Source: Macrostomum lignano
Lineage: Eukaryota
DNA: 64,000 nt
Direction of reading: 5' to 3'
Assembly: GCA_002269645.1 (NCBI GenBank)
Contig: NIVC01002421.1
Location: forward strand, 62,001 to 126,000
Below the pieces are notes generated by a model that saw nothing but the letters and a program-made list of their open reading frames with translations, searched no databases and was not told where the DNA came from. Below are positions 1 through 64,000 of this stretch, in pieces (position 1 is the stretch's first letter; each line of letters begins with the position of its first letter). Position numbers and translations under genes: made by a program.

Positions 1-490
1 AAGGATATTATCAGGGCGATTCTCAGGGCGATTCTCAGGGCAATTCTCAAGGATATTATTAGGGCGATTCTCAGGGCGATTCTCGAGGCGATTCTCAGGG
101 CAATTCTCAAGGATATTATTAGGGCGATTCTCAGGGCGATTCTCGGGGTGATTCTCGGGGCGATTCTCGGGGTGATTCTCAAGGATATTATCAGGGCGAT
201 TCTCAGGGCGATTCTCGGGGCGATTATCAGGGCGATTCTCGGGGCGATTCTCGGGGTGATTCTCAAGGATATTATCAGGGCGATTCTCAGGGCAATTCTC
301 GGGGCGATTCTCAGGGCGATTCTCGGGTGATTCTCGGGGCGATTCTCAAGGCGATTCTCAAGGATATTATTAGGGCGATTCTCAGGGCGATTCTCGGGGC
401 GATTCTCAGGGCAACTCTCAAGGATATTATTAGGGCGATTCTCGGGGTGATTCTCGGGGCGATTCTCTGGGCGATTCTCAGGGCGATTTT
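1..490. repeat. Minisatellite, 12-bp unit (CAGGGCGATTCT with AAGGATATTAT[CT] variants), truncated by window start
   Basis: Directly visible tandem periodicity; the ILRAILGA-type ORFs are its translation. Confidence 0.95.
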
Positions 491-1089
491 GATGCGATTC
501 CCAGGGCAATTGCTAGGACTATTTCACGGGAACGAAGGTCAACGTACGAGCGTAGCAGAAGTCAATTTCTAAACCGGGGTTTGAATCAATTAAAGGCCAG
601 AGAAACACAGGATTCGAATAATAAATAAACGAACAACAGCTAAAAACGAACCGCAAAACAGACAAAATGCAACCTACAAAAATATCCTATTAAAAAAGTT
701 CTTAGGCTACTCCAAACTGAGAAGCACTCAGCAGGCGCGCTTCTACGAGTAGTCACGAATTAAATTGGAAATTGAAACAAACAGTGACGCCAAAACCGCT
801 GGGGCAGAGAGTGATAAACAATACGGTTTATTATAGCGCATCTGGAGCGGTGATCCGAGCCGAGTGGGGCTCAGAAATAAAAGCAAAGGCCTATTTAATG
901 CACAAGATCTCGTTAGGGCACAGGGATGGGTTCAAACGAGGACAAGGGATCAGTAGGCTCACTTCAGGACATCAGTCAAGGACAGGAAAGACTGGGCTAC
1001 TCGATAACTCACGAGACGGAGTCACTCGAAGAAACTGAAGGCATAGTTTTTCAAGATCACGAGATGGGGTCAAATAAGGACACAGGAGA

Positions 1090-1315
1090 GGGAGATCAAT
1101 CCCGGACATGGGAGATGTAGGTCAATCCCGGACAAGGGAGATGGAGGTCAATCCCAGACAAGGGAGATGGAGGTCAATCCCGGACAAGGGAGATGGAGGT
1201 CAATCCCGGACAAGGGAGATGGAGGTCAATCCCGGACAAGGGAGATGGAGGTCAATCCCGGACACAGGATATGGAGGTCAATCCCGGACACAGGAGATGG
1301 TCAATGCCGGACACA
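1090..1315. repeat. Minisatellite, 26-bp unit GGAGATGGAGGTCAATCCCGGACAAG, ~8 copies
   Basis: Visible tandem repeat downstream of the PGLS stop. Confidence 0.9.
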
Positions 1316-1440
1316 GAAGATGGATGCTAACCAAGGGGACACAGGAGATTTGGGTCACTCGAGTCCACTCGGTGACCCGTGAAAAAGGCTGGGTTAATCG
1401 CTAGAAAGAAAGTGCATAAAATCCGGAATAGTTTTGGTGA

Positions 1441-3245
1441 TCACTCAGCCGAGTACTCGGCCGCAGCCTCCGAGTCCAGCAGGAAGAACAGCCTGCCTCT
1501 GGACGGCCGGACCAGCGAGGCTGGCGCCCGGGTGCTCGGCGGCAGCGGGCAGCCGTCACCGTCCGCGCTGTCCGCCTTGCCAAGCAGGCGGGCAACGGCG
1601 GCTGCTTTGCCCCGGCCGGTCAGCGCGAAGATAACGGCGCCGGACCGGTTGATGAGCGGCAGAGTGCAAGTGACTCGGGCTGGCGGCGGCTTCGGCGAGT
1701 CGAGCACCGCGGCAACGCCGGGCCGCTGCTCGCTGAGGGCGATGTGGTCGGGGAACAGGGAGCAGGTGTGGCCGTCGGGCCCGAGCCCCAGCAGCATGAG
1801 GTCCGGCCCGTCGTCCAGGATGCCAGCGGCCCGGAGCTGCTCCTCGTAGTCCTTGGCGGCCGCCTCGGGTGCCAGGCTGGCGTCGACAACGAGGACGCGG
1901 GCGGCGGAGGCGCCGGTGCCTGGCGCCAGCAGGGACTTGGCGAACTGGGCGTGCGTCCGCTCGGGATCGTCCAGGGGGACGAGCCGCTCGTCGCAGTAGA
2001 ACAGCGTCACCCGGCGCCAGTCGATGGCCGACTTGGCGAGGCCGCGAGTCAGGAAGTCCACCAGGCTGCCGCCCGACAGCCCGACGGTGCAGCGGCCGCG
2101 CCTGTCCAGACAGTCGCCGATCACCGAGGCAACCAGGTCGGCCAGGGCCGGTACCAGCTGGGCCTCGCCCGGGTACACGAATATGCGCTTGTCCGGCTGC
2201 TGCGGTGCGGTCGCGAGTTCGATGCCTACTGAGAGACTCTCTTCGTGCAAAAACCCTACACTCTGGGGTTAAAACTCATCTCGCACTTTTATAAGGGTTT
2301 CGCAGATACTTTTAGGAGCAAAGTTTGTGGGATTTCACTATGGGATGGAAGCTGTGGGATATCACTATGGGATGGAAGCTATGGGATATAACTATGGGAT
2401 GGGAGCTATGGGATATCACTATGGGATGGAAGCTATGAGATCTCACACTCTGGGATGAAAGCTATGAGATCTCTCACTCTAGGATGAAGGCTATGGGATC
2501 TCACACTGGGATGGAAGCTATGGGGGGTGGAAGCTATGGGATCTCTCACTCTGGGATGGAAGCTATGAGATCTCTCACTCTAGGATGAAGGCTATGGGAT
2601 CTCACACTGGGATGGAAGCTATGGGGGTGGAAGCTATGGGATCTCACACTCTAGGATGGAAGCTATGAGATCTCACACTCTGGGATGAAAGCTATGAGAT
2701 CTCTCACTCTAGGATGAAGGCTATGGGATCTCACACTGGGATGGAAGCTATGGGGTGGAAGCTATGGGATCTCTCACTCTGGGATGGAAGCTATGAGATC
2801 TCTCACTCTAGGATGAAGGCTATGGGATCTCACACTGGGATGGAAGCTATGGGGGTGGAAGCTATGGGATCTCACACTCTAGGATGGAAGCTATGAGATC
2901 TCACACTCTGGATGAAAGCTATGAGATCTCTCACTCTAGGATGAAGGCTATGGGATCTCACACTGGGATGGAAGCTATGGGGTGGAAGCTATGGGATCTC
3001 TCACTCTGGGATGGAAGCTATGAGATCTCACACTCTGGGATGAAAGCTATGAGATCTCTCACTCTAGGATGAAGGCTATGGGATCTCACACTGGGATGGA
3101 AGCTATGGGGGTGGAAGCTATGGGATCTCACACTCTGGGATGGAAGCTATGGGATCTCTCACTCTGGGATGGAGGCTATGGGATCTCACACTCTGGGATG
3201 GAGGCTATGGAATCTGAAAGTCGATTCCATACATCTTGGGACCAT
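1441..3245 (-). CDS. PGLS: 6-phosphogluconolactonase; main exon 1441-2228, probable 13-nt first coding exon 3233-3245
   Basis: Translation has 6PGL motifs (VGLSGGSL, FYCDERLVPLDDPERT, DLMLLGLGPDGHTCSLFP, DSPKPPPARVTCTLPLIN). No in-frame ATG precedes the main exon (upstream stop at 2269-2271). Acceptor ctctcag at 2229-2231 is phase 1 and fits ATG GTC CCA AGA T|gtatgg at 3233-3245, giving MVPRLGIELAT. The first exon is tentative. Confidence 0.9.
2336..3212. repeat. Minisatellite, ~29-30-bp unit GGGATGGAAGCTATGAGATCTC(A/T)CACTCT with higher-order blocks, in the predicted PGLS intron
   Basis: Visible tandem periodicity. Confidence 0.9.
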
Positions 3246-3795
3246 CAAGGTTCTGAGATGACTTAATAAAACAAATAAAAAACGATAGGACAAATTTTTG
3301 AACGCACAGATGAAAGTAGACGGAAGGAAAGTCAGATCTGGCTACACTGTTGTCTGTTGATAGCCTGTGTGCATATATTTAGCGCACTGGGAATAGGACA
3401 ATATGACGCATTTTACGCTCCTATTAAACTACTATTAGTAGATCAAATGAATCAGGGAGGCACTGCCGGCTAACACCTGGGAGTCGGTCTTGGCCGCTGT
3501 AAAGATGATTCCAATGCGAGATGTACACTGCAATAGCATGACTAAACTATTGTTGTGTTAGCATACATAGATAGCAGTTTAGATAGCTGAATAACTTGAC
3601 AACCGGGGTTAACTCGCAACACATGTGTTATTTTACTAATCGAAGCCAAGTATTACGGGGCTGGGGTCACTAAATGAACGCACAAGAATCAACAAATGGG
3701 GGAGAAACTACTGCGCTACCAACAATTTTTTAAGGTTCTCATATTTTTCTTCGAAGCAGAAATCCAACAACTACACACGAACGCGATTTTCAATT

Positions 3796-5053
3796 TCAAT
3801 CATCCTTCTTCTTGCCCTCTTGCTCCTTCTGGCTCAGGTCCTGCATGCGAGACTTGTGCCGCTGGATGGCCTCCAGGTGGCGGACAATCTCCTTCTCGTG
3901 ATGGTCCACCTGGCATGGGGTGGGTGGTGAGTGCTGCTCATGAGCTTGAGGATATGGGATGCTGGCTCAGCAACTGAGGATCTGGGAGGCCAGGCAACTG
4001 ATGATCTGGGAGGGCGGCCCAGCAACTGGGGATCTGGGAGGCCCAGCAACTGAGGATCTGGGAGGCAAGGCAACTGAGGATCCGGGAGGCTGGCCCAGCA
4101 ATTGAGGATCTGGGAAGGCGGCCCAGCAACTGGGGATCTGGGAGGGCGGCCCAGCAACTGGGGATCTGGGAGGCCCAGTAACTGAGGATCTGGGAGGCCC
4201 AGCAACTGAGGATCTGGGAGGCCCAGCAACTGAGGATCTGGGAGGCAAGGCAACTGAGGATCCGGGAGGCTGGCCCAGCAATTGAGGATCTGGGAAGGCG
4301 GCCCAGCAACTGGGGATCTGGGAGGGCGGCCCAGCAACTGGGGATCTGGGAGGCCCAGTAACTGAGGATCTGGGAGGCCCAGCAACTGAGGATCTGGGAG
4401 GCAAGGCAACTGAGGATCCGGGAGGCTGGCCCAGCAATTGAGGATCTGGGAAGGCGGCCCAGCAACTGGGGATCTGGGAGGGCGGCCCAGCAACTGAGGA
4501 TCTGGGAGGCCCAGCAACTGAGGATCTGGGAGGCCAGGCAACTGAGGATTTGGGAGGCCAGGCAACTGAGGATCTGGGAGGCCAGGCAACTGAGGATCTG
4601 GGAGGCCAGGCAGCTGAAGATCTGGGAGGCCGGCCCAGAATCTGAGGATCTGGGAGGCTGGCCCAGCATCTGAGGATCTGGGAGGCCAGGCAGCTGAGGA
4701 TCTGGGAGGCTGACCCAGCAACGCAACTAAGTAGCAACGATTCCACGCGCGGGGAGACTGGGCGATCCCAGAAGCCCAAGGCTGTTCCTGGCGGTCACCT
4801 CGTCCTCCAAGTGCTCCTTAAGCTTGGACAGCTGCTCATTCTGCAGCCGGCGGAAGTACTCCTCCTCTCGGGCGGCCTCCATTTTTCCAAACGTGCCGCC
4901 GGCCTCGCGGATGCTGCCGCCGGCGCCGCCACCTTTGCCGGCGCCGCGGCCCCACTCGTCGCCGGAGAGGGCGCGCCGGGAGGCGGTGAAGATGGCGCCG
5001 GCGGGGACCGGCGGCCGGAGCTGCAGCAGGCGGGCGATGCGGCAGATTGACAT
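3796..5053 (-). CDS. ATP5IF1: Mitochondrial ATPase inhibitory factor 1 (IF1), 2 exons: 4799-5053 and 3796-3909 (122 aa; an in-frame upstream ATG exists at 5101)
   Basis: IF1 signature [34 protein letters not shown]. Donor GAG|gtgacc and acceptor gccag|GTG join in phase 0 to [19 protein letters not shown]..., the His-rich coiled coil. The Arg-rich N-terminus is presequence-like. Confidence 0.93.
3970..4722. repeat. Minisatellite, 24-bp unit CAACTGAGGATCTGGGAGGCCCAG, filling the ATP5IF1 intron
   Basis: Visible tandem periodicity; explains the LPDPQLLG ORFs. Confidence 0.95.
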
Positions 5054-5554
5054 GACTTTGCGAGCCGGGAGGCTTAGCTGCAAGTAGTATATGGGGAGCA
5101 TGAAGTTGGCTTGAGAACTCTCCAGGGTACAGTTCTGAGTTTTTTCTGCTAGATCAACTCAGTGACTAGAGTATGGGATAATGAGGCAGCTAATCTCTTC
5201 AACTTTTTACGAATTTCAGGTGAAACTATTTTTGGAATTTTGTGCATAACCCTGCTTCTTTAAGAGCAGAGAATTCTCCTTAAAATTATGTTCTGGAATA
5301 AGTAGTTGCTATGAGCCTAAGCTGATTCCGCGCAATTTCCATTGGTACTGCAGGAAAGGCCATGCAGGCAATGCCACTCTTATTTTGCCTTAGAAAGAGC
5401 TCTATGTTTACTTAATGAGTCCTTAGCACTTTTAAGGCAACGAGCAAAACTGCTCAAAGCTTTTAAGATGGCGGTTCGCAGAACATTTTTGCTTCGTTTA
5501 CAGAAAGCTCGATCTTCATTGGTAAAGTTGAAAGGGTAATTAGTGGAGTAGGTG

Positions 5555-6122
5555 GGTAATTAAAGGACTGGGATGGGTAATTAGGGGACTGGGATAGGTA
5601 ATTAGGGGACTGGGATGGGTAATTAGAGGACTGGGTGGGTAATTAGGGGACTGGGTGGGTAATTAGGGGACTGGGTGGGTAATTAAGGGACTGGGATAGG
5701 TAATTAGGGGACTGGGTGGGTATTTAGGAGTGTGTTGGTAATTAGGGTATTGGGTGGGCAATTAGGGGACTGGGTGGGTAATTAGGGGACTGGGTGGGTA
5801 ATTAGGGGACTGGGTGGGTAATTAGGGGACTGGGATATGTAATTAGGGAACTGGGTGGGTAATTAGGGGACTGGGATAGGTAATTAGGGGACTGGGTGGG
5901 TAATTAGGGGACTGGGTGGGTAATTAGGGGACTGGGATATGTAATTAGGGAACTGGGTGGGTAATTAGGGGACTGGGATAGGTAATTAGGGGACTGGGTG
6001 GGTAATTAGGGGACTGGGTGGGTAATTAGGGGACTGGGATATGTAATTAGGGAACTGGGTGGGTAATTAGGGGACTGGGATAGGTAATTAGGGGACTGGG
6101 TGGGTAATTAGGGGACTGGGAT
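5555..6122. repeat. G-rich minisatellite, 20-21-bp unit GGTAATTAGGGGACTGGGTG
   Basis: Visible tandem periodicity; nearly every unit contains TTAGGG. Confidence 0.95.
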
Positions 6123-6489
6123 CAAACATTACAAAACCTATATAAAGCATAATTTTGACGGAAATTAATGCAAAATACAAAAGCACACCATAAAAAATCT
6201 ACACCAACTTTGGTGAAATTTGCTATATCAATTAAAAATTCGCTATCTTTGGAGCAGCCAACGAACAATGCAGGTAAAACAAGCCAACAAGTAGAATTTT
6301 GTGCAAAAGAATAAAACTATAATGAAGCAGTACACATGTTAAGTCGGACAAAAATGCTTTTAGCTAAATTTGGCTAATTTATAAGTTGAAGCGGCCACCA
6401 AATTGATTTAACATTTGTTGCACTTCTGCATTGCAAACACGAAAGCAAGTGAAAGTACAGCAAGGCTACAGAACTGTCGGCATTTTGAT

Positions 6490-7135
6490 CAGTCCCTCAT
6501 TCTGAGCATCAACAACATCCTGAGCAGTCCCTCATTCTGAGCATCAACAACATCCTGAGCAGTCCCTCATTCTGAGCAGTCCCAGCATCTTGAGTAATCA
6601 ACCATGACAGTCTGAGCAGTCCCAGCATCTTGACTAATCAACCATTACTCTGAGCAGTCCCTCATTCTGAGCATTAACAACATCCTGAGCAGTCCCTCAT
6701 TCTGAGCATCAACAACATCCTGAGCAGTCCCTCATTCTGAGCATCAACAACATCCTGAGCAGTCCCTCATTCTGAGCATCAACAACATCCTGAGCAGTCC
6801 CAGCATCTTTAGTAATCAACCATGACAGTCTGAGCAGTCCCAGCATCTTTAGTAATCAACCATGACAGTCTGAGCAGTCCCAGCATCTTGAGTAATCAAC
6901 CATGACAGTCTGAGCAGTCCCAGCATCTTGAGTAATCAACCATGACAGTCTGAGCAGTCCCAGCATCTTAAGTAATCAACCATGACAGTCTGAGCAGTCC
7001 CAGCATCTTAAGTAATCAACCATGACAGTCTGAGCAGTCCCAGCATCTTAAGTAATCAACCATGACACGCTGAGCAGTCCCAGAATCTTGAGTAATCAAT
7101 CATTGGAATCTGAGCAATCCCAGCATCTCTGAGCA
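6490..7135. repeat. Compound minisatellite of related 35-bp and 40-bp units, both starting CTGAGCAGTCCC
   Basis: 35-bp CTGAGCAGTCCCTCATTCTGAGCATCAACAACATC and 40-bp CTGAGCAGTCCCAGCATCTTGAGTAATCAACCATGACAGT units in blocks, directly after the GFER stop. Confidence 0.9.
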
Positions 7136-7140
7136 CTCAA

Positions 7141-8153
7141 TCAATAGTCGCAGGACCCATCGGGCCATCCGTATCTCCATCTGTCGAGCACTTTGCCGCA
7201 GTCGAATTTCGGCTTGCCCAGGCGCTCATTGACCAGATTGTGCTGATCACACAGCCATCGGTTCAGGGCGCGACCGTCACGAACTGGCGGCGGGGATCTG
7301 CCGGAATTGAGCAGTGAGGAGTGCTTAATAAAAAAGCACCTAGGCGCTTTAAAAACACAAACGACTGCTTACTTGGCAATGTTGGCTTGGAACTCTTCGC
7401 TGCAGTGCGGACATGGGAACAGGCGGGAGAAGGACCGCAGGAAGGCGTCCATGTCGGCTGATTGGCGGGCAGTCGGCTTGTCCGGGTAATAAGCGGCCAG
7501 GGTGTGAAGCACAGACCAGGACTTGCGGCCCAGGGACACCTGGGAATGGGATGCCGAATGGCAGAGATATCAAAAAACCAGGACTGGCGGCCGAATCAAG
7601 GACTTGGGATTGTGGGTAACATAAGAGAATCAGGGCTAGTGGAAACATCAAAGAATCGGGGCTGGCGGCAACATCAAAGAATCGGAGCTGGTGGCAACAT
7701 CAAAGAATTGGAGCTGGCGGCAACATCAAAGAATCGGGATTGGCGGCAACATAAAAGAATCGGGCTGGCGGCAACATCAAAGAATCGGGATTGGCGGCAA
7801 CATCAAAGAATCGGGGCTGGCGGCAACATCAAAGAATCAGAGCTGGCGGCAACATCAAAGAATCGGGGCTGGCGGAAACATCAAATGACCCTGACCTGAT
7901 CAAGCGGGCACTCAGGAGTGCTCTTTGCCTGCTCGGTAGAAGTTTTCTGCAGCTTGCGCCGACCGGCGAGCACATCGTTGATGTCGATGCAGGCTCTGCA
8001 GACTCCTTCTAGAAGAGGATTTCGTCCTGCAGCGCCCGGGGGTTTTTGCGAGTCACCAGTCGCAGCCGTGGTGGAGGACGAAGCCGCGCCCTGGTCGGCG
8101 TCGTCAGCCGAATTTTCGAACTCGTAGCGGGCGCGGCGGGATTGTCGGGACAT
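7141..8153 (-). CDS. GFER: FAD-linked sulfhydryl oxidase ERV1/ALR, 3 exons: 7896-8153, 7373-7539, 7141-7297 (193 aa)
   Basis: Shuttle CRAC, CPLD, LGRKSWSVLHTLAAYYPDKP, redox CPHC, WLCDQHNLVNERLGKPKFDC and WRYGWPDGSCD. Canonical GT-AG junctions in phases 0 and 2; 582 nt in total. Confidence 0.95.
7625..7885. repeat. Minisatellite, 26-27-bp unit GGCGGCAACATCAAAGAATCGGGGCT, in GFER intron 1
   Basis: Visible tandem periodicity. Confidence 0.9.
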
Positions 8154-10381
8154 GAAAGAAAAGTTTTTTTCTGAATAAAAGCAAATTTGCCTTGCTAGTG
8201 AAAATGACTAGATGATTTTTAAGTGCTAAATTTTCTGCTATTGAAACAGGCACTCTGGCATTAGTAGCATAAAAGAACAATTCATTGCTTTTTTTAATAT
8301 ATACTTTCAATGATTTCTATCATAGACCTAGGCCTACTAAAATAGCTGAATTAGGCCCTGCCAGTGCTTATCTGATATAATATCTTATGCCATAAAATAT
8401 AAGGACTATTATAAAAAACAATCAATATCTGATTTCTTTATTAAACTAGAGGTAAGGACATAATGGTTTTATACTCATCTAATAGTAATTGCAAACTCAA
8501 TAAAGGCACATTTTATTCAATGTAATCAACTAATTTTTATCAAAAAGCAAAAGCATTTTCACTTATGTTATACAAAATATGTTTTGATATATTCCTCTTT
8601 CATATAATATGTAAATAACAATGATTTGGATAAATATATGTTCATATCATTTATTTTAAAATATAAACTTTAAAATCATTTAGAGTTTCTCATGACAAAC
8701 TAATGAGATGACAATTTTAACTAAATTTTATTTTCTATACTTAAAATTTTTAAGAAAAATTCACAAATGATAATTTAAGCTAGTCCTTGGCTAACCAAGA
8801 TTTAAAAAATAGAAAATATCTTTACTAATAGGCTTTATTTTAAAATGTCCTTCTTATGCCAATAGCAGTGCTACAATCAAAAAGTTCAATTGTTTAATTA
8901 TTGGCAAATGGCAAAGGCAAATCGTTTGGTACCTATGACAATATCTTGTTGCCAGAGTAACTTGTATTTACCTATTTATAGAACAGTATCTAAGCTTTTT
9001 AGTGCCTAGCATTTTGGTGTCCCAGTTTGCTTTTTGGTACCTAAATTATAAATTAGAATTAGAAACAAAAATATAAAAGAAGCCCTAATAGCATTGCACT
9101 ATATCTTTACTTAAAATAACTAAGGTATTTTTACTTTATTAAGCTGGCCTGCTATTTTGATTTTTTAGAAAAAGTCTTGTTTCATTAAGATTTTTATTTG
9201 TACTAATATCTTAAGCAATCAAAACATATCACATATTACTAAAGAAATCAAATCAATAAAAGAGATTTGTCAGTCTATAATTTTGATCAAAACTTTGTTA
9301 CTAAGTTATATTGATAGCAGATATTATCTTGTTACCTAAGTCCTTTTAGTATGCATTCTAATTTAAATGCAGCCTTGCATAGATGGGTATACAACAAATG
9401 CAATTAAATTAAAATTAAATAGATTTTCAAAACTAAAAAATATGCTAATTTAACAATGTGGATACTACTTTTATTAGGAAAATAAAAAGTTTTGTATAAC
9501 ACTTATTATATTGTAAGATTATTTCATTATTTAAACATTGTAAACTGGCTACCAAAAAGTAATCTAGGATACTAAAAGCACACAAACCTATAGAACTAAT
9601 ATGATATGCCCTATTATAGTTTTAGGTTTTCAATGGGCTTGAATCATTAGGCCTAGCTATATGCCTAGGTTATAGTTGGGCTTAGTTAGGAATAGGCCTA
9701 GAATTAGATATTTTGATCTACTATTACATGTAATAGTATTAATAGTTAATTTGGCTCAGGCAATAAGCCTGTTTGGTCAATATAAGTCAATATATTTATT
9801 ATTTAATAATAATTCAAGAGTAGAAGGAGATATTTAGATGCATAAGTATGAGTTTTATAATAATGTAGTACTTGAAAGAGTATCTAAATAGTTTCTACAA
9901 AACTTCAAATGAGTTTTAATGGCTAACAAAACAAAAGTATTAAAATAAGGAATTCAAAAACAAGTACTACAAACTTGATGTATACCAATTCAATTTATCC
10001 AGTAAATGATTAAAATAAGTATATAAGTATTAATCAAACAATAACAAAAATCAAATTTAAGGATTGCTGGCAATTATTAGGCAATAAAAATAAAGGGTAT
10101 TGTTTTCATAAAGGAAAAGCAGAAAATAAGGAATAACCAAACATAGGACACTTTAAACAAAGCTTTAGGTAGGCATTAATTGTTTACAATTAGAGCATTT
10201 AAGGTATACAAATAGAGATATAATGTGGTAGAAATTGCATTGGTATTTGTTTAGTAGAGAAGCAAGAACTTGCAGTTGCAGGAAGGAGATATTAGCAAGA
10301 GGAAATAACAAGTAAGCTTCAATTGATCCAATGCAACAATTGAAGCTTATATAGCAAAAGCTAGGCCTAAGTCTATACATA

Positions 10382-11622
10382 CAGGGTGCCTGCAAATTTT
10401 GAGAAAGTAAAATAAAGGAGACTATTTAACTGATCCCAAAATAAAGGAGATTTAATTTGGTAATATAAAAATGACAGGCATTGTCTATCTAAGGCCTGTA
10501 TAGGCAAACTCTGGCCTCTTGCCTTTGCATCTCTATGTCCTTTGGGTCCTCTGAAACTTCTATCTTTTTTCTGTCTCCTCTTTCTCTCTCCTCTCTTCTA
10601 AGTCTCCTTTTATCTCTTTTCTATTTTTCCCATTCTACTGTCCACTCTATTCTTTTCTCTTCTCTCTCATCTTGCCTATCTCTATTCTTTTTTCTACTCT
10701 TTCCTGTATCCCCTCTGGGATCTCTCATCTTTTGTCTCATCTTTCCCTCTTCTTTTCTCTTTCCTTTGCTATCCCCTCTATCTTCTCTCTTCTCTTAACT
10801 CTCTCCTCTAGTATCTCTTTTCTTTAATCTCTCCTTTTTTATCTTTATCTTTTCTCTTTCTTTTTGTCTCTCTTATTTGCCACTTCCTTTCTATTGTCCT
10901 TGCACTCCTCTTCCCTCCTTCCTCTTTTCTGCCCTCTCTCTCTCCTTACTCTCCTGTCTCCTCTTATATTTTATCTATTCCTTTATCCCTTCTCTTACTT
11001 CTCCTTTTTCTTATTGTCTATTCATTCTTCTTTCCACTTTTATCTACCCCTGCAGCCATTAGCTAGATTCTTTATCTAGCCTTTGAAGTAAAAATCTGCC
11101 AATCCTTACTTCAAAAGCTAGTTGTACTTATGTACTCTCCCAGTTGTACTCTCAAGGGACATAGCACTCTCATGGTTATTTCATTCTATGGCCTATTTGT
11201 TGACTGCTTTGCTCATATCATCTTTCTAGCCAATTTGCAATCCTAAGAAGAACTATATATTTCTAGCTCCACAGTTCCATTTATGATATTATGGCTAACC
11301 TAAAGTTGATACTTTAAAGTTTGTTCAATTACAATTATTAACTAATCATAGAAACCTTTGTTGAGACTTACAAACTATTATTTTACATAACTTTGCCTAG
11401 GAAAATAGTCTTCTTAAAAATGATTATTTAAAAGGACCCTAAAGTAATTATATATTAAGTATAAGTGCTAGGACAGAAGCTAAAAAAAAGTAAAATGGCT
11501 AAAATAAAAGAGAAAGTCCAAAAATCTTCTAAATCAAGGAGATAAAGGAGATAAAGGAGAGGTTTGCCAAATAAAGGAGAATAAAGGAGATAAAGGAGAT
11601 AAAGGAGGACGCGGGCACCCTG
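10382..11622. mobile_element. Putative non-autonomous DNA transposon (MITE-like), 12-bp TIR CAGGGTGCC[CT]GC with subterminal ATAAAGGAGA repeats
   Basis: CAGGGTGCCTGC (10382-10393) and GCGGGCACCCTG (11611-11622) are inverted with one mismatch. ATAAAGGAGA motifs cluster inside both ends and the interior is pyrimidine-rich. No TSD found. Confidence 0.5.
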
Positions 11623-12463
11623 GCGCCTGCATAGGGCCTAATAGCATCAAAAGCAAACCAAAGCAAAGGTGAAAATGCATATAACTAAATAAGTGTTTAA
11701 TGATCTAGTTGGCTAGTCCTAGATAAGCTAAATTTTCAATAACAATAAATAGCCAGATTGAGATAGGCCTGCCATTGCCATAGCCATAGGGGACTTAGGC
11801 ATAGGTTAAATGTGGTGTAAAGAAAACATTGGGATAGATAATGATTTCATTTTTAGGCCTAGTACTAGTAGCAGTAGGATTGGCTCAGGCTCAGGCTTAG
11901 GTCTGTTTGTACAGTATACGCCTATAATTATTTTTTGGGTTACTAACTAGGGCCTAGTTATGATTTATAATTTAGGTTTATGTACAAGCTTGAAAAAAAT
12001 CGGTTGGATAAATTCTTTTAAAATCGATTATGTACATACATACATAAAAACTTTTCTGGTTTAGTTATATATAATTACTAATAATAGCGGCATAACATGT
12101 CACAGCTATTCGTACGGTCAGCAGTAAAACGATAACAAGTTCTTGCCGAAAAGTCGATACTTACTTAAACTTATAATTTTGTGTACTACCCTCCCTACTT
12201 TGTTGCATTTTAAATTACGAACTATCTATGCCATATAACAAACATAAAAATGCTTTTTTATTCTTCTCTCAATATTACAAGAATGCTTTATATTAGTATT
12301 GTACTAATTACTGATAGAACAGTCTATGTAGCTTAAGGTACGATATAATAACTTTTATCTACAACTATGCCTAAAAATTTAACTTGCTACTGCCGGGCAA
12401 ATTTTTTTGTTTGCAGATGAGTTGTTATTACTTTTTCTGATAAGTGCTCCACATGCAGCAACA

Positions 12464-15400
12464 ATGACGATGAACTCAGAAGTGGAGCCACATATTACTA
12501 AAAAGTATGAAATAAAGAAACGCCTAGGCAAAGGGGTAAGTTTTATTTGCTAAGCGAAATTTATAATCGTGTCTTATTGATCACAATTAGTTTTGTTAGT
12601 TTTGTTGTCATTGGATTCAGACTGCCAGAAAGTAATATCCCAACGGATTTTTATGTACCAATAGGTATTTAACTAAAATTATATTATATCTGTGTTATTT
12701 TAAGAATAAAACATTAGTTTAAGTTATCTTTTGCGTAGCTAACAAGAGTAGTAAAAATATAGCAGCATTTTGATTATTTTTAACTGACAGTATAATCACA
12801 ACATTGAATTGCTAATATTTATCTTATACTAGTAGACAGAGAACCATTATATTCTAGACTTCCAGTAAAATAATTGTAATGGGATTTTCTACTCCTTAAT
12901 AATTATGTAGCATTCATTCCTTTGTGCTATCCAATTTATTCAGTATTATATAGCACATCAAATACAACCTTAAATATTTTGGTTTCTATATATTTCTGCA
13001 CGGCATAATATTAGATAGTAAATCATATGATTGTGCTTCATATGTTGACATCGTATTGAAGGCAAATAAATTCTCTATCCCATCAGGCTTATGGAATCGT
13101 GTGGAAGGCAATCGATCGGCGCACCGGGGAGGTTGTTGCGTTAAAAAAGATTTTTGATGCATTTCGTAATCAAACCGACGCCCAGGTAAAAATAAACTAG
13201 AGTTTTATTTTTATCATTAAAATCATTAAAAAAGGATTTTCGAATCAACATAAACGGATTTCTAATCGAACCCACAGCGAACATTCCGCGAGATCGCGTT
13301 TCTACAGGAGTTCGCCGATCATCCCAACATTGTGAAGCTTCTGAATGTTATCAAAGCGGAGAATGACAAAGACATCTACCTGGTCTTCGAGTCCATGGGT
13401 GAGGCATTCAGCCTTCATTTAGGATCCAAAATCAGCTTGGTTAAGATTTAGAAAAATTATATTTATTTTGAAATGACGAAAGAGTCTAAAATCGTTATTA
13501 ATCAAGACGAATTTAGCATGTGATTTGAGGTGCAATTTCAAGAAATGAAAATTAATACTCGAAATGCATTGCAGACACGGATTTGCATAACGTTATAAAG
13601 AAGGGCAACATACTGAAGGACGTGCATAAGCAGTACATCATGTACCAGATGTTCAAGGCCACGTACTATGTGCACTCGGGCAACTGCATCCACCGCGACC
13701 AGAAGCCCAGCAACGTCCTATTGGACTCCGAGTGCTTCGTCAAGCTCTGCGACTTCGGTCTGGCGCGGTCGTTATCTCAGCTGGGCCGCGTTGACGAGGG
13801 TGGCGCGGACCCCGCCCTGACTGAGTACGTGGCCACCCGCTGGTACCGGGCGCCCGAGATTCTGCTGGCCTCGCACCGCTACACCAAAGTGCGCGCTGTT
13901 TCTCTGGAGTTTCTCTGGAGTTTATTGGCATTTTAGTTTGTTTGTCGCATATGGAAAGTTAGGGGGGGGGAATTAGATTGTCTACTCTGCTGATCTCTGA
14001 GCACACACACACACCCACATGATGTCCAGTAGGCTTAACTTTCTCATCCTCAGACATGCAAACATTTTGTGACAGATTGTTGGCCCTCATTAGCACGGCA
14101 AGTCTCAGACTCAGACCTCTGAGCCATTCAGCAACCATCCCCTCACACACAAACACGCAAGTTGTACAGCGACCCTGGCTTTCTCATTGGCGGGCAGTGC
14201 ACGCAGTATGTGCGCTCAGATGTCTATGGTCTAGAGTCAGGGCCGGCTAGCCGCAGTCAGGAAGCCTTTCGTTCCAGGAACTCAAGCCTCTAGAGTTGCG
14301 GCCATAGACAAGGCCTAGAATCATGATAGAGTTCTCCATCCTCCGCTTCCCCAGGGCGTGGACATGTGGTCGCTGGGCTGCATCCTCGGCGAGATGCTGC
14401 TGGGCAAGCCGCTGTTCCCTGGCAGCTCCACCCTGAACCAGATCGAGCGCATCATGTCGGCCATCCCGTCGCCCAGCCAGGAGGACATCCGCAGCATCGG
14501 CAGCGCCTACGGCGCCAGCATCCTGGAGAAGGCGGCAGTCCGTGGTCGCCGGTCGCTCGAATCGTTGGTGCCGAACGTCGACCCGGTTGCTATGGACCTG
14601 ATGCAGCGCCTGCTGCAGTTCAACCCGGACAAACGGCTGACGGCCGAGGAGGCCCTGCGGCATCCCTATGTGCGCCGCTTCCACAATCCAGCCGAGGAGA
14701 TCGCCCTCCGGCGCGACGTTGTGCCGCCGGTGAGCTTGCAACTCGGGGACCTCGGTTTCCAGGAATCCGGGATTCCAGGGACCCGAGACAGATCCTCAGC
14801 GTCCCAGACCCCACAGTTCCAGACCCCACAGTCCCAGACCCACAGTCCCAGATCCCACAGTCCCAGACCCACAGTCCCAGACCCCACAGTCCCAGACTCA
14901 CAGTCCCAGACCCACAGTCCCAGACCCACAGTCCCAGACCCCACAGTCCCAGACCCACAGTCCCAGACCCACAGTCCCAGACCCCACAGTCCCAGACCCA
15001 CAGTCCCAGATCCCACAGTCTCAGGTCTTACAGTCCCAGATCCCACAGTCCCAGACCCACAGTCCCAGATCCCACAGTCCCAGATCCCACAGTCTCAGAT
15101 CCCACAGTCTCAGATCCCACAGTCTCAGACCCCACAGTCCCAGATCCCACAGTCTCAGGTCCCACAGTCCCAGATCCCACAGTCCCAGATCCCACAGTCT
15201 CAGGTCTCACAGTCCCAGATCCCACAGTCCCAGATCCCACAGTCCCAGATCCCACAGTCTCAGGTCTCACAGTCCCAGATCCCACAGTCCCAGATCCCAC
15301 AGTCCCAGATCCTACAGCCCCAGATCCCACACAGCTTAAGATTTAACATTCCAAGTTCCCGTACATGTATTTCAAAGTTTTAAAGTCCTAAATTTTAAAG

Positions 15401-18394
15401 TCCCAGATGCCACATTGTTAGATCCCAAAATCCCAGATCCCAGACTCACAAGTACATTGCAAAAGGTCCCACCCATGAATCGCTTAGCCTGTCGTTCATT
15501 CCAAGAAATCACTGCACCCCACGAACCGCCGGTCCCGCCGCAGGTCGATGACAACTCGCAGCTGAGCGTGGCCGAGTACCGGAACCGCCTCTACGAGATG
15601 ATCGTCGCCAAGAAGGCCGCCAGGCGGCAGCGCCGTCGCGAGGAGCGCGAGCGCCGCCGGCAGGAGCGCCAGCACCAGGACCAGCAGCAGCACCAGCAGC
15701 AGCCGCAGACTCGAGCATCGACGTCGTCGTCCGTCGGCGAAGCCTCCTCGGCGGCGACGCCGGCGCCGGATTCGGCCGGGCGAGAGCGCGGGCAGCTGCA
15801 CCATCACCAGCAGCAGCAGCCGCAGCACCAGCCGGGCTCCCGACGCGGCAGTCTCGGCCGCAGCGGCAGCTACCGGGAGCTCCAGCAGCAGCTCTCGGCC
15901 ACCGCCCAGCTGCGGGCGAGTCGCTCCACCGGATTCTACGGCGGCGCCGGCGGCGGCACGAAGCCGTCCTCGGCTTCGTCCTCAGCATCGGGGCTGCAGC
16001 GGCAGCGCAGCTACGAGAACCTGAGCGCCAGCAGCAAGGCGGGGGCTCTGGGCAGCTCGCTGAACAGGACGACTCCGCTGCACAACGGCACCTACGGATA
16101 CTCGGTGAGCAACTTGACAGTTTTGCGTCCGGGATGTCCGCCGTACGTGGCTTCCCAGTTGAGGATTGCCGCTGCAGTTACGAGTATATAGCGGCAGGGC
16201 AGCTCGTGCAAGCCCGTTGAAACCAGTTACGTGACATGAACCGCTGGATTCATTGCAAAAAACTCTCCGGATACTCTTAGGGCGACTCTTATGACTTTTT
16301 AACAACTCAAACGACTTGATGCGATGAAGAGGCGACTGTTGAGTCATGAGCCGCTAAAGAGTCGTCCAAAAGTCGTTGCGTCAGCGCTTAACTTTTTACT
16401 TACTCAATAGCAACAGCCGCAGCAGATGGTGAGGTTTATTAATTAGAAGCCTATCTGACCCATCGCCACAAACCCGCTTCGTCAGGTTCTGCAACAACAG
16501 GACGAGGTTCGTACGCCACTGGTTCAATGCCAAACCCAATTCGTCACTCTGACCGCCATCTATTAAAGCTGATTTTCCTATCGCTGTGCTTAGCAGGTGT
16601 CGCGGCTTTTATCGCATTATTATATAAACTACTATAAGTAGTTCGATCTTATTGCGGAGTGAAATTTCCAGCGCGCATGTCTTTTGGCTTAAGATTGTAG
16701 AAACTTTTCTCTCTGGAGTAGCTCGTCAGTCAGTATTGTGAGTGCAGCTTGATCATAGCACTCGCGGCTCATAAATCACGGCATGCAATAAAAAATATTT
16801 TGCAGTCCGAACAGCAGCTGATGCAGAGCCAGCAAATTCCGCAACGCCATTCGGGCGATTCCGAGCGAATCTGGAGTCGCCATCAGCAGACAGTAAAGAT
16901 TTCATTCTGCAATAGTGCACCTCTGCAGGGGCGCTTCATTCAATAGTGCAGCATTCCTTATCTGATAGTTCTTCTACTTATAGTGCAACTTTTAGATGAT
17001 CTGTATCTAATAGTGCATCTATTAAAGAACATACATTTAACTGTGCATCCACTAATAGTGCATCTGTAAAGTGCATAATAAAATAGTGCAACTGTTAAAG
17101 TGCATACACCTAGCAGTGCCGTCACTAATAGTGCAACTATTTAAGTGCAGAAATCTAATAGTGCATCTGTCACTAGTGCTAGTTAAATTGCAGTAATAAA
17201 GTGCATCGTTAGAGCTTCTGATTAAACAAAAAACGTCTCTCAAGTCGCGTCACTAAAAATCTTGTTAAAGTGCATTCTGTCGCACACGCAACTGCGCACA
17301 TTGAATGGCTGTTTAGCGACTCTTTTTACTGTTTTCTATTTTCCTACCTGAACCGCCTACGAACTCTTATTTACAACAAATCTTTGAGGTCTTATAGAAA
17401 GTTTTTGATGAGTTAAACAACTCCAAATGGAATGAAAATTTACTCTGGCTGTTTATCCACGCGCGTCCATCCCAGCTCTGGTCTTCTGTGTGCTTCTGAT
17501 TTCCTGTTGCTATCCTTGCGATTTCCTTCTTTCAAGTTTGTTGCCTTTAATTCCTTGTCTTTCCATTTTTTAACTCGCTGAACTGCTCTGTTTGGAATTA
17601 AGCTCAGGCTAGGGTTAAGGGCTTAGGGTTGTGGGACAGAGTGAAACAGGGTTAGGGATTTAAGGCATCTATTAATTGCTTTTAATAAAGGATTTATCAT
17701 GGTTTCTATTTGTGTTAGGGTTCACTTAGGGTCAAGTTTCATTTGGGGCCAGGGTTCACTTATGGTCAAGGTTCATTTGGGGTCAAGGTTCATTTGGGGT
17801 CAAGGTTCATTTGGTTTCAGGGTTCAATTTGGGTCAAGGTTCATTTGGGGTCAGGGTTCATCTTGGGTCAGGGTTCATTTAAGGTCAGAGTTCATTTAAG
17901 ATCAGGGTTCATTTGGGGTCAGGGTTCATTTGAGGTCAGAGTTCATTTGGGACAGGATCGGGGTTAAATTTGCATCTAGTTTGGTGTAGAGATGGAAATA
18001 TACGCTCACAGTGTGGGTGAGGGAAAAAGAAAGCGAGTAGCAAAAGTCAGCAGCCAGACTGAAGCGTGACTCAAATCACGTGATTTGATTCTCAAACTAA
18101 AGGAGACAATAAGTTCTGTTAACACACAATGATCCTCGCAGAGCGCGGCAGCCCTGGCGGAGGCCCGCCGACAGCAGTCGGCGCCGGTGGCGTCCTATCA
18201 GTCCCGACCGCCCACCGGCAACGCGGGCGGAGGCGGCGGAGGCGGCGGCGGCGGCGGGGTGCACCACCTACGATCGTACACCTCCAACCAGCTGAACACC
18301 CCCATGGTGCTGCGGGATTCGCCCTACGGCCACGGGCCGGCGCTGCGAACGGGGCCGTCAACTCGGCAGGCGGCGGCTGCTGCCGGGCGCGGCT

Positions 18395-18435
<41 letters not shown>

Positions 18436-18570
18436 AAGCGGCAGTACGACAATCAGCGCAACTACGGAGCGGCGGAGCCCCGGGGCCACTACGGTTCATA
18501 CAGCCAGGCCTACGGCACGGTGACCAGCTCCCAGCTCAACCAGCTGTACAGCCGCAAATGGGTCACGTGA
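12464..18570 (+). CDS. MAPK15: Mitogen-activated protein kinase 15 (ERK7/8), 7 exons: 12464-12535, 13087-13185, 13278-13398, 13575-13888, 14355-14729, 15544-16104, 18142-18570 (656 aa)
   Basis: [48 protein letters not shown] activation loop, [22 protein letters not shown] and C-terminal YSQAYGTV, which is typical of MAPK15. All junctions are GT-AG and phase-consistent (1971 nt). Confidence 0.93.
14800..15335. repeat. Minisatellite, 14-15-bp unit CCCACAGTCCCAGA(T/C), in MAPK15 intron 5
   Basis: Visible periodicity; explains the PQSQI/PTVPD ORF extensions. Confidence 0.95.
16905..17215. repeat. Degenerate tandem repeat built on AATAGTGCA(A/T)CT
   Basis: Motif recurs about 10 times with irregular spacing in MAPK15 intron 6. 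Confidence 0.6.
17690..17960. repeat. Minisatellite, 18-bp unit TTTGGGGTCAAGGTTCAT
   Basis: Visible periodicity in MAPK15 intron 6. Confidence 0.85.
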
Positions 18571-19059
18571 CTTCCCAAGCCAATTCTATGCTTGAGCAAC
18601 TCCCAAGGACGAATGGAAAGGTTCTGTTTTTAATTGCTTAGTTTATGATCTGGGGCGGCACTGAGTGAACAATCTCAATTATTCCAAAACCCTCGACTGC
18701 GCTTAGCGGCTAATTTCTCTCTCTCTGTGTTTGTCTTTTGTTAATTTGTTAAACATTTCAGAGACAATGATTGACTAAAAATAAGTTTTTTGAAATTTCG
18801 CCAATTTGCTGTTTTCTCCTGCTGTGATCTTTTGTTTATTTGCTTCTTCATGGAATCGGCACTTAGCTTGGTGCAACACTGAATGCACGATGAGGCGGAT
18901 TACCTGATAGTCCCGCGTCTACTGGCTGTGACTCCATTTTCATAGTCCTACTGTCTAATGACTACTAGTAGTAATGCAATGCCTCCATTGTAATATTGTA
19001 TCGAATCAAGGACTTTTAAAGGAAAAAGCGGGCCGGAATGGAAGGCAACTTGATTGAAT

Positions 19060-19100
19060 AAATTGATTGGTTGATTGATTATTGATTAATTGATTGATTA

Positions 19101-19135
<35 letters not shown>

Positions 19136-19188
19136 TATTGACTGATTGATTGATTGATTAATTGATTGATTGATTGATTGATTGATTA

Positions 19189-19251
<63 letters not shown>

Positions 19252-19312
19252 TATTGACTGATTGATTGATTGATTAATTGATTGATTGATTGATTGATTG
19301 ATTAATTGATTA

Positions 19313-19394
<82 letters not shown>

Positions 19395-19440
19395 AGATTT
19401 ACTGATTTGTTGATTGATTAATTGATTAATTTATTGATTA

Positions 19441-19537
<97 letters not shown>

Positions 19538-19538
19538 C

Positions 19539-19611
<73 letters not shown>

Positions 19612-19645
19612 AATTGATTGATAGATTGACTGATTGATTGATTTT
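19060..19645. repeat. (GATT)n microsatellite
   Basis: Direct. Confidence 0.97.
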
Positions 19646-20694
19646 CATCGCGATAATTGGAAGTCCTTGACCAAATTTCTTTTGTCTCGATTTTGCTGCG
19701 CATAGAATTTCCTCTCCTAGTAGAGAGTTGATTGAAGAGCAACCTGCTTCATCCTCAATCTGAGCACCCGCATCCGGCACCGACTCATGATTTCATAGCC
19801 TTATATTATGATAGCTTTGCTTGCTAACTATCAAATTTTTGTTTATGTCCTGCGTCTTTGTCAGTTCTATGGCTGTCGTGCGGTCTTTGTAGTCCACAGG
19901 CTCCGCTCTGCCCCCCCCCCTGTTTGCACCGCCGGCCAATCCCGACATGCCGCTCTGTTTCTGTATTGTAAAATTATTTTTTAGACATTGGTTGTTTTGC
20001 TCCGGCTTGACTACTAAAAATCTCGAGAGTTCTGCTCATAGTTGTGCCGACATATAACTATATTTTCTCTAAGTTTTTTCCTCAGATATGCAGCACAAAC
20101 TGAGCTCTTTTCTTTTTTCGGGAAAAGTGCTAAAAAGCAGACGGGTTGTTTGTTGCGTTCCGATCCGATCTGAGATGTGAACTGATATTTTTCTTGCTGC
20201 CAGTCTGTAAACCGTTGTTTCGGTCAGCTAACAGGTTCATATCCTACTATTAGTAAGCACGGTATGTTCTTATTTTTCAAATTCACAAAAAAGTCTGCTT
20301 GTGTGCGCGCAGAAATGAACTAATGCTATATGTTTAACATGTGATGGTTACTGTATCACCGAACGCGTCAGGGCTGTCCCAGAGTCAGACGAGTCCGTCC
20401 CCTTCAGCCGGCTACTACAGGCGGAACTGTCATTTCTTAATCCTTTCGCTCCCCTTTTGCACTGTAATTCTACCAAATCCAAAGTCCGTCCGAAATTGAA
20501 GTTTGGGAAATAATCCCATGCTGTTTTTGTCTCGACCTTCTCTATAAAGTAATAAAAGTCACCCAGTGACGGCGCACTGGAGTGCCACTGAATACCCAGG
20601 CCTGCTTTGGTCCGACTTTGTTTCTCAAAAATCATTTCTCACCCGGGGAAAATGGATTATTTGGAGTTGAAAATTTAATAATTCGATGCAGAGT

Positions 20695-21560
20695 CAAGGC
20701 TTACTGGGGAATTGCTGAGATGTCGAGGCTTACTTGGGGAATTGCTGAGATGTCGAGGCTTACTTGGGGAATTGCTGAGATATCGAGGCTTATTGGGGAT
20801 TTGCTGAGATGTCGAGGCTTACTAAGGAAATTGCTGAGATATCGAGGCTTATTGGGGATTTGCTGAGATGTCGAGGCTTACTGGGGGAATTGCTGAGATG
20901 TCGAGGCTTATTGGGGGAATTGCTGAGATGTCGAGGCTTATTGGGGGAATTGCTGAGATGTCGAGGCTTACTTGGGGGAATTGCTGAGATGTCAAGGCTT
21001 ACTTGGGGGAATTGCTGAGATGTCAATTGTCAAGGCTTATTGGGGGAATTGCTGAGATGTCAAGGCTTATTGGAGGAATTGCTGAGATGTCAAGGCTTAC
21101 TTGGGGGAATCGCTGAGATGTCAAGGCTTACTTGGGGAATTGCTGAGATGTCAAGGCTTACTGGGGGAATTGCTGAGATGTCGAGGCTTACTTGTGGAAT
21201 TGCTGAGATGTCGAGGCTTATTGGCGATTTGCTGAGATGACATGGCTTATTGGGGGAATTGCTGAGATGTCAAGGCTTACTGGGGGAATTGCTGAGATGT
21301 CAAGGCTTACTTGTGGAATTGCTGAGATGTCTAGGCTTATTGGCGATTTGCTGAGATGACATGGCTTATTGGGGGAATTGCTGAGATGTCAAGGCTTACT
21401 GGGGGAATTGCTGAGATGTCAAGGCTTACTGGGGGAATTGCTGAGATGTCAAGGCTTACTGGGGGAATTGCTGAGATGTCAAGGCTTACTGGGGGAATTG
21501 CTGAGATGTCAAGGCCTACTGGGGGAATTGCTGAGATGTCGAGGCTTACTGGGGGAATTG
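20695..21560. repeat. Minisatellite, 29-30-bp unit GGGGGAATTGCTGAGATGTC(A/G)AGGCTTACT
   Basis: Direct periodicity. Confidence 0.95.
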
Positions 21561-22744
21561 CGCGCTGAGATTTCAAGACAAATCAGATTCACATAAATAA
21601 TATTCGTGCCTTGATTTTTGGGCGCCCCGAAGGGGGGGTCGCTATATTGTTAGTCTGAAATTAATAATGAAATTATTGAGGCGGAGACTGACGTGCCGGC
21701 TTGATGATGCGCAGTGGCTGCTGGTCTCTAAGCGAGGGGAAGTTGGCGATTGAGTGAGGAGGGGTTCAGGAACTGCACTGCTGGGATTCTTGGATGAAGC
21801 AGCCGGACATGGAGCTCCCAGCATCCGTTCGGAGACTCGAGGATTTGGAAAAGCTTTTATCAACCAGATGCGACTTGGCGAGGCCACTTCTGCTGCTTAC
21901 TCATACATGTAGGACTTGATTGGCAGCGCTAGATTCTGCGGATCTTGAAGCAAAGGGCCAAGGACTACTAGAAGTAGCATTCTAGCTGTTCAACGTTAAC
22001 TTACAGTGGTCCTTGTCAGGGTCAGAAGTTGTCGATTTGAGAGTCAGGAGTTGCCGATTTGAGAGTCAGGAGTTGCCGATTTGAGAGTCAGGAGTTGCCG
22101 ATTTGAGAGTCAGGAGTTGCCGATTTGAGAGTCAAGAGTTGCCGATTTGAGAGTCAGGAGTTGCCTATTTGAGAGTCAGGAGTTGCCGATTTGAGAGTCA
22201 AGAGTTGCCGATTTGAGAGTCAGGAGTTGCCGATTTGAGAGCCAGGAGTTGCCGATTTGAGAGTCAGGAGTTGCCGATTTGAGAGTCAAGAGTTGCCGAT
22301 TTGAGAGTCAGGAGTTGCCGATTTGAGAGTCGGGAGTTCCCGATTTAAGAGTAAGGAGTTGTCGATTTGAGAGTAAGGAGTTGTCGATTTGAGAGTCAGG
22401 AGTTGTCGATTTGAGAGTCAGGAGTTGCCGATTTGAGAGTAAGGAGTTGTCGATTTGAGAGTCAGGAGTTCCCGATTTGAGAGTTAGGAGCGTCACGTGA
22501 TACAGAATCGCCCTGCAAGGGCAGCTCACCCAGATACAAAACAGTATTCCACTCTCAGTCTCTGTACTCAGGCGTAGCAAGGACTCTAAGAAATCTAAGA
22601 ATTTTTAAGAACATACGCTCGCACTGTAAAGCTATAGCTCCGGCGCCGGTTCCCTCCTATCAGTTCAGCTGCACTTGTCTCAGTTCACGCTCTGCAGTGT
22701 TAATTGGTTCGTCTGTCTGCCCAACTTTGTTTTCTCTCCTCGGC

Positions 22745-22972
22745 TCTCGTCCTGATTGGCTGTTTATTCTTATCTCTGCCTGAGTCACAACCCTCTTCCC
22801 CCTGTTCACTTATCCCTCGTCCTGATTGGCTGTATATTCTTATCTCTGCCTGAGTCACAACCCTCTTCCCTCTGTTCACTTATCCCTCGTCCTGATTGGC
22901 TGTTTATTCTTATCTCTGCCTGAGTCACAACCCTCTCCCCTGTTTCCTTATCTCTTGTCCTGATTGGCTGGT
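22745..22972. promoter_or_regulatory. 70-bp tandem repeat (~3.3 copies), each unit carrying a CCAAT box (CTGATTGGCT) and each full unit an AP-1 site (TGAGTCA)
   Basis: Unit starts at 22746, 22816 and 22886; motifs read directly. Regulatory function is inferred. Confidence 0.45.
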
Positions 22973-23458
22973 CATTTTTATTTCTTATCTTCAATAGAAA
23001 TTAAAGTCCATATGTAGATCCGGGTATAAGTATCCAATTTTAAAGATTAGAGGATTAGATTATTCCAAATACGGAAATTTCTTGACTAGCCCAGTGCCCT
23101 ACCCCAACCCAGCTGTGTCCTCTATCCGCCGTTTTCGCCGCTTCTACTAGGGGAAACTAACGACCAACCCAACTCGAGCCTCACCTCCCGCAACACTCAT
23201 TGACTTCTCAATTTATTGCCGTGTCAAAACAGAAATACAGGGAGGAGACAGTAAATCAGGCACTGAATGTTTTAAGGGGAGGGGAAACGCGCGCTTTTCG
23301 ATCTAAAAAAGTGAATATTTTTTCCTCCTTGGATTCCTTAAAACTTTTTCTTCCTAACGATTCCATTCCGAGAGAGAAACTGCGCAATGCAAATGGGTAA
23401 AGGACAGGCAGACCTGAGGCAAGAAGAGCAGCGCCTGGCACACTTTCATTTCGGGGAG

Positions 23459-24932
<1,474 letters not shown>

Positions 24933-26169
24933 ACAAACTGCTGCTGTTTGAACAGCAGGGGGGAGGCGGAGATCTCAAGGCGGAACCCCACGCATTTTGC
25001 CAAGTGGGTGCAGAGCTGCTCCGAGTCTGCATGGAAGCCAGCAGTGCGCGGAGGCTGACCGGATGTCCCGCCTAACCCGTTGGTCCTCCGGGATGAAGAC
25101 AGATGCACTTTGTACCCGTAAGCTGGCAGCTGGGGGGATGCAGTATTCTCATGGACCGCTGAGCACTGCTTTCTAAGCCTGAGTACAGAGACTGAGAGTG
25201 GAATACTGTTTTGTAGCTGGGTGAGCTGCCCTTGCAGGGCGATTCTGTATCACGTGACGCTCCTGAGTCTCGAATCGGCAACTCCTGACTCTCAAATCGG
25301 CAACTCCTGACTCTCAAATCGGCAACTCCTGACTCTCAAATCGGCAACTCCTGACTCTCAAATCGGCAACTCCTGACTCTCAAATCGGCAACTCCTGACT
25401 CTCAAATCGGGAACTCCTGACTCTCAAATCGGCAACTCCTGACTCTCAAATCGGCAACTCCTGACTCTCAAATCGGGAACTCCTGACTCTCAAATCGGCA
25501 ACTCCTGACTCTCAAATCGGGAACTCCTGACTCTCAAATCGGCAACTCCTGACTCTCAAATCGGGAACTCCTGACTCTCAAATCGGCAACTCCTGACTCT
25601 CAAATCGGCAACTCCTGACTCTCAAATCGGCAATTCCTGACTCACAAATCGACAACTCCTGACTCTCAAATCGGCAATTCCTGACTCACAAATCGACAAC
25701 TCCTGACTCTCAAATCGACAACTCCTGACCCTCAAATCGGCAATTCCTGACTCACAAATCGACAACTCCTGACTCTCAAATCGACAACTCCTGACCCTCC
25801 AATCGATTACTCGATTCATAAGAAAAAAAAGTAATTTTTTTATTTCAGTCTAATCTGGAATAAACATTGCAGGAAACTCAGTCGCCATTATATCAGCCGC
25901 TGCAATCGAAATTTTACAAGCCATCCGCCCGCATCGCTTTAGAAAAAAGTGCCTAGTGGGGGCAGACTTTGCAATGCAATTGCATTTTTATTGCTGCAGA
26001 ATAACGCGCTGCCACAATGCCAGATCTCTGAGCTAATTGTATCTCCGCAATGTCTGAGCCCCTCTTTACGAGGTAGGAAAATATTTTCATTGATCCAGTG
26101 CCGCATCTTCTCCAAACCCCCAGTTTGCCCCAACCCCATCTCTATTATCTGGTTTTGGCTCTAGACAGA

Positions 26170-27225
26170 CAGCTTTTCCCATTCTCTGACAGCTTGTCCC
26201 ATCCTCTGACCGCTTGTCCCATCCTCTGACAGCTTGTCCCATCCTCTGACAGCTTATCCCATCCTCTGACAGCTTGTCCCATCCTTTGACAGCTTGTCCC
26301 ATCCTCTGACAACTTTTCCCATCCTGTGACAGCTTGTCCCATCCTGTGACAGCTTGTCCCATCCTCTGACAGCTTATCCCATCCTCTGACAGCTTATCCC
26401 ATCCTCTGACCGCTTGTCCCATCCTCTGACCGCTTGTCCCATCCTCTGACAGCTTGTCCCATCCTCTGACAGCTTTTCCTATCCTCTGACAGCTTGTCCC
26501 ATCCTCTGACAGCTTGTCCCATCCTGTGACAGCTTTTCCCATCCTCTGACAACTTTTCCCATCCTGTAACAGCTTGTCCCATCCTCTGACAGCTTTTCCC
26601 ATCCTCTGACAGCTTGTCCCATCCTCTGACAGCTTGTCCCATCCTCTGACAGCTTGTCCCATCCTGTGACAGCTTGTCCCATCCTCTGACAGCTTGTCCC
26701 ATCCTCTGACAGCTTGTCCCATCCTCTGACAGCTTTTCCCATCCTCTGACAGCTTGTCCCATCCTGTGACAGCTTGTCCCATACTCTGACAGCTTGTCCC
26801 ATCCTGTGACAGCTTGTCCCATCCTCTGACAGCTTGTCCCATCCTCTGACAGCTTGTCCCATCCTCTGACAGCTTTTCCTATCCTCTGACAGCTTGTCCC
26901 ATCCTCTGACAGCTTGTCCCATCCTCTGACAGCTTGTCCCATCCTCTGACAGCTTATCCCATCCTCTGACAGCTTATCCCATCCTCTGACAGCTTGTCCC
27001 ATCCTTTGACAGCTTGTCCCATCCTCTGACAACTTTTCCCATCCTGTGACAGCTTGTCCCATCCTGTGACAGCTTGTCCCATCCTCTGACAGCTTATCCC
27101 ATCCTCTGACAGCTTATCCCATCCTCTGACAGCTTGTCCCATCCTCTGACAGCTTGTCCCATCCTCTGACAGCTTGTCCCATCCTCTGACAGCTTTTCCT
27201 ATCCTCTGACAGCTTGTTCAATTAT
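26170..27225. repeat. Minisatellite, 20-bp unit ATCCTCTGACAGCTTGTCCC
   Basis: Direct periodicity (exactly three units per 60-nt line). Confidence 0.97.
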
Positions 27226-27664
27226 CTGACTCATTTTCTCATCCTCGGACACTTTGTTCGAAATTGACTGGGAGCAGAAGCTCACAGCTTGGAAAAATTA
27301 CCGACTGTTGCAGCTGCTTGGACTGTTGCGCCAAAATTTGGGAGCGATAAGATGAGCAAATTGGGGAAGAATGGGGAATCTGCGATGGGATGGACGTGCG
27401 AGGCCCGCGAGATGAGCCCTGAGTGGAAGCTTCCCAGCTCCCGACTCCAGCAGAAAAATTGAATTATCCACAGCGATTTATCCAAGCCCTGCCTGCAGCG
27501 GCCTTTTAATGACGGCCAGCTGCTTGAGGCAAATATGCAGATGCGGGTCCCCGCCCCAGCAACCGACACCCCGCCTTCCTTCCCCGTCTCTGGGGATGCT
27601 GGCTGCGATTTCTAGAACACTGCGAGCTAGCAGGGGCTAAGAGATATACTTTATTGGCCGAGGC

Positions 27665-28885
<1,221 letters not shown>

Positions 28886-29388
28886 ATTTGTCTGGAAGCT
28901 TCCCCTAAATGCTGCTCCTAGCCTGGAGACTTTTTTTGGAAGCGAAGCGACCTCCACTGCAGTTAAACAAGTCATTGTGCTTGCAGGTATTCAGTGTACT
29001 TTTTTAGTGTGTTGCCGCCGGCTTGTGACATGCATGAGTGGCGGTCAGACGGGCCGGACCTGTCAGCAGCTGAGCCAGCTCTGTTCACTGATGATGAGCT
29101 GGTAATGAGCGAGCAGCCAGCTGGTTCTCGGGTAACCGGGGGCAGCGGGGGGGGGGGGTTGAGAAGGAGCTCTCTCGGCTCTGAGCTCATCTTTCAGTCT
29201 CGGGGCTTCCATCGGCAATCTGACAAGCCCCCGGCGTGAGGATTTTGATAGAGGCTGGGAAAAAATGGGGGAGAGAGAGAGGAGGGTGAAATCTCCCCAG
29301 AAAAAGAGAATGCATGTTGCCTGTTGGTTTCTGCTTATAGAAGGCGAGGAGAGCCGTCCGTGCTACTCCTGCTGTTCTGCCACCCCAC

Positions 29389-29434
29389 AGCCAATCAGAA
29401 TTCGCCTGACGCTGAGAGCTCTCCGATTGGCTGG
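29389..29434 (+). promoter_or_regulatory. Pair of oppositely oriented CCAAT boxes upstream of the small membrane-protein gene
   Basis: AGCCAATCAG (CCAAT 29391-29395) and GATTGGCTG (ATTGG 29426-29430), 150-190 nt before the ATG at 29581. Confidence 0.4.
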
Positions 29435-29580
29435 GCCGCAGCGTGGAAAAGCAAGCAGTTCATCGCTTCCAACCTCTCCTCTCTTTACTTCTCTCCCCGC
29501 CCTTTTCAACTGCTTGCAGAAGCAGAGAGCGACTGCCGCGCAATTTCTGCAACAAGAAGTTTCTGTTCCATCCCAGTCAG

Positions 29581-29985
29581 ATGCCATCGCAGCTGTCAGC
29601 CGTTGTTGCTGCTGCCCTGGCCGCGGCACTCGCGGCGCTGCTTGACGAAGCATCGGCAGCGGCCGCAGCGACGGTCAACGCCACCAGCGCGCAGGGCGAC
29701 GTCGACGAGGACGACAGCAGCCCGAAGGACTTCATCTTCGTGATCGTGTTCCTCTGCCTGGCCAGCGTAGGCTTCGTGGTGCTGGTGGCCTTCTGCACCC
29801 GCTACGCCTCGTCCAAGTCCGAGCGCCGGGCCGAGCGCTACCTGTTCGAGGTGCAGGAGAGGCGCCGGATCAGCGCGGAGACCGCGGCGCTGAAGTCCAA
29901 GGCGGAGCCGGGAATCAGTCGCGGCGGCTCGGCGCGGCAGCACCAGCCGGTGCCGCAGATCACGATTGAGCACTGCTCATCATGA
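29581..29985 (+). CDS. Uncharacterised small type I membrane protein (134 aa, single exon)
   Basis: GC3-rich codon usage like the neighbouring true exons. Ala/Leu-rich signal-like N-terminus, N-glycosylation sequon NAT, TM helix FIFVIVFLCLASVGFVVLVAFC followed by a basic segment, and C-terminal PQITIE. The ATG is directly preceded by cccagtcag. Confidence 0.7.
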   Translation: MPSQLSAVVAAALAAALAALLDEASAAAAATVNATSAQGDVDEDDSSPKDFIFVIVFLCLASVGFVVLVAFCTRYASSKSERRAERYLFEVQERRRISAETAALKSKAEPGISRGGSARQHQPVPQITIEHCSS

Positions 29986-30044
29986 GCGAGCTGCGAGTTC
30001 GGGATTGACAGATGTTAGCAGATTAGTGGTTTATTGATAGATAA

Positions 30045-30500
30045 AATCTCACAGAGTGACACAATCTGTTTGAATAGCAGAGTGACACAATCTGAGTGAA
30101 TAGCAAAGTGACACAATCTGAGTGAATAGCAGAGTGACACAATCTGAGTGAATAGCAGAGTGACACAATCTGAGTGAATAGCAGAGTGACACAATCTGAG
30201 TGAATAGCAGAGTGACACAATCTGAGTGAATAGCAAAGTGACACAATCTGAGTGAATAGCAGAGGGACACAATCAGAGTGAACAGTAGAGTGACACAATC
30301 TGAGTGAACAGTAGAGTGACACAATCTGAGTGAATAGCAGAGTGACACAATCTGAGTGAATAGCAGAGTGACACAATCTGAGTGAATAGCAGAGTGACTC
30401 AATCTGAGTGAATAGTAGAGTGACACAATCTGAGTGAATAGCAGAGTGACACAATCAGAGAAAATAGCAGAGTGACACAATCTGAGTGAATAGCAGAGTG
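30045..30500. repeat. Minisatellite, 26-bp unit AGAGTGACACAATCTGAGTGAATAGC
   Basis: Direct periodicity. Confidence 0.95.
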
Positions 30501-31064
30501 ACGCAAACAGACCAGAATAGAGCCAGTGTGCTATCTCTGTACAAGCTGAGTAGATCCATCAAGCTTTAATCAGACGAACGCCCATTTGCTTGCCCATCCC
30601 TCCGAGCCAGTTCCCCCTAGCCCTGCAATTTGCACAGCCAGCAGCACAGTGTGTGTAGGCGTATGCGCACCCCCTCGCGGACCGTGACTCGTCCTTGCGT
30701 GTATTTGTCGTTTTCGTCCCAAATTACCGTAGCATTGATAGATTAGCCAGCACTATTGCTGCCCGAATTTATTGGACTTGTTGAAAAAAGTCAAAATGTG
30801 TTGTGCCCGACTTTGTGCCGATACCGATGTTTAAACATGTTGCTTTAGTTTGTGTATAGCATATTATTTTTTAAGCTCTTCTCTAATAAAATGGCTGCAT
30901 AGGTGTTTGTTGTTTATCAATGTAACAAAAATAATGTAAATAAAGCCATTTCAACGGAGTGACTACGCTCGTACTACCTTACTGACTTTTGATGGACCCT
31001 GACACAATGACCACCCGACACGAAGACTATCTGACACAATGACTATCTACTATAGGCTACTTCA

Positions 31065-31295
31065 CGTACCCTGATTGGTTTGGCACAAACCACCCACCTC
31101 ACTCCCTAAATTTACTCTTTGCTCCTTTATGTCTCCAGATTGGCTGGCACTTACCACCTACCTCACTCGCTAAATTTACTCTTTGCTCCTTCACGTTCCC
31201 TGACTGGCTGGCACTTGCCACCCACCTCACTCCCTAAAGTTACTCTCTGCTCTTCCACGTCTCCTGATTGGCTGACACTAACCCCCACCTCAGTC
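31065..31295. repeat. Degenerate ~61-bp tandem repeat (x4), most units carrying CTGATTGG
   Basis: Repeating CCTGATTGG(C/T)TGGCAC...CCACCTCACTCCCTAAA(T/G)TTACTC. Confidence 0.7.
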
Positions 31296-32519
31296 CCTTA
31301 GTTGAAAAGCTGCTGCTGACTGCCCCAAGCCCATTTCGATTTAAGAAGCGTAAACCAAAGCGCTTCGCCAAAGCGCAAACTAAAGTTTCACTGTTTATTT
31401 ACAATTTGAGTTGAGCTTACCGGTAAATCTGACTTGAAATTGGATTATTTCCTGCAAAATATTTTAAAAGCAGTCCACTGACATGTTTGCACTATTAAAG
31501 CTTTTCTTTCCTATCTATTGTGTTTACCTCACTGAGCTTCTTGTTAATTCCTGTCCTACATCTGGCACTAAATGCAAGGCGCAACTGTTTGATGCGGGGG
31601 GGTTTCCGCTTCCCGCGCTTCGCCGTCCCCGCCCAGCCAAAGCGGCTCAAATGTGAGCTGGAGCAAAAAATCGCGCGAGCACCTGTCCGGCTGGGCTGAG
31701 AGTCGGGGATTCATTAATCGGAATGAGATGATGACGCCGAGAAGCTGCTGCACTGTTCCCGTGCGTCACAACACGGTTCATCGGGTTCACCAAGTCTGCA
31801 TTAATTCAGTGTTGAGGCAAGTTAATGTTTTATCAGCCAGTCTGCAAAATTCTCGCCTTCCGAAGTGCTCGCTTAGTTAATGACAGAGCGCAAAATCGAA
31901 AAAGAAGTGAAAAGCAGTCGCTAAAAGTGCCGGGTAGGCAGAATCAGGGAGGGCTTAACAAGGCGAAAGAAGGAGAGAAGAGGCTGACGTAGAGTGTACA
32001 ATTCTGAGCAAGAGCTCAACGGAGTACATTGACATGCAATTCCAGGCACGAGGGCGCAAATTAGCCTCAAATCGCAGACATGTCCAGCAAACATGAAATG
32101 CCTCTAGAAGAGAGTCAATGCACTGTATTGCCGTTGCGAGTCAGCAATTAGTGCCTTCTCTCTCGTCCTCCCTTCCCTCATCTCTGCCCAGCTCTCCATC
32201 ACGCCCTCCCGGCTCGCGGCTACTAGGAGGAGGCGGTCGGCAACGGAAATTGCTAGAAAAAAAGCGGTTCCTCACGTCGGGCTGAATCCGCGACCAGCCT
32301 CCGACGCCGCCCCCCCCCCACTCCGATGTCAAACCTAACTGGAATTGCAATCTGCCCTTAGCGTGCATTGGCGCAGACTATTTTTATTTTCAAAACAAAT
32401 CACCATTGCTTGTGAGCGACTTTTCAAAATGGGAGAGCAGGAGAGCCGCATCACCGCATCACTTGGCAACCTGAGTTCAGGTTAGCAACTGATAGCAGCA
32501 GATCGTCAAGACTGTGTCA

Positions 32520-33400
32520 GGAGTGTGAGATGTCAAGATTGCCAGATGTCAGGGTGTGAGATGTCAAGATTGCCAGATGTCAGGGTGTGAGATGTCAAGA
32601 TTGCCAGATGTCAGGGTGTGAGATGTCAAGATTGTCAGATGTCAGGGTGTGAGATGTCAAGATTGCCAGATGTCAGGGTGTGAGATGTCAAGATTGCCAG
32701 ATGTCAGGGTGTGAGATGTCAAGATTGCCAGATGTCAGGTGTGTGAGATGTCAAGATTGCCAGATGTCAGGGTGTGAGATGTCAAGATTGTCAGATGTCA
32801 GGGTGTGAGATGTCAAGATTGCCAGATGTCAGGGTGTGAGATGTCAAGATTGCCAGATGTCAGGGTGTGAGATGTCAAGATTGCCAGATGTCAGGAGTGT
32901 GAGATGTCAAGATTGCCAGATGTCAGGGTGTGAGATGTCAAGATTGTCAGATGTCAGGGTGTGAGATGTCAAGATTGTCAGATGTCAGGAGTGTGAGATG
33001 TCAAGATTGCCAGATGTCAGGGTGTGAGATGTCAAGATTGTCAGATGTCAGGAGTGTGAGATGTCAAGATTGCCAGATGTCAGGGTGTGAGATGTCAAGA
33101 TTGTCAGATGTCAGGAGTGTGAGATGTCAAGTTTGTCAGATGTCAGGAGTGTGAGATGTCAAGTTTGTCAAATGTCAGGAGTGTGACGTGTCCGGATTTT
33201 GGAGTGTGCTGTGTCCAGATTTTGGAGTGTAAGGTGTCCGGATTGTCGGGTGTCAGGAATGTGAGCTGTCCGGATTGTCGGGTGTCAGGAATGTGAACTG
33301 TCCGGATTGTCGGGTGTCAGGAATGTGAACTGTCCGGATTGTCGGGTGTCAGGAATGTGAGCTGTCCGGATTGTCGGGTGTCAGGAATGTGAGGTGTCAG
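32520..33400. repeat. Two adjacent related minisatellites: 31-32-bp GTGTGAGATGTCAAGATTGCCAGATGTCAGG (32520-33180) and 32-bp GTCCGGATTGTCGGGTGTCAGGAATGTGAGCT (33230-33400)
   Basis: Direct periodicity. Confidence 0.92.
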
Positions 33401-34174
33401 GAGAGTGTCAGTGACAACAAAGCAGTGCTAATTATACACCCACCTTCGCACCCAGAGGAAGCATAATGGTCCCCTACATCTCAGCCAGCAACTCACAGAC
33501 GCGGGATTCATAAAACACGAGAGCCTCCCGGCGCCTCTCACAGTTCCGCAGCTCCCATCAGGGGGGGGGGGAGGTTTTGCTGTTCCAAGCTCCGCCTGAG
33601 CAGACAAAAAGAATAGCAGAGACAAGAGGGAGCCGAGACGTCGCTGCAGGTGGTTTGCGGCCCGCTTAAAGGCCCGGACGAAATGCTTCTGCAGGCCTTC
33701 TGCTTCCTGCCCTCATTGCCCTCAACCTGCTGATTGACAAGGAACTCCCCCATCCTAATAACTGAACTGAAAGCAGCGACATTCAAATGAACTCACGGGG
33801 CTGATTTTGCTGTTGATTTCACAGCTTATAATTTGCTGCCCGAACCCCCCCCCCCACCAACGCTGCTTTTCAACTTTTCAACGACTCTCCGGTTAATTAA
33901 ACTCAAGCAGGTGAGCAAAGAGCATAGAGGCTCTCCAAAGCCTTAATCGCTGGAAACTTAAGCCTTTGACAAAACATCCGCATTGATTGTTAACCCGGCC
34001 TTGCTGTCTAATCTTTCAAAATATTAAGCCTAAATAAGGAGGCTTGTAATGAACGTCTTTATGGAATTGAAATCGCTATCCGATTCAATCACAATGACAT
34101 TTCATTTAAATCTTTCATGACCACCATTGGAAGATTCCGAACATTCGACTACTTTATTGTGGAAGATGTACCCA

Positions 34175-34668
34175 CACCGATGAATCTGCTCCATGACCCA
34201 CCGATGAATCTGCTCCATGACCCACACCGATGAAGCTGCTCTATGACCCACACCAATGAATCTGATCCATGACCCACACCGATGAATCTGCTCCATGACC
34301 CACACCGATGAATCTGCTCCATGACCCACACCGATGAATCTGCTCCATGACCCACACCGATAAATCTGCTCCATGACCCACACCGATAAATCTGCTCCAT
34401 GACCCACACCGATGAAGCTGCTCCATGACCCACACCGATGAATCTGCTCCATGACCCACACCGATGAATCTGCTCCATGACCCACACCGATGAAGCTGGT
34501 CCATGACCCACACCGATAAATCTGCTCCATGACCCACACCGATAAATCTGCTCCATGACCCACACTGATAAATCTGCTTCATGACCCACACCGATGAATC
34601 TGCTTCATGACCCACACCGATGAATCTGCTCCATGACCCACACTGATGAATCTGCTCCATGACCCACA
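34175..34668. repeat. Minisatellite, 26-bp unit CCGATGAATCTGCTCCATGACCCACA (left part, interrupted by the P element)
   Basis: Direct; continues at 38313. Confidence 0.95.
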
Positions 34669-37600
34669 CAAGGACTACTTAAGTAGAAGGACGCTGCACT
34701 CCCGAATGGTGTAGATTTTTTTGAAGGCCATTTTTCAAAATGCTGTTATTTTTAAATGGTTGCATGTAGAGGTCTAGTTTTTTCACGGGGTTGCTCAGAA
34801 TTTATTCCTCTTTTAGATGAGTGAACAGTTTCGGCTGCAACTACATGTATTCGCGAGAAATGTACAGCAAGGTACTGTTACCCCCTTCTTTATTATAGAA
34901 CAATAAAGCTAGGATATTTAAAGGATAATTCCGACAATTGAGCTAATGTAATCCAATTAAAATGAGATGAGATTAACAAAGAACGAAGCCCGTCAGTCTG
35001 TACTTTTCAAAAGCCATCCCTGATCTTTTCAACAATAAAATAACAAAGAGCAAAAGCAGAGAAACTGGCACAATGCCAGTGCTGATAACAATCGATGTAT
35101 CGTTGTTGGACTGGAAACAAAAAATGTTGAACTGAACTGGTTGCTTGTTGCACAGCAGCTCATTGTACTTTAATCTCAATTGATAGCTACAGTAAGGCAA
35201 ATATGTATGTAAGGCTGCAAATATAAGACTGTGTATAGTGTATAGTGTATAGAAACTGTGGCAACTATTGGGTAGGCAACAGCAGTAAAATGCAGAAACC
35301 AACTTATGAAAGCAGCAACAAATGTTTAAACCAACGTATGAAAGCAGCAACAGATGCATAAACCAACTTATGAAAGCATAAGCATATTCAATGACGTGAA
35401 TGTGAATTGGGTCTGTATAAAACATGGACAACCATGGACTATGGGTCAAATTACATGCTCAATCAATTAACAATGTTCGCTTCAATTCTACGAGCTATGT
35501 TGCCTCCGATTTTGGCTTATTGCATTTTTGGTTGGATATTTCGATATTTTCCAGTGTCCACTTCGTTTGTTTAAATTAGAGGTGTCTAAGTGTACAATGG
35601 GTGTTCAAGTTTTATACGAACTCGGTGTGTTGATAGAATGTCACGGATTTCTCAAAAAGCGTACAAACAGCTCATAACTAACTTGATGCTAACTTTCGCA
35701 GACGCCGTCCACTGCCGGGCGTCTCTCGTACATGGTCCGAATCACGACGCACGAGTCCTTTAAAAAATGTGTTAGCTAACCTCCTGGAAATGCGGCTAAC
35801 CTGAGCTGGATCTGAAACAGTTACATCCATGAAAGCTTCAAAAACGTTAATAAAAGATCGGACACAATAGTTGACGCAGTGGATCTTGACAGAGGAGAAA
35901 AAAGCATAGCACAGGCTGGAGAAAACTAAAAGCCACTCTGGCGGGTGCCGGAGCTTGCCACGAGATAGCAGCGATGTAAATTCGCTACCGCCAGGAAACT
36001 CAGTTGCAAATGCTTCAAAAACTTCTGGAAGATGCTCTTTAGCAGCAACGTAACCGGAAATATAGTACAAAGAAGCATTCTCCTCATCTGTATTGTGGCT
36101 GATCTTGTCTTGAAGCTGATCAAACACCTCTAGATCAGAGTCCTTCATCCCATCGGAACAGCATGTCGCCGGCTCATGAGCCTCAAAGCTGTTCTGAAGC
36201 GCTCCGTACAATTTCATTCGGTGCAGCCGAGCACTGGCCATAACTTGCTCGACTGTTATGTAGTAACACCCGCCGTGGCCCTGGCGGTAGAGAGCGAACT
36301 CGGCCTCCAATCTGTCTGATTGCAGTACACCTTAAAGACAATTTCGTGACCCATTAGATAGCCGTGACCTGCATCCCCACAATTCATTAAATTCATTCCC
36401 TAGCAACAATTATTCAAAAACTGATTGCTGCATGTAAATAATGCAAAGAACTCACCAAGAAGAACGTAAGAAAATCGATGGTTGGTTAGAAGGTGTCTGC
36501 TGAGGCCCACCAGACCTCTTGTTGTCTGGATTAAAGCGTTGCGCGTCTCTGTGGTGAGCGACCGACCGCGTCCCGCACCTCGTCCACCCGGCATGCGCTC
36601 CACCAGTGCGGAGAAATTAAGTAAATGTGTCAAGCTGCTAGATGAGTGAATCCGATCAGTCTCATTGAATGAGTCCATTTCATCAGCAATTTGAGCCCGC
36701 TGGTTTAACAGAATACCGCGGCGTTGAACATCTCTAGAGTGCTCTGAAGTAAGAATAATAATATGTAAGGTATGAAATCAGACAAAAACTTAATTAAGTA
36801 AAATATTATAGAAAGCCTATCATTTGGTACAAACTGTAATATTTAACCTTGCTATGAGATATACTTACTTGGCTCAGTCAGGCGAAGAGAGCCTGTTGGA
36901 AGATTTGGGAATACACTTGGTGGGTCCATAGGGCGCATGAATCGCTTGACCTTTAACATTGGTGCATTTGTTGGCCAATGTTTTTGGCAAATGCCCATGT
37001 ATTTAGATGGACTCTAAAACAGTAAGTATTATATCATATTGTACTAATGTTCCATTAGCATGTGAATTAAGCAAGACAAGAATATGCAATAGCAGCAATA
37101 GCACCATACCTTAACATTTGGTGGCAAAGCTCGGATCCACATGCTGTAGTCTTCTTTATCCTTTGGAAAGCTATACACTGTCACCTTCTCACCAGATTTG
37201 TAGTTACTTGTACACTTTGGAAGACAGCATTTCATTGGCATTGCAGAAATTCTGAAGCTAACAAAAAGAAATATATACAGCTTCTATACATTATATCTAG
37301 TAAAAAATTGCTACAATACTGTATTGCTTTTATCCCAACAGGCCAATATAATCAATTCTATACTAAATCACTTCAATAGTATTACTAAAGTTGAAAATTT
37401 GTCTTCTAAAGTCTATTATACGCATTTTCCTTTAGAATCACTTTCTATATATAAATATTTATATTTTAAATTCAATGCAAGGCCTGAGTATTGAATATAT
37501 CTTGGTTCCATTAAACTAGACTAGGTTAAAAAACTGCTCTCCAAACAGCAGAAATAAATTCAATATGTTGTTAGGCCTATCATTTAAATAAAATATAAAG

Positions 37601-38312
37601 TTTCAAGACAAGTCTGAAAATAGAACTTTTGTATCCAGTAGAACCGTTTAAGAAGCCTAATCTACAGATATTTGACAGAATAGTAAAATTAGTACCTTCT
37701 ATACAATATGCAAGTATCTAATATCTATCTACCTTCAAATTAAGAATAATACTTTATAACGATCTACTCATAAACTAATCAGTAGGTCCTTTCTACACAA
37801 CATTTTTGTAGAACATGCTAAAAAAGCATAGTAGGCCCTAGATATTATTATATATCAGGCATAGCCAGGGTATAGACTAACATTTAATATAGAATGTCTA
37901 TAGCTAATTTAAATTTACCAAAAAAATAAAGACATAGAAAGCAGTCATCATAGAATGCTAAAGAAACTACTGATTATTGAGAGAAACTAACACTTTAATC
38001 CAACCTTTAACATTTAACATTACAGAATTGAAAACCCTCGAAAAAATACGAAGTATTTAAAAGTAAACGTGTCAAGGACACTAACTTGGCGAAATACAAT
38101 AGAGGAGCGAATACACTAGGTCTTTTTGATAAGTTTCAGCAGTTTTTTCTTTTCAGCAGGGTTGTAGTCAGTCTGAGCAAGCCATTGAAGATGAAAATCG
38201 TGAATTTTTTGTATCTCGTTAATGTATTTTTCGGCGAAAATTGGCCTTCAAAAAAAATTACACGAACCGCGAGTGCAGCGTCCTTCTATAAACGATACTT
38301 AAGTAGTCCTTG
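34669..38312 (-). mobile_element. P-superfamily DNA transposon, 3644 bp, internally deleted; 8-bp TSD GACCCACA
   Basis: 17-bp perfect terminal IR CAAGGACTACTTAAGTA plus a 16-bp subterminal IR GAAGGACGCTGCACTC offset by 9 nt at the right end. TSD at 34661-34668 and 38313-38320. Encodes THAP and P-transposase C-terminal motifs. Confidence 0.92.
35678..37241 (-). CDS. THAP-domain P-element transposase derivative lacking most of the catalytic core; 4 exons: 37110-37241, 36869-37013, 36456-36743, 35678-36330 (405 aa)
   Basis: THAP C2CH (KCCLPKC...YSFP...W...ICQKHW...PSVFP). C-terminal transposase motifs LTTETRNAL, FSYVLLG, LQSDRLEAEFALYRQGHGGCYY, SLYYISGYV and LSRGKLRHP. GT-AG junctions are phase-consistent (1218 nt, no stops). 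Confidence 0.8.
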
Positions 38313-38880
38313 GACCCACACTGATGAAGCTGCTCCATGACCCACACCGATGAATCTGCTCCATGACCCACACCGATGAATCTGCTCCATGACCCACACC
38401 GATGAATTTGCTCCATGTCCCACACTGATGAATCTGCTCCATGACCCACATCGATAAAGCTGCTCAATGACCCACCGATGAATCTGCTCCATGTCCCACA
38501 CTGATGAATCTGCTCCATGACCCACATCGATAAAGCTGCTCAATGACCCACCGATGAATCTGCTCCATGTCCCACACTGATGAATCTGCTCCATGACCCA
38601 CATCGATAAAGCTGCTCAATGACCCACCGATGAATCTGTTCCATGACCCACACTGATGAATCTGCTCTATGACCCGCCAATAAATCTGTTCTATGACCCA
38701 CCAATGAATCTTCTCAATGACAATCCGATGCATCTGCTCTATGACCCGCCAATAAATCTGTTCTATGACCCACCAATGAATCTTCTCAATGACCATCCGA
38801 TGCATCTGCTCTATGACCCACCAATAAATCTGTTCTATGACCCTCCAATAAATCTGCTCTATGACCCGCCAATAATCTGC
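38313..38880. repeat. Right part of the 26-bp minisatellite, degenerating distally
   Basis: Same unit as 34175-34668. Confidence 0.92.
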
Positions 38881-39539
38881 TTTATGACCTCATTAATATG
38901 ACCCTTAGACCGTACCGCATTCTCAAAAGAACAGACACTGCAGCCAAAAGCAACTGATTACGTTGAACATTTCAGCAGCAGCCCAGACTTCAGTTAAAAG
39001 CCGAGCGTATGAATGAATATATTTAAGCAAATTTATAATTAGGCAGCTTCTGCGTCAGATTCTGGAGCAACAGTAATTCTTGAGCGGTAATCAAGGGGAA
39101 ATTCGGCTTGAAGCATTTTGGTGAGTTAGCAGGCAAATTGAGAAGATAATTAAGCACATGAGCACATCTCAGTACCATAAGCTTTAGCAGAATAGCAAGC
39201 GGAATCACTTATTGAAAATTCTGTACAAACCCGAGCTGTTCCGGTTATTGACAGGGCAAATTATCATTATTAATACGAATGCAGTTGCTACTGCTGTTTT
39301 GGGAAGCCTCAGCAGTCAGCAAATCGAAAACAAATGAAAAATCTGAGATTTGCCGAATTTTTCGCGCATGTAAAATTCATTCTCAAAAAAACAAACTATT
39401 GAACTTGAAAAAGCGGTTTAATATGATGAAGAGAAGATTGAGAATGCACCTGAACTGTATTGGTAATTAATTAAGCGAACCAAATGTTTAGCTAATCAGT
39501 CACTGAACCAACAAGCTGATTATTTGCAAAATCCTTTCT

Positions 39540-40200
39540 TAAATCAATCAATCAATCAATCACTCACTTAATTAAACAATCAATCAACCAGACAATTAAT
39601 GAATGAATGAATCACTCAATCAATCAGACAATCAATCAATCAACAAATCAATCAGATCGTCAATAAATCAGACAATCAATCAATCAACAAATCAATCAGA
39701 CCGTCAATCAGTCAGACAATCAATCAATCAACAAATCAATCAGATCGTCAATAAATCAGACAATCAATCAATCAACAAATCAATCAGACCGTCAATCAGT
39801 CAGACAATCAATCAATCAACAAATCAATCAGATCGTCAATCAGTCAGACAATCAATCAATCAACAAATCAATCAGATCGTCAATCAGTCAGACAATCAAT
39901 CAATCAACAAATCAATCAGATCGTCAATCAGTCAGACAATCAATCAATCAACAAATCAATCAGATCGTCAATCAGTCAGACAATCAATCAATCAACAAAT
40001 CAATCAGATCGTCAATCAGTCAGACAATCAATCAATCAACAAATCAATCAGATCGTCAATAAATCAGACAATCAATCAATCAACAAATCAATCAGACCGT
40101 CAATCAGTCAGACAATCAATCAATCAACAAATCAATCAGATCGTCAATCAATCAGACAATCAATCACTCAATGAATCAATAAAACAGACAGTCAATTGAT
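39540..40200. repeat. 44-bp tandem repeat derived from (AATC)n
   Basis: Unit AATCAATCAATCAACAAATCAATCAGATCGTCAATCAGTCAGAC. Confidence 0.9.
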
Positions 40201-40664
40201 TCACTGAATCAAGAAGGAAATACGCAGCGCACAATGCAGCCTAAAAACACAACAACTATATAAATAATTATTGCAAGATTAGTTAAAATCGGCACATCCA
40301 GTGGAGCAGCGGGCAGGCAGAGGCACTCAGCGAGGTTCCTGTCGCAAATGCCTGTCGCAATAAAAAAGGCATAGGCGAATGAACAGACGGGCGTGGGTGA
40401 TTGATTTGTTATTGAAAAATAAAACGCGGGGTCTATCGGGGCAAGCAAAATCCGATTCGAACAGAAACAGGCGCCGCGTACTGCCTAAATAATAGAAAGC
40501 TGCTTTGTTAAAATTGTCTGCGGGAAAATTACGATAATTGCCTAAAATTCTAGCTGCGCTACTGAAAGTAGGCGACACGCAAAAACATACTGGAGAAATA
40601 ATTTACCATCGGAGATTTTTTGCCCAGAAATTTATTGTTCCGCTTTGGAAAGCTGATCGATTTA

Positions 40665-41165
40665 TCAAAATTGATTATTAACCAATATCGATTGATTGAC
40701 AACTAATTTCCATTACCTAACAATTAGTATTGATTGATTAACAACCAATATCGATTGATAAATAACCAATATCGATTGATTTATAACCAATATCGATTAA
40801 CAGTCAGTATCGATTGATTAGCCACCAGTATCGATTGCTCAATAACCAATATCGATTGATTTATAACCAATATCTATTGCTTAACAACCAATATCTATTG
40901 CTTAATAACCAATATCGATTGCTTAATAACCAGTATCGATTGATTAACAACCAATATCGATTGCTTAATAACCAGTATCGATTGATTAACAACCAATATC
41001 GATTGCTTAATAACCAATATCGATTGATTAACAACCAATATCGATTGCTTAATAACCAGTATCGATTGATTAGCCACCAGTATCGATTGCCTAATAATCA
41101 ATATCGATTGCTTAATAACCAGTATCGATTGATTAGTAACAAATATTGATTGGCTAATAACCAAC
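40665..41165. repeat. Minisatellite, 21-bp unit AACCAATATCGATTGCTTAAT
   Basis: Direct; each unit carries the palindrome ATCGAT. Confidence 0.9.
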
Positions 41166-41382
41166 CAAGCTGCGGCTGAGCTGTCAGTTGCACAACTGCC
41201 CACTGGGGCAGGTGTAATCAATTACTATTATTTACCGGTATGAATACACTACACACACTATATATATATATATATATATATCTAAAACCGTATTTTCTAC
41301 CGTAGTCAGTCACAAAGCCCAGCAGTTTGAACAGAAAACAAGCACAATAACCAATATGTTACTACAACCCAAGCTCCTGAGT

Positions 41383-44300
41383 TCAGGCAGACACGTGCCC
41401 GATGATGAGCATGAGGTCGCAGCTGGCCATGGGATCGTCGGCTGGCCGGCGCTCCATCACGGGATTCTGGCCGGCGAAGCCAACAAACCGGTAGACGTGG
41501 GCGCGGTCCTCGACGTCCTGCACCACCTCGCCGCCTAGGAAGGACTTGGCCTGGAAGCCGTGCTTATAGAAGCAGAGCAGGGAGTCGTCAAGGCACTGCA
41601 CGCTCTCGATGGTGAACTCGAACGACAGGGTGCCGAGCCGGTTGCCGGTGCGGCTGCGGACCAGCCCGGAGTCCAGGCGAAACTCCCGCGCCATGTTGCG
41701 GTAGCAGACGAGCACGAGGTTCAGGTCCAGTTGAGTGACGCTGGTCACCTCCACCTGCGGGTGAGGGTCCAGGCATTGTGGGCTGGTTGCTAAGGGAGCG
41801 GATCGTAGAGTAGCGGATTGTAGGGAAGGGGATTCTGGGGGAAGGGAGCGGATTGTAGGGAAGGGGATTCTGGGGGGCGGATTGTAGGGAAGGGGATTCT
41901 GGGTGGAGGGAGCGGATTGTAGAGCAGCGGATTCTGGGTGGAGGGAGCGGATTGTAGAGCAGCGGATTCTGGGTGGAGGGAGCGGATTGTAGAGCAGCGG
42001 ATTCTGGGTGGAGGGAGCGGATTGTAGAGCAGCAGATTCTGGGTGGAGGGAGCGGATTGTAGAGCAGCGGATTCTGGGTGGAGGGAGCGGATTGTAGAGC
42101 AGCGGATTCTGGGTGGAGGGAGCGGATTGTAGAGCAGCGGATTCTGGGTGGAGGGAGCGGATTGTAGAGTAGCGGAGAAGCAGATTCTGGGGGAAGGGAG
42201 CGGATTGTGATGGTAGAGAAGCGGATTCTGGGGGGGGGCGGATTGTAGCGGATTGTAGATGGAGCGGATTCTGGGGGGCGGATTGTAGCGGATTGTAGAT
42301 GGGGCGGATTCTGGGGGGCGGATTGTAGCGGATTGTAGATGGGGCGGATTCTGGGGGGCGGATTGTAGCGGATTGTAGATGGGGCGGATTGTAGCGGATT
42401 GTAGATGGGGCGGATTCTGGGGGGCGGATTGTAGCGGATTGTAGAGAAGCGGATTCTCGGGGGCGGATTGTAGCGGATTGTAGATGGGGCGGATTCTGGG
42501 GGGGCGGATTCTGGGTGGAGGGAGCGGATTCTGGGGGGAGGGAGCGGATTGTGATGGTAGAGAAGCGGATTCTGGGGGGGGGCGGATTGTAGCGGATTGT
42601 AGATGGGGCGGATTCTGGAGGGGCGGATTGTAGCGGATTGTAGATGGGGCAGATTCTGGGTGGAGGGAGCGGATTGTAGAGTAGCGGATTCTGGGGGGGG
42701 GCGGATTGTAGCGGATTGTAGATGGGGCGGATTGTAGATGGGGCGGATTGTAGATGGGGCGGATTCTGGGGGTGGGGCGGATTGTAGATGGGGCGGATTC
42801 TGGAGGAGGAAAGCCATTAACAAAGCAGACGAACAATTCGAATCATAAATAAGCCAGCCAGTGACCCCAGCTGACCTCTTCGTCCAGCGCGGTTTCATCG
42901 TTGGGCGACAGCTCGATCTGGCCGTCCAGCTTGTTGAGGTCCAGCAGGCGAAACCGGACACAGGCGTCGCTCCGGCCGCGCAGGACGCCGACACAGACGA
43001 AGGGCAGTTTGAAGCCGCTCCGAATGAGCAGCTCGAAGGTGAGCAGTGGCTGCGGCAGGTCCGGGCAGGGCAGCGATTTGAATTCTAGGAAAGTGCGCCT
43101 GGCGTTGTCCCACTGGAGCAGCAGCACGGACTGCGGCAGGGCGCAGGCCAGCCAGCGCTCGGCGGTCTCCGGGTGCTTCGCCGCCGACACCCGCATGCAG
43201 CCTTTGGTGCGGGGGATCTTCGCTGACGGCGGGTTGTTGGCCAGCCGCATGGCAACCCGGCCCTTGAGCTGGCGGGGTGCGGTGGGTCAGTTCTATGAGT
43301 CAGCTGATGGGTCAGTTGGTGGGTCAGCTGGTGGGTCAGTTCTATGAGTCAGCTGATGGGTCAGCTGGTGGGTCAGTTGGTGAGTGATTTGATGAGTCTG
43401 TTGTATGGTGGGTCAGTTAGTGGGTCAGCTGGTGGGTCATCTGGTGAGTCAGTTGGTGGGTCAGCTGGTGGGTCAGTTGGTGGGTCAGTTGGTGGGTCAT
43501 CTGGTGGGTCAGCTGGTGAGTCAGTTGGTGGGTCAGCTGGTGGGTCAGCTGGTGGGTCACTTCTATTATGGAACAGCTGACGGTTAGATTATTGACTCCC
43601 TAACCTATAAGCTGCATCAGAAGGGAGGCAAATTTCAAGATTTCTAAATACTCCAGATCCCAACATGTGAGGAACTCAAACCTTAGACTTGGCATCGGCA
43701 GGGAATAGCTGTGCCAGATCGTGCCTGTAGAGCTGAGGGTGCCGGCCAGAGAGGGACACCAGGATGCCGCGGTACACGAACAGCCAGAGGCAGCGCTGGC
43801 GCACCAGCAGCACCATGGTGGGGTCGTGCAGCTGGTCCAGGCTCATGTAGTACAGGCCTTCGTTGGCGCCCACGAACACCAGGTCGCAGCCGGCCGGGTT
43901 CGTCCACTTAGCAACTGCGTTGATTTTCAGCGGGCTGTCCTCGAATATCTGGCTCATGCCGGCGCCCATCTTGGTGGCTGGCCGCGGCGCTGGCGGTGTC
44001 TCCGCTGAGTCAGCAGCGGGCGCGTCAGCCCCGGGACCCGCAATGGACACCGGGCGAGGCCGTTTGTCGGCGGCCGCGCCAGCGCCGTTCAAGCGAGGCG
44101 GCGGCGGTCGCGCCGGCGGCGGATTTCGGCCAGCGTGAGAGCTGGTCCGCTGAGGCGGGGTGGGCGGTGGGCCCGGGTCGGCCGTCTCCGCTGCCAAACT
44201 GTCTCCAGACTGGGGTGGGTCGGTGTTGACGATGAGTCAATTGGCGGGTCAGACTGATCGATTGGTGGGTCAGACTGACTGATTGGTGGGTCAGACTGAT

Positions 44301-47300
44301 TGGTGGGTCAGACTGACTGATTGGTGAGTCAGACTGATCGATTGGTGGGTCAGACTGACTGATTGGTGGGTCAGACTGATTGGTGGGTCAGACTGACTGA
44401 TTGGCGGGTCAGACTGACTAATTGGTGGGTCAGACTGATTGGTGGGTCAGATTGATTGGTGGGTCAGAGATTATGAAAGCTCATCACACAGCCAACGAAA
44501 CTCACAGAATCAGCTGCTTGTTGGTCGTCGGTTCTGAAAGTAAGAAAAACCTTTCTGCTAGAAAGACGAAGTCGAAAACAGGAAATCTCAATCCAACCAG
44601 CAATAAAGGCGGGCAGAGGAGTGTCACACCTGGTGGGTCCGAGAATTTCGGCGCTAACTGGGCGCTTGGGTTTCGCGGGAGCGCCGGCGGAGGAGACGCC
44701 AGCAGCGGCGGGCGGCCGCTCCGATGTGGGGGTCGGCAGTCCTCTGCGGAGTTGCACCGTAAGAAATAACTTAAAATACTTTGTTTACTACTACAGCTGA
44801 ACAGTAGACAGTTAGTGAACAAAAATGAATCATGAAAAGGTAAAATAAATAATACTAGACTGTCAGCCAGCCAAAAGTCACAGATTTGCAACAAGCAAAT
44901 GACAGACTGTCAGGTGCAGACCACTATCTACTTGTAATAAATAAATGAATGATGCTGGAAAATGCTTAATGGACTGTGCAGCAGACAGCGGACACTTGGG
45001 CGTGTGTTGAACATAATGTGCTGCATCATATTAGACAAATTAGTACAACAGTTTAATACAATTGATAGCAGAAAAACAGCTTTTAGCTACAAATAACGGT
45101 ATTGATTGATTGATCTTAGATGCCATTCTTGACTTGCTGGTTTGGAATTTCCAAAGGCTGAGTTGGGATTTCCCATGGCTGGTTCGGGACCTCTAATGGC
45201 TGGTTCGGGATTTCCAATGGCTGAGTTGGGATTTCCAATGGCTGAGTTGGGATTTCCGATGGCTGGTTCAAGATTTCCAATGGCTGATTTGGGATTTCCA
45301 ATGGCTGATTTGGGATTTCCAATGGCTGATTTGGGATTTTCAATGGCTGAGTTGGGATTTCCAAAGGCTGATTTGGGATTTCCAATAGCTGAGTTGGGAT
45401 TTCCAATGGCTGGGTTGGGATTTCCAAAGGCTGATTTGGGGTTTTCAATGGCTGAGTTGGGATTTCCAAAGGCTGATTTGGGATTTCCAATGGCTGAGTT
45501 GGAATTTCCAATGGCTGGGTTGGGATTTCCAAAGGCTGATTTGGGATTTCCGATGGCTGATTTGGGATTTCCGATGGCTGATTTGGGATTTCCGATGGCT
45601 GATTTGGGATTTCCAAAGGCTGAGTTGGGATTTCCAAAGGCTGATTTGGGATTTCCAATGGCTGAGTTGGGATTTCCAATGGCTGAGTTGGGATTTCCAA
45701 AGGCTGGGTTGGGATTTCCAATGGCTGATTTGGGATTTCCGATGGCTGGATTGGGATTTCCAATGGCTGAGTTGAGATTTCCAAAGGCTGAGTTGGGATT
45801 TCCAAAGGCTGGGTTGGGATTTCCAATGGCTGATTTGGGATTTCCGATGGCTGGATTGGGATTTCCAATGGCTGAGTTGAGATTTCCAAAGGCTGAGTTG
45901 GGATTTCCAAAGGCTGATTTGGGATTTCCAATGGCTGATTTGGGATTTCCAATGGCTGAGTTGGGATTTCCAAAGGCTGGGTTGGGATTTCCAATGGCTG
46001 GGTTGGGATTTCCAATGGCTGATTTGGGATTTCCGATGGCTGGATTGGGATTTCCAATGGCTGAGTTGAGATTTCCAAAGGCTGAGTTGGGATTTCCAAA
46101 GGCTGGGTTGGGATTTCCAATGGCTGATTTGGGATTTCCGATGGCTGGATTGGGATTTCCAATGGCTGAGTTGAGATTTCCAAAGGCTGAGTTGGGATTT
46201 CCAAAGGCTGATTTGGGATTTCCAATGGCTGAGTTGGGATTTCCAATGGCTGATTTGGGATTTCCAAAGGCTGATTTGGGATTTCCAATGGCTGATTTGG
46301 GATTTCCAATGGCTGATTTGGGATTTCCAATGGCTGATTTGGGATTTCCAATGGCTGATTTGGGATTTCCAATGGCTGAGTTGGGATTTCCAATGGCTGA
46401 GTTGGGATTTCCAAAGGCTGGGTTGGGATTTCCAATGGCTGGGTTGGGATTTCCAATGGCTGAGTTGGGATTTCCAATGGCTGAGTTGGGATTTCCAATG
46501 GCTGAGTTGGGATTGCCGATTGGGATTTGCAAAAATAAACTTCGGGAACTGGCAGTATATTTAACAATGCACCATTCAGCAACGAAAAAGCAACTGACAG
46601 CGGCATGAAAATGATTCAACTAATCAATAACAGCCGGATTTACCTGTCCCGCAAGCAATTCTCAATATCCTGAAGCAAGTCGATGCTACAAGTGGGGTTG
46701 GGGGAGAGAGCGGCAGGCAAATCCTCTATTGATGCCAAATCTGTGCGTTTTTAAATGATTACGGTTCAATACAATACAATAATATAATAAAGTGATAGTT
46801 ATAATTATTGACAATTTAGTTTACTGCCGGGACAAAATGGGTAGCGCGCAGATGCCAGCTGCTTGGGTGTCATTTAGATACAAAAATGTGATTTGGCTCA
46901 ATTTTGCTATCGATTAAGCAGTGAAAAATAATAAACAAATCTCTAATGCAATATTAGACCTATTTGCTACGAAAACTGCATAGGGACAGACGACTGACCT
47001 TAGCAAGGGTCGGCTGAACAACTAAGCAACTGGTGTTATTTACCTTAGCAACCGGGCTGTTTATCCTAGCGACCGAGCTATTTACTTTAGCAACTGAGCC
47101 ATTTACACTAACAACCGAGCTATTTACCCTAGCAACCGAGCTTTCTATCCTAGAAACCGAGCTATTTATCCTAGCAACCGAGCTATTTACTCTAGCAACT
47201 GAGCCATTTATCCTAGCAACCGAGCTATTTACCCTAGCAACCGAGCTATTTACCCTAGCAACCGAGCTACTTAACCTAGCAACCGAGCTATTTAACCTAG

Positions 47301-50300
47301 CAACCGAGCTTTCTATCCTAGAAACCGAGATTTTTATCCTAGCAACCGAGCTATTTACCCTAGCAACCGAGCTATTTAACCTAGCAACCGAGCTTTCTAT
47401 CCTAGAAACCGAGATTTTTATCCTAGCAACCGAGCTATTTACCCTAGCAACCGAGCCATTTATCCTAGCAACCGAGCTTTTTATCCTAGCAACCGAGCTT
47501 TTTATCCCAGCAACCGAGCTTTTTATCCTAGCAACCGAGCGTCTTATCCCACCAGCCAGGCTAATTCTCTTAGCAACCGAGTCATTTATCCTAGCAACCG
47601 AGATGTCTAGTAACAAATTCACACTTTATTACTAATATAAATGAAAAAGTGTCTTAAATGAAAACAAAAACTTAAGATTTTTTGCATGCAACACGGGCAT
47701 CGCCAAAAAATATAATTACAAAATAACAACTCACTCATCAAGTTGTTGCGGCTGCTGCTGCGGCTGGCGAGACGGCGGTGGCTGCGGCGGCTTCACCGGC
47801 TCCCGGCCGGAGCACGCGGCCCACAGCTGCCCGTAGACTTCGTCATCGTCGTAGCCGCCGCTGGCCGCCTCCGCTGGTGCAGCCGGGGCCACTGCCGCCG
47901 GTCTGGGCGCCTGCGGCAAAGGCGGAGTTTTCTCGCCCGCCGGCTTCCGGCTGGGAATTCGGCTGGGAGGCAGCGGCGGGTTCGGCGCCGGCGCGCCGTC
48001 CTCTTCATCTTCTTCGTCTGGCGCCGCCGCGAGCAGCTCATCCAGCAGGCCGCGACCCTGTGGCGACGAAAAAAGGTCAGCGATGGGTCATTCCAATAGG
48101 TCAGTGATGGGTCATTCCAATAGGTCAGCGATGGGTCATTCCAATAGGTCAGCGATGGGTCATTCCAATAGGTCAGTGATGGGTCATTCAAATCGGTCAG
48201 CGATGGGTCATTCCAATAGGTCAGTGATGGGTCATTCAAATCGGTCAGCGATGGGTCATTCCAATAGGTCAGTGATGGGTCCTTCCAATAGGTCAGCGAT
48301 GGGTCATTCAAATAGGTCAGCGATGGGTCATTCAAATAGGTCAGCGATGGGTCATTCCAATAGGTCAGCGATGGGTCATTCAAATAGGTCAGTGATGGGT
48401 CATTCCAATAGGTCAGCGATGGGTCATTCAAATAGGTCAGCGATGGGTCATTCCAATAGGTCAGCGATGGGTCATTCCAATAGGTCAGCGATGGGTCATT
48501 CAAATAGGTCAGCGATGGGTCATTCCAATAGGTCAGCGATGGGTCATTCAAATAGGTCAGTGATGGGTCATTCCAATAGGTCAGCGATGGGTCATTCAAA
48601 TAGGGTCATTCAAATAGGTCAGTGATGGGTCATTCCAATAGGTCAGCGATGGGTCCTTCCAATAGGTCAGCGATGGGTCATTCAAATAGGTCACTGATGG
48701 GTCATTCCAATAGGTCAGCGATGGGTCATTCAAATAGGTCAGTGATGGGTCATTCCAATAGGTCAGCGATGGGTCATTCCAATAGGTCAGCGATGGGTCA
48801 TTCAAATAGGTCAGTGATGGGTCATTCCAATAGGTCAGCGATGGGTCATTCAAATAGGGTCATTCAAATGGGTCAGCGATGGGTCATTCAAATAGGGTCA
48901 TTCAAATGGGTCAGCGATGGGTCAATAACAGACCAGTAATGGGTCAGCGATGGGTCAATAACAGACCAGTAATGGGTCAGCGATGGGTCAATAACAGACT
49001 AGTAATTGGTTAGCGATGGGTCAATAACAGGCCAGTAATGGGTCAGCGATGGGTCAATAACAGACCAGTAATGGGTCAGCGATGGGTCAATAACAGGCCA
49101 GTAATGGGTCAGCAATGGGTCAATAGCAGGTTAGCGATGGGTCCCCAATAAATCACCTGATACCGCCGGCACTCGTCGTGAAACTGGCGCAGGAGAGTGA
49201 CCGTGAGGTGCTTGCCCAGTGCCGGGTTGGCCAGGAACTGGTGCTGAAGCAGGTCGTGAGCGGCTGGCCGGCTCTTGGGATTCAATCTTAGGGAAGTTTT
49301 GAGGAAATCGTGGAACACGCCGCCCCACATGGCTTTATCGCGCAGCTTAGGCGGCCTGTAGCGGCTGGTGGTCATGAGCTGCAGGGCCTTCATGGGGTGC
49401 AGGCTGAACATGGGCGGCTCCAGCTCGGCCAGCTCGATGGCGGTGATGCCGACCGCCCAGATGTCGCAGCGCTCGTCGTAGCCGCCTTTGCGGCGAACGT
49501 CGGCCACCTGAGGGCGAGCGGTGAGATGGGCGACGGCCATAACTAGAAAGGCTTGCCAATTTGTACAGGGGTTGCCAACTCCAATGTCAGGGGGTTGCCA
49601 ACTCCAATGTCAGGGGGTTGCCAACTCCAGTGTCAGGGGTTGCCAATTCTAATGTCAGGAGTAGCCAACTTCAGTGTCAGGGGTTGCCAATTCCAGTGTC
49701 AGGGGTTGCCAATTCCAGTGTCAGGGGTTGCCAATTCCAGTGTCAGGGGTTGCCAATTCCAGTGTCAGGGGTTGCCAATTCCAGTGTCAGGGGTTGCCAA
49801 TTCCAGTGTCAGGGGTTGCCAATTCCAGTGTCAGGGGGTTGCCAATTCCAGTGTCAGGGGTTGCCAATTCCAGTGTCAGGGGGTTGCCAATTCCAGTGTC
49901 AGGGGGTTGCCAATTCCAGTGTCAGGGGTTGCCAATTCCAGTGTCAGGGGGTTGCCAATTCCAGTGTCAGGGGGTTGCCAATTCCAGTGTCAGGGGTTGC
50001 CAATTCCAGTGTCAGGGGTTGCCAATTCCAGTGTCAGGGGGTTGCCAATTCCAGTGTCAGGGGGTTGCCAATTCCAGTGTCAGGGGGTTGCCAATTCCAG
50101 TGTCAGGGGTTGCCAATTCCAGTGTCAGGGGGTTGCCAATTCCAGTGTCAGGGGTTGCCAATTCTAGTGTCAGGGGGTTGCCAACTCCAGTGTCAGGGGG
50201 TTGCCAACTCCAGTGTCAGGGGGTTGCCAACTCCAGTGTCAGGGGGTTGCCAACTCCAGTGTCAGGGGGTTGCCAACTCCAGTGTCAGGGGGTTGCCAAC

Positions 50301-53300
50301 TCCAGTGTCAGGGGGTTGCCAATTCCAGTGTCAGGGGTCGCTATTCCAGTGTCAAAGCAAGCGCAGTCAAGCACCTCAGGCGCCATCCAGTAAGGCGTGC
50401 CAATGAAGGACATCCGCTTGCCCAGGGTGGCGGTGATCTGCGCGGAGATGCCGAAGTCAGCCAGCTTGACGCTGCCGTCCCTGGTCAGCAGGATGTTGGC
50501 GCCCTTGATGTCGCGGTGGATCTGCTGCTTGGCGTGCATGTGCACCAGGCCGCGGACGGTTTCGCGCATCACGAACGCGATGGTCGGCTCCTCGAATGGC
50601 CGCCTGGTGGTGGTGTAGATGTCCTGCAGCGATTTGCCGCCGCAGTACTCCATGGCGATCCACAGGTTCGTCTGGTTGAGCAGCCGGTTCTCGCTGCGGT
50701 TCGAAGGGTGTCAGGTATGGGACACTGAGGTGTCAGATTGCCTAATCGCATTACTGGGATTGGGATGTCAGATAGTCTGACCTATTGCAAAGATCGGGGT
50801 GTCAGATGGTCTGACCCATTGCAGGGATCGGGTGTCAGATTGTTTGACACATTGCAGGGATTGGGGTGTCAGATCGTTTGACACATTGCAGTGATCGGGG
50901 TGTCAGATTGTTTGACACATTGCAGGGATCGGGGTGTCAGATGGTCTGACACATTGCAGGGATCGGGTGTCAGATTGTTTGACACATTGCAGGGATTGGG
51001 GTGTCAGATGGTTTGACACATTGCAGTGATCGGGGTGTCAGATTGTTTGACACAGTGCAGGGATCGGGGTGTCAGATTGTTTGACACATTGCAGGGATCG
51101 GGGTGTCAGATGGTCTGACACATTGCAGGGATCGGGGTGTCAGATGGTCTGACACATTGCAGGGATCGGGGTGTCAGATGGTCTGACCTATTGCAGGGTG
51201 TCAGATGGTCTGACCTATTGCAGGGTGTCAGATGGCTGGATGCAGATGGCCAGTACAGACTCAAGAGCAGCTGTTCAAAAGCCAAACTCACGTGATGAAA
51301 GCGCCAAAGAACTCGACAATGTTGGCATGGTGGCAGTCTTTCAGCACAAACAGCTCAGTCAGAATTGCTTTTAGATCATCTGTTGGCTCGATCTTGACAC
51401 ACTTCAGCGCAGCATAGGTGCCAGTGGCCTTGTGCTTTGCCTATAGTTTGGTTCAATAGAAAATGCTGCTATTGAAGAAATAGTTAATGATATCAACAAT
51501 AGTTGAACTACTTCAAATACCATAAATTTAATGTCTTATTTTTGTATTTTGCATGCTTTCTAAAACCAAAACCAGTACAATATAATATTAACAATCCCAA
51601 CTAACTATACCAAACAATTTTTGACAAACATTCTTTTAAATTAATTATACAAAAAACTGTTTTATTGAAAAACTCATAAATGCTTTATTACAGAAATAGT
51701 AAATTCTATAATTTTTTAACATTTTCAACATTTTTTCAAAGGTTTATTTGTTTATCACTTTGTTACTATTGACAATATATATACTTTTAGAGTTGTCTGC
51801 AATAAAAACTGTATTCAATATAAGTTCATTATTAAATATATATGAATTCCCATTGGGATCAAAAATCACAATTTTAGCTTCTACAAAACCAATTTAGAAA
51901 ATTCTTTCCTGCATATATATTGTAATAATATGTTTATTATATATACATAAATATATACACATTTAAGTATATTTTAATTGTTCTTTGTTGCTTAATAAGC
52001 CTACCAGAAGCCTTTGATTTAGATGCCAGGTTGGTTAGATAAGTTGTAGAATAAATTAGCCTTTTTGAGGCCTTTAAGTCTTAAAACTAATTGTTTATTT
52101 TAAAAAAATAAAAAAACAATTGCAAAGTAGTCAATCTAGACTTTAAAAAAATCTTATTTTGCTTTTTACTCATTTATTTAATGATTTTCAATATAATAGT
52201 TTTTAGATTATCAAGAACTATTTTTAGAGATTTTATGTCTTTCAAAAGCTTTTTTTGATATATTATCTTCACTCAAATGTCTGCAGATTTTTTAAATCAT
52301 TTTATCCTACATTCTTTTGCCCCATATTATAAACAAATATCTATCATAAAGAAATTAGGATTAGGATATATATTTAAAGAAAAATAAAACAAATATTAAT
52401 AAAAAAAACAAGTATAGATATAGATTAAATTGCATCTAAAATATAAATATTCTTATAAGGCGAAATCCAAAAACGTGGGATAAAACGGTAAAACAAATCT
52501 GCGGACATTCGATGGAAAGTAATGTATCTAAAAAAGGTTTTTGAAAGATAGATAGGTCTTTAGAAAATAGTTCTGGATAATAACTATTGTTTTCATGTTT
52601 TATATTGTTGAATAAATAAGAAAAAACCACAAAAAAGCATTTTGAAAGTCCGAGTTGACCAATTTGCAATTTTTTGTTTCACTTTTTTTCATTATTAAAC
52701 AATTAATTTTAAGACTTGTAGGCCTTAGAGAAGGCTAATTTTTTTACTACTTACAAAACAGAAAGTAATTTGTGTTTTACTTTTTATTCAATTCAAAAAT
52801 ATGAAGTATTTCTAAGGATTTCAAAGTTTTTCTAAAACCATATAAACTCGCGAAAATTCATACTAATATAAAATGCAAAGTTTGCCAGCAAACATCTTTC
52901 TCTAAAAGTAAATATATCGCTAATTCCTTGTTGCAAAATAATCTTTAAGTTGTTTTCTTTCATTTAAATATCAACTTGCATAGCATTAGTATTTGTAATA
53001 TGCCTATATTTAGACTTAAAAATTTTGGGTAAAAAATGGTACCACAAAATGTGAACCCGGCATCCAAATCAGATGCTTACTGTATGCTCATTAAGCGACG
53101 AAGAACAATGAAATTACACTAAAACATGTATCATCCCGGCGTGTATGCAGGAAAAAAAGAATTTTCCAAAGCTTTAGTAGAAGCTGAGTAAAATGCAATT
53201 TTCCAATCCTTATGGGAATTCCAATGTGTTACCCGGCTTCCAAATCAGATGCTTACTGTATGCTCATTAAGCGACGAAGAACAATGAAATTACACTAAAA

Positions 53301-54605
53301 CATGTATCATTGCAGCGTGTATGCAGGAAAAAAAGAATTTTCCAAATCGCTTCAGTAGAAGCTGAGTAAAATGCAATTTTCCAATCCTTATGGGAATTCC
53401 AATGTGTTACCCGGCTTCCAAATCAGATGCTTACTGTATGCTTATTAAGCGACGAAGAACAATGAAATTACACTAAAACATGTATCATTGCGGCGTGTAT
53501 GCAGGAAAAAAAGAATTTTCCAAATCGCTTTAGTAGAAGCTGAGTAAAATGCAATTTTCCAATCCTTATAGGAATTCCAATGTGTTACCCGGCTTCCAAA
53601 TCAGATGCTTACTGTATGCTCATTAAGCGACGAAGAACAATGAAATTACACTAAAACATGTATCATCGCGCCATGTATGCAAGAAAAAAAAAGAATTTTC
53701 CAAATCGCTTTAGTAGAAGCTGAGTAAAATGCAATTTTCCAATCCTTACGGGAATTTGCATGTTTAAATAATAAACTTACGTTGAATACAATTTATTGCA
53801 AATGAACTCTACAAAATACACGTTGTCAAGAGTAACGAAAGTGATAAACAAATAAACCCTTGAAAATAATGTTAAATATGTTGTAGAATTATAGAGTGAA
53901 ACATTATAAGATAGTTAAAGTTAATAAAATACATTATTATAGCTTTTCTATCATTTTCATTAGACTCATTTTAGGTCGTAATTAAACCTACTGTTTTAAC
54001 AAATCATTTTATTAAAAATAAAGCTATACAAAAATAATTTGTGCTTTAATAGACTTTTTTACCTTTTAAAAACTTGAATAAATTTATTTTATACTATAGC
54101 TTTATTGCTTTCAAATTGCCAAAAAAACAAATTTTCATAAAACTTGCCCCTGATTTTTGGATTTCACCATAAACTTAAACCAAAGCCAAAGGCAAAGAAT
54201 TGGAAAAAAATCAATAATTTTTATTCAAAAAATGATCACTCCTTTTTATCTAAAACAATGAAGAATCTCAAAACAGGTTTTAAGATTCTGTCAAATTTAT
54301 TAGGACTATACTACAAAAGAGTAAAATATAAAGTTAAGTGAATATATCTAGTCGATTCTAGATTTATATAGTAATTGTCTAATCATAATGCAATTAATTT
54401 AAAACATAAAAATATATTAACAAACAGTTGCTAAAAATTGAGCAATTATATGGTAGATTACCTTATAAACGTGGCCATAAGTTCCACTTCCTATCTCTTT
54501 TATGTTTTCATAAAACTCCCATGGGTCATTTCCATTTATAATTTTATGTAGCTGAGGATGCTTCTGCAAAATAAGTTCTCTTGGAAAGATCTTTTGGGCA
54601 TTCAT
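41383..54605 (-). CDS. MAP4K3: GCK-I family MAP4K (MAP4K3/5-like) with C-terminal citron-homology (CNH) domain; exons 54462-54605, 51292-51440, 50375-50693, 49157-49507, 47735-48057, 44630-44743, 44506-44533, 43682-44209, 42876-43268, 41383-41754 (906 aa)
   Basis: [54 protein letters not shown] and Pro-rich linker. The CNH region ([11 protein letters not shown]...; [16 protein letters not shown]...RRPADDP) resembles the MAP4K3/5 C-terminus. The exon chain is GT-AG and phase-consistent (2721 nt); linker exons are less certain and the paralogue is not resolvable. Confidence 0.9.
41795..42805. repeat. Complex G-rich minisatellite built from 11-nt modules GCGGATTGTAG / GCGGATTCTGG, in the last MAP4K intron
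   Basis: Direct. Confidence 0.92.
43280..43560. repeat. Minisatellite, 12-bp unit GGTGGGTCAG(C/T)T, intronic
   Basis: Direct. Confidence 0.9.
44240..44470. repeat. Minisatellite, 17/21-bp unit GGGTCAGACTGA(CTGA)TTGGT, intronic
   Basis: Direct. Confidence 0.88.
45140..46525. repeat. Minisatellite, 21-bp unit GGATTTCCAATGGCTGAGTTG, intronic
   Basis: Direct; the stop-free 21-mer explains the three ~500-aa ORFs. Confidence 0.96.
46995..47605. repeat. Minisatellite, 21-bp unit TAGCAACCGAGCTATTTACCC, intronic
   Basis: Direct. Confidence 0.93.
48075..49145. repeat. Minisatellite, 24-bp unit GGGTCATTCCAATAGGTCAGCGAT grading into a 33-bp related unit, intronic
   Basis: Direct. Confidence 0.95.
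49565..50350. repeat. Minisatellite, 22-23-bp unit GGGGTTGCCAATTCCAGTGTCA, intronic
   Basis: Direct. Confidence 0.95.
50760..51235. repeat. Minisatellite, 33-34-bp unit CAGGGATCGGGGTGTCAGATTGTTTGACACATTG, intronic
   Basis: Direct. Confidence 0.92.
53050..53760. repeat. ~178-bp AT-rich tandem repeat, 4 copies, in MAP4K intron 1
   Basis: Anchor ACCCGGC recurs at 53055, 53231, 53409 and 53587 (periods 176, 178, 178). Confidence 0.92.
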
Positions 54606-55559
54606 AGCATGGCGTTCCGAAATTTGGGATCAAATAAAATTTAATCTAAAAAATTGCAATTGGGAAGCAAATTAATAAAAAAGCTGTATCTGCAACGGCA
54701 ACTACAATGCAAGGACTTATTAGCAATTATTAAAATTATTAATTTGTTGGCATCGGAACTTCAGTTCATTGTGAAAATGTAGTAACAAAATAACTGATTG
54801 CCTCTATTCAAGGAAGAATATAGAAAACGTAGAGTAATAAAACAACTAATCGCTAAGATATCAATGACCCCATGCCATTCAGCAAAAAAGGACTTCGCAC
54901 ACTCCTAATATTGACTGACTGAGTATGTCATCTTTAAGATGTTTCAGGTTCTAAGAAACAGCATTTATTCAAAAAAATAATAGTACCAGTTGTTTGTAAA
55001 AACAAAAAAACAAAGACAGTTGCAATTGCAAAAAGGGACAATAAAACTTTAAAGCAATATATTTGTTAAAAGCATTATCTAAAAAGCATACTATAGGCCT
55101 ACTTTGGTGACTTAACTTTTTTGGTCAATCTGGTCAATTTGGTCAATTTGCCCTAAACAACTCATGAGTCGTTTTTTGTTGGCTTCATCTGCGCCCTGGG
55201 CATTCCGGCCACCGTCTGTCCAAATAATAATCACTTACTCTAAAATGTTTTCTTTTTAATCAGAACGACTAACATATTTATTTGATGTCCATGCATATAT
55301 ACATGCAAGTTTCCATTGATTTGAGTATAAGGACATTCGATCGCCAACTTTATTTTTAGTACAAATGTGTGATTTCACTTGTATTTTAAAAATAATAATT
55401 AATATTAATAACTTAATATTAATTGATGAATGATCACACCTGTCCTATGGGCAGATGTGTAACCGACAGCTCAGCCGCAGCTATTGCGCGGCGCATCTGA
55501 AGGCTGCGTACGGCTGTTCAGTCCAACGATTGGGGTTCGCCACTCAACTCTTAATTACC

Positions 55560-56345
55560 CCAGCTAATACAGGTACCCATTTTACAGCTGGGTGAACTTA
55601 ATTGTACCTTCTGCTGTTCGATAAGTATACAATAAGCTCTTCATAAACTACGAGTGACCACAACAACTTTTTCTGAATACTTAGCATACACTTCGATTGC
55701 ACCACGCCGACTGTGAGCACTGCACCAGACAATACGGGCTGCCGGTGTGAGCATATTCATTTTATTTGTCCACCAAACAGCAGAATGCTCATTGCAAGTG
55801 TAGAAACCAAATAGATATAATCACGATACAATATACAAAACCATTTTCTGCAGAATAGCTCCAGCTGACTGCGCACACTGTTTGGAGTTGCACATTAAAA
55901 AGTCGCTCAAAACGTAGAGAAGAAACGAAGGTTTAACATGTAGCCAGGCAATAATAGTAAGGCGTGAGTAGAACAGGAAAAGTGCAAAGATAAATTAATG
56001 TCTGTACGCGGCATCCGAGTACATGTAGCACGCATTCGCGGTGCAGAGGGTACGAAGTGCTTGAAAATACATGATAAAATATAAAGGAAACAGCTGTATA
56101 CAATTGTTGAACAGGATAGATAGGTTGCGCACACCAGAAGGTGGTTTAAAAGACAATAATTCAGAAACCGAGCTTAGAGTTGAAGTGACTAATTCTCCTC
56201 GGGTTGCATGGAACCAAACGGACGAGCGCAGGCACACTGCATTCAGCAATGTTATCTGAATTCTTGCCCAAGGACCACTAAAGCATAACAGGATGTAAAA
56301 CTCAAAGATCGTGTAATCTGGGCCGTGAAGATTATTACCACTCCT
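55560..56345 (+). mobile_element. Possible SINE remnant split by a ~650-bp insertion (halves 55560-55598 and 56244-56345)
   Basis: CAGGTACCCATTTTACAGCTGGGTGAACT and AGCAATG...TTCTTGCCCAAGGAC resemble, from memory, consecutive parts of the central domain of invertebrate CORE-like SINEs. Not verified by search. Confidence 0.3.
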
Positions 56346-56386
56346 TTAATTTAGCATTAATATGTTACTCTGTTGTATTTTATATA

Positions 56387-57183
56387 CGAGGGGTGTCCCA
56401 GAAGTAGTCACTTTTGCTTGCTTCCACAAGTATTGCTTTTGTCAGCCTAACTGAGAACAAAGCCACCCAAAATGAGAATCCTGCCTACGCTGACTGCGAA
56501 GGGCCCGGCTGCGTGCAGCCCTAGTCTATGGGCCATAGACAATAAAGGACAAGCAAAGTGATAAAAAGCCATCCAATGTGAGAATCGATTGGTCTTTTTA
56601 AAACTTTGCTTGTCCTTTACAGTCTATGGCTCATAGACTAGGCTGGACGCAGCCAGGCCCTTCGCATTCAGCGTAGGCAGGATTCTCACTTTGGATGGCC
56701 TTATTCTCAGTTAGGCTGACAAAACCAATATTAATGAGTGTTTAAAAAATCATATGCCTTAAAAGTTGGCGGCTTATCTCAGCTTTCATGCCACGAAAGT
56801 CCGATTTTTATAAGTGCTTCCTGCTGTAAGCAGCATGCATTTGCTCGCATACCCTTGGCCATAGAAATACACATCGCATAGTGCTGAGCTGATCAAGCAC
56901 AGAGTTGCAAGACAGCATCTGAAAGATTTGTTCCAGTCATGGACCCTAACATTTGGGTAAGTTGGCAACACACTGCCGGCCAGCCTCGAACTGTTCGATC
57001 CACCTGTAAACTGTTCGTCGACTGATGGCATCTGGAATCGGGACCGTGAATGTGGGTCAGGTTTTCGTGAATTTCAGGGCATTTCTGACCAAGAGACGAA
57101 GACTACAAAGTGTAAAAAATTGCGTGTCTGCGCCCTTCTGTAGAGTGAATGTTAGGGTCCATGACTCTGAGGGACACCCCTCG
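56387..57183. mobile_element. Tc1/mariner-type MITE, 13-bp TIR CGAGGGGTGTCCC, TA target duplication
   Basis: TA|CGAGGGGTGTCCC...GGGACACCCCTCG|TA; no coding capacity. Confidence 0.75.
56433..56728. mobile_element. Hairpin MITE nested in the mariner-type MITE: ~127-bp inverted arms, 43-nt loop, flanked by TA
   Basis: Arm TTGCTTTTGTCAGCCTAACTGAGAA...GGACAAGCAAAGT (to 56559) is mirrored from 56603 (ACTTTGCTTGTCC...TTCTCAGTTAGGCTGACAAAACCAA). Confidence 0.75.
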
Positions 57184-58594
57184 TAGTTGTGTAGTAAAGA
57201 TTTCATTTTCATATTGTTTTCTTTCCATTCCATAAGCCCAAGCTAAAGTACGAGTAGTGAATGCTCACAAGCGATTTTTTGGCTTTCCCTTCCTTGTTCC
57301 TTTCTGCATGCATGTATTCTTAAAAGCCATTATTGTAGGTACAATATCATTTAAATGTATGTTATTAGCCATTTCTAGACCTGCCTAAATAATTAAATGT
57401 AGAAATTATTTTACCAAATATCCTTATATTTTCATGAAGTTATGAATTTTAAAGCCAAGGCCTAAACATTAGTTAGGATTACCTACATACAAAAGTATTC
57501 TTAAAATATATTGCCTACTTGCTTCAAGAATTAACAAAGCATTACAATTCACTTGTGAGTATTTATAACTTAAGCTTAGTCTGATGAAATAAAACGAAAA
57601 TGGTATGAAAATGAAACCATCACTGCATGCACAACTATATAAAATACAACAGAGTAACGTGTTGTGTATGCAAAATTGAGACAATGGTAATCTTCACTGG
57701 CCCAGATCAAATGCAATCATTGATTTTGTGATGAAAAATGTTTCAGTTTTACGTTGTTATACTACAGTGGTCCTTGGTCTTGACGTGTATATATTTACAG
57801 CAGGTTTAACTTTTCAGTCAACTCGGCGTAAAAAAGATCGTCAAAGTTTTCAGAAATTCGAACCTGGAAATTCGGATTTGTTTAAATTCAATGTTCGATG
57901 CTATCTTAAAAAAGACAACAGTCCAATATTTGATTCAAACAAATCCGTGCCCGCCTCTCTCCGATTCGATCAACCCTGTTGATAAAAGCGATTAAAAGAT
58001 CAAAAGAAACATAGCACACGGCAAATACTGAAAGGTGAAAGAGAACAAACAAAAAAGAGGTAAGCATACACAAATGTAGAAGGAAATAGGCTGAAGGCTT
58101 AAACAAGATACAAGATTTAATTGCCACAGTTTTAGATGTCGCCAATTTATCACAACTGTATATAATGCGACTGTTAAATCCAAAAAGGGCACTAGAAAGT
58201 TTTGTAATTCTAATCTTATTGTAGAAAATGTGGATTTCTAATAAAAGCTCGCCGCTCTAAAGCTAATATAGCAACAGAAAAACTTAAAAACATTGCTGAC
58301 TATAACAAAAGCAAACAAGCAAATAGAAAACTCTCCCGCTTATCAGCAGTACGCGTATTGCAACCAGGGTAACACGGCTTGGCACTGGCTTAAAAGTGCT
58401 ACTTCAGAATCGCCCGAGCAGGGCCCGGTTCCGAGTTAACGCAGCTTACAAAACGATGCAAAAACAGAATTCTGAAATAAAAATTGCACGAGACGAAGCC
58501 TGCTATTGCACTGTTCCGATTAAACATTAACAAATTTATAAATGTGGAGCTCAAAAATTACTACAAAATGTTGAAAATTACTATGCATTCATGA

Positions 58595-58940
58595 TTCGCT
58601 TTGATTAGCAATCCATTCTATTCCTGCACCCATGATAGGATAGATTAGCAATCCATTCTATTCCTGCACCCATGATAGGCTAGATTAGCAATCCATTCTA
58701 TTCCTGCACCCATGATAGGCTAGATTAGCAATCCATTCTATTCCTGCATCCATGATAGGCTAGATTAGCAATCCATTCTATTCCTGCATCCATGATAGGC
58801 TAGATTAGCAATCCATTCTATTCCTGCATCCATAATAGGCTAGATTAGCAATACATTCTATTCCTGCACCCATGATAGGCTAGATTAGCAATCCATTCTA
58901 TTCCTGCACCCATGATAGGCTAGATTAGCAATCCATGCTA
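58595..58940. repeat. Minisatellite, 40-bp unit GATTAGCAATCCATTCTATTCCTGCACCCATGATAGGCTA
   Basis: Direct, ~8.5 copies. Confidence 0.95.
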
Positions 58941-59231
58941 TTATGAACCCTCGAATTTCTTATCCACAATCGTAGAGCTGTAAAGTCCTTAGAATCTGGT
59001 TTAAATAATTCAGTACCAGAGCCGCAAGCGTTAGCAACCAATCTGAAATTCAGAGCGGCCTGGCAAACTGCATCTGATTTACAAGTCAATCGCGAATCGA
59101 TAAAAAAACTCCAGATGGCTCCGGCCAGTTGAAAAGCGCTGCGCTTGTTTACAGATAAGCGCCGCCAGATTAGAGAGGGGGAGTGACAGAGTGAGAGATA
59201 AGCCGCTGAAGCACCGGAGGCTCAGCGCAGC

Positions 59232-60090
59232 TCAGGCCAAGCCCTTGAACGAATTCGAAGCTCTGGGGGTGGCCGCCGCCGGCCCGGCGAACCACCAGCT
59301 GTGCACGTCTAGCGGATACGAGCTGTCGTCGTCGTCGTGGAATGTCGAGGACACGTCCACGGAGCAGACGGGCAGCCAGCCGCGCCGCATGAAGAGGTCC
59401 AGCACGCACAGCATCAGCTGCCTGCCGTGGCCGGCCATGCCGCTCTTGCCGCTGCCCCAAGGCGACTGGCGCAGCCGCAGCTCCAAGTAAGACGGCCGCT
59501 CGCGAGTCTCCTCCACGCCGAACTGGTAGCTCTGCTTCACCAGCTCCGTGGTGGCCTGCTGAAGGTCCGACGGCACCTGCAGCAGCCACAGCCGGTTGGC
59601 GCTGACCGGAGCCACGCAGCAGTGCGGCCGCTCCTCGCAGGGACCGCGCACGAACACCAGCGTGGCCTGAGGGGCGCGGGAGCGTTGGGAAAATATGATC
59701 CTCCCAGGGAAGTTCCACAATCCCCAAAGTTTTCAACCCCAAATGAACCCTAAAACTTCACAATCTCCTACGTTACAATCCCAAAACTCCTTTGAAAGAA
59801 CCCCAGGCACTCTACGCTCTGCAGCTCTCACCTTGTCGTTGGACCGGCGAGCCAGCTCGACAGCGCTCAGCAGTCGCCAGCCCTTGCTGCGCAGGGCGGC
59901 CAGCAGCCCCATCACCAGCAGCCTGGCGTGCGCGCTCTCCTCCCCGATGCAGTACCACGGGCTGCCCTTCAGCTGCAGCGCCATGAAGCTGCAGTCAGCG
60001 CTGCCGCCCGTGACACCGCTGCGGGACACTCCCGGCCGCCACAGCTGCGACACCTTTGAGGAGGGAGGGGCAAGGGTTAGAGACAGGTGG

Positions 60091-60137
<47 letters not shown>

Positions 60138-61715
60138 CCTTATGAATGATGTACTCCTGTGTGTTAGTCTGCGCGCCAATCACAGTCAGCATATCTTTGC
60201 CCTTCAGGCTAACAGCGAACGTCTGGTTGGTGAGGAACGGCTGCGGCAGCTCAACCTTCTCAGCCACGTGCTGGAAGAACAGGCAGCAGTCGGTGTCCTT
60301 GGTGTGCGTGGCCAGCAGCAGCTGCCAGCCGAGGCCGGTGGCTTCCCGGACGATCTGCACCAGCAGCTGCCGAGCCCTGGCTGACACGTCACCGATGACG
60401 GCAGTCCAGGGCGCGCCGTCCAGCTCGAACTGGTAGCAGCCCTCCGTGCAGATGCGGCAGTTGGGCCACAGAGCCTGCGGCCAGGTGAATGTTTAATGGC
60501 AATGAGTACAGAGTCACTGGCGACTAGGGGGACTTGGGAGTTCCTAGAAGAAGCGGTTGACCCACTGAGGAGATCAGGATGAAGCGGTTGACCCACTGAG
60601 GAGATCAGGATGAAGCGGTTGATCCACTGAGGAGATCAGGATGAAGCGGTTGATCCACTGAGGAGATCAGGATGAAGCGGTTGATCCACTGAGGAGATCA
60701 GGATGAAGCGGTTGATCCACTGAGGAGATCAGGATGAAGCGGTTGATCCACTGAGGAGATCAGGATGAAGCGATTGATCCACTGAGGAGATCAAGATGAA
60801 GCGGTTGATCCACTAAGAAGCTCAAGATGAACCGGTTAACCCACCGAGAAGCTCAAGATGAAGCGGTTGAACCATGCACTGAGGAGATCAGGATGAAGCG
60901 GTTGACACCCACTGAAGAGATCAGGATGAAGTGCATGGTTTACCCATGCACTGAGGAGATCAGGATGAAGCGGTTGACCCACTAAGAAGCTCAAGATGAA
61001 ACGGTTGACCCACTGAGGAGATCAGGATGAAGCGGTTGACCCATGCACTGAGGAGCTCAGGATGAAGCGGTTGAGCCACTGATGAGCTCAAAACTTTGAA
61101 GCGACCATTCGAAGAATTTAGAACAGCAGAGCACCAGAATGGGAAACACAGACGCCAAACCAGAGCTGGGGAGCTGCATCAATCAGAGCAGGCCAGATGA
61201 CTTGCCTGGACGCAGCGTTGGATGGCCTGAATCAGCGGGTTGTCGCATTCGATAAGCTGCAGCAGGCAGCCGTCACTGAATGCCACGCAGGCGACCGGAC
61301 CGTCGCACGGAGGAGCGGCGGATGCGGCAGCGGCGGCACCGGCCGCTGAGCCGGTGGCGAAGCACAGCGAGGATACCTCGTACTTGCGACAGAGGTCGGT
61401 GGCCACCACAGGCTGGAAGCCGGTCGACAGCAGGTGGCGCAGCAGGACACAGAGAAGCCGCTTGGCGGCCACGCCGGCCTCCTGGCCGCTGTCGGCGTGG
61501 AACGGCGCATCGTTGAGGTGGAAGATGCGCAGGTCGTGCGGGTAGGCGGACTCGTGCTTGACGCCATTGTCATACTCTTTGTTGACGAGGCTGTTCAGCT
61601 GCCGGCCCAGCTCGCTGCCCGCGTTCAGCACCAACAGCTGATTGGATGAGCGCATGGTGATGGAGAACAGACTCTCGGGAGTTGATCGAATGGGCGCGCT
61701 CAGTTCGTTGCCCAT
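59232..61715 (-). CDS. Uncharacterised four-repeat protein (~500 aa), probable N-myristoylation; exons 61206-61715, 60139-60474, 59832-60053, 59232-59666
   Basis: GC3-rich, stop-free exons join in phase 0 (first intron GC-AG, the others GT-AG). The N-terminus MGNELS fits MGxxxS. Four ~100-115-aa repeats share LxxxP[WF]...[AG][RK]xL[LM]...G[WF]x[LP][LV]. Confidence 0.8.
60090..60136. repeat. Short (CAGA)n tract filling an 85-nt intron
   Basis: Direct. Confidence 0.9.
60545..61090. repeat. Minisatellite, 31-bp unit ACTGAGGAGATCAGGATGAAGCGGTTGATCC, in the GC-AG intron
   Basis: Direct. Confidence 0.93.
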
Positions 61716-64000
61716 TTGTCAGCTGCAGTGGTTCAGGTTCAAGTCTTTTTGAAGAATTTGACATCTATCTGACAAAGCAACTAAATGGCATGTCACTGAT
61801 GGTCATTCAGAGTCTTTTCACGAATTGTCTATACTGGTTTGGCATTAAAAAGAGCACCAATCTTTAAATTTGTTAGCAATGTATTAGAGAAGCTCTTGCA
61901 TGTCTATATAGGCCCTATAGTGAAGAGTATAGAAAATAAACTAAAAGTTCAGTTTCAGAATTTTTATGTATTTTTTTTTTTAAAAAGCTTTCACTTTTCT
62001 AATCTATATACTAAAAATGGTCTGTCTGTGCTTATACATCTATGTGATTAGTTAGAGAAAAAAAGCCCTCAACCGATTTTCTTCAAACATCCCTAAAAAT
62101 TATGAGTATATTAGTGAAAATACAAAAATTCAATACTTTGCCTACAAGCCTGCAGGCATTCATTGCATACTGCGTTAATTTGAAAGTTTTTTTACATAAT
62201 TTAATTTACATGCATAATTTACATAAAGCCTAAAGAAAATGTTAGAGAAAAAGTGATAGTTTTCATAGAAGAAACATTTTCAGGTAAAAAAATATGTATT
62301 GCTTTCTAAAATATTTTAAAATCACATTCCTCTAGCTGCACCACAAAAGCATAATACGTGTAACACATATGACATAGAAAGGAGCCTTTTGCAATAGAAT
62401 TTTACTAATTGACATTACATGCAAAAACTTGTTACAATTTTGATGGTGAGTAGCTTCTCTATAGAGATATACTAGGCCTATTTTTAGATTTTTTGAAGTA
62501 CAATGCTGCTGGTAATAAAAATTGATCTAAATAGAAAAGTATAGACTGAAGTTTTATAAAAGCACTTGAAAAATTAAGCACACAAAACACATTGATAAAC
62601 CCACGACATAGAAAACCAGGCTCCACTAGCTAAACTGTAGGGTTAGAATAGTTAAACAGCCGCTAAAAATATCTCGTCGATTTTTACGAAATCAAATATA
62701 TTTTATTGATAATATCAAGGCTAGCAGAACTTTTTAAAATATATGCTTCTTATTATAGTCCTAATAGTTAATGTTAACGCTTAGTTATTTATTTAAAAAA
62801 GTCTGAAGCACGTTGTATTTTCTTTAGACTTTCTTAATCTTGCTTTAATATCGTTATTCAAAAAAGCTTCTTTTTGTTATTTAAACTTCTCTCATTGCTC
62901 ACTGCAGTTCTTCTTGCTTCGCTGGACACGATTAGCCTGACTTTAGTGGGTACTGTATTTTATATTGTATTGTTATTGGGATCATACTTTAAAATTAGTA
63001 TTTTAGTGAGATATTATGCACAATTGATTTATTATTACTGTTTTGAAATAGGCCGATTAATATTAATTTTATTTTGCAATTGCCTTTTTAGTGACTACAC
63101 TAGTCAAGAACACTAGTCATTATTACTCCCAAATACTCGTCTACCTTCTTATTTAAATTTTTCTTCTGTATTTAAAAAAAACTGACAACTATCTTAGACC
63201 AGTACAAGAATCATGTTAATTAAGGAATAGTAAGTAATTTTTTAATTTGTTTTTGTCTTGATTGTACTAGACATATTCCTAATCTGCATGTGATTGACAT
63301 TGGCTTTATTTAATCTTTTATGCTTTTTAGTATCATGTCTAAAAATTTGCCACAAATAAAGTTTTTTTTCCTAAAAATCATTAAGTAGAACTTTTTATTA
63401 GGCCTTAGTTTTAATCAATGCTTAATTGGAATAAGCATTATCTAACTAAAAATTTGAGTAATATAAGTTAAAAAATATTTAAAGGCAGTTGTTATTGTTA
63501 AAAGGACCATAAATAGCAAGGTGGTTATTTTTATGGTCAGCATATAAAACAAATATTATCTAAATTAAATAACAAACTTGCAATGCAAATAAAATAATAA
63601 AAGATAATTAAATTTTTAAAAACAAGAAACATTTTTTTCGATTTGAAAATGACAAAATTACAAATTTATCTATGATTTATTTATGACATTAATGGTAGAA
63701 CTACCAAGAAGGGGAGTTCAACAATTTTTTTGCTGCACTAGAGTAGAGCAACACAGGCGCATGAAATTCAAGAACACGAGTTAAGTTTTTGTTGTACACC
63801 TTTTCAAACAAGAATCAAGTTGCCAGCCCTCCAGACCATCAATATATTTGATGATTCTGCCAGGTTGGATTTTTCCTTTAAGCACCAGTGTATTTAGTAT
63901 ATCCCCTGGGTTTTTTTCACCAGAGACAAGGTGCGAAATCGCACCTTGTGCCAAATTTCAAGGTGCAATTTTAAGGCTCAGAGTGCAATTTCTCTTGAGT

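What the first reader, a model, noticed from the sequence alone, without database searches (positions are those of the whole stretch)
59232..61715. Uncharacterised myristoylated protein built from four copies of an unnamed ~110-aa alpha/beta repeat
Seen: R1 FHLNDAPF..AAKRLLCVLLRHLLSTGFQPVVATDL; R2 FELDGAPW..RARQLLVQIVREATGLGWQLLLAT; R3 LQLKGSPW..HARLLVMGLLAALRSKGWRLLSAVEL; R4 LRLRQSPW..HGRQLMLCVLDLFMRRGWLPVCSVDV. Each is preceded by a beta-beta-helix segment ending [LSE][WY]xxG-like. The N-terminus is MGNELS and an acceptor lies 7 nt upstream. I recall similar hypothetical repeat proteins in fungi and scattered invertebrates/protists but cannot name a domain. The helix-G[WF]-strand motif is reminiscent of GFRP/KCTD-H1-like folds, which oligomerise into rings (inference). 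This is a candidate membrane-tethered pseudo-symmetric scaffold or sensor with a patchy, possibly horizontal, distribution.
Basis: partly seen in the sequence, partly recalled or inferred. Interest (0 to 1): 0.75.

Follow-up and report, generated by a model that had tools for sequence, protein, structure and literature searches.

The report
Four-repeat lipid-anchored flatworm scaffold protein
This is a real but unstudied flatworm gene whose protein strings together four copies of a small domain that, in trypanosome parasites, exists as a separate protein assembling in fours, so a family thought unique to those parasites appears to have relatives across eukaryotes.

Summary
Window 59232-61715 (minus strand) is a four-exon, 500-aa gene of Macrostomum lignano. 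Its protein is identical to GenBank 'hypothetical protein' PAA53345.1/PAA86591.1.

- **Repeats:** there are four homologous repeats of about 105-120 aa (hhalign E 1e-26 to 1e-35).
- **N-terminus:** MGNELS fits the N-myristoylation pattern, which is conserved in 39 of 63 complete four-repeat relatives.
- **Annotation:** no Pfam or NCBIfam family matches.
- **Structure:** AlphaFold2 gives a confident compact model (pLDDT 90.8, pTM 0.91). Each repeat has a bb-a-bb-a-bb topology.
- **Closest known fold:** the only strong structural match is T. cruzi Q4D6Q6 (PDB 6XYB/6XYD; Foldseek prob 1.00, TM about 0.6, E 8e-5). Q4D6Q6 is a 116-aa protein of the same topology that forms a propeller-like homotetramer. 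It was published as kinetoplastid-specific.
- **Sequence support:** profile comparisons back homology (hhalign 93.5%, P 2e-7; controls far weaker).
- **Distribution:** relatives with 1, 2, 4 or 8 repeats occur in flatworms, cnidarians, nematodes, arthropods, fungi, oomycetes, Perkinsus and diplonemids.
- **PPxY motifs:** about a third of relatives carry terminal PPxY motifs. This copy does not.

Best reading: a membrane-tethered, single-chain pseudo-tetrameric docking scaffold. The function itself is inferred. Horizontal transfer is not supported.

The parts
59232..61715 (-). Whole coding region (ATG to TGA) of the 500-aa protein, identical to M. lignano PAA53345.1/PAA86591.1
   Evidence: Gene model. 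100% identity to P0001. Same protein on two GenBank contigs.
61206..61715 (-). Exon 1 (aa 1-170): MGNELS N-terminus, repeat 1, Ala-rich linker, start of repeat 2. The donor is GCAAGT (GC-AG intron).
   Evidence: The deposited protein needs this junction.
60475..61205 (-). Intron 1 (731 nt, phase 0), holding a 31-nt tandem array at 60550-61090 (16.9 copies)
   Evidence: Its length differs between copies: 731, 880 and 977 nt.
60139..60474 (-). Exon 2 (aa 171-282): rest of repeat 2 and start of repeat 3
60054..60138 (-). Intron 2 (85 nt, GT-AG, phase 0) with (GACA)12 at 60090-60137
59832..60053 (-). Exon 3 (aa 283-356): core of repeat 3
59667..59831 (-). Intron 3 (165 nt, GT-AG, phase 0)
59232..59666 (-). 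Exon 4 (aa 357-500 plus TGA): last strand of repeat 3, repeat 4 with the P.DVHSWWF motif, disordered tail
61341..61682 (-). Repeat 1 (aa 12-125), Q4D6Q6-like bb-a-bb-a-bb domain
60256..61304 (-). Repeat 2 (aa 138-243), interrupted by intron 1
59637..60228 (-). Repeat 3 (aa 253-366), interrupted by introns 2 and 3. This is the most canonical copy.
59271..59633 (-). Repeat 4 (aa 368-488), with an insertion before the last strand
61723..61728 (-). CTGCAG, a candidate SL trans-splice or 5'UTR acceptor ending 7 nt upstream of the ATG
   Evidence: Sequence. Matches the [T/C]TNCAG motif of PMC8629364. Usage not shown.

Best explanation
This is a functional Macrostomum lignano gene for a 500-aa cytosolic protein.

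**Architecture.** The N-terminal glycine is probably N-myristoylated. The body is four tandem copies of one ~110-aa bb-a-bb-a-bb domain. That domain is homologous to the protomer of the kinetoplastid Q4D6Q6/Q586B2 proteins, which assemble as propeller-like homotetramers. Here the four subunits are fused into one chain. The protein is therefore a single-chain pseudo-tetramer and can differentiate its four faces.

**Proposed working.** The lipid anchor holds this rigid platform reversibly on a cytoplasmic membrane surface, probably endosomal or plasma membrane. There it docks partner proteins. In about a third of relatives, terminal PPxY motifs would recruit Nedd4-type WW-domain ubiquitin ligases. 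This copy has no PPxY, so it would act as the bare platform or as a diverged paralogue.

**What is shown:** the gene model, the repeats, the fold, similarity to Q4D6Q6, motif conservation and purifying selection.

**What is inferred:** the pseudo-tetramer geometry, lipidation, membrane location and the docking/adaptor role.
For: **Gene reality**
- The model equals a deposited 500-aa protein.
- The window copy differs from two GenBank copies by 8-9 CDS substitutions, all synonymous. Only 25% of possible changes are synonymous, so P is about 1.5e-5.

**Repeats**
- hhalign 99.7-99.9%, E 1e-26 to 1e-35.

**Fold**
- AF2 full length: pLDDT 90.8, pTM 0.91, with four bbabbabb units.
- AF2 single repeat: pLDDT 92.8.

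**Link to Q4D6Q6**
- Foldseek with the single repeat: the top 8 PDB hits are all 6XYB/6XYD chains. E 8e-5 to 3e-4, prob 1.00, TM 0.56-0.63, about 114 columns.
- The same entry is the best domain-level match with the full model.
- It is the top or only hit of two profile-versus-PDB sequence searches.
- hhalign of the kinetoplastid family against the repeat profile: 93.5%, P 2.3e-7. Controls: P 0.035 reversed, 0.016 or worse column-shuffled, 7e-5 or worse block-shuffled.
- A kinetoplastid HMM scores 55 of 150 family members above the best of 1,500 shuffled decoys.
- Q4D6Q6/Q586B2 have bbabbabb topology and form propeller-like homotetramers (PMC10899635).

**Family pattern**
- Repeat numbers of 1, 2, 4 and 8 fit a four-fold unit.
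- 42 of 63 complete four-repeat members start with MG, and 39 fit PS00008.
- PPxY density is about 80-fold higher in the termini than inside the repeats.
- Q586B2 is vesicle-associated (RAB5B/RAB11 compartments).
Against: - No model coordinates were available, so the four-repeat packing could not be superposed on the 6XYB tetramer. The pseudo-tetramer geometry rests on pTM 0.91 plus analogy.
- Sequence similarity to Q4D6Q6 is weak: 12-20% identity, and HMM-versus-PDB E is only 0.4-1.2. The kinetoplastid alignment was shallow (6 orthologues, Neff 1.5).
- The query lacks PPxY and has no second membrane signal near the N-terminus (no Cys, not polybasic). Stable membrane binding is therefore uncertain.
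- No transcript, proteomic or localisation data for this gene were found.
- Myristoylation is motif-based only.
Confidence: 0.6

Rival explanations
1. A GFRP/KCTD-H1-type regulatory module. The repeats would be relatives of the pentamer-forming GFRP/KCTD H1 domains, and the protein would regulate a partner enzyme or G-protein subunit as those do.
For: - Foldseek with the single repeat hits the KCTD12 H1 domain (6qzl_E): E 0.035, prob 0.98, TM 0.50/0.60.
- It also hits KCTD1 (9foi): prob 0.89-0.93.
- The top hit in the viral library is a Pandoravirus BTB/POZ protein, E 2e-3.
Against: - Q4D6Q6 matches 100-400 times better in E-value, over the full length, and has sequence-profile support.
- No BTB domain or any other Pfam domain is present.
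- Repeat numbers of 1, 2, 4 and 8 suit a tetramer, not a pentamer.
- This may still be true at the level of a shared ancient fold.
Confidence: 0.15
2. An enzyme like its kinetoplastid relative. Q586B2 is reported to have tautomerase activity, so the four-repeat protein could be a membrane-bound tautomerase or isomerase.
For: Homology to the Q4D6Q6/Q586B2 family. Q586B2 is reported to harbour tautomerase activity (PMC10899635).
Against: - The kinetoplastid proteins were screened for an amino-terminal proline, and all six orthologues begin MPNLCVS.
- From my own knowledge, MIF/4-OT-type tautomerases use a free Pro1 as the catalytic residue.
- The four-repeat family begins MG with an acylation motif. 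Its repeats are internal, so no free N-terminal proline exists.
Confidence: 0.07
3. A horizontally acquired or non-functional sequence. The patchy distribution would reflect lateral transfer, or the ORF would be an annotation artefact in a repeat-rich region.
For: - Patchy list of named taxa, and no hit from a standard model organism among the 30 clusters looked up.
- The close-relative word search seeded with a Steinernema member returned 10 named hits, all Steinernema, plus 2 unnamed ones.
- The locus sits among minisatellites.
Against: - Three phase-0 spliceosomal introns, and GC3 of 0.87 like neighbouring exons.
- At least three diverged paralogue lineages in M. lignano, at 29-31% identity.
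- Only synonymous differences between copies.
- 466 cluster representatives at E<=1e-3 across Metazoa, Fungi, SAR and Euglenozoa.
- Repeat positions are orthologous across taxa.
Confidence: 0.05

Closest known systems
Trypanosoma cruzi Q4D6Q6 (PDB 6XYB/6XYD) and T. brucei Q586B2 (Tb927.6.4140): the 'conserved kinetoplastid-specific' family
   Same: - Same bb-a-bb-a-bb topology and a domain length of about 110-116 aa.
- Full-length structural match: prob 1.00, TM about 0.6.
- Shared sequence landmarks: C[IV]S first strand, NP..W versus G.PW loop, EGW.LrAS versus GW.l..S, and a final K/S.lFF strand.
- Four-fold organisation: a homotetramer there, four tandem repeats here.
- Association with vesicles or membranes is reported for Q586B2 and predicted here.
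   Different: - Single-domain protomers of 115-116 aa versus four fused, diverged repeats.
- N-terminal Met-Pro (reported tautomerase activity) versus a Met-Gly myristoylation motif.
- No PPxY motifs in the kinetoplastid proteins.
- Q586B2 is released and acts on host myeloid cells. Nothing comparable is expected in a free-living flatworm.
- The literature states that no homologues exist outside Trypanosomatidae and Bodonidae. These data contradict that.
KCTD H1 domain / GFRP fold (e.g. KCTD12 H1, PDB 6QZL)
   Same: Small two-layer alpha/beta domain that builds cyclic oligomers and serves as a protein-binding regulatory platform. Foldseek prob 0.98, TM 0.50/0.60.
   Different: Much weaker match (E 0.035). 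No sequence-level signal was seen. Pentameric rather than four-fold. KCTDs carry a BTB domain, which is absent here.
PPxY-bearing membrane adaptors of Nedd4/Rsp5 ligases (NDFIP1/2, ARRDC/ART proteins). The comparison rests on my own knowledge.
   Same: Many family members combine a membrane tether (MGxxxS) with terminal PPxY motifs. PPxY occurs at 5.5-5.9 per 1000 aa in the tails versus 0.07 inside the repeats.
   Different: The fold is unrelated. Tethering is by lipid rather than by transmembrane helices or arrestin domains. The window's protein itself has no PPxY or LPxY.
Pfam DUF4177
   Same: The helix-GW-strand motif. Three of 61 family members give marginal hits, best E 7e-4.
   Different: The query does not hit it at E<=1. 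DUF4177 is, from my own recollection, a short bacterial domain covering about half of the repeat.

Membership tests
Q4D6Q6/Q586B2 family | bb-a-bb-a-bb domain of about 115 aa, superposable on 6XYB | tested here: met
   DSSP of the models. Foldseek prob 1.00, TM 0.56-0.63, about 114 aligned columns, E 8e-5.
Q4D6Q6/Q586B2 family | Detectable sequence homology | tested here: met
   - hhalign 93.5%, P 2.3e-7, against controls of 7e-5 or worse.
- A kinetoplastid HMM beats all 1,500 decoys for 55 of 150 members, best score 29.8 bits.
- HMM versus the whole PDB gives only E 0.4-1.2, but 6XYB is the top or sole hit.
Q4D6Q6/Q586B2 family | Propeller-like four-fold assembly | not testable with these tools
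   Four tandem repeats, pTM 0.91 and repeat counts of 1, 2, 4 and 8 fit the idea. Model coordinates could not be superposed on the 6XYB tetramer.
Q4D6Q6/Q586B2 family | Free N-terminal proline (reported tautomerase activity) | tested here: not met
   The query starts MGNELS. The kinetoplastid proteins start MPNLCVS. I therefore treat the query as a distant relative and architectural variant, not an orthologue.
N-myristoylated proteins | N-terminal M-G-{EDRKHPFYW}-x-x-[STAGCN]-{P} | tested here: met
   MGNELSA fits. 39 of 63 complete four-repeat relatives fit, against 1 of 23 two-repeat relatives.
N-myristoylated proteins | Actual attachment of myristate | not testable with these tools
   Needs metabolic labelling or mass spectrometry.
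PPxY-type Nedd4/WW-domain adaptors | PPxY (or LPxY) motif in an accessible tail | tested here: not met
   None in the query. Present in 51 of the 150 best relatives, concentrated in the termini.
KCTD / GFRP | H1/GFRP fold | tested here: inconclusive
   6qzl_E: E 0.035, prob 0.98, TM 0.50/0.60. This is a fold-level resemblance only.
KCTD / GFRP | BTB/T1 domain (KCTD) | tested here: not met
   No Pfam hit at E<=1.
Pfam DUF4177 | Match above the Pfam threshold | tested here: not met
   Zero families for the query. Only 3 of 61 relatives hit, at best E 7e-4.

The most novel reading that the evidence does not exclude
The 'kinetoplastid-specific' Q4D6Q6/Q586B2 virulence-factor family would be the single-domain offshoot of an ancient, pan-eukaryotic family of lipid-anchored proteins. 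In that family the homotetramer has been hard-wired into two-, four- or eight-repeat chains. The ancestral cellular job would be to serve as a membrane platform that recruits Nedd4-type ubiquitin ligases through PPxY motifs for endosomal sorting. This would be a previously unrecognised adaptor class, lost from vertebrates, flies, C. elegans and yeast.
Probability: 0.3. Interest if true: 0.75.

Novelty: new variant of a known kind. Interest (0 to 1): 0.55.

Why it matters
**A fold and a testable architecture for an unstudied family.** The family has at least 466 cluster representatives at 50% identity, and none of the members whose source names I looked up carries an informative annotation. Copy numbers of 1, 2, 4 and 8 predict tetramer, dimer and monomer states.

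**A correction to a published claim.** Q586B2 is a T. brucei virulence factor proposed as a vaccine or drug target. It was reported to have no homologues outside trypanosomatids and bodonids. A non-parasitic, housekeeping ancestry would change how its 'moonlighting' immune function and its target specificity are viewed.

**An example of oligomer-to-repeat fusion.** The family is a clean natural case of a homo-oligomer converted into a tandem-repeat single chain.

**A candidate new adaptor class.** The combination of a myristoyl tether and PPxY motifs suggests a new class of ubiquitin-ligase adaptors. It can be tested in tractable organisms: Macrostomum RNAi or transgenesis, and cnidarians such as Actinia, which has a member.

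Tried and rejected
- **Library searches with no result.** Pfam and NCBIfam scans of the protein. Pfam scan of 61 relatives and of Q4D6Q6 orthologues. phmmer against PDB sequences.
- **The search for homologous proteins.** It timed out twice. With the family alignment it returned only the query itself.
- **Search for a named nematode orthologue.** A search seeded with a Steinernema member returned 10 named hits, all Steinernema, plus 2 unnamed ones.
- **Literature.** A generic search was useless. DUF4177 literature was uninformative. No paper mentions the M. lignano gene IDs. The Q4D6Q6 structure paper is not held.
- **Viral structure library.** No hit below E 1e-3.
- **Mapping the kinetoplastid protein to one repeat.** Position-specific HMMs gave no clear preference between R1 and R4. 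Only one of the four kinetoplastid paralogues was available, so the idea 'four paralogues = four repeats' could not be tested.
- **T. brucei mt-SSU assemblosome chains.** These were the second-best structural group (E 6e-4 to 2e-3, TMq 0.41-0.51). I did not identify them or follow them up.
- **UniRef names.** Some cluster mates carry names such as Fucose-1-phosphate guanylyltransferase, HET, RNase H, Mediator 13 or Reverse transcriptase. I rejected these as cluster-naming noise, because no such Pfam domain was found in the 61 aligned relatives, which include the Anisakis 'Mediator 13' and Macrostomum 'RNase H' entries. The other named cluster mates were not scanned.
Full report
**What is in the sequence**

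Reading the minus strand of 59100-61800 in three frames and joining four open segments at consensus splice sites gives a 1503-nt coding sequence.
- The exons are 61715-61206, 60474-60139, 60053-59832 and 59666-59232.
- All three introns are phase 0.
- Introns 2 and 3 are GT-AG. Intron 1 has a GCAAGT donor, so it is GC-AG.
- The 500-aa product begins MGNELS and ends ...SFKGLA.
- It is 100% identical over its full length to a protein in the public collection. That protein is Macrostomum lignano 'hypothetical protein BOX15_Mlig032350g1 / Mlig012229g2' (PAA53345.1, PAA86591.1).

The same protein is encoded on two contigs of assembly GCA_002269645.1.
- The window copy differs from those two by 8 and 9 substitutions in the CDS. 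All are synonymous.
- Intron 1 varies in length (731, 880 and 977 nt) through its 31-nt tandem array.
- Only 25% of possible single changes in this CDS are synonymous. Eight out of eight has a probability near 1.5e-5.
- The protein is therefore under purifying selection. The gene is not an artefact of a repeat-rich region.

**The repeats are real**

- Pairwise BLASTP between the four segments of the single protein already gives E-values from 2e-8 to 0.05.
- A search of 1.84 billion cluster representatives found 466 relatives at E<=1e-3 and 188 at E<=1e-10.
- I aligned 61 of them (A1) and cut the alignment at the repeat boundaries. Each pair of repeat profiles then aligns with hhalign probability 99.7-99.9% and E 1e-26 to 1e-35 over 95-108 columns.
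- In the query the units are residues 12-125, 138-243, 253-366 and 368-488.
- The family consensus for one unit is: CISLN..DkLRLIn.P, then a helix ending W..GiQ.E, then ..EFKL.G.PW, then a helix R.L...lL..L...GW, then .l..S.D.S.k..DKS.l.F.

**No named family**

- Pfam and NCBIfam give nothing for the query, even at E<=1.
- Scanning all 61 relatives gives only marginal DUF4177 hits in three of them.
- Sequence searches of the PDB give nothing significant.

**Structure**

AlphaFold2 on A1 gives a very confident model: mean pLDDT 90.8 and pTM 0.91.
- Each repeat is strand-strand-helix-strand-strand-helix-strand-strand.
- The high pTM means that the four domains are predicted in one fixed, compact arrangement.

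Foldseek against the PDB with the whole model returned one meaningful domain-level match, 6XYB/6XYD.
- Probability is 0.99-1.00, and TM normalised to the target is 0.59-0.67.
- The same entry had been the top, non-significant hit of the profile-versus-PDB sequence search (alignment).

I then modelled repeat 3 alone from an alignment of 45 repeats (A2). The model has pLDDT 92.8 and pTM 0.86.

Foldseek with this single repeat gave a cleaner picture:
- The top eight hits are the eight Q4D6Q6 chains. E is 8e-5 to 3e-4, probability 1.00, TM 0.56-0.63 on both normalisations, over about 114 columns. That is the whole domain.
- Next come several chains of the T. brucei mitoribosomal SSU assemblosome (E 6e-4 to 2e-3, TMq 0.41-0.51). 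I did not follow these up.
- Further down are RNA-polymerase subunit L/Rpb11, the KCTD12 H1 domain (E 0.035, prob 0.98, TM 0.50/0.60) and KCTD1.

**Is the Q4D6Q6 link homology?**

I recovered six kinetoplastid orthologues (P0193-P0198, 115-116 aa, all starting MPNLCVS). The tests were as follows.
- hhalign of their alignment against each positional repeat profile gives 86-92%, P 5.7e-7 to 4.7e-6.
- Against a merged profile of 228 repeats it gives 93.5%, P 2.3e-7. With relaxed settings the alignment extends over 104 columns, essentially end to end.
- Controls with the repeat alignment reversed gave P 0.035. Thirty column shuffles gave P 0.016 or worse. Thirty shuffles of 10-column blocks gave P 7e-5 or worse. 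A few control runs errored, so that output may have re-read an earlier file.
- In the other direction, an HMM of the six kinetoplastid proteins scores 55 of the 150 best family members above the best of 1,500 composition-matched shuffled decoys. The best real score is 29.8 bits, and the best decoy is 12.1 bits.
- A single-repeat profile searched against all PDB sequences at E<=10 returns 6XYB as its only hit.

Taken together with identical topology and full-length superposition, I consider homology likely, at about 0.85.

**What is known about the relatives**

According to PMC10899635:
- Q4D6Q6 and its T. brucei orthologue Q586B2 (Tb927.6.4140) adopt a bbabbabb topology and form a propeller-like homotetramer.
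- Q586B2 has tautomerase activity.
- It sits in vesicles. It shows partial co-localisation with RAB5B and RAB11 endosomes, glycosomes and acidocalcisomes.
- It is released and induces IL-10 in host myeloid cells.
- Four paralogues exist per kinetoplastid genome.

The present data contradict that last statement at the level of remote homology.

**Family anatomy**

A single-repeat HMM counts the following among the 150 best relatives:

| Repeats | Proteins | Note |
|---|---|---|
| 4 | 76 | median length 512 aa |
| 2 | 37 | median length 255 aa |
| 3 | 26 | many look like fragments |
| 1 | 12 | |
| 8 | 1 | Perkinsus, 1038 aa |

- With the single-domain tetrameric kinetoplastid proteins, the series 1, 2, 4, 8 is what one expects if the functional unit has four domains.
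- Position-specific HMMs assign the repeats of held-out four-repeat proteins to their own position in 20-25 of 28 cases. The four-repeat architecture therefore predates the divergence of these taxa.
- Two-repeat proteins look like R3 plus R4.

Named members come from the following groups:
- M. lignano, with at least three diverged paralogue lineages.
- The cnidarians Rhopilema and Actinia.
- The nematodes Anisakis, Steinernema and Plectus.
- The copepod Lepeophtheirus and the springtail Orchesella.
- The fungi Linnemannia, Mortierella and Vanrija.
- The oomycete Thraustotheca, the alveolate Perkinsus and the diplonemid Lacrimia.

Many more sit on short, unnamed metagenome, metatranscriptome or sequencing-run contigs. 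None carries an informative name. None of the 30 clusters I looked up is from a standard model organism, which may be why the family has escaped study. Such breadth, together with introns, host-like codon usage (GC3 0.87) and paralogues, argues for an old family with many losses rather than horizontal transfer. I did not build a tree.

**Terminal motifs**

- Of 63 four-repeat proteins with a complete first repeat, 42 begin with MG and 39 fit the PROSITE N-myristoylation pattern at the N-terminus. Of 23 two-repeat proteins, one does.
- Some members have Cys at position 3 (MGC...), which suggests dual acylation.
- PPxY motifs occur in 51 of the 150 relatives. They lie almost entirely in the short N-terminal leads and C-terminal tails: 5.5-5.9 per 1000 residues there, against 0.07 inside the repeats. 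They typically appear as PPPSY[DE] at the very C-terminus.
- From general knowledge, PPxY is the ligand of Nedd4-family WW domains.
- The window's protein has the MG motif but no PPxY or LPxY. Its tail is a short disordered stretch, with pLDDT below 50 from residue 493.
- Another M. lignano paralogue, P0014, does end in ...PPSYDS....

**Mechanism proposed**

Shown:
- A selected, conserved gene.
- Four homologous Q4D6Q6-like domains in one confidently packed chain.
- A conserved acylation motif.

Inferred:
- The four domains reproduce the Q4D6Q6 tetramer in one chain.
- The N-terminal myristate tethers this platform reversibly to a cytoplasmic membrane face.
- The platform docks partners. In PPxY-bearing relatives these include Nedd4-type ligases.

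Fusing the subunits allows the four faces to diverge, and the position-specific repeat profiles show that they have.

The tautomerase activity reported for Q586B2 is unlikely to carry over. It is associated with a free N-terminal proline, which the MG-initiated, internally repeated proteins lack.

**The upstream acceptor**

CTGCAG ends 7 nt before the ATG (61728-61723). This fits the [T/C]TNCAG motif enriched at M. lignano SL trans-splice acceptors. About 30% of genes there are trans-spliced to a 35-nt leader that ends in ATG (PMC8629364). If the site is used, the leader's ATG would be out of frame with the MGNELS ATG. No transcript data were available, so this remains a plausible but unverified detail.

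**Verdict**

The repeat does have a solved structural relative, and that relative is a tetramer-forming protein thought to be restricted to kinetoplastids.
- The gene itself is already deposited as a hypothetical protein.
- The architecture and the link are, as far as the searchable literature shows, undescribed.
- I rate it a new variant of a known kind, of moderate interest.

Noticed in passing
window 60550-61090 (intron 1) and 60090-60137 (intron 2): Intron 1 holds a 31-nt tandem array (16.9 copies, 86% matches). Its copy number differs between the three known copies of the gene, giving intron lengths of 731, 880 and 977 nt. Intron 2 holds (GACA)12.
   Followed up: partly
window 61200-61206 (minus strand): Intron 1 uses a non-canonical GC donor (CAG|GCAAGT). 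The deposited protein sequence requires this junction.
   Followed up: partly
window 61206/60474 and 60139/60053 (exon junctions): Introns 1 and 2 interrupt repeats 2 and 3 at nearly equivalent places, 2 and 4 residues before the W of the W..G motif. Both are phase 0. This may be a trace of duplication of an intron-bearing unit, or intron sliding.
   Followed up: no
window 58603-58942: A 40-nt tandem array (8.5 copies, 97% matches) lies about 300 nt downstream of the stop codon, in or just after the likely 3' UTR.
   Followed up: no
window 23354-25032 and 27676-29105: Kilobase-scale tetranucleotide (GACA/TGTC-type) arrays, read as endless 'SVCL' ORFs, lie in opposite orientation on either side of 25-27.7 kb. 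AT skew there is extreme (+0.91 and -0.88).
   Followed up: no
window 3834-4779, 26087-27062, 41588-42994, 45087-46619, 46960-47635, 47793-48599, 49553-50406: Many long minisatellite arrays give spurious 200-500-aa repetitive ORFs on both strands. The window is unusually rich in tandem repeats.
   Followed up: no
window 1441-2250 (-): An exon-sized ORF encodes a 6-phosphogluconolactonase/glucosamine-6-phosphate isomerase domain (Pfam PF01182, E 3e-59).
   Followed up: partly
window 14358-15383 (+), 15415-16191 (+): The C-terminal part of a protein kinase domain (PF00069, E 6e-13; MAPK-like by eye) is followed by a long low-complexity, repeat-rich tail.
   Followed up: partly
window 35678-36310 (-): A 210-aa ORF (MEAEFALYRQGHGG...) has no Pfam match. 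It may be a fragment of a mobile-element protein.
   Followed up: partly
L001 13961-14719, L002 13608-14612 and L002 1-4467: In the GenBank contigs the gene's downstream neighbour is a kinase with a CNH domain (Pkinase + CNH). On one contig the upstream neighbour is a phosphatidylinositol transfer protein (IP_trans).
   Followed up: no
PDB 6sga chains FQ-FU, 9hny chains FQ-FS: Several paralogous chains of the T. brucei mitoribosomal SSU assemblosome are the second-best structural matches to the single repeat (E 6e-4 to 2e-3, TMq 0.41-0.51). This may be another kinetoplastid use of a related fold.
   Followed up: no
P0128 (Thraustotheca clavata, 1863 aa): Two repeats at the N-terminus are followed by a full ABC transporter (ABC_membrane + ABC_tran). 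This is either a true fusion or a merged gene model.
   Followed up: no
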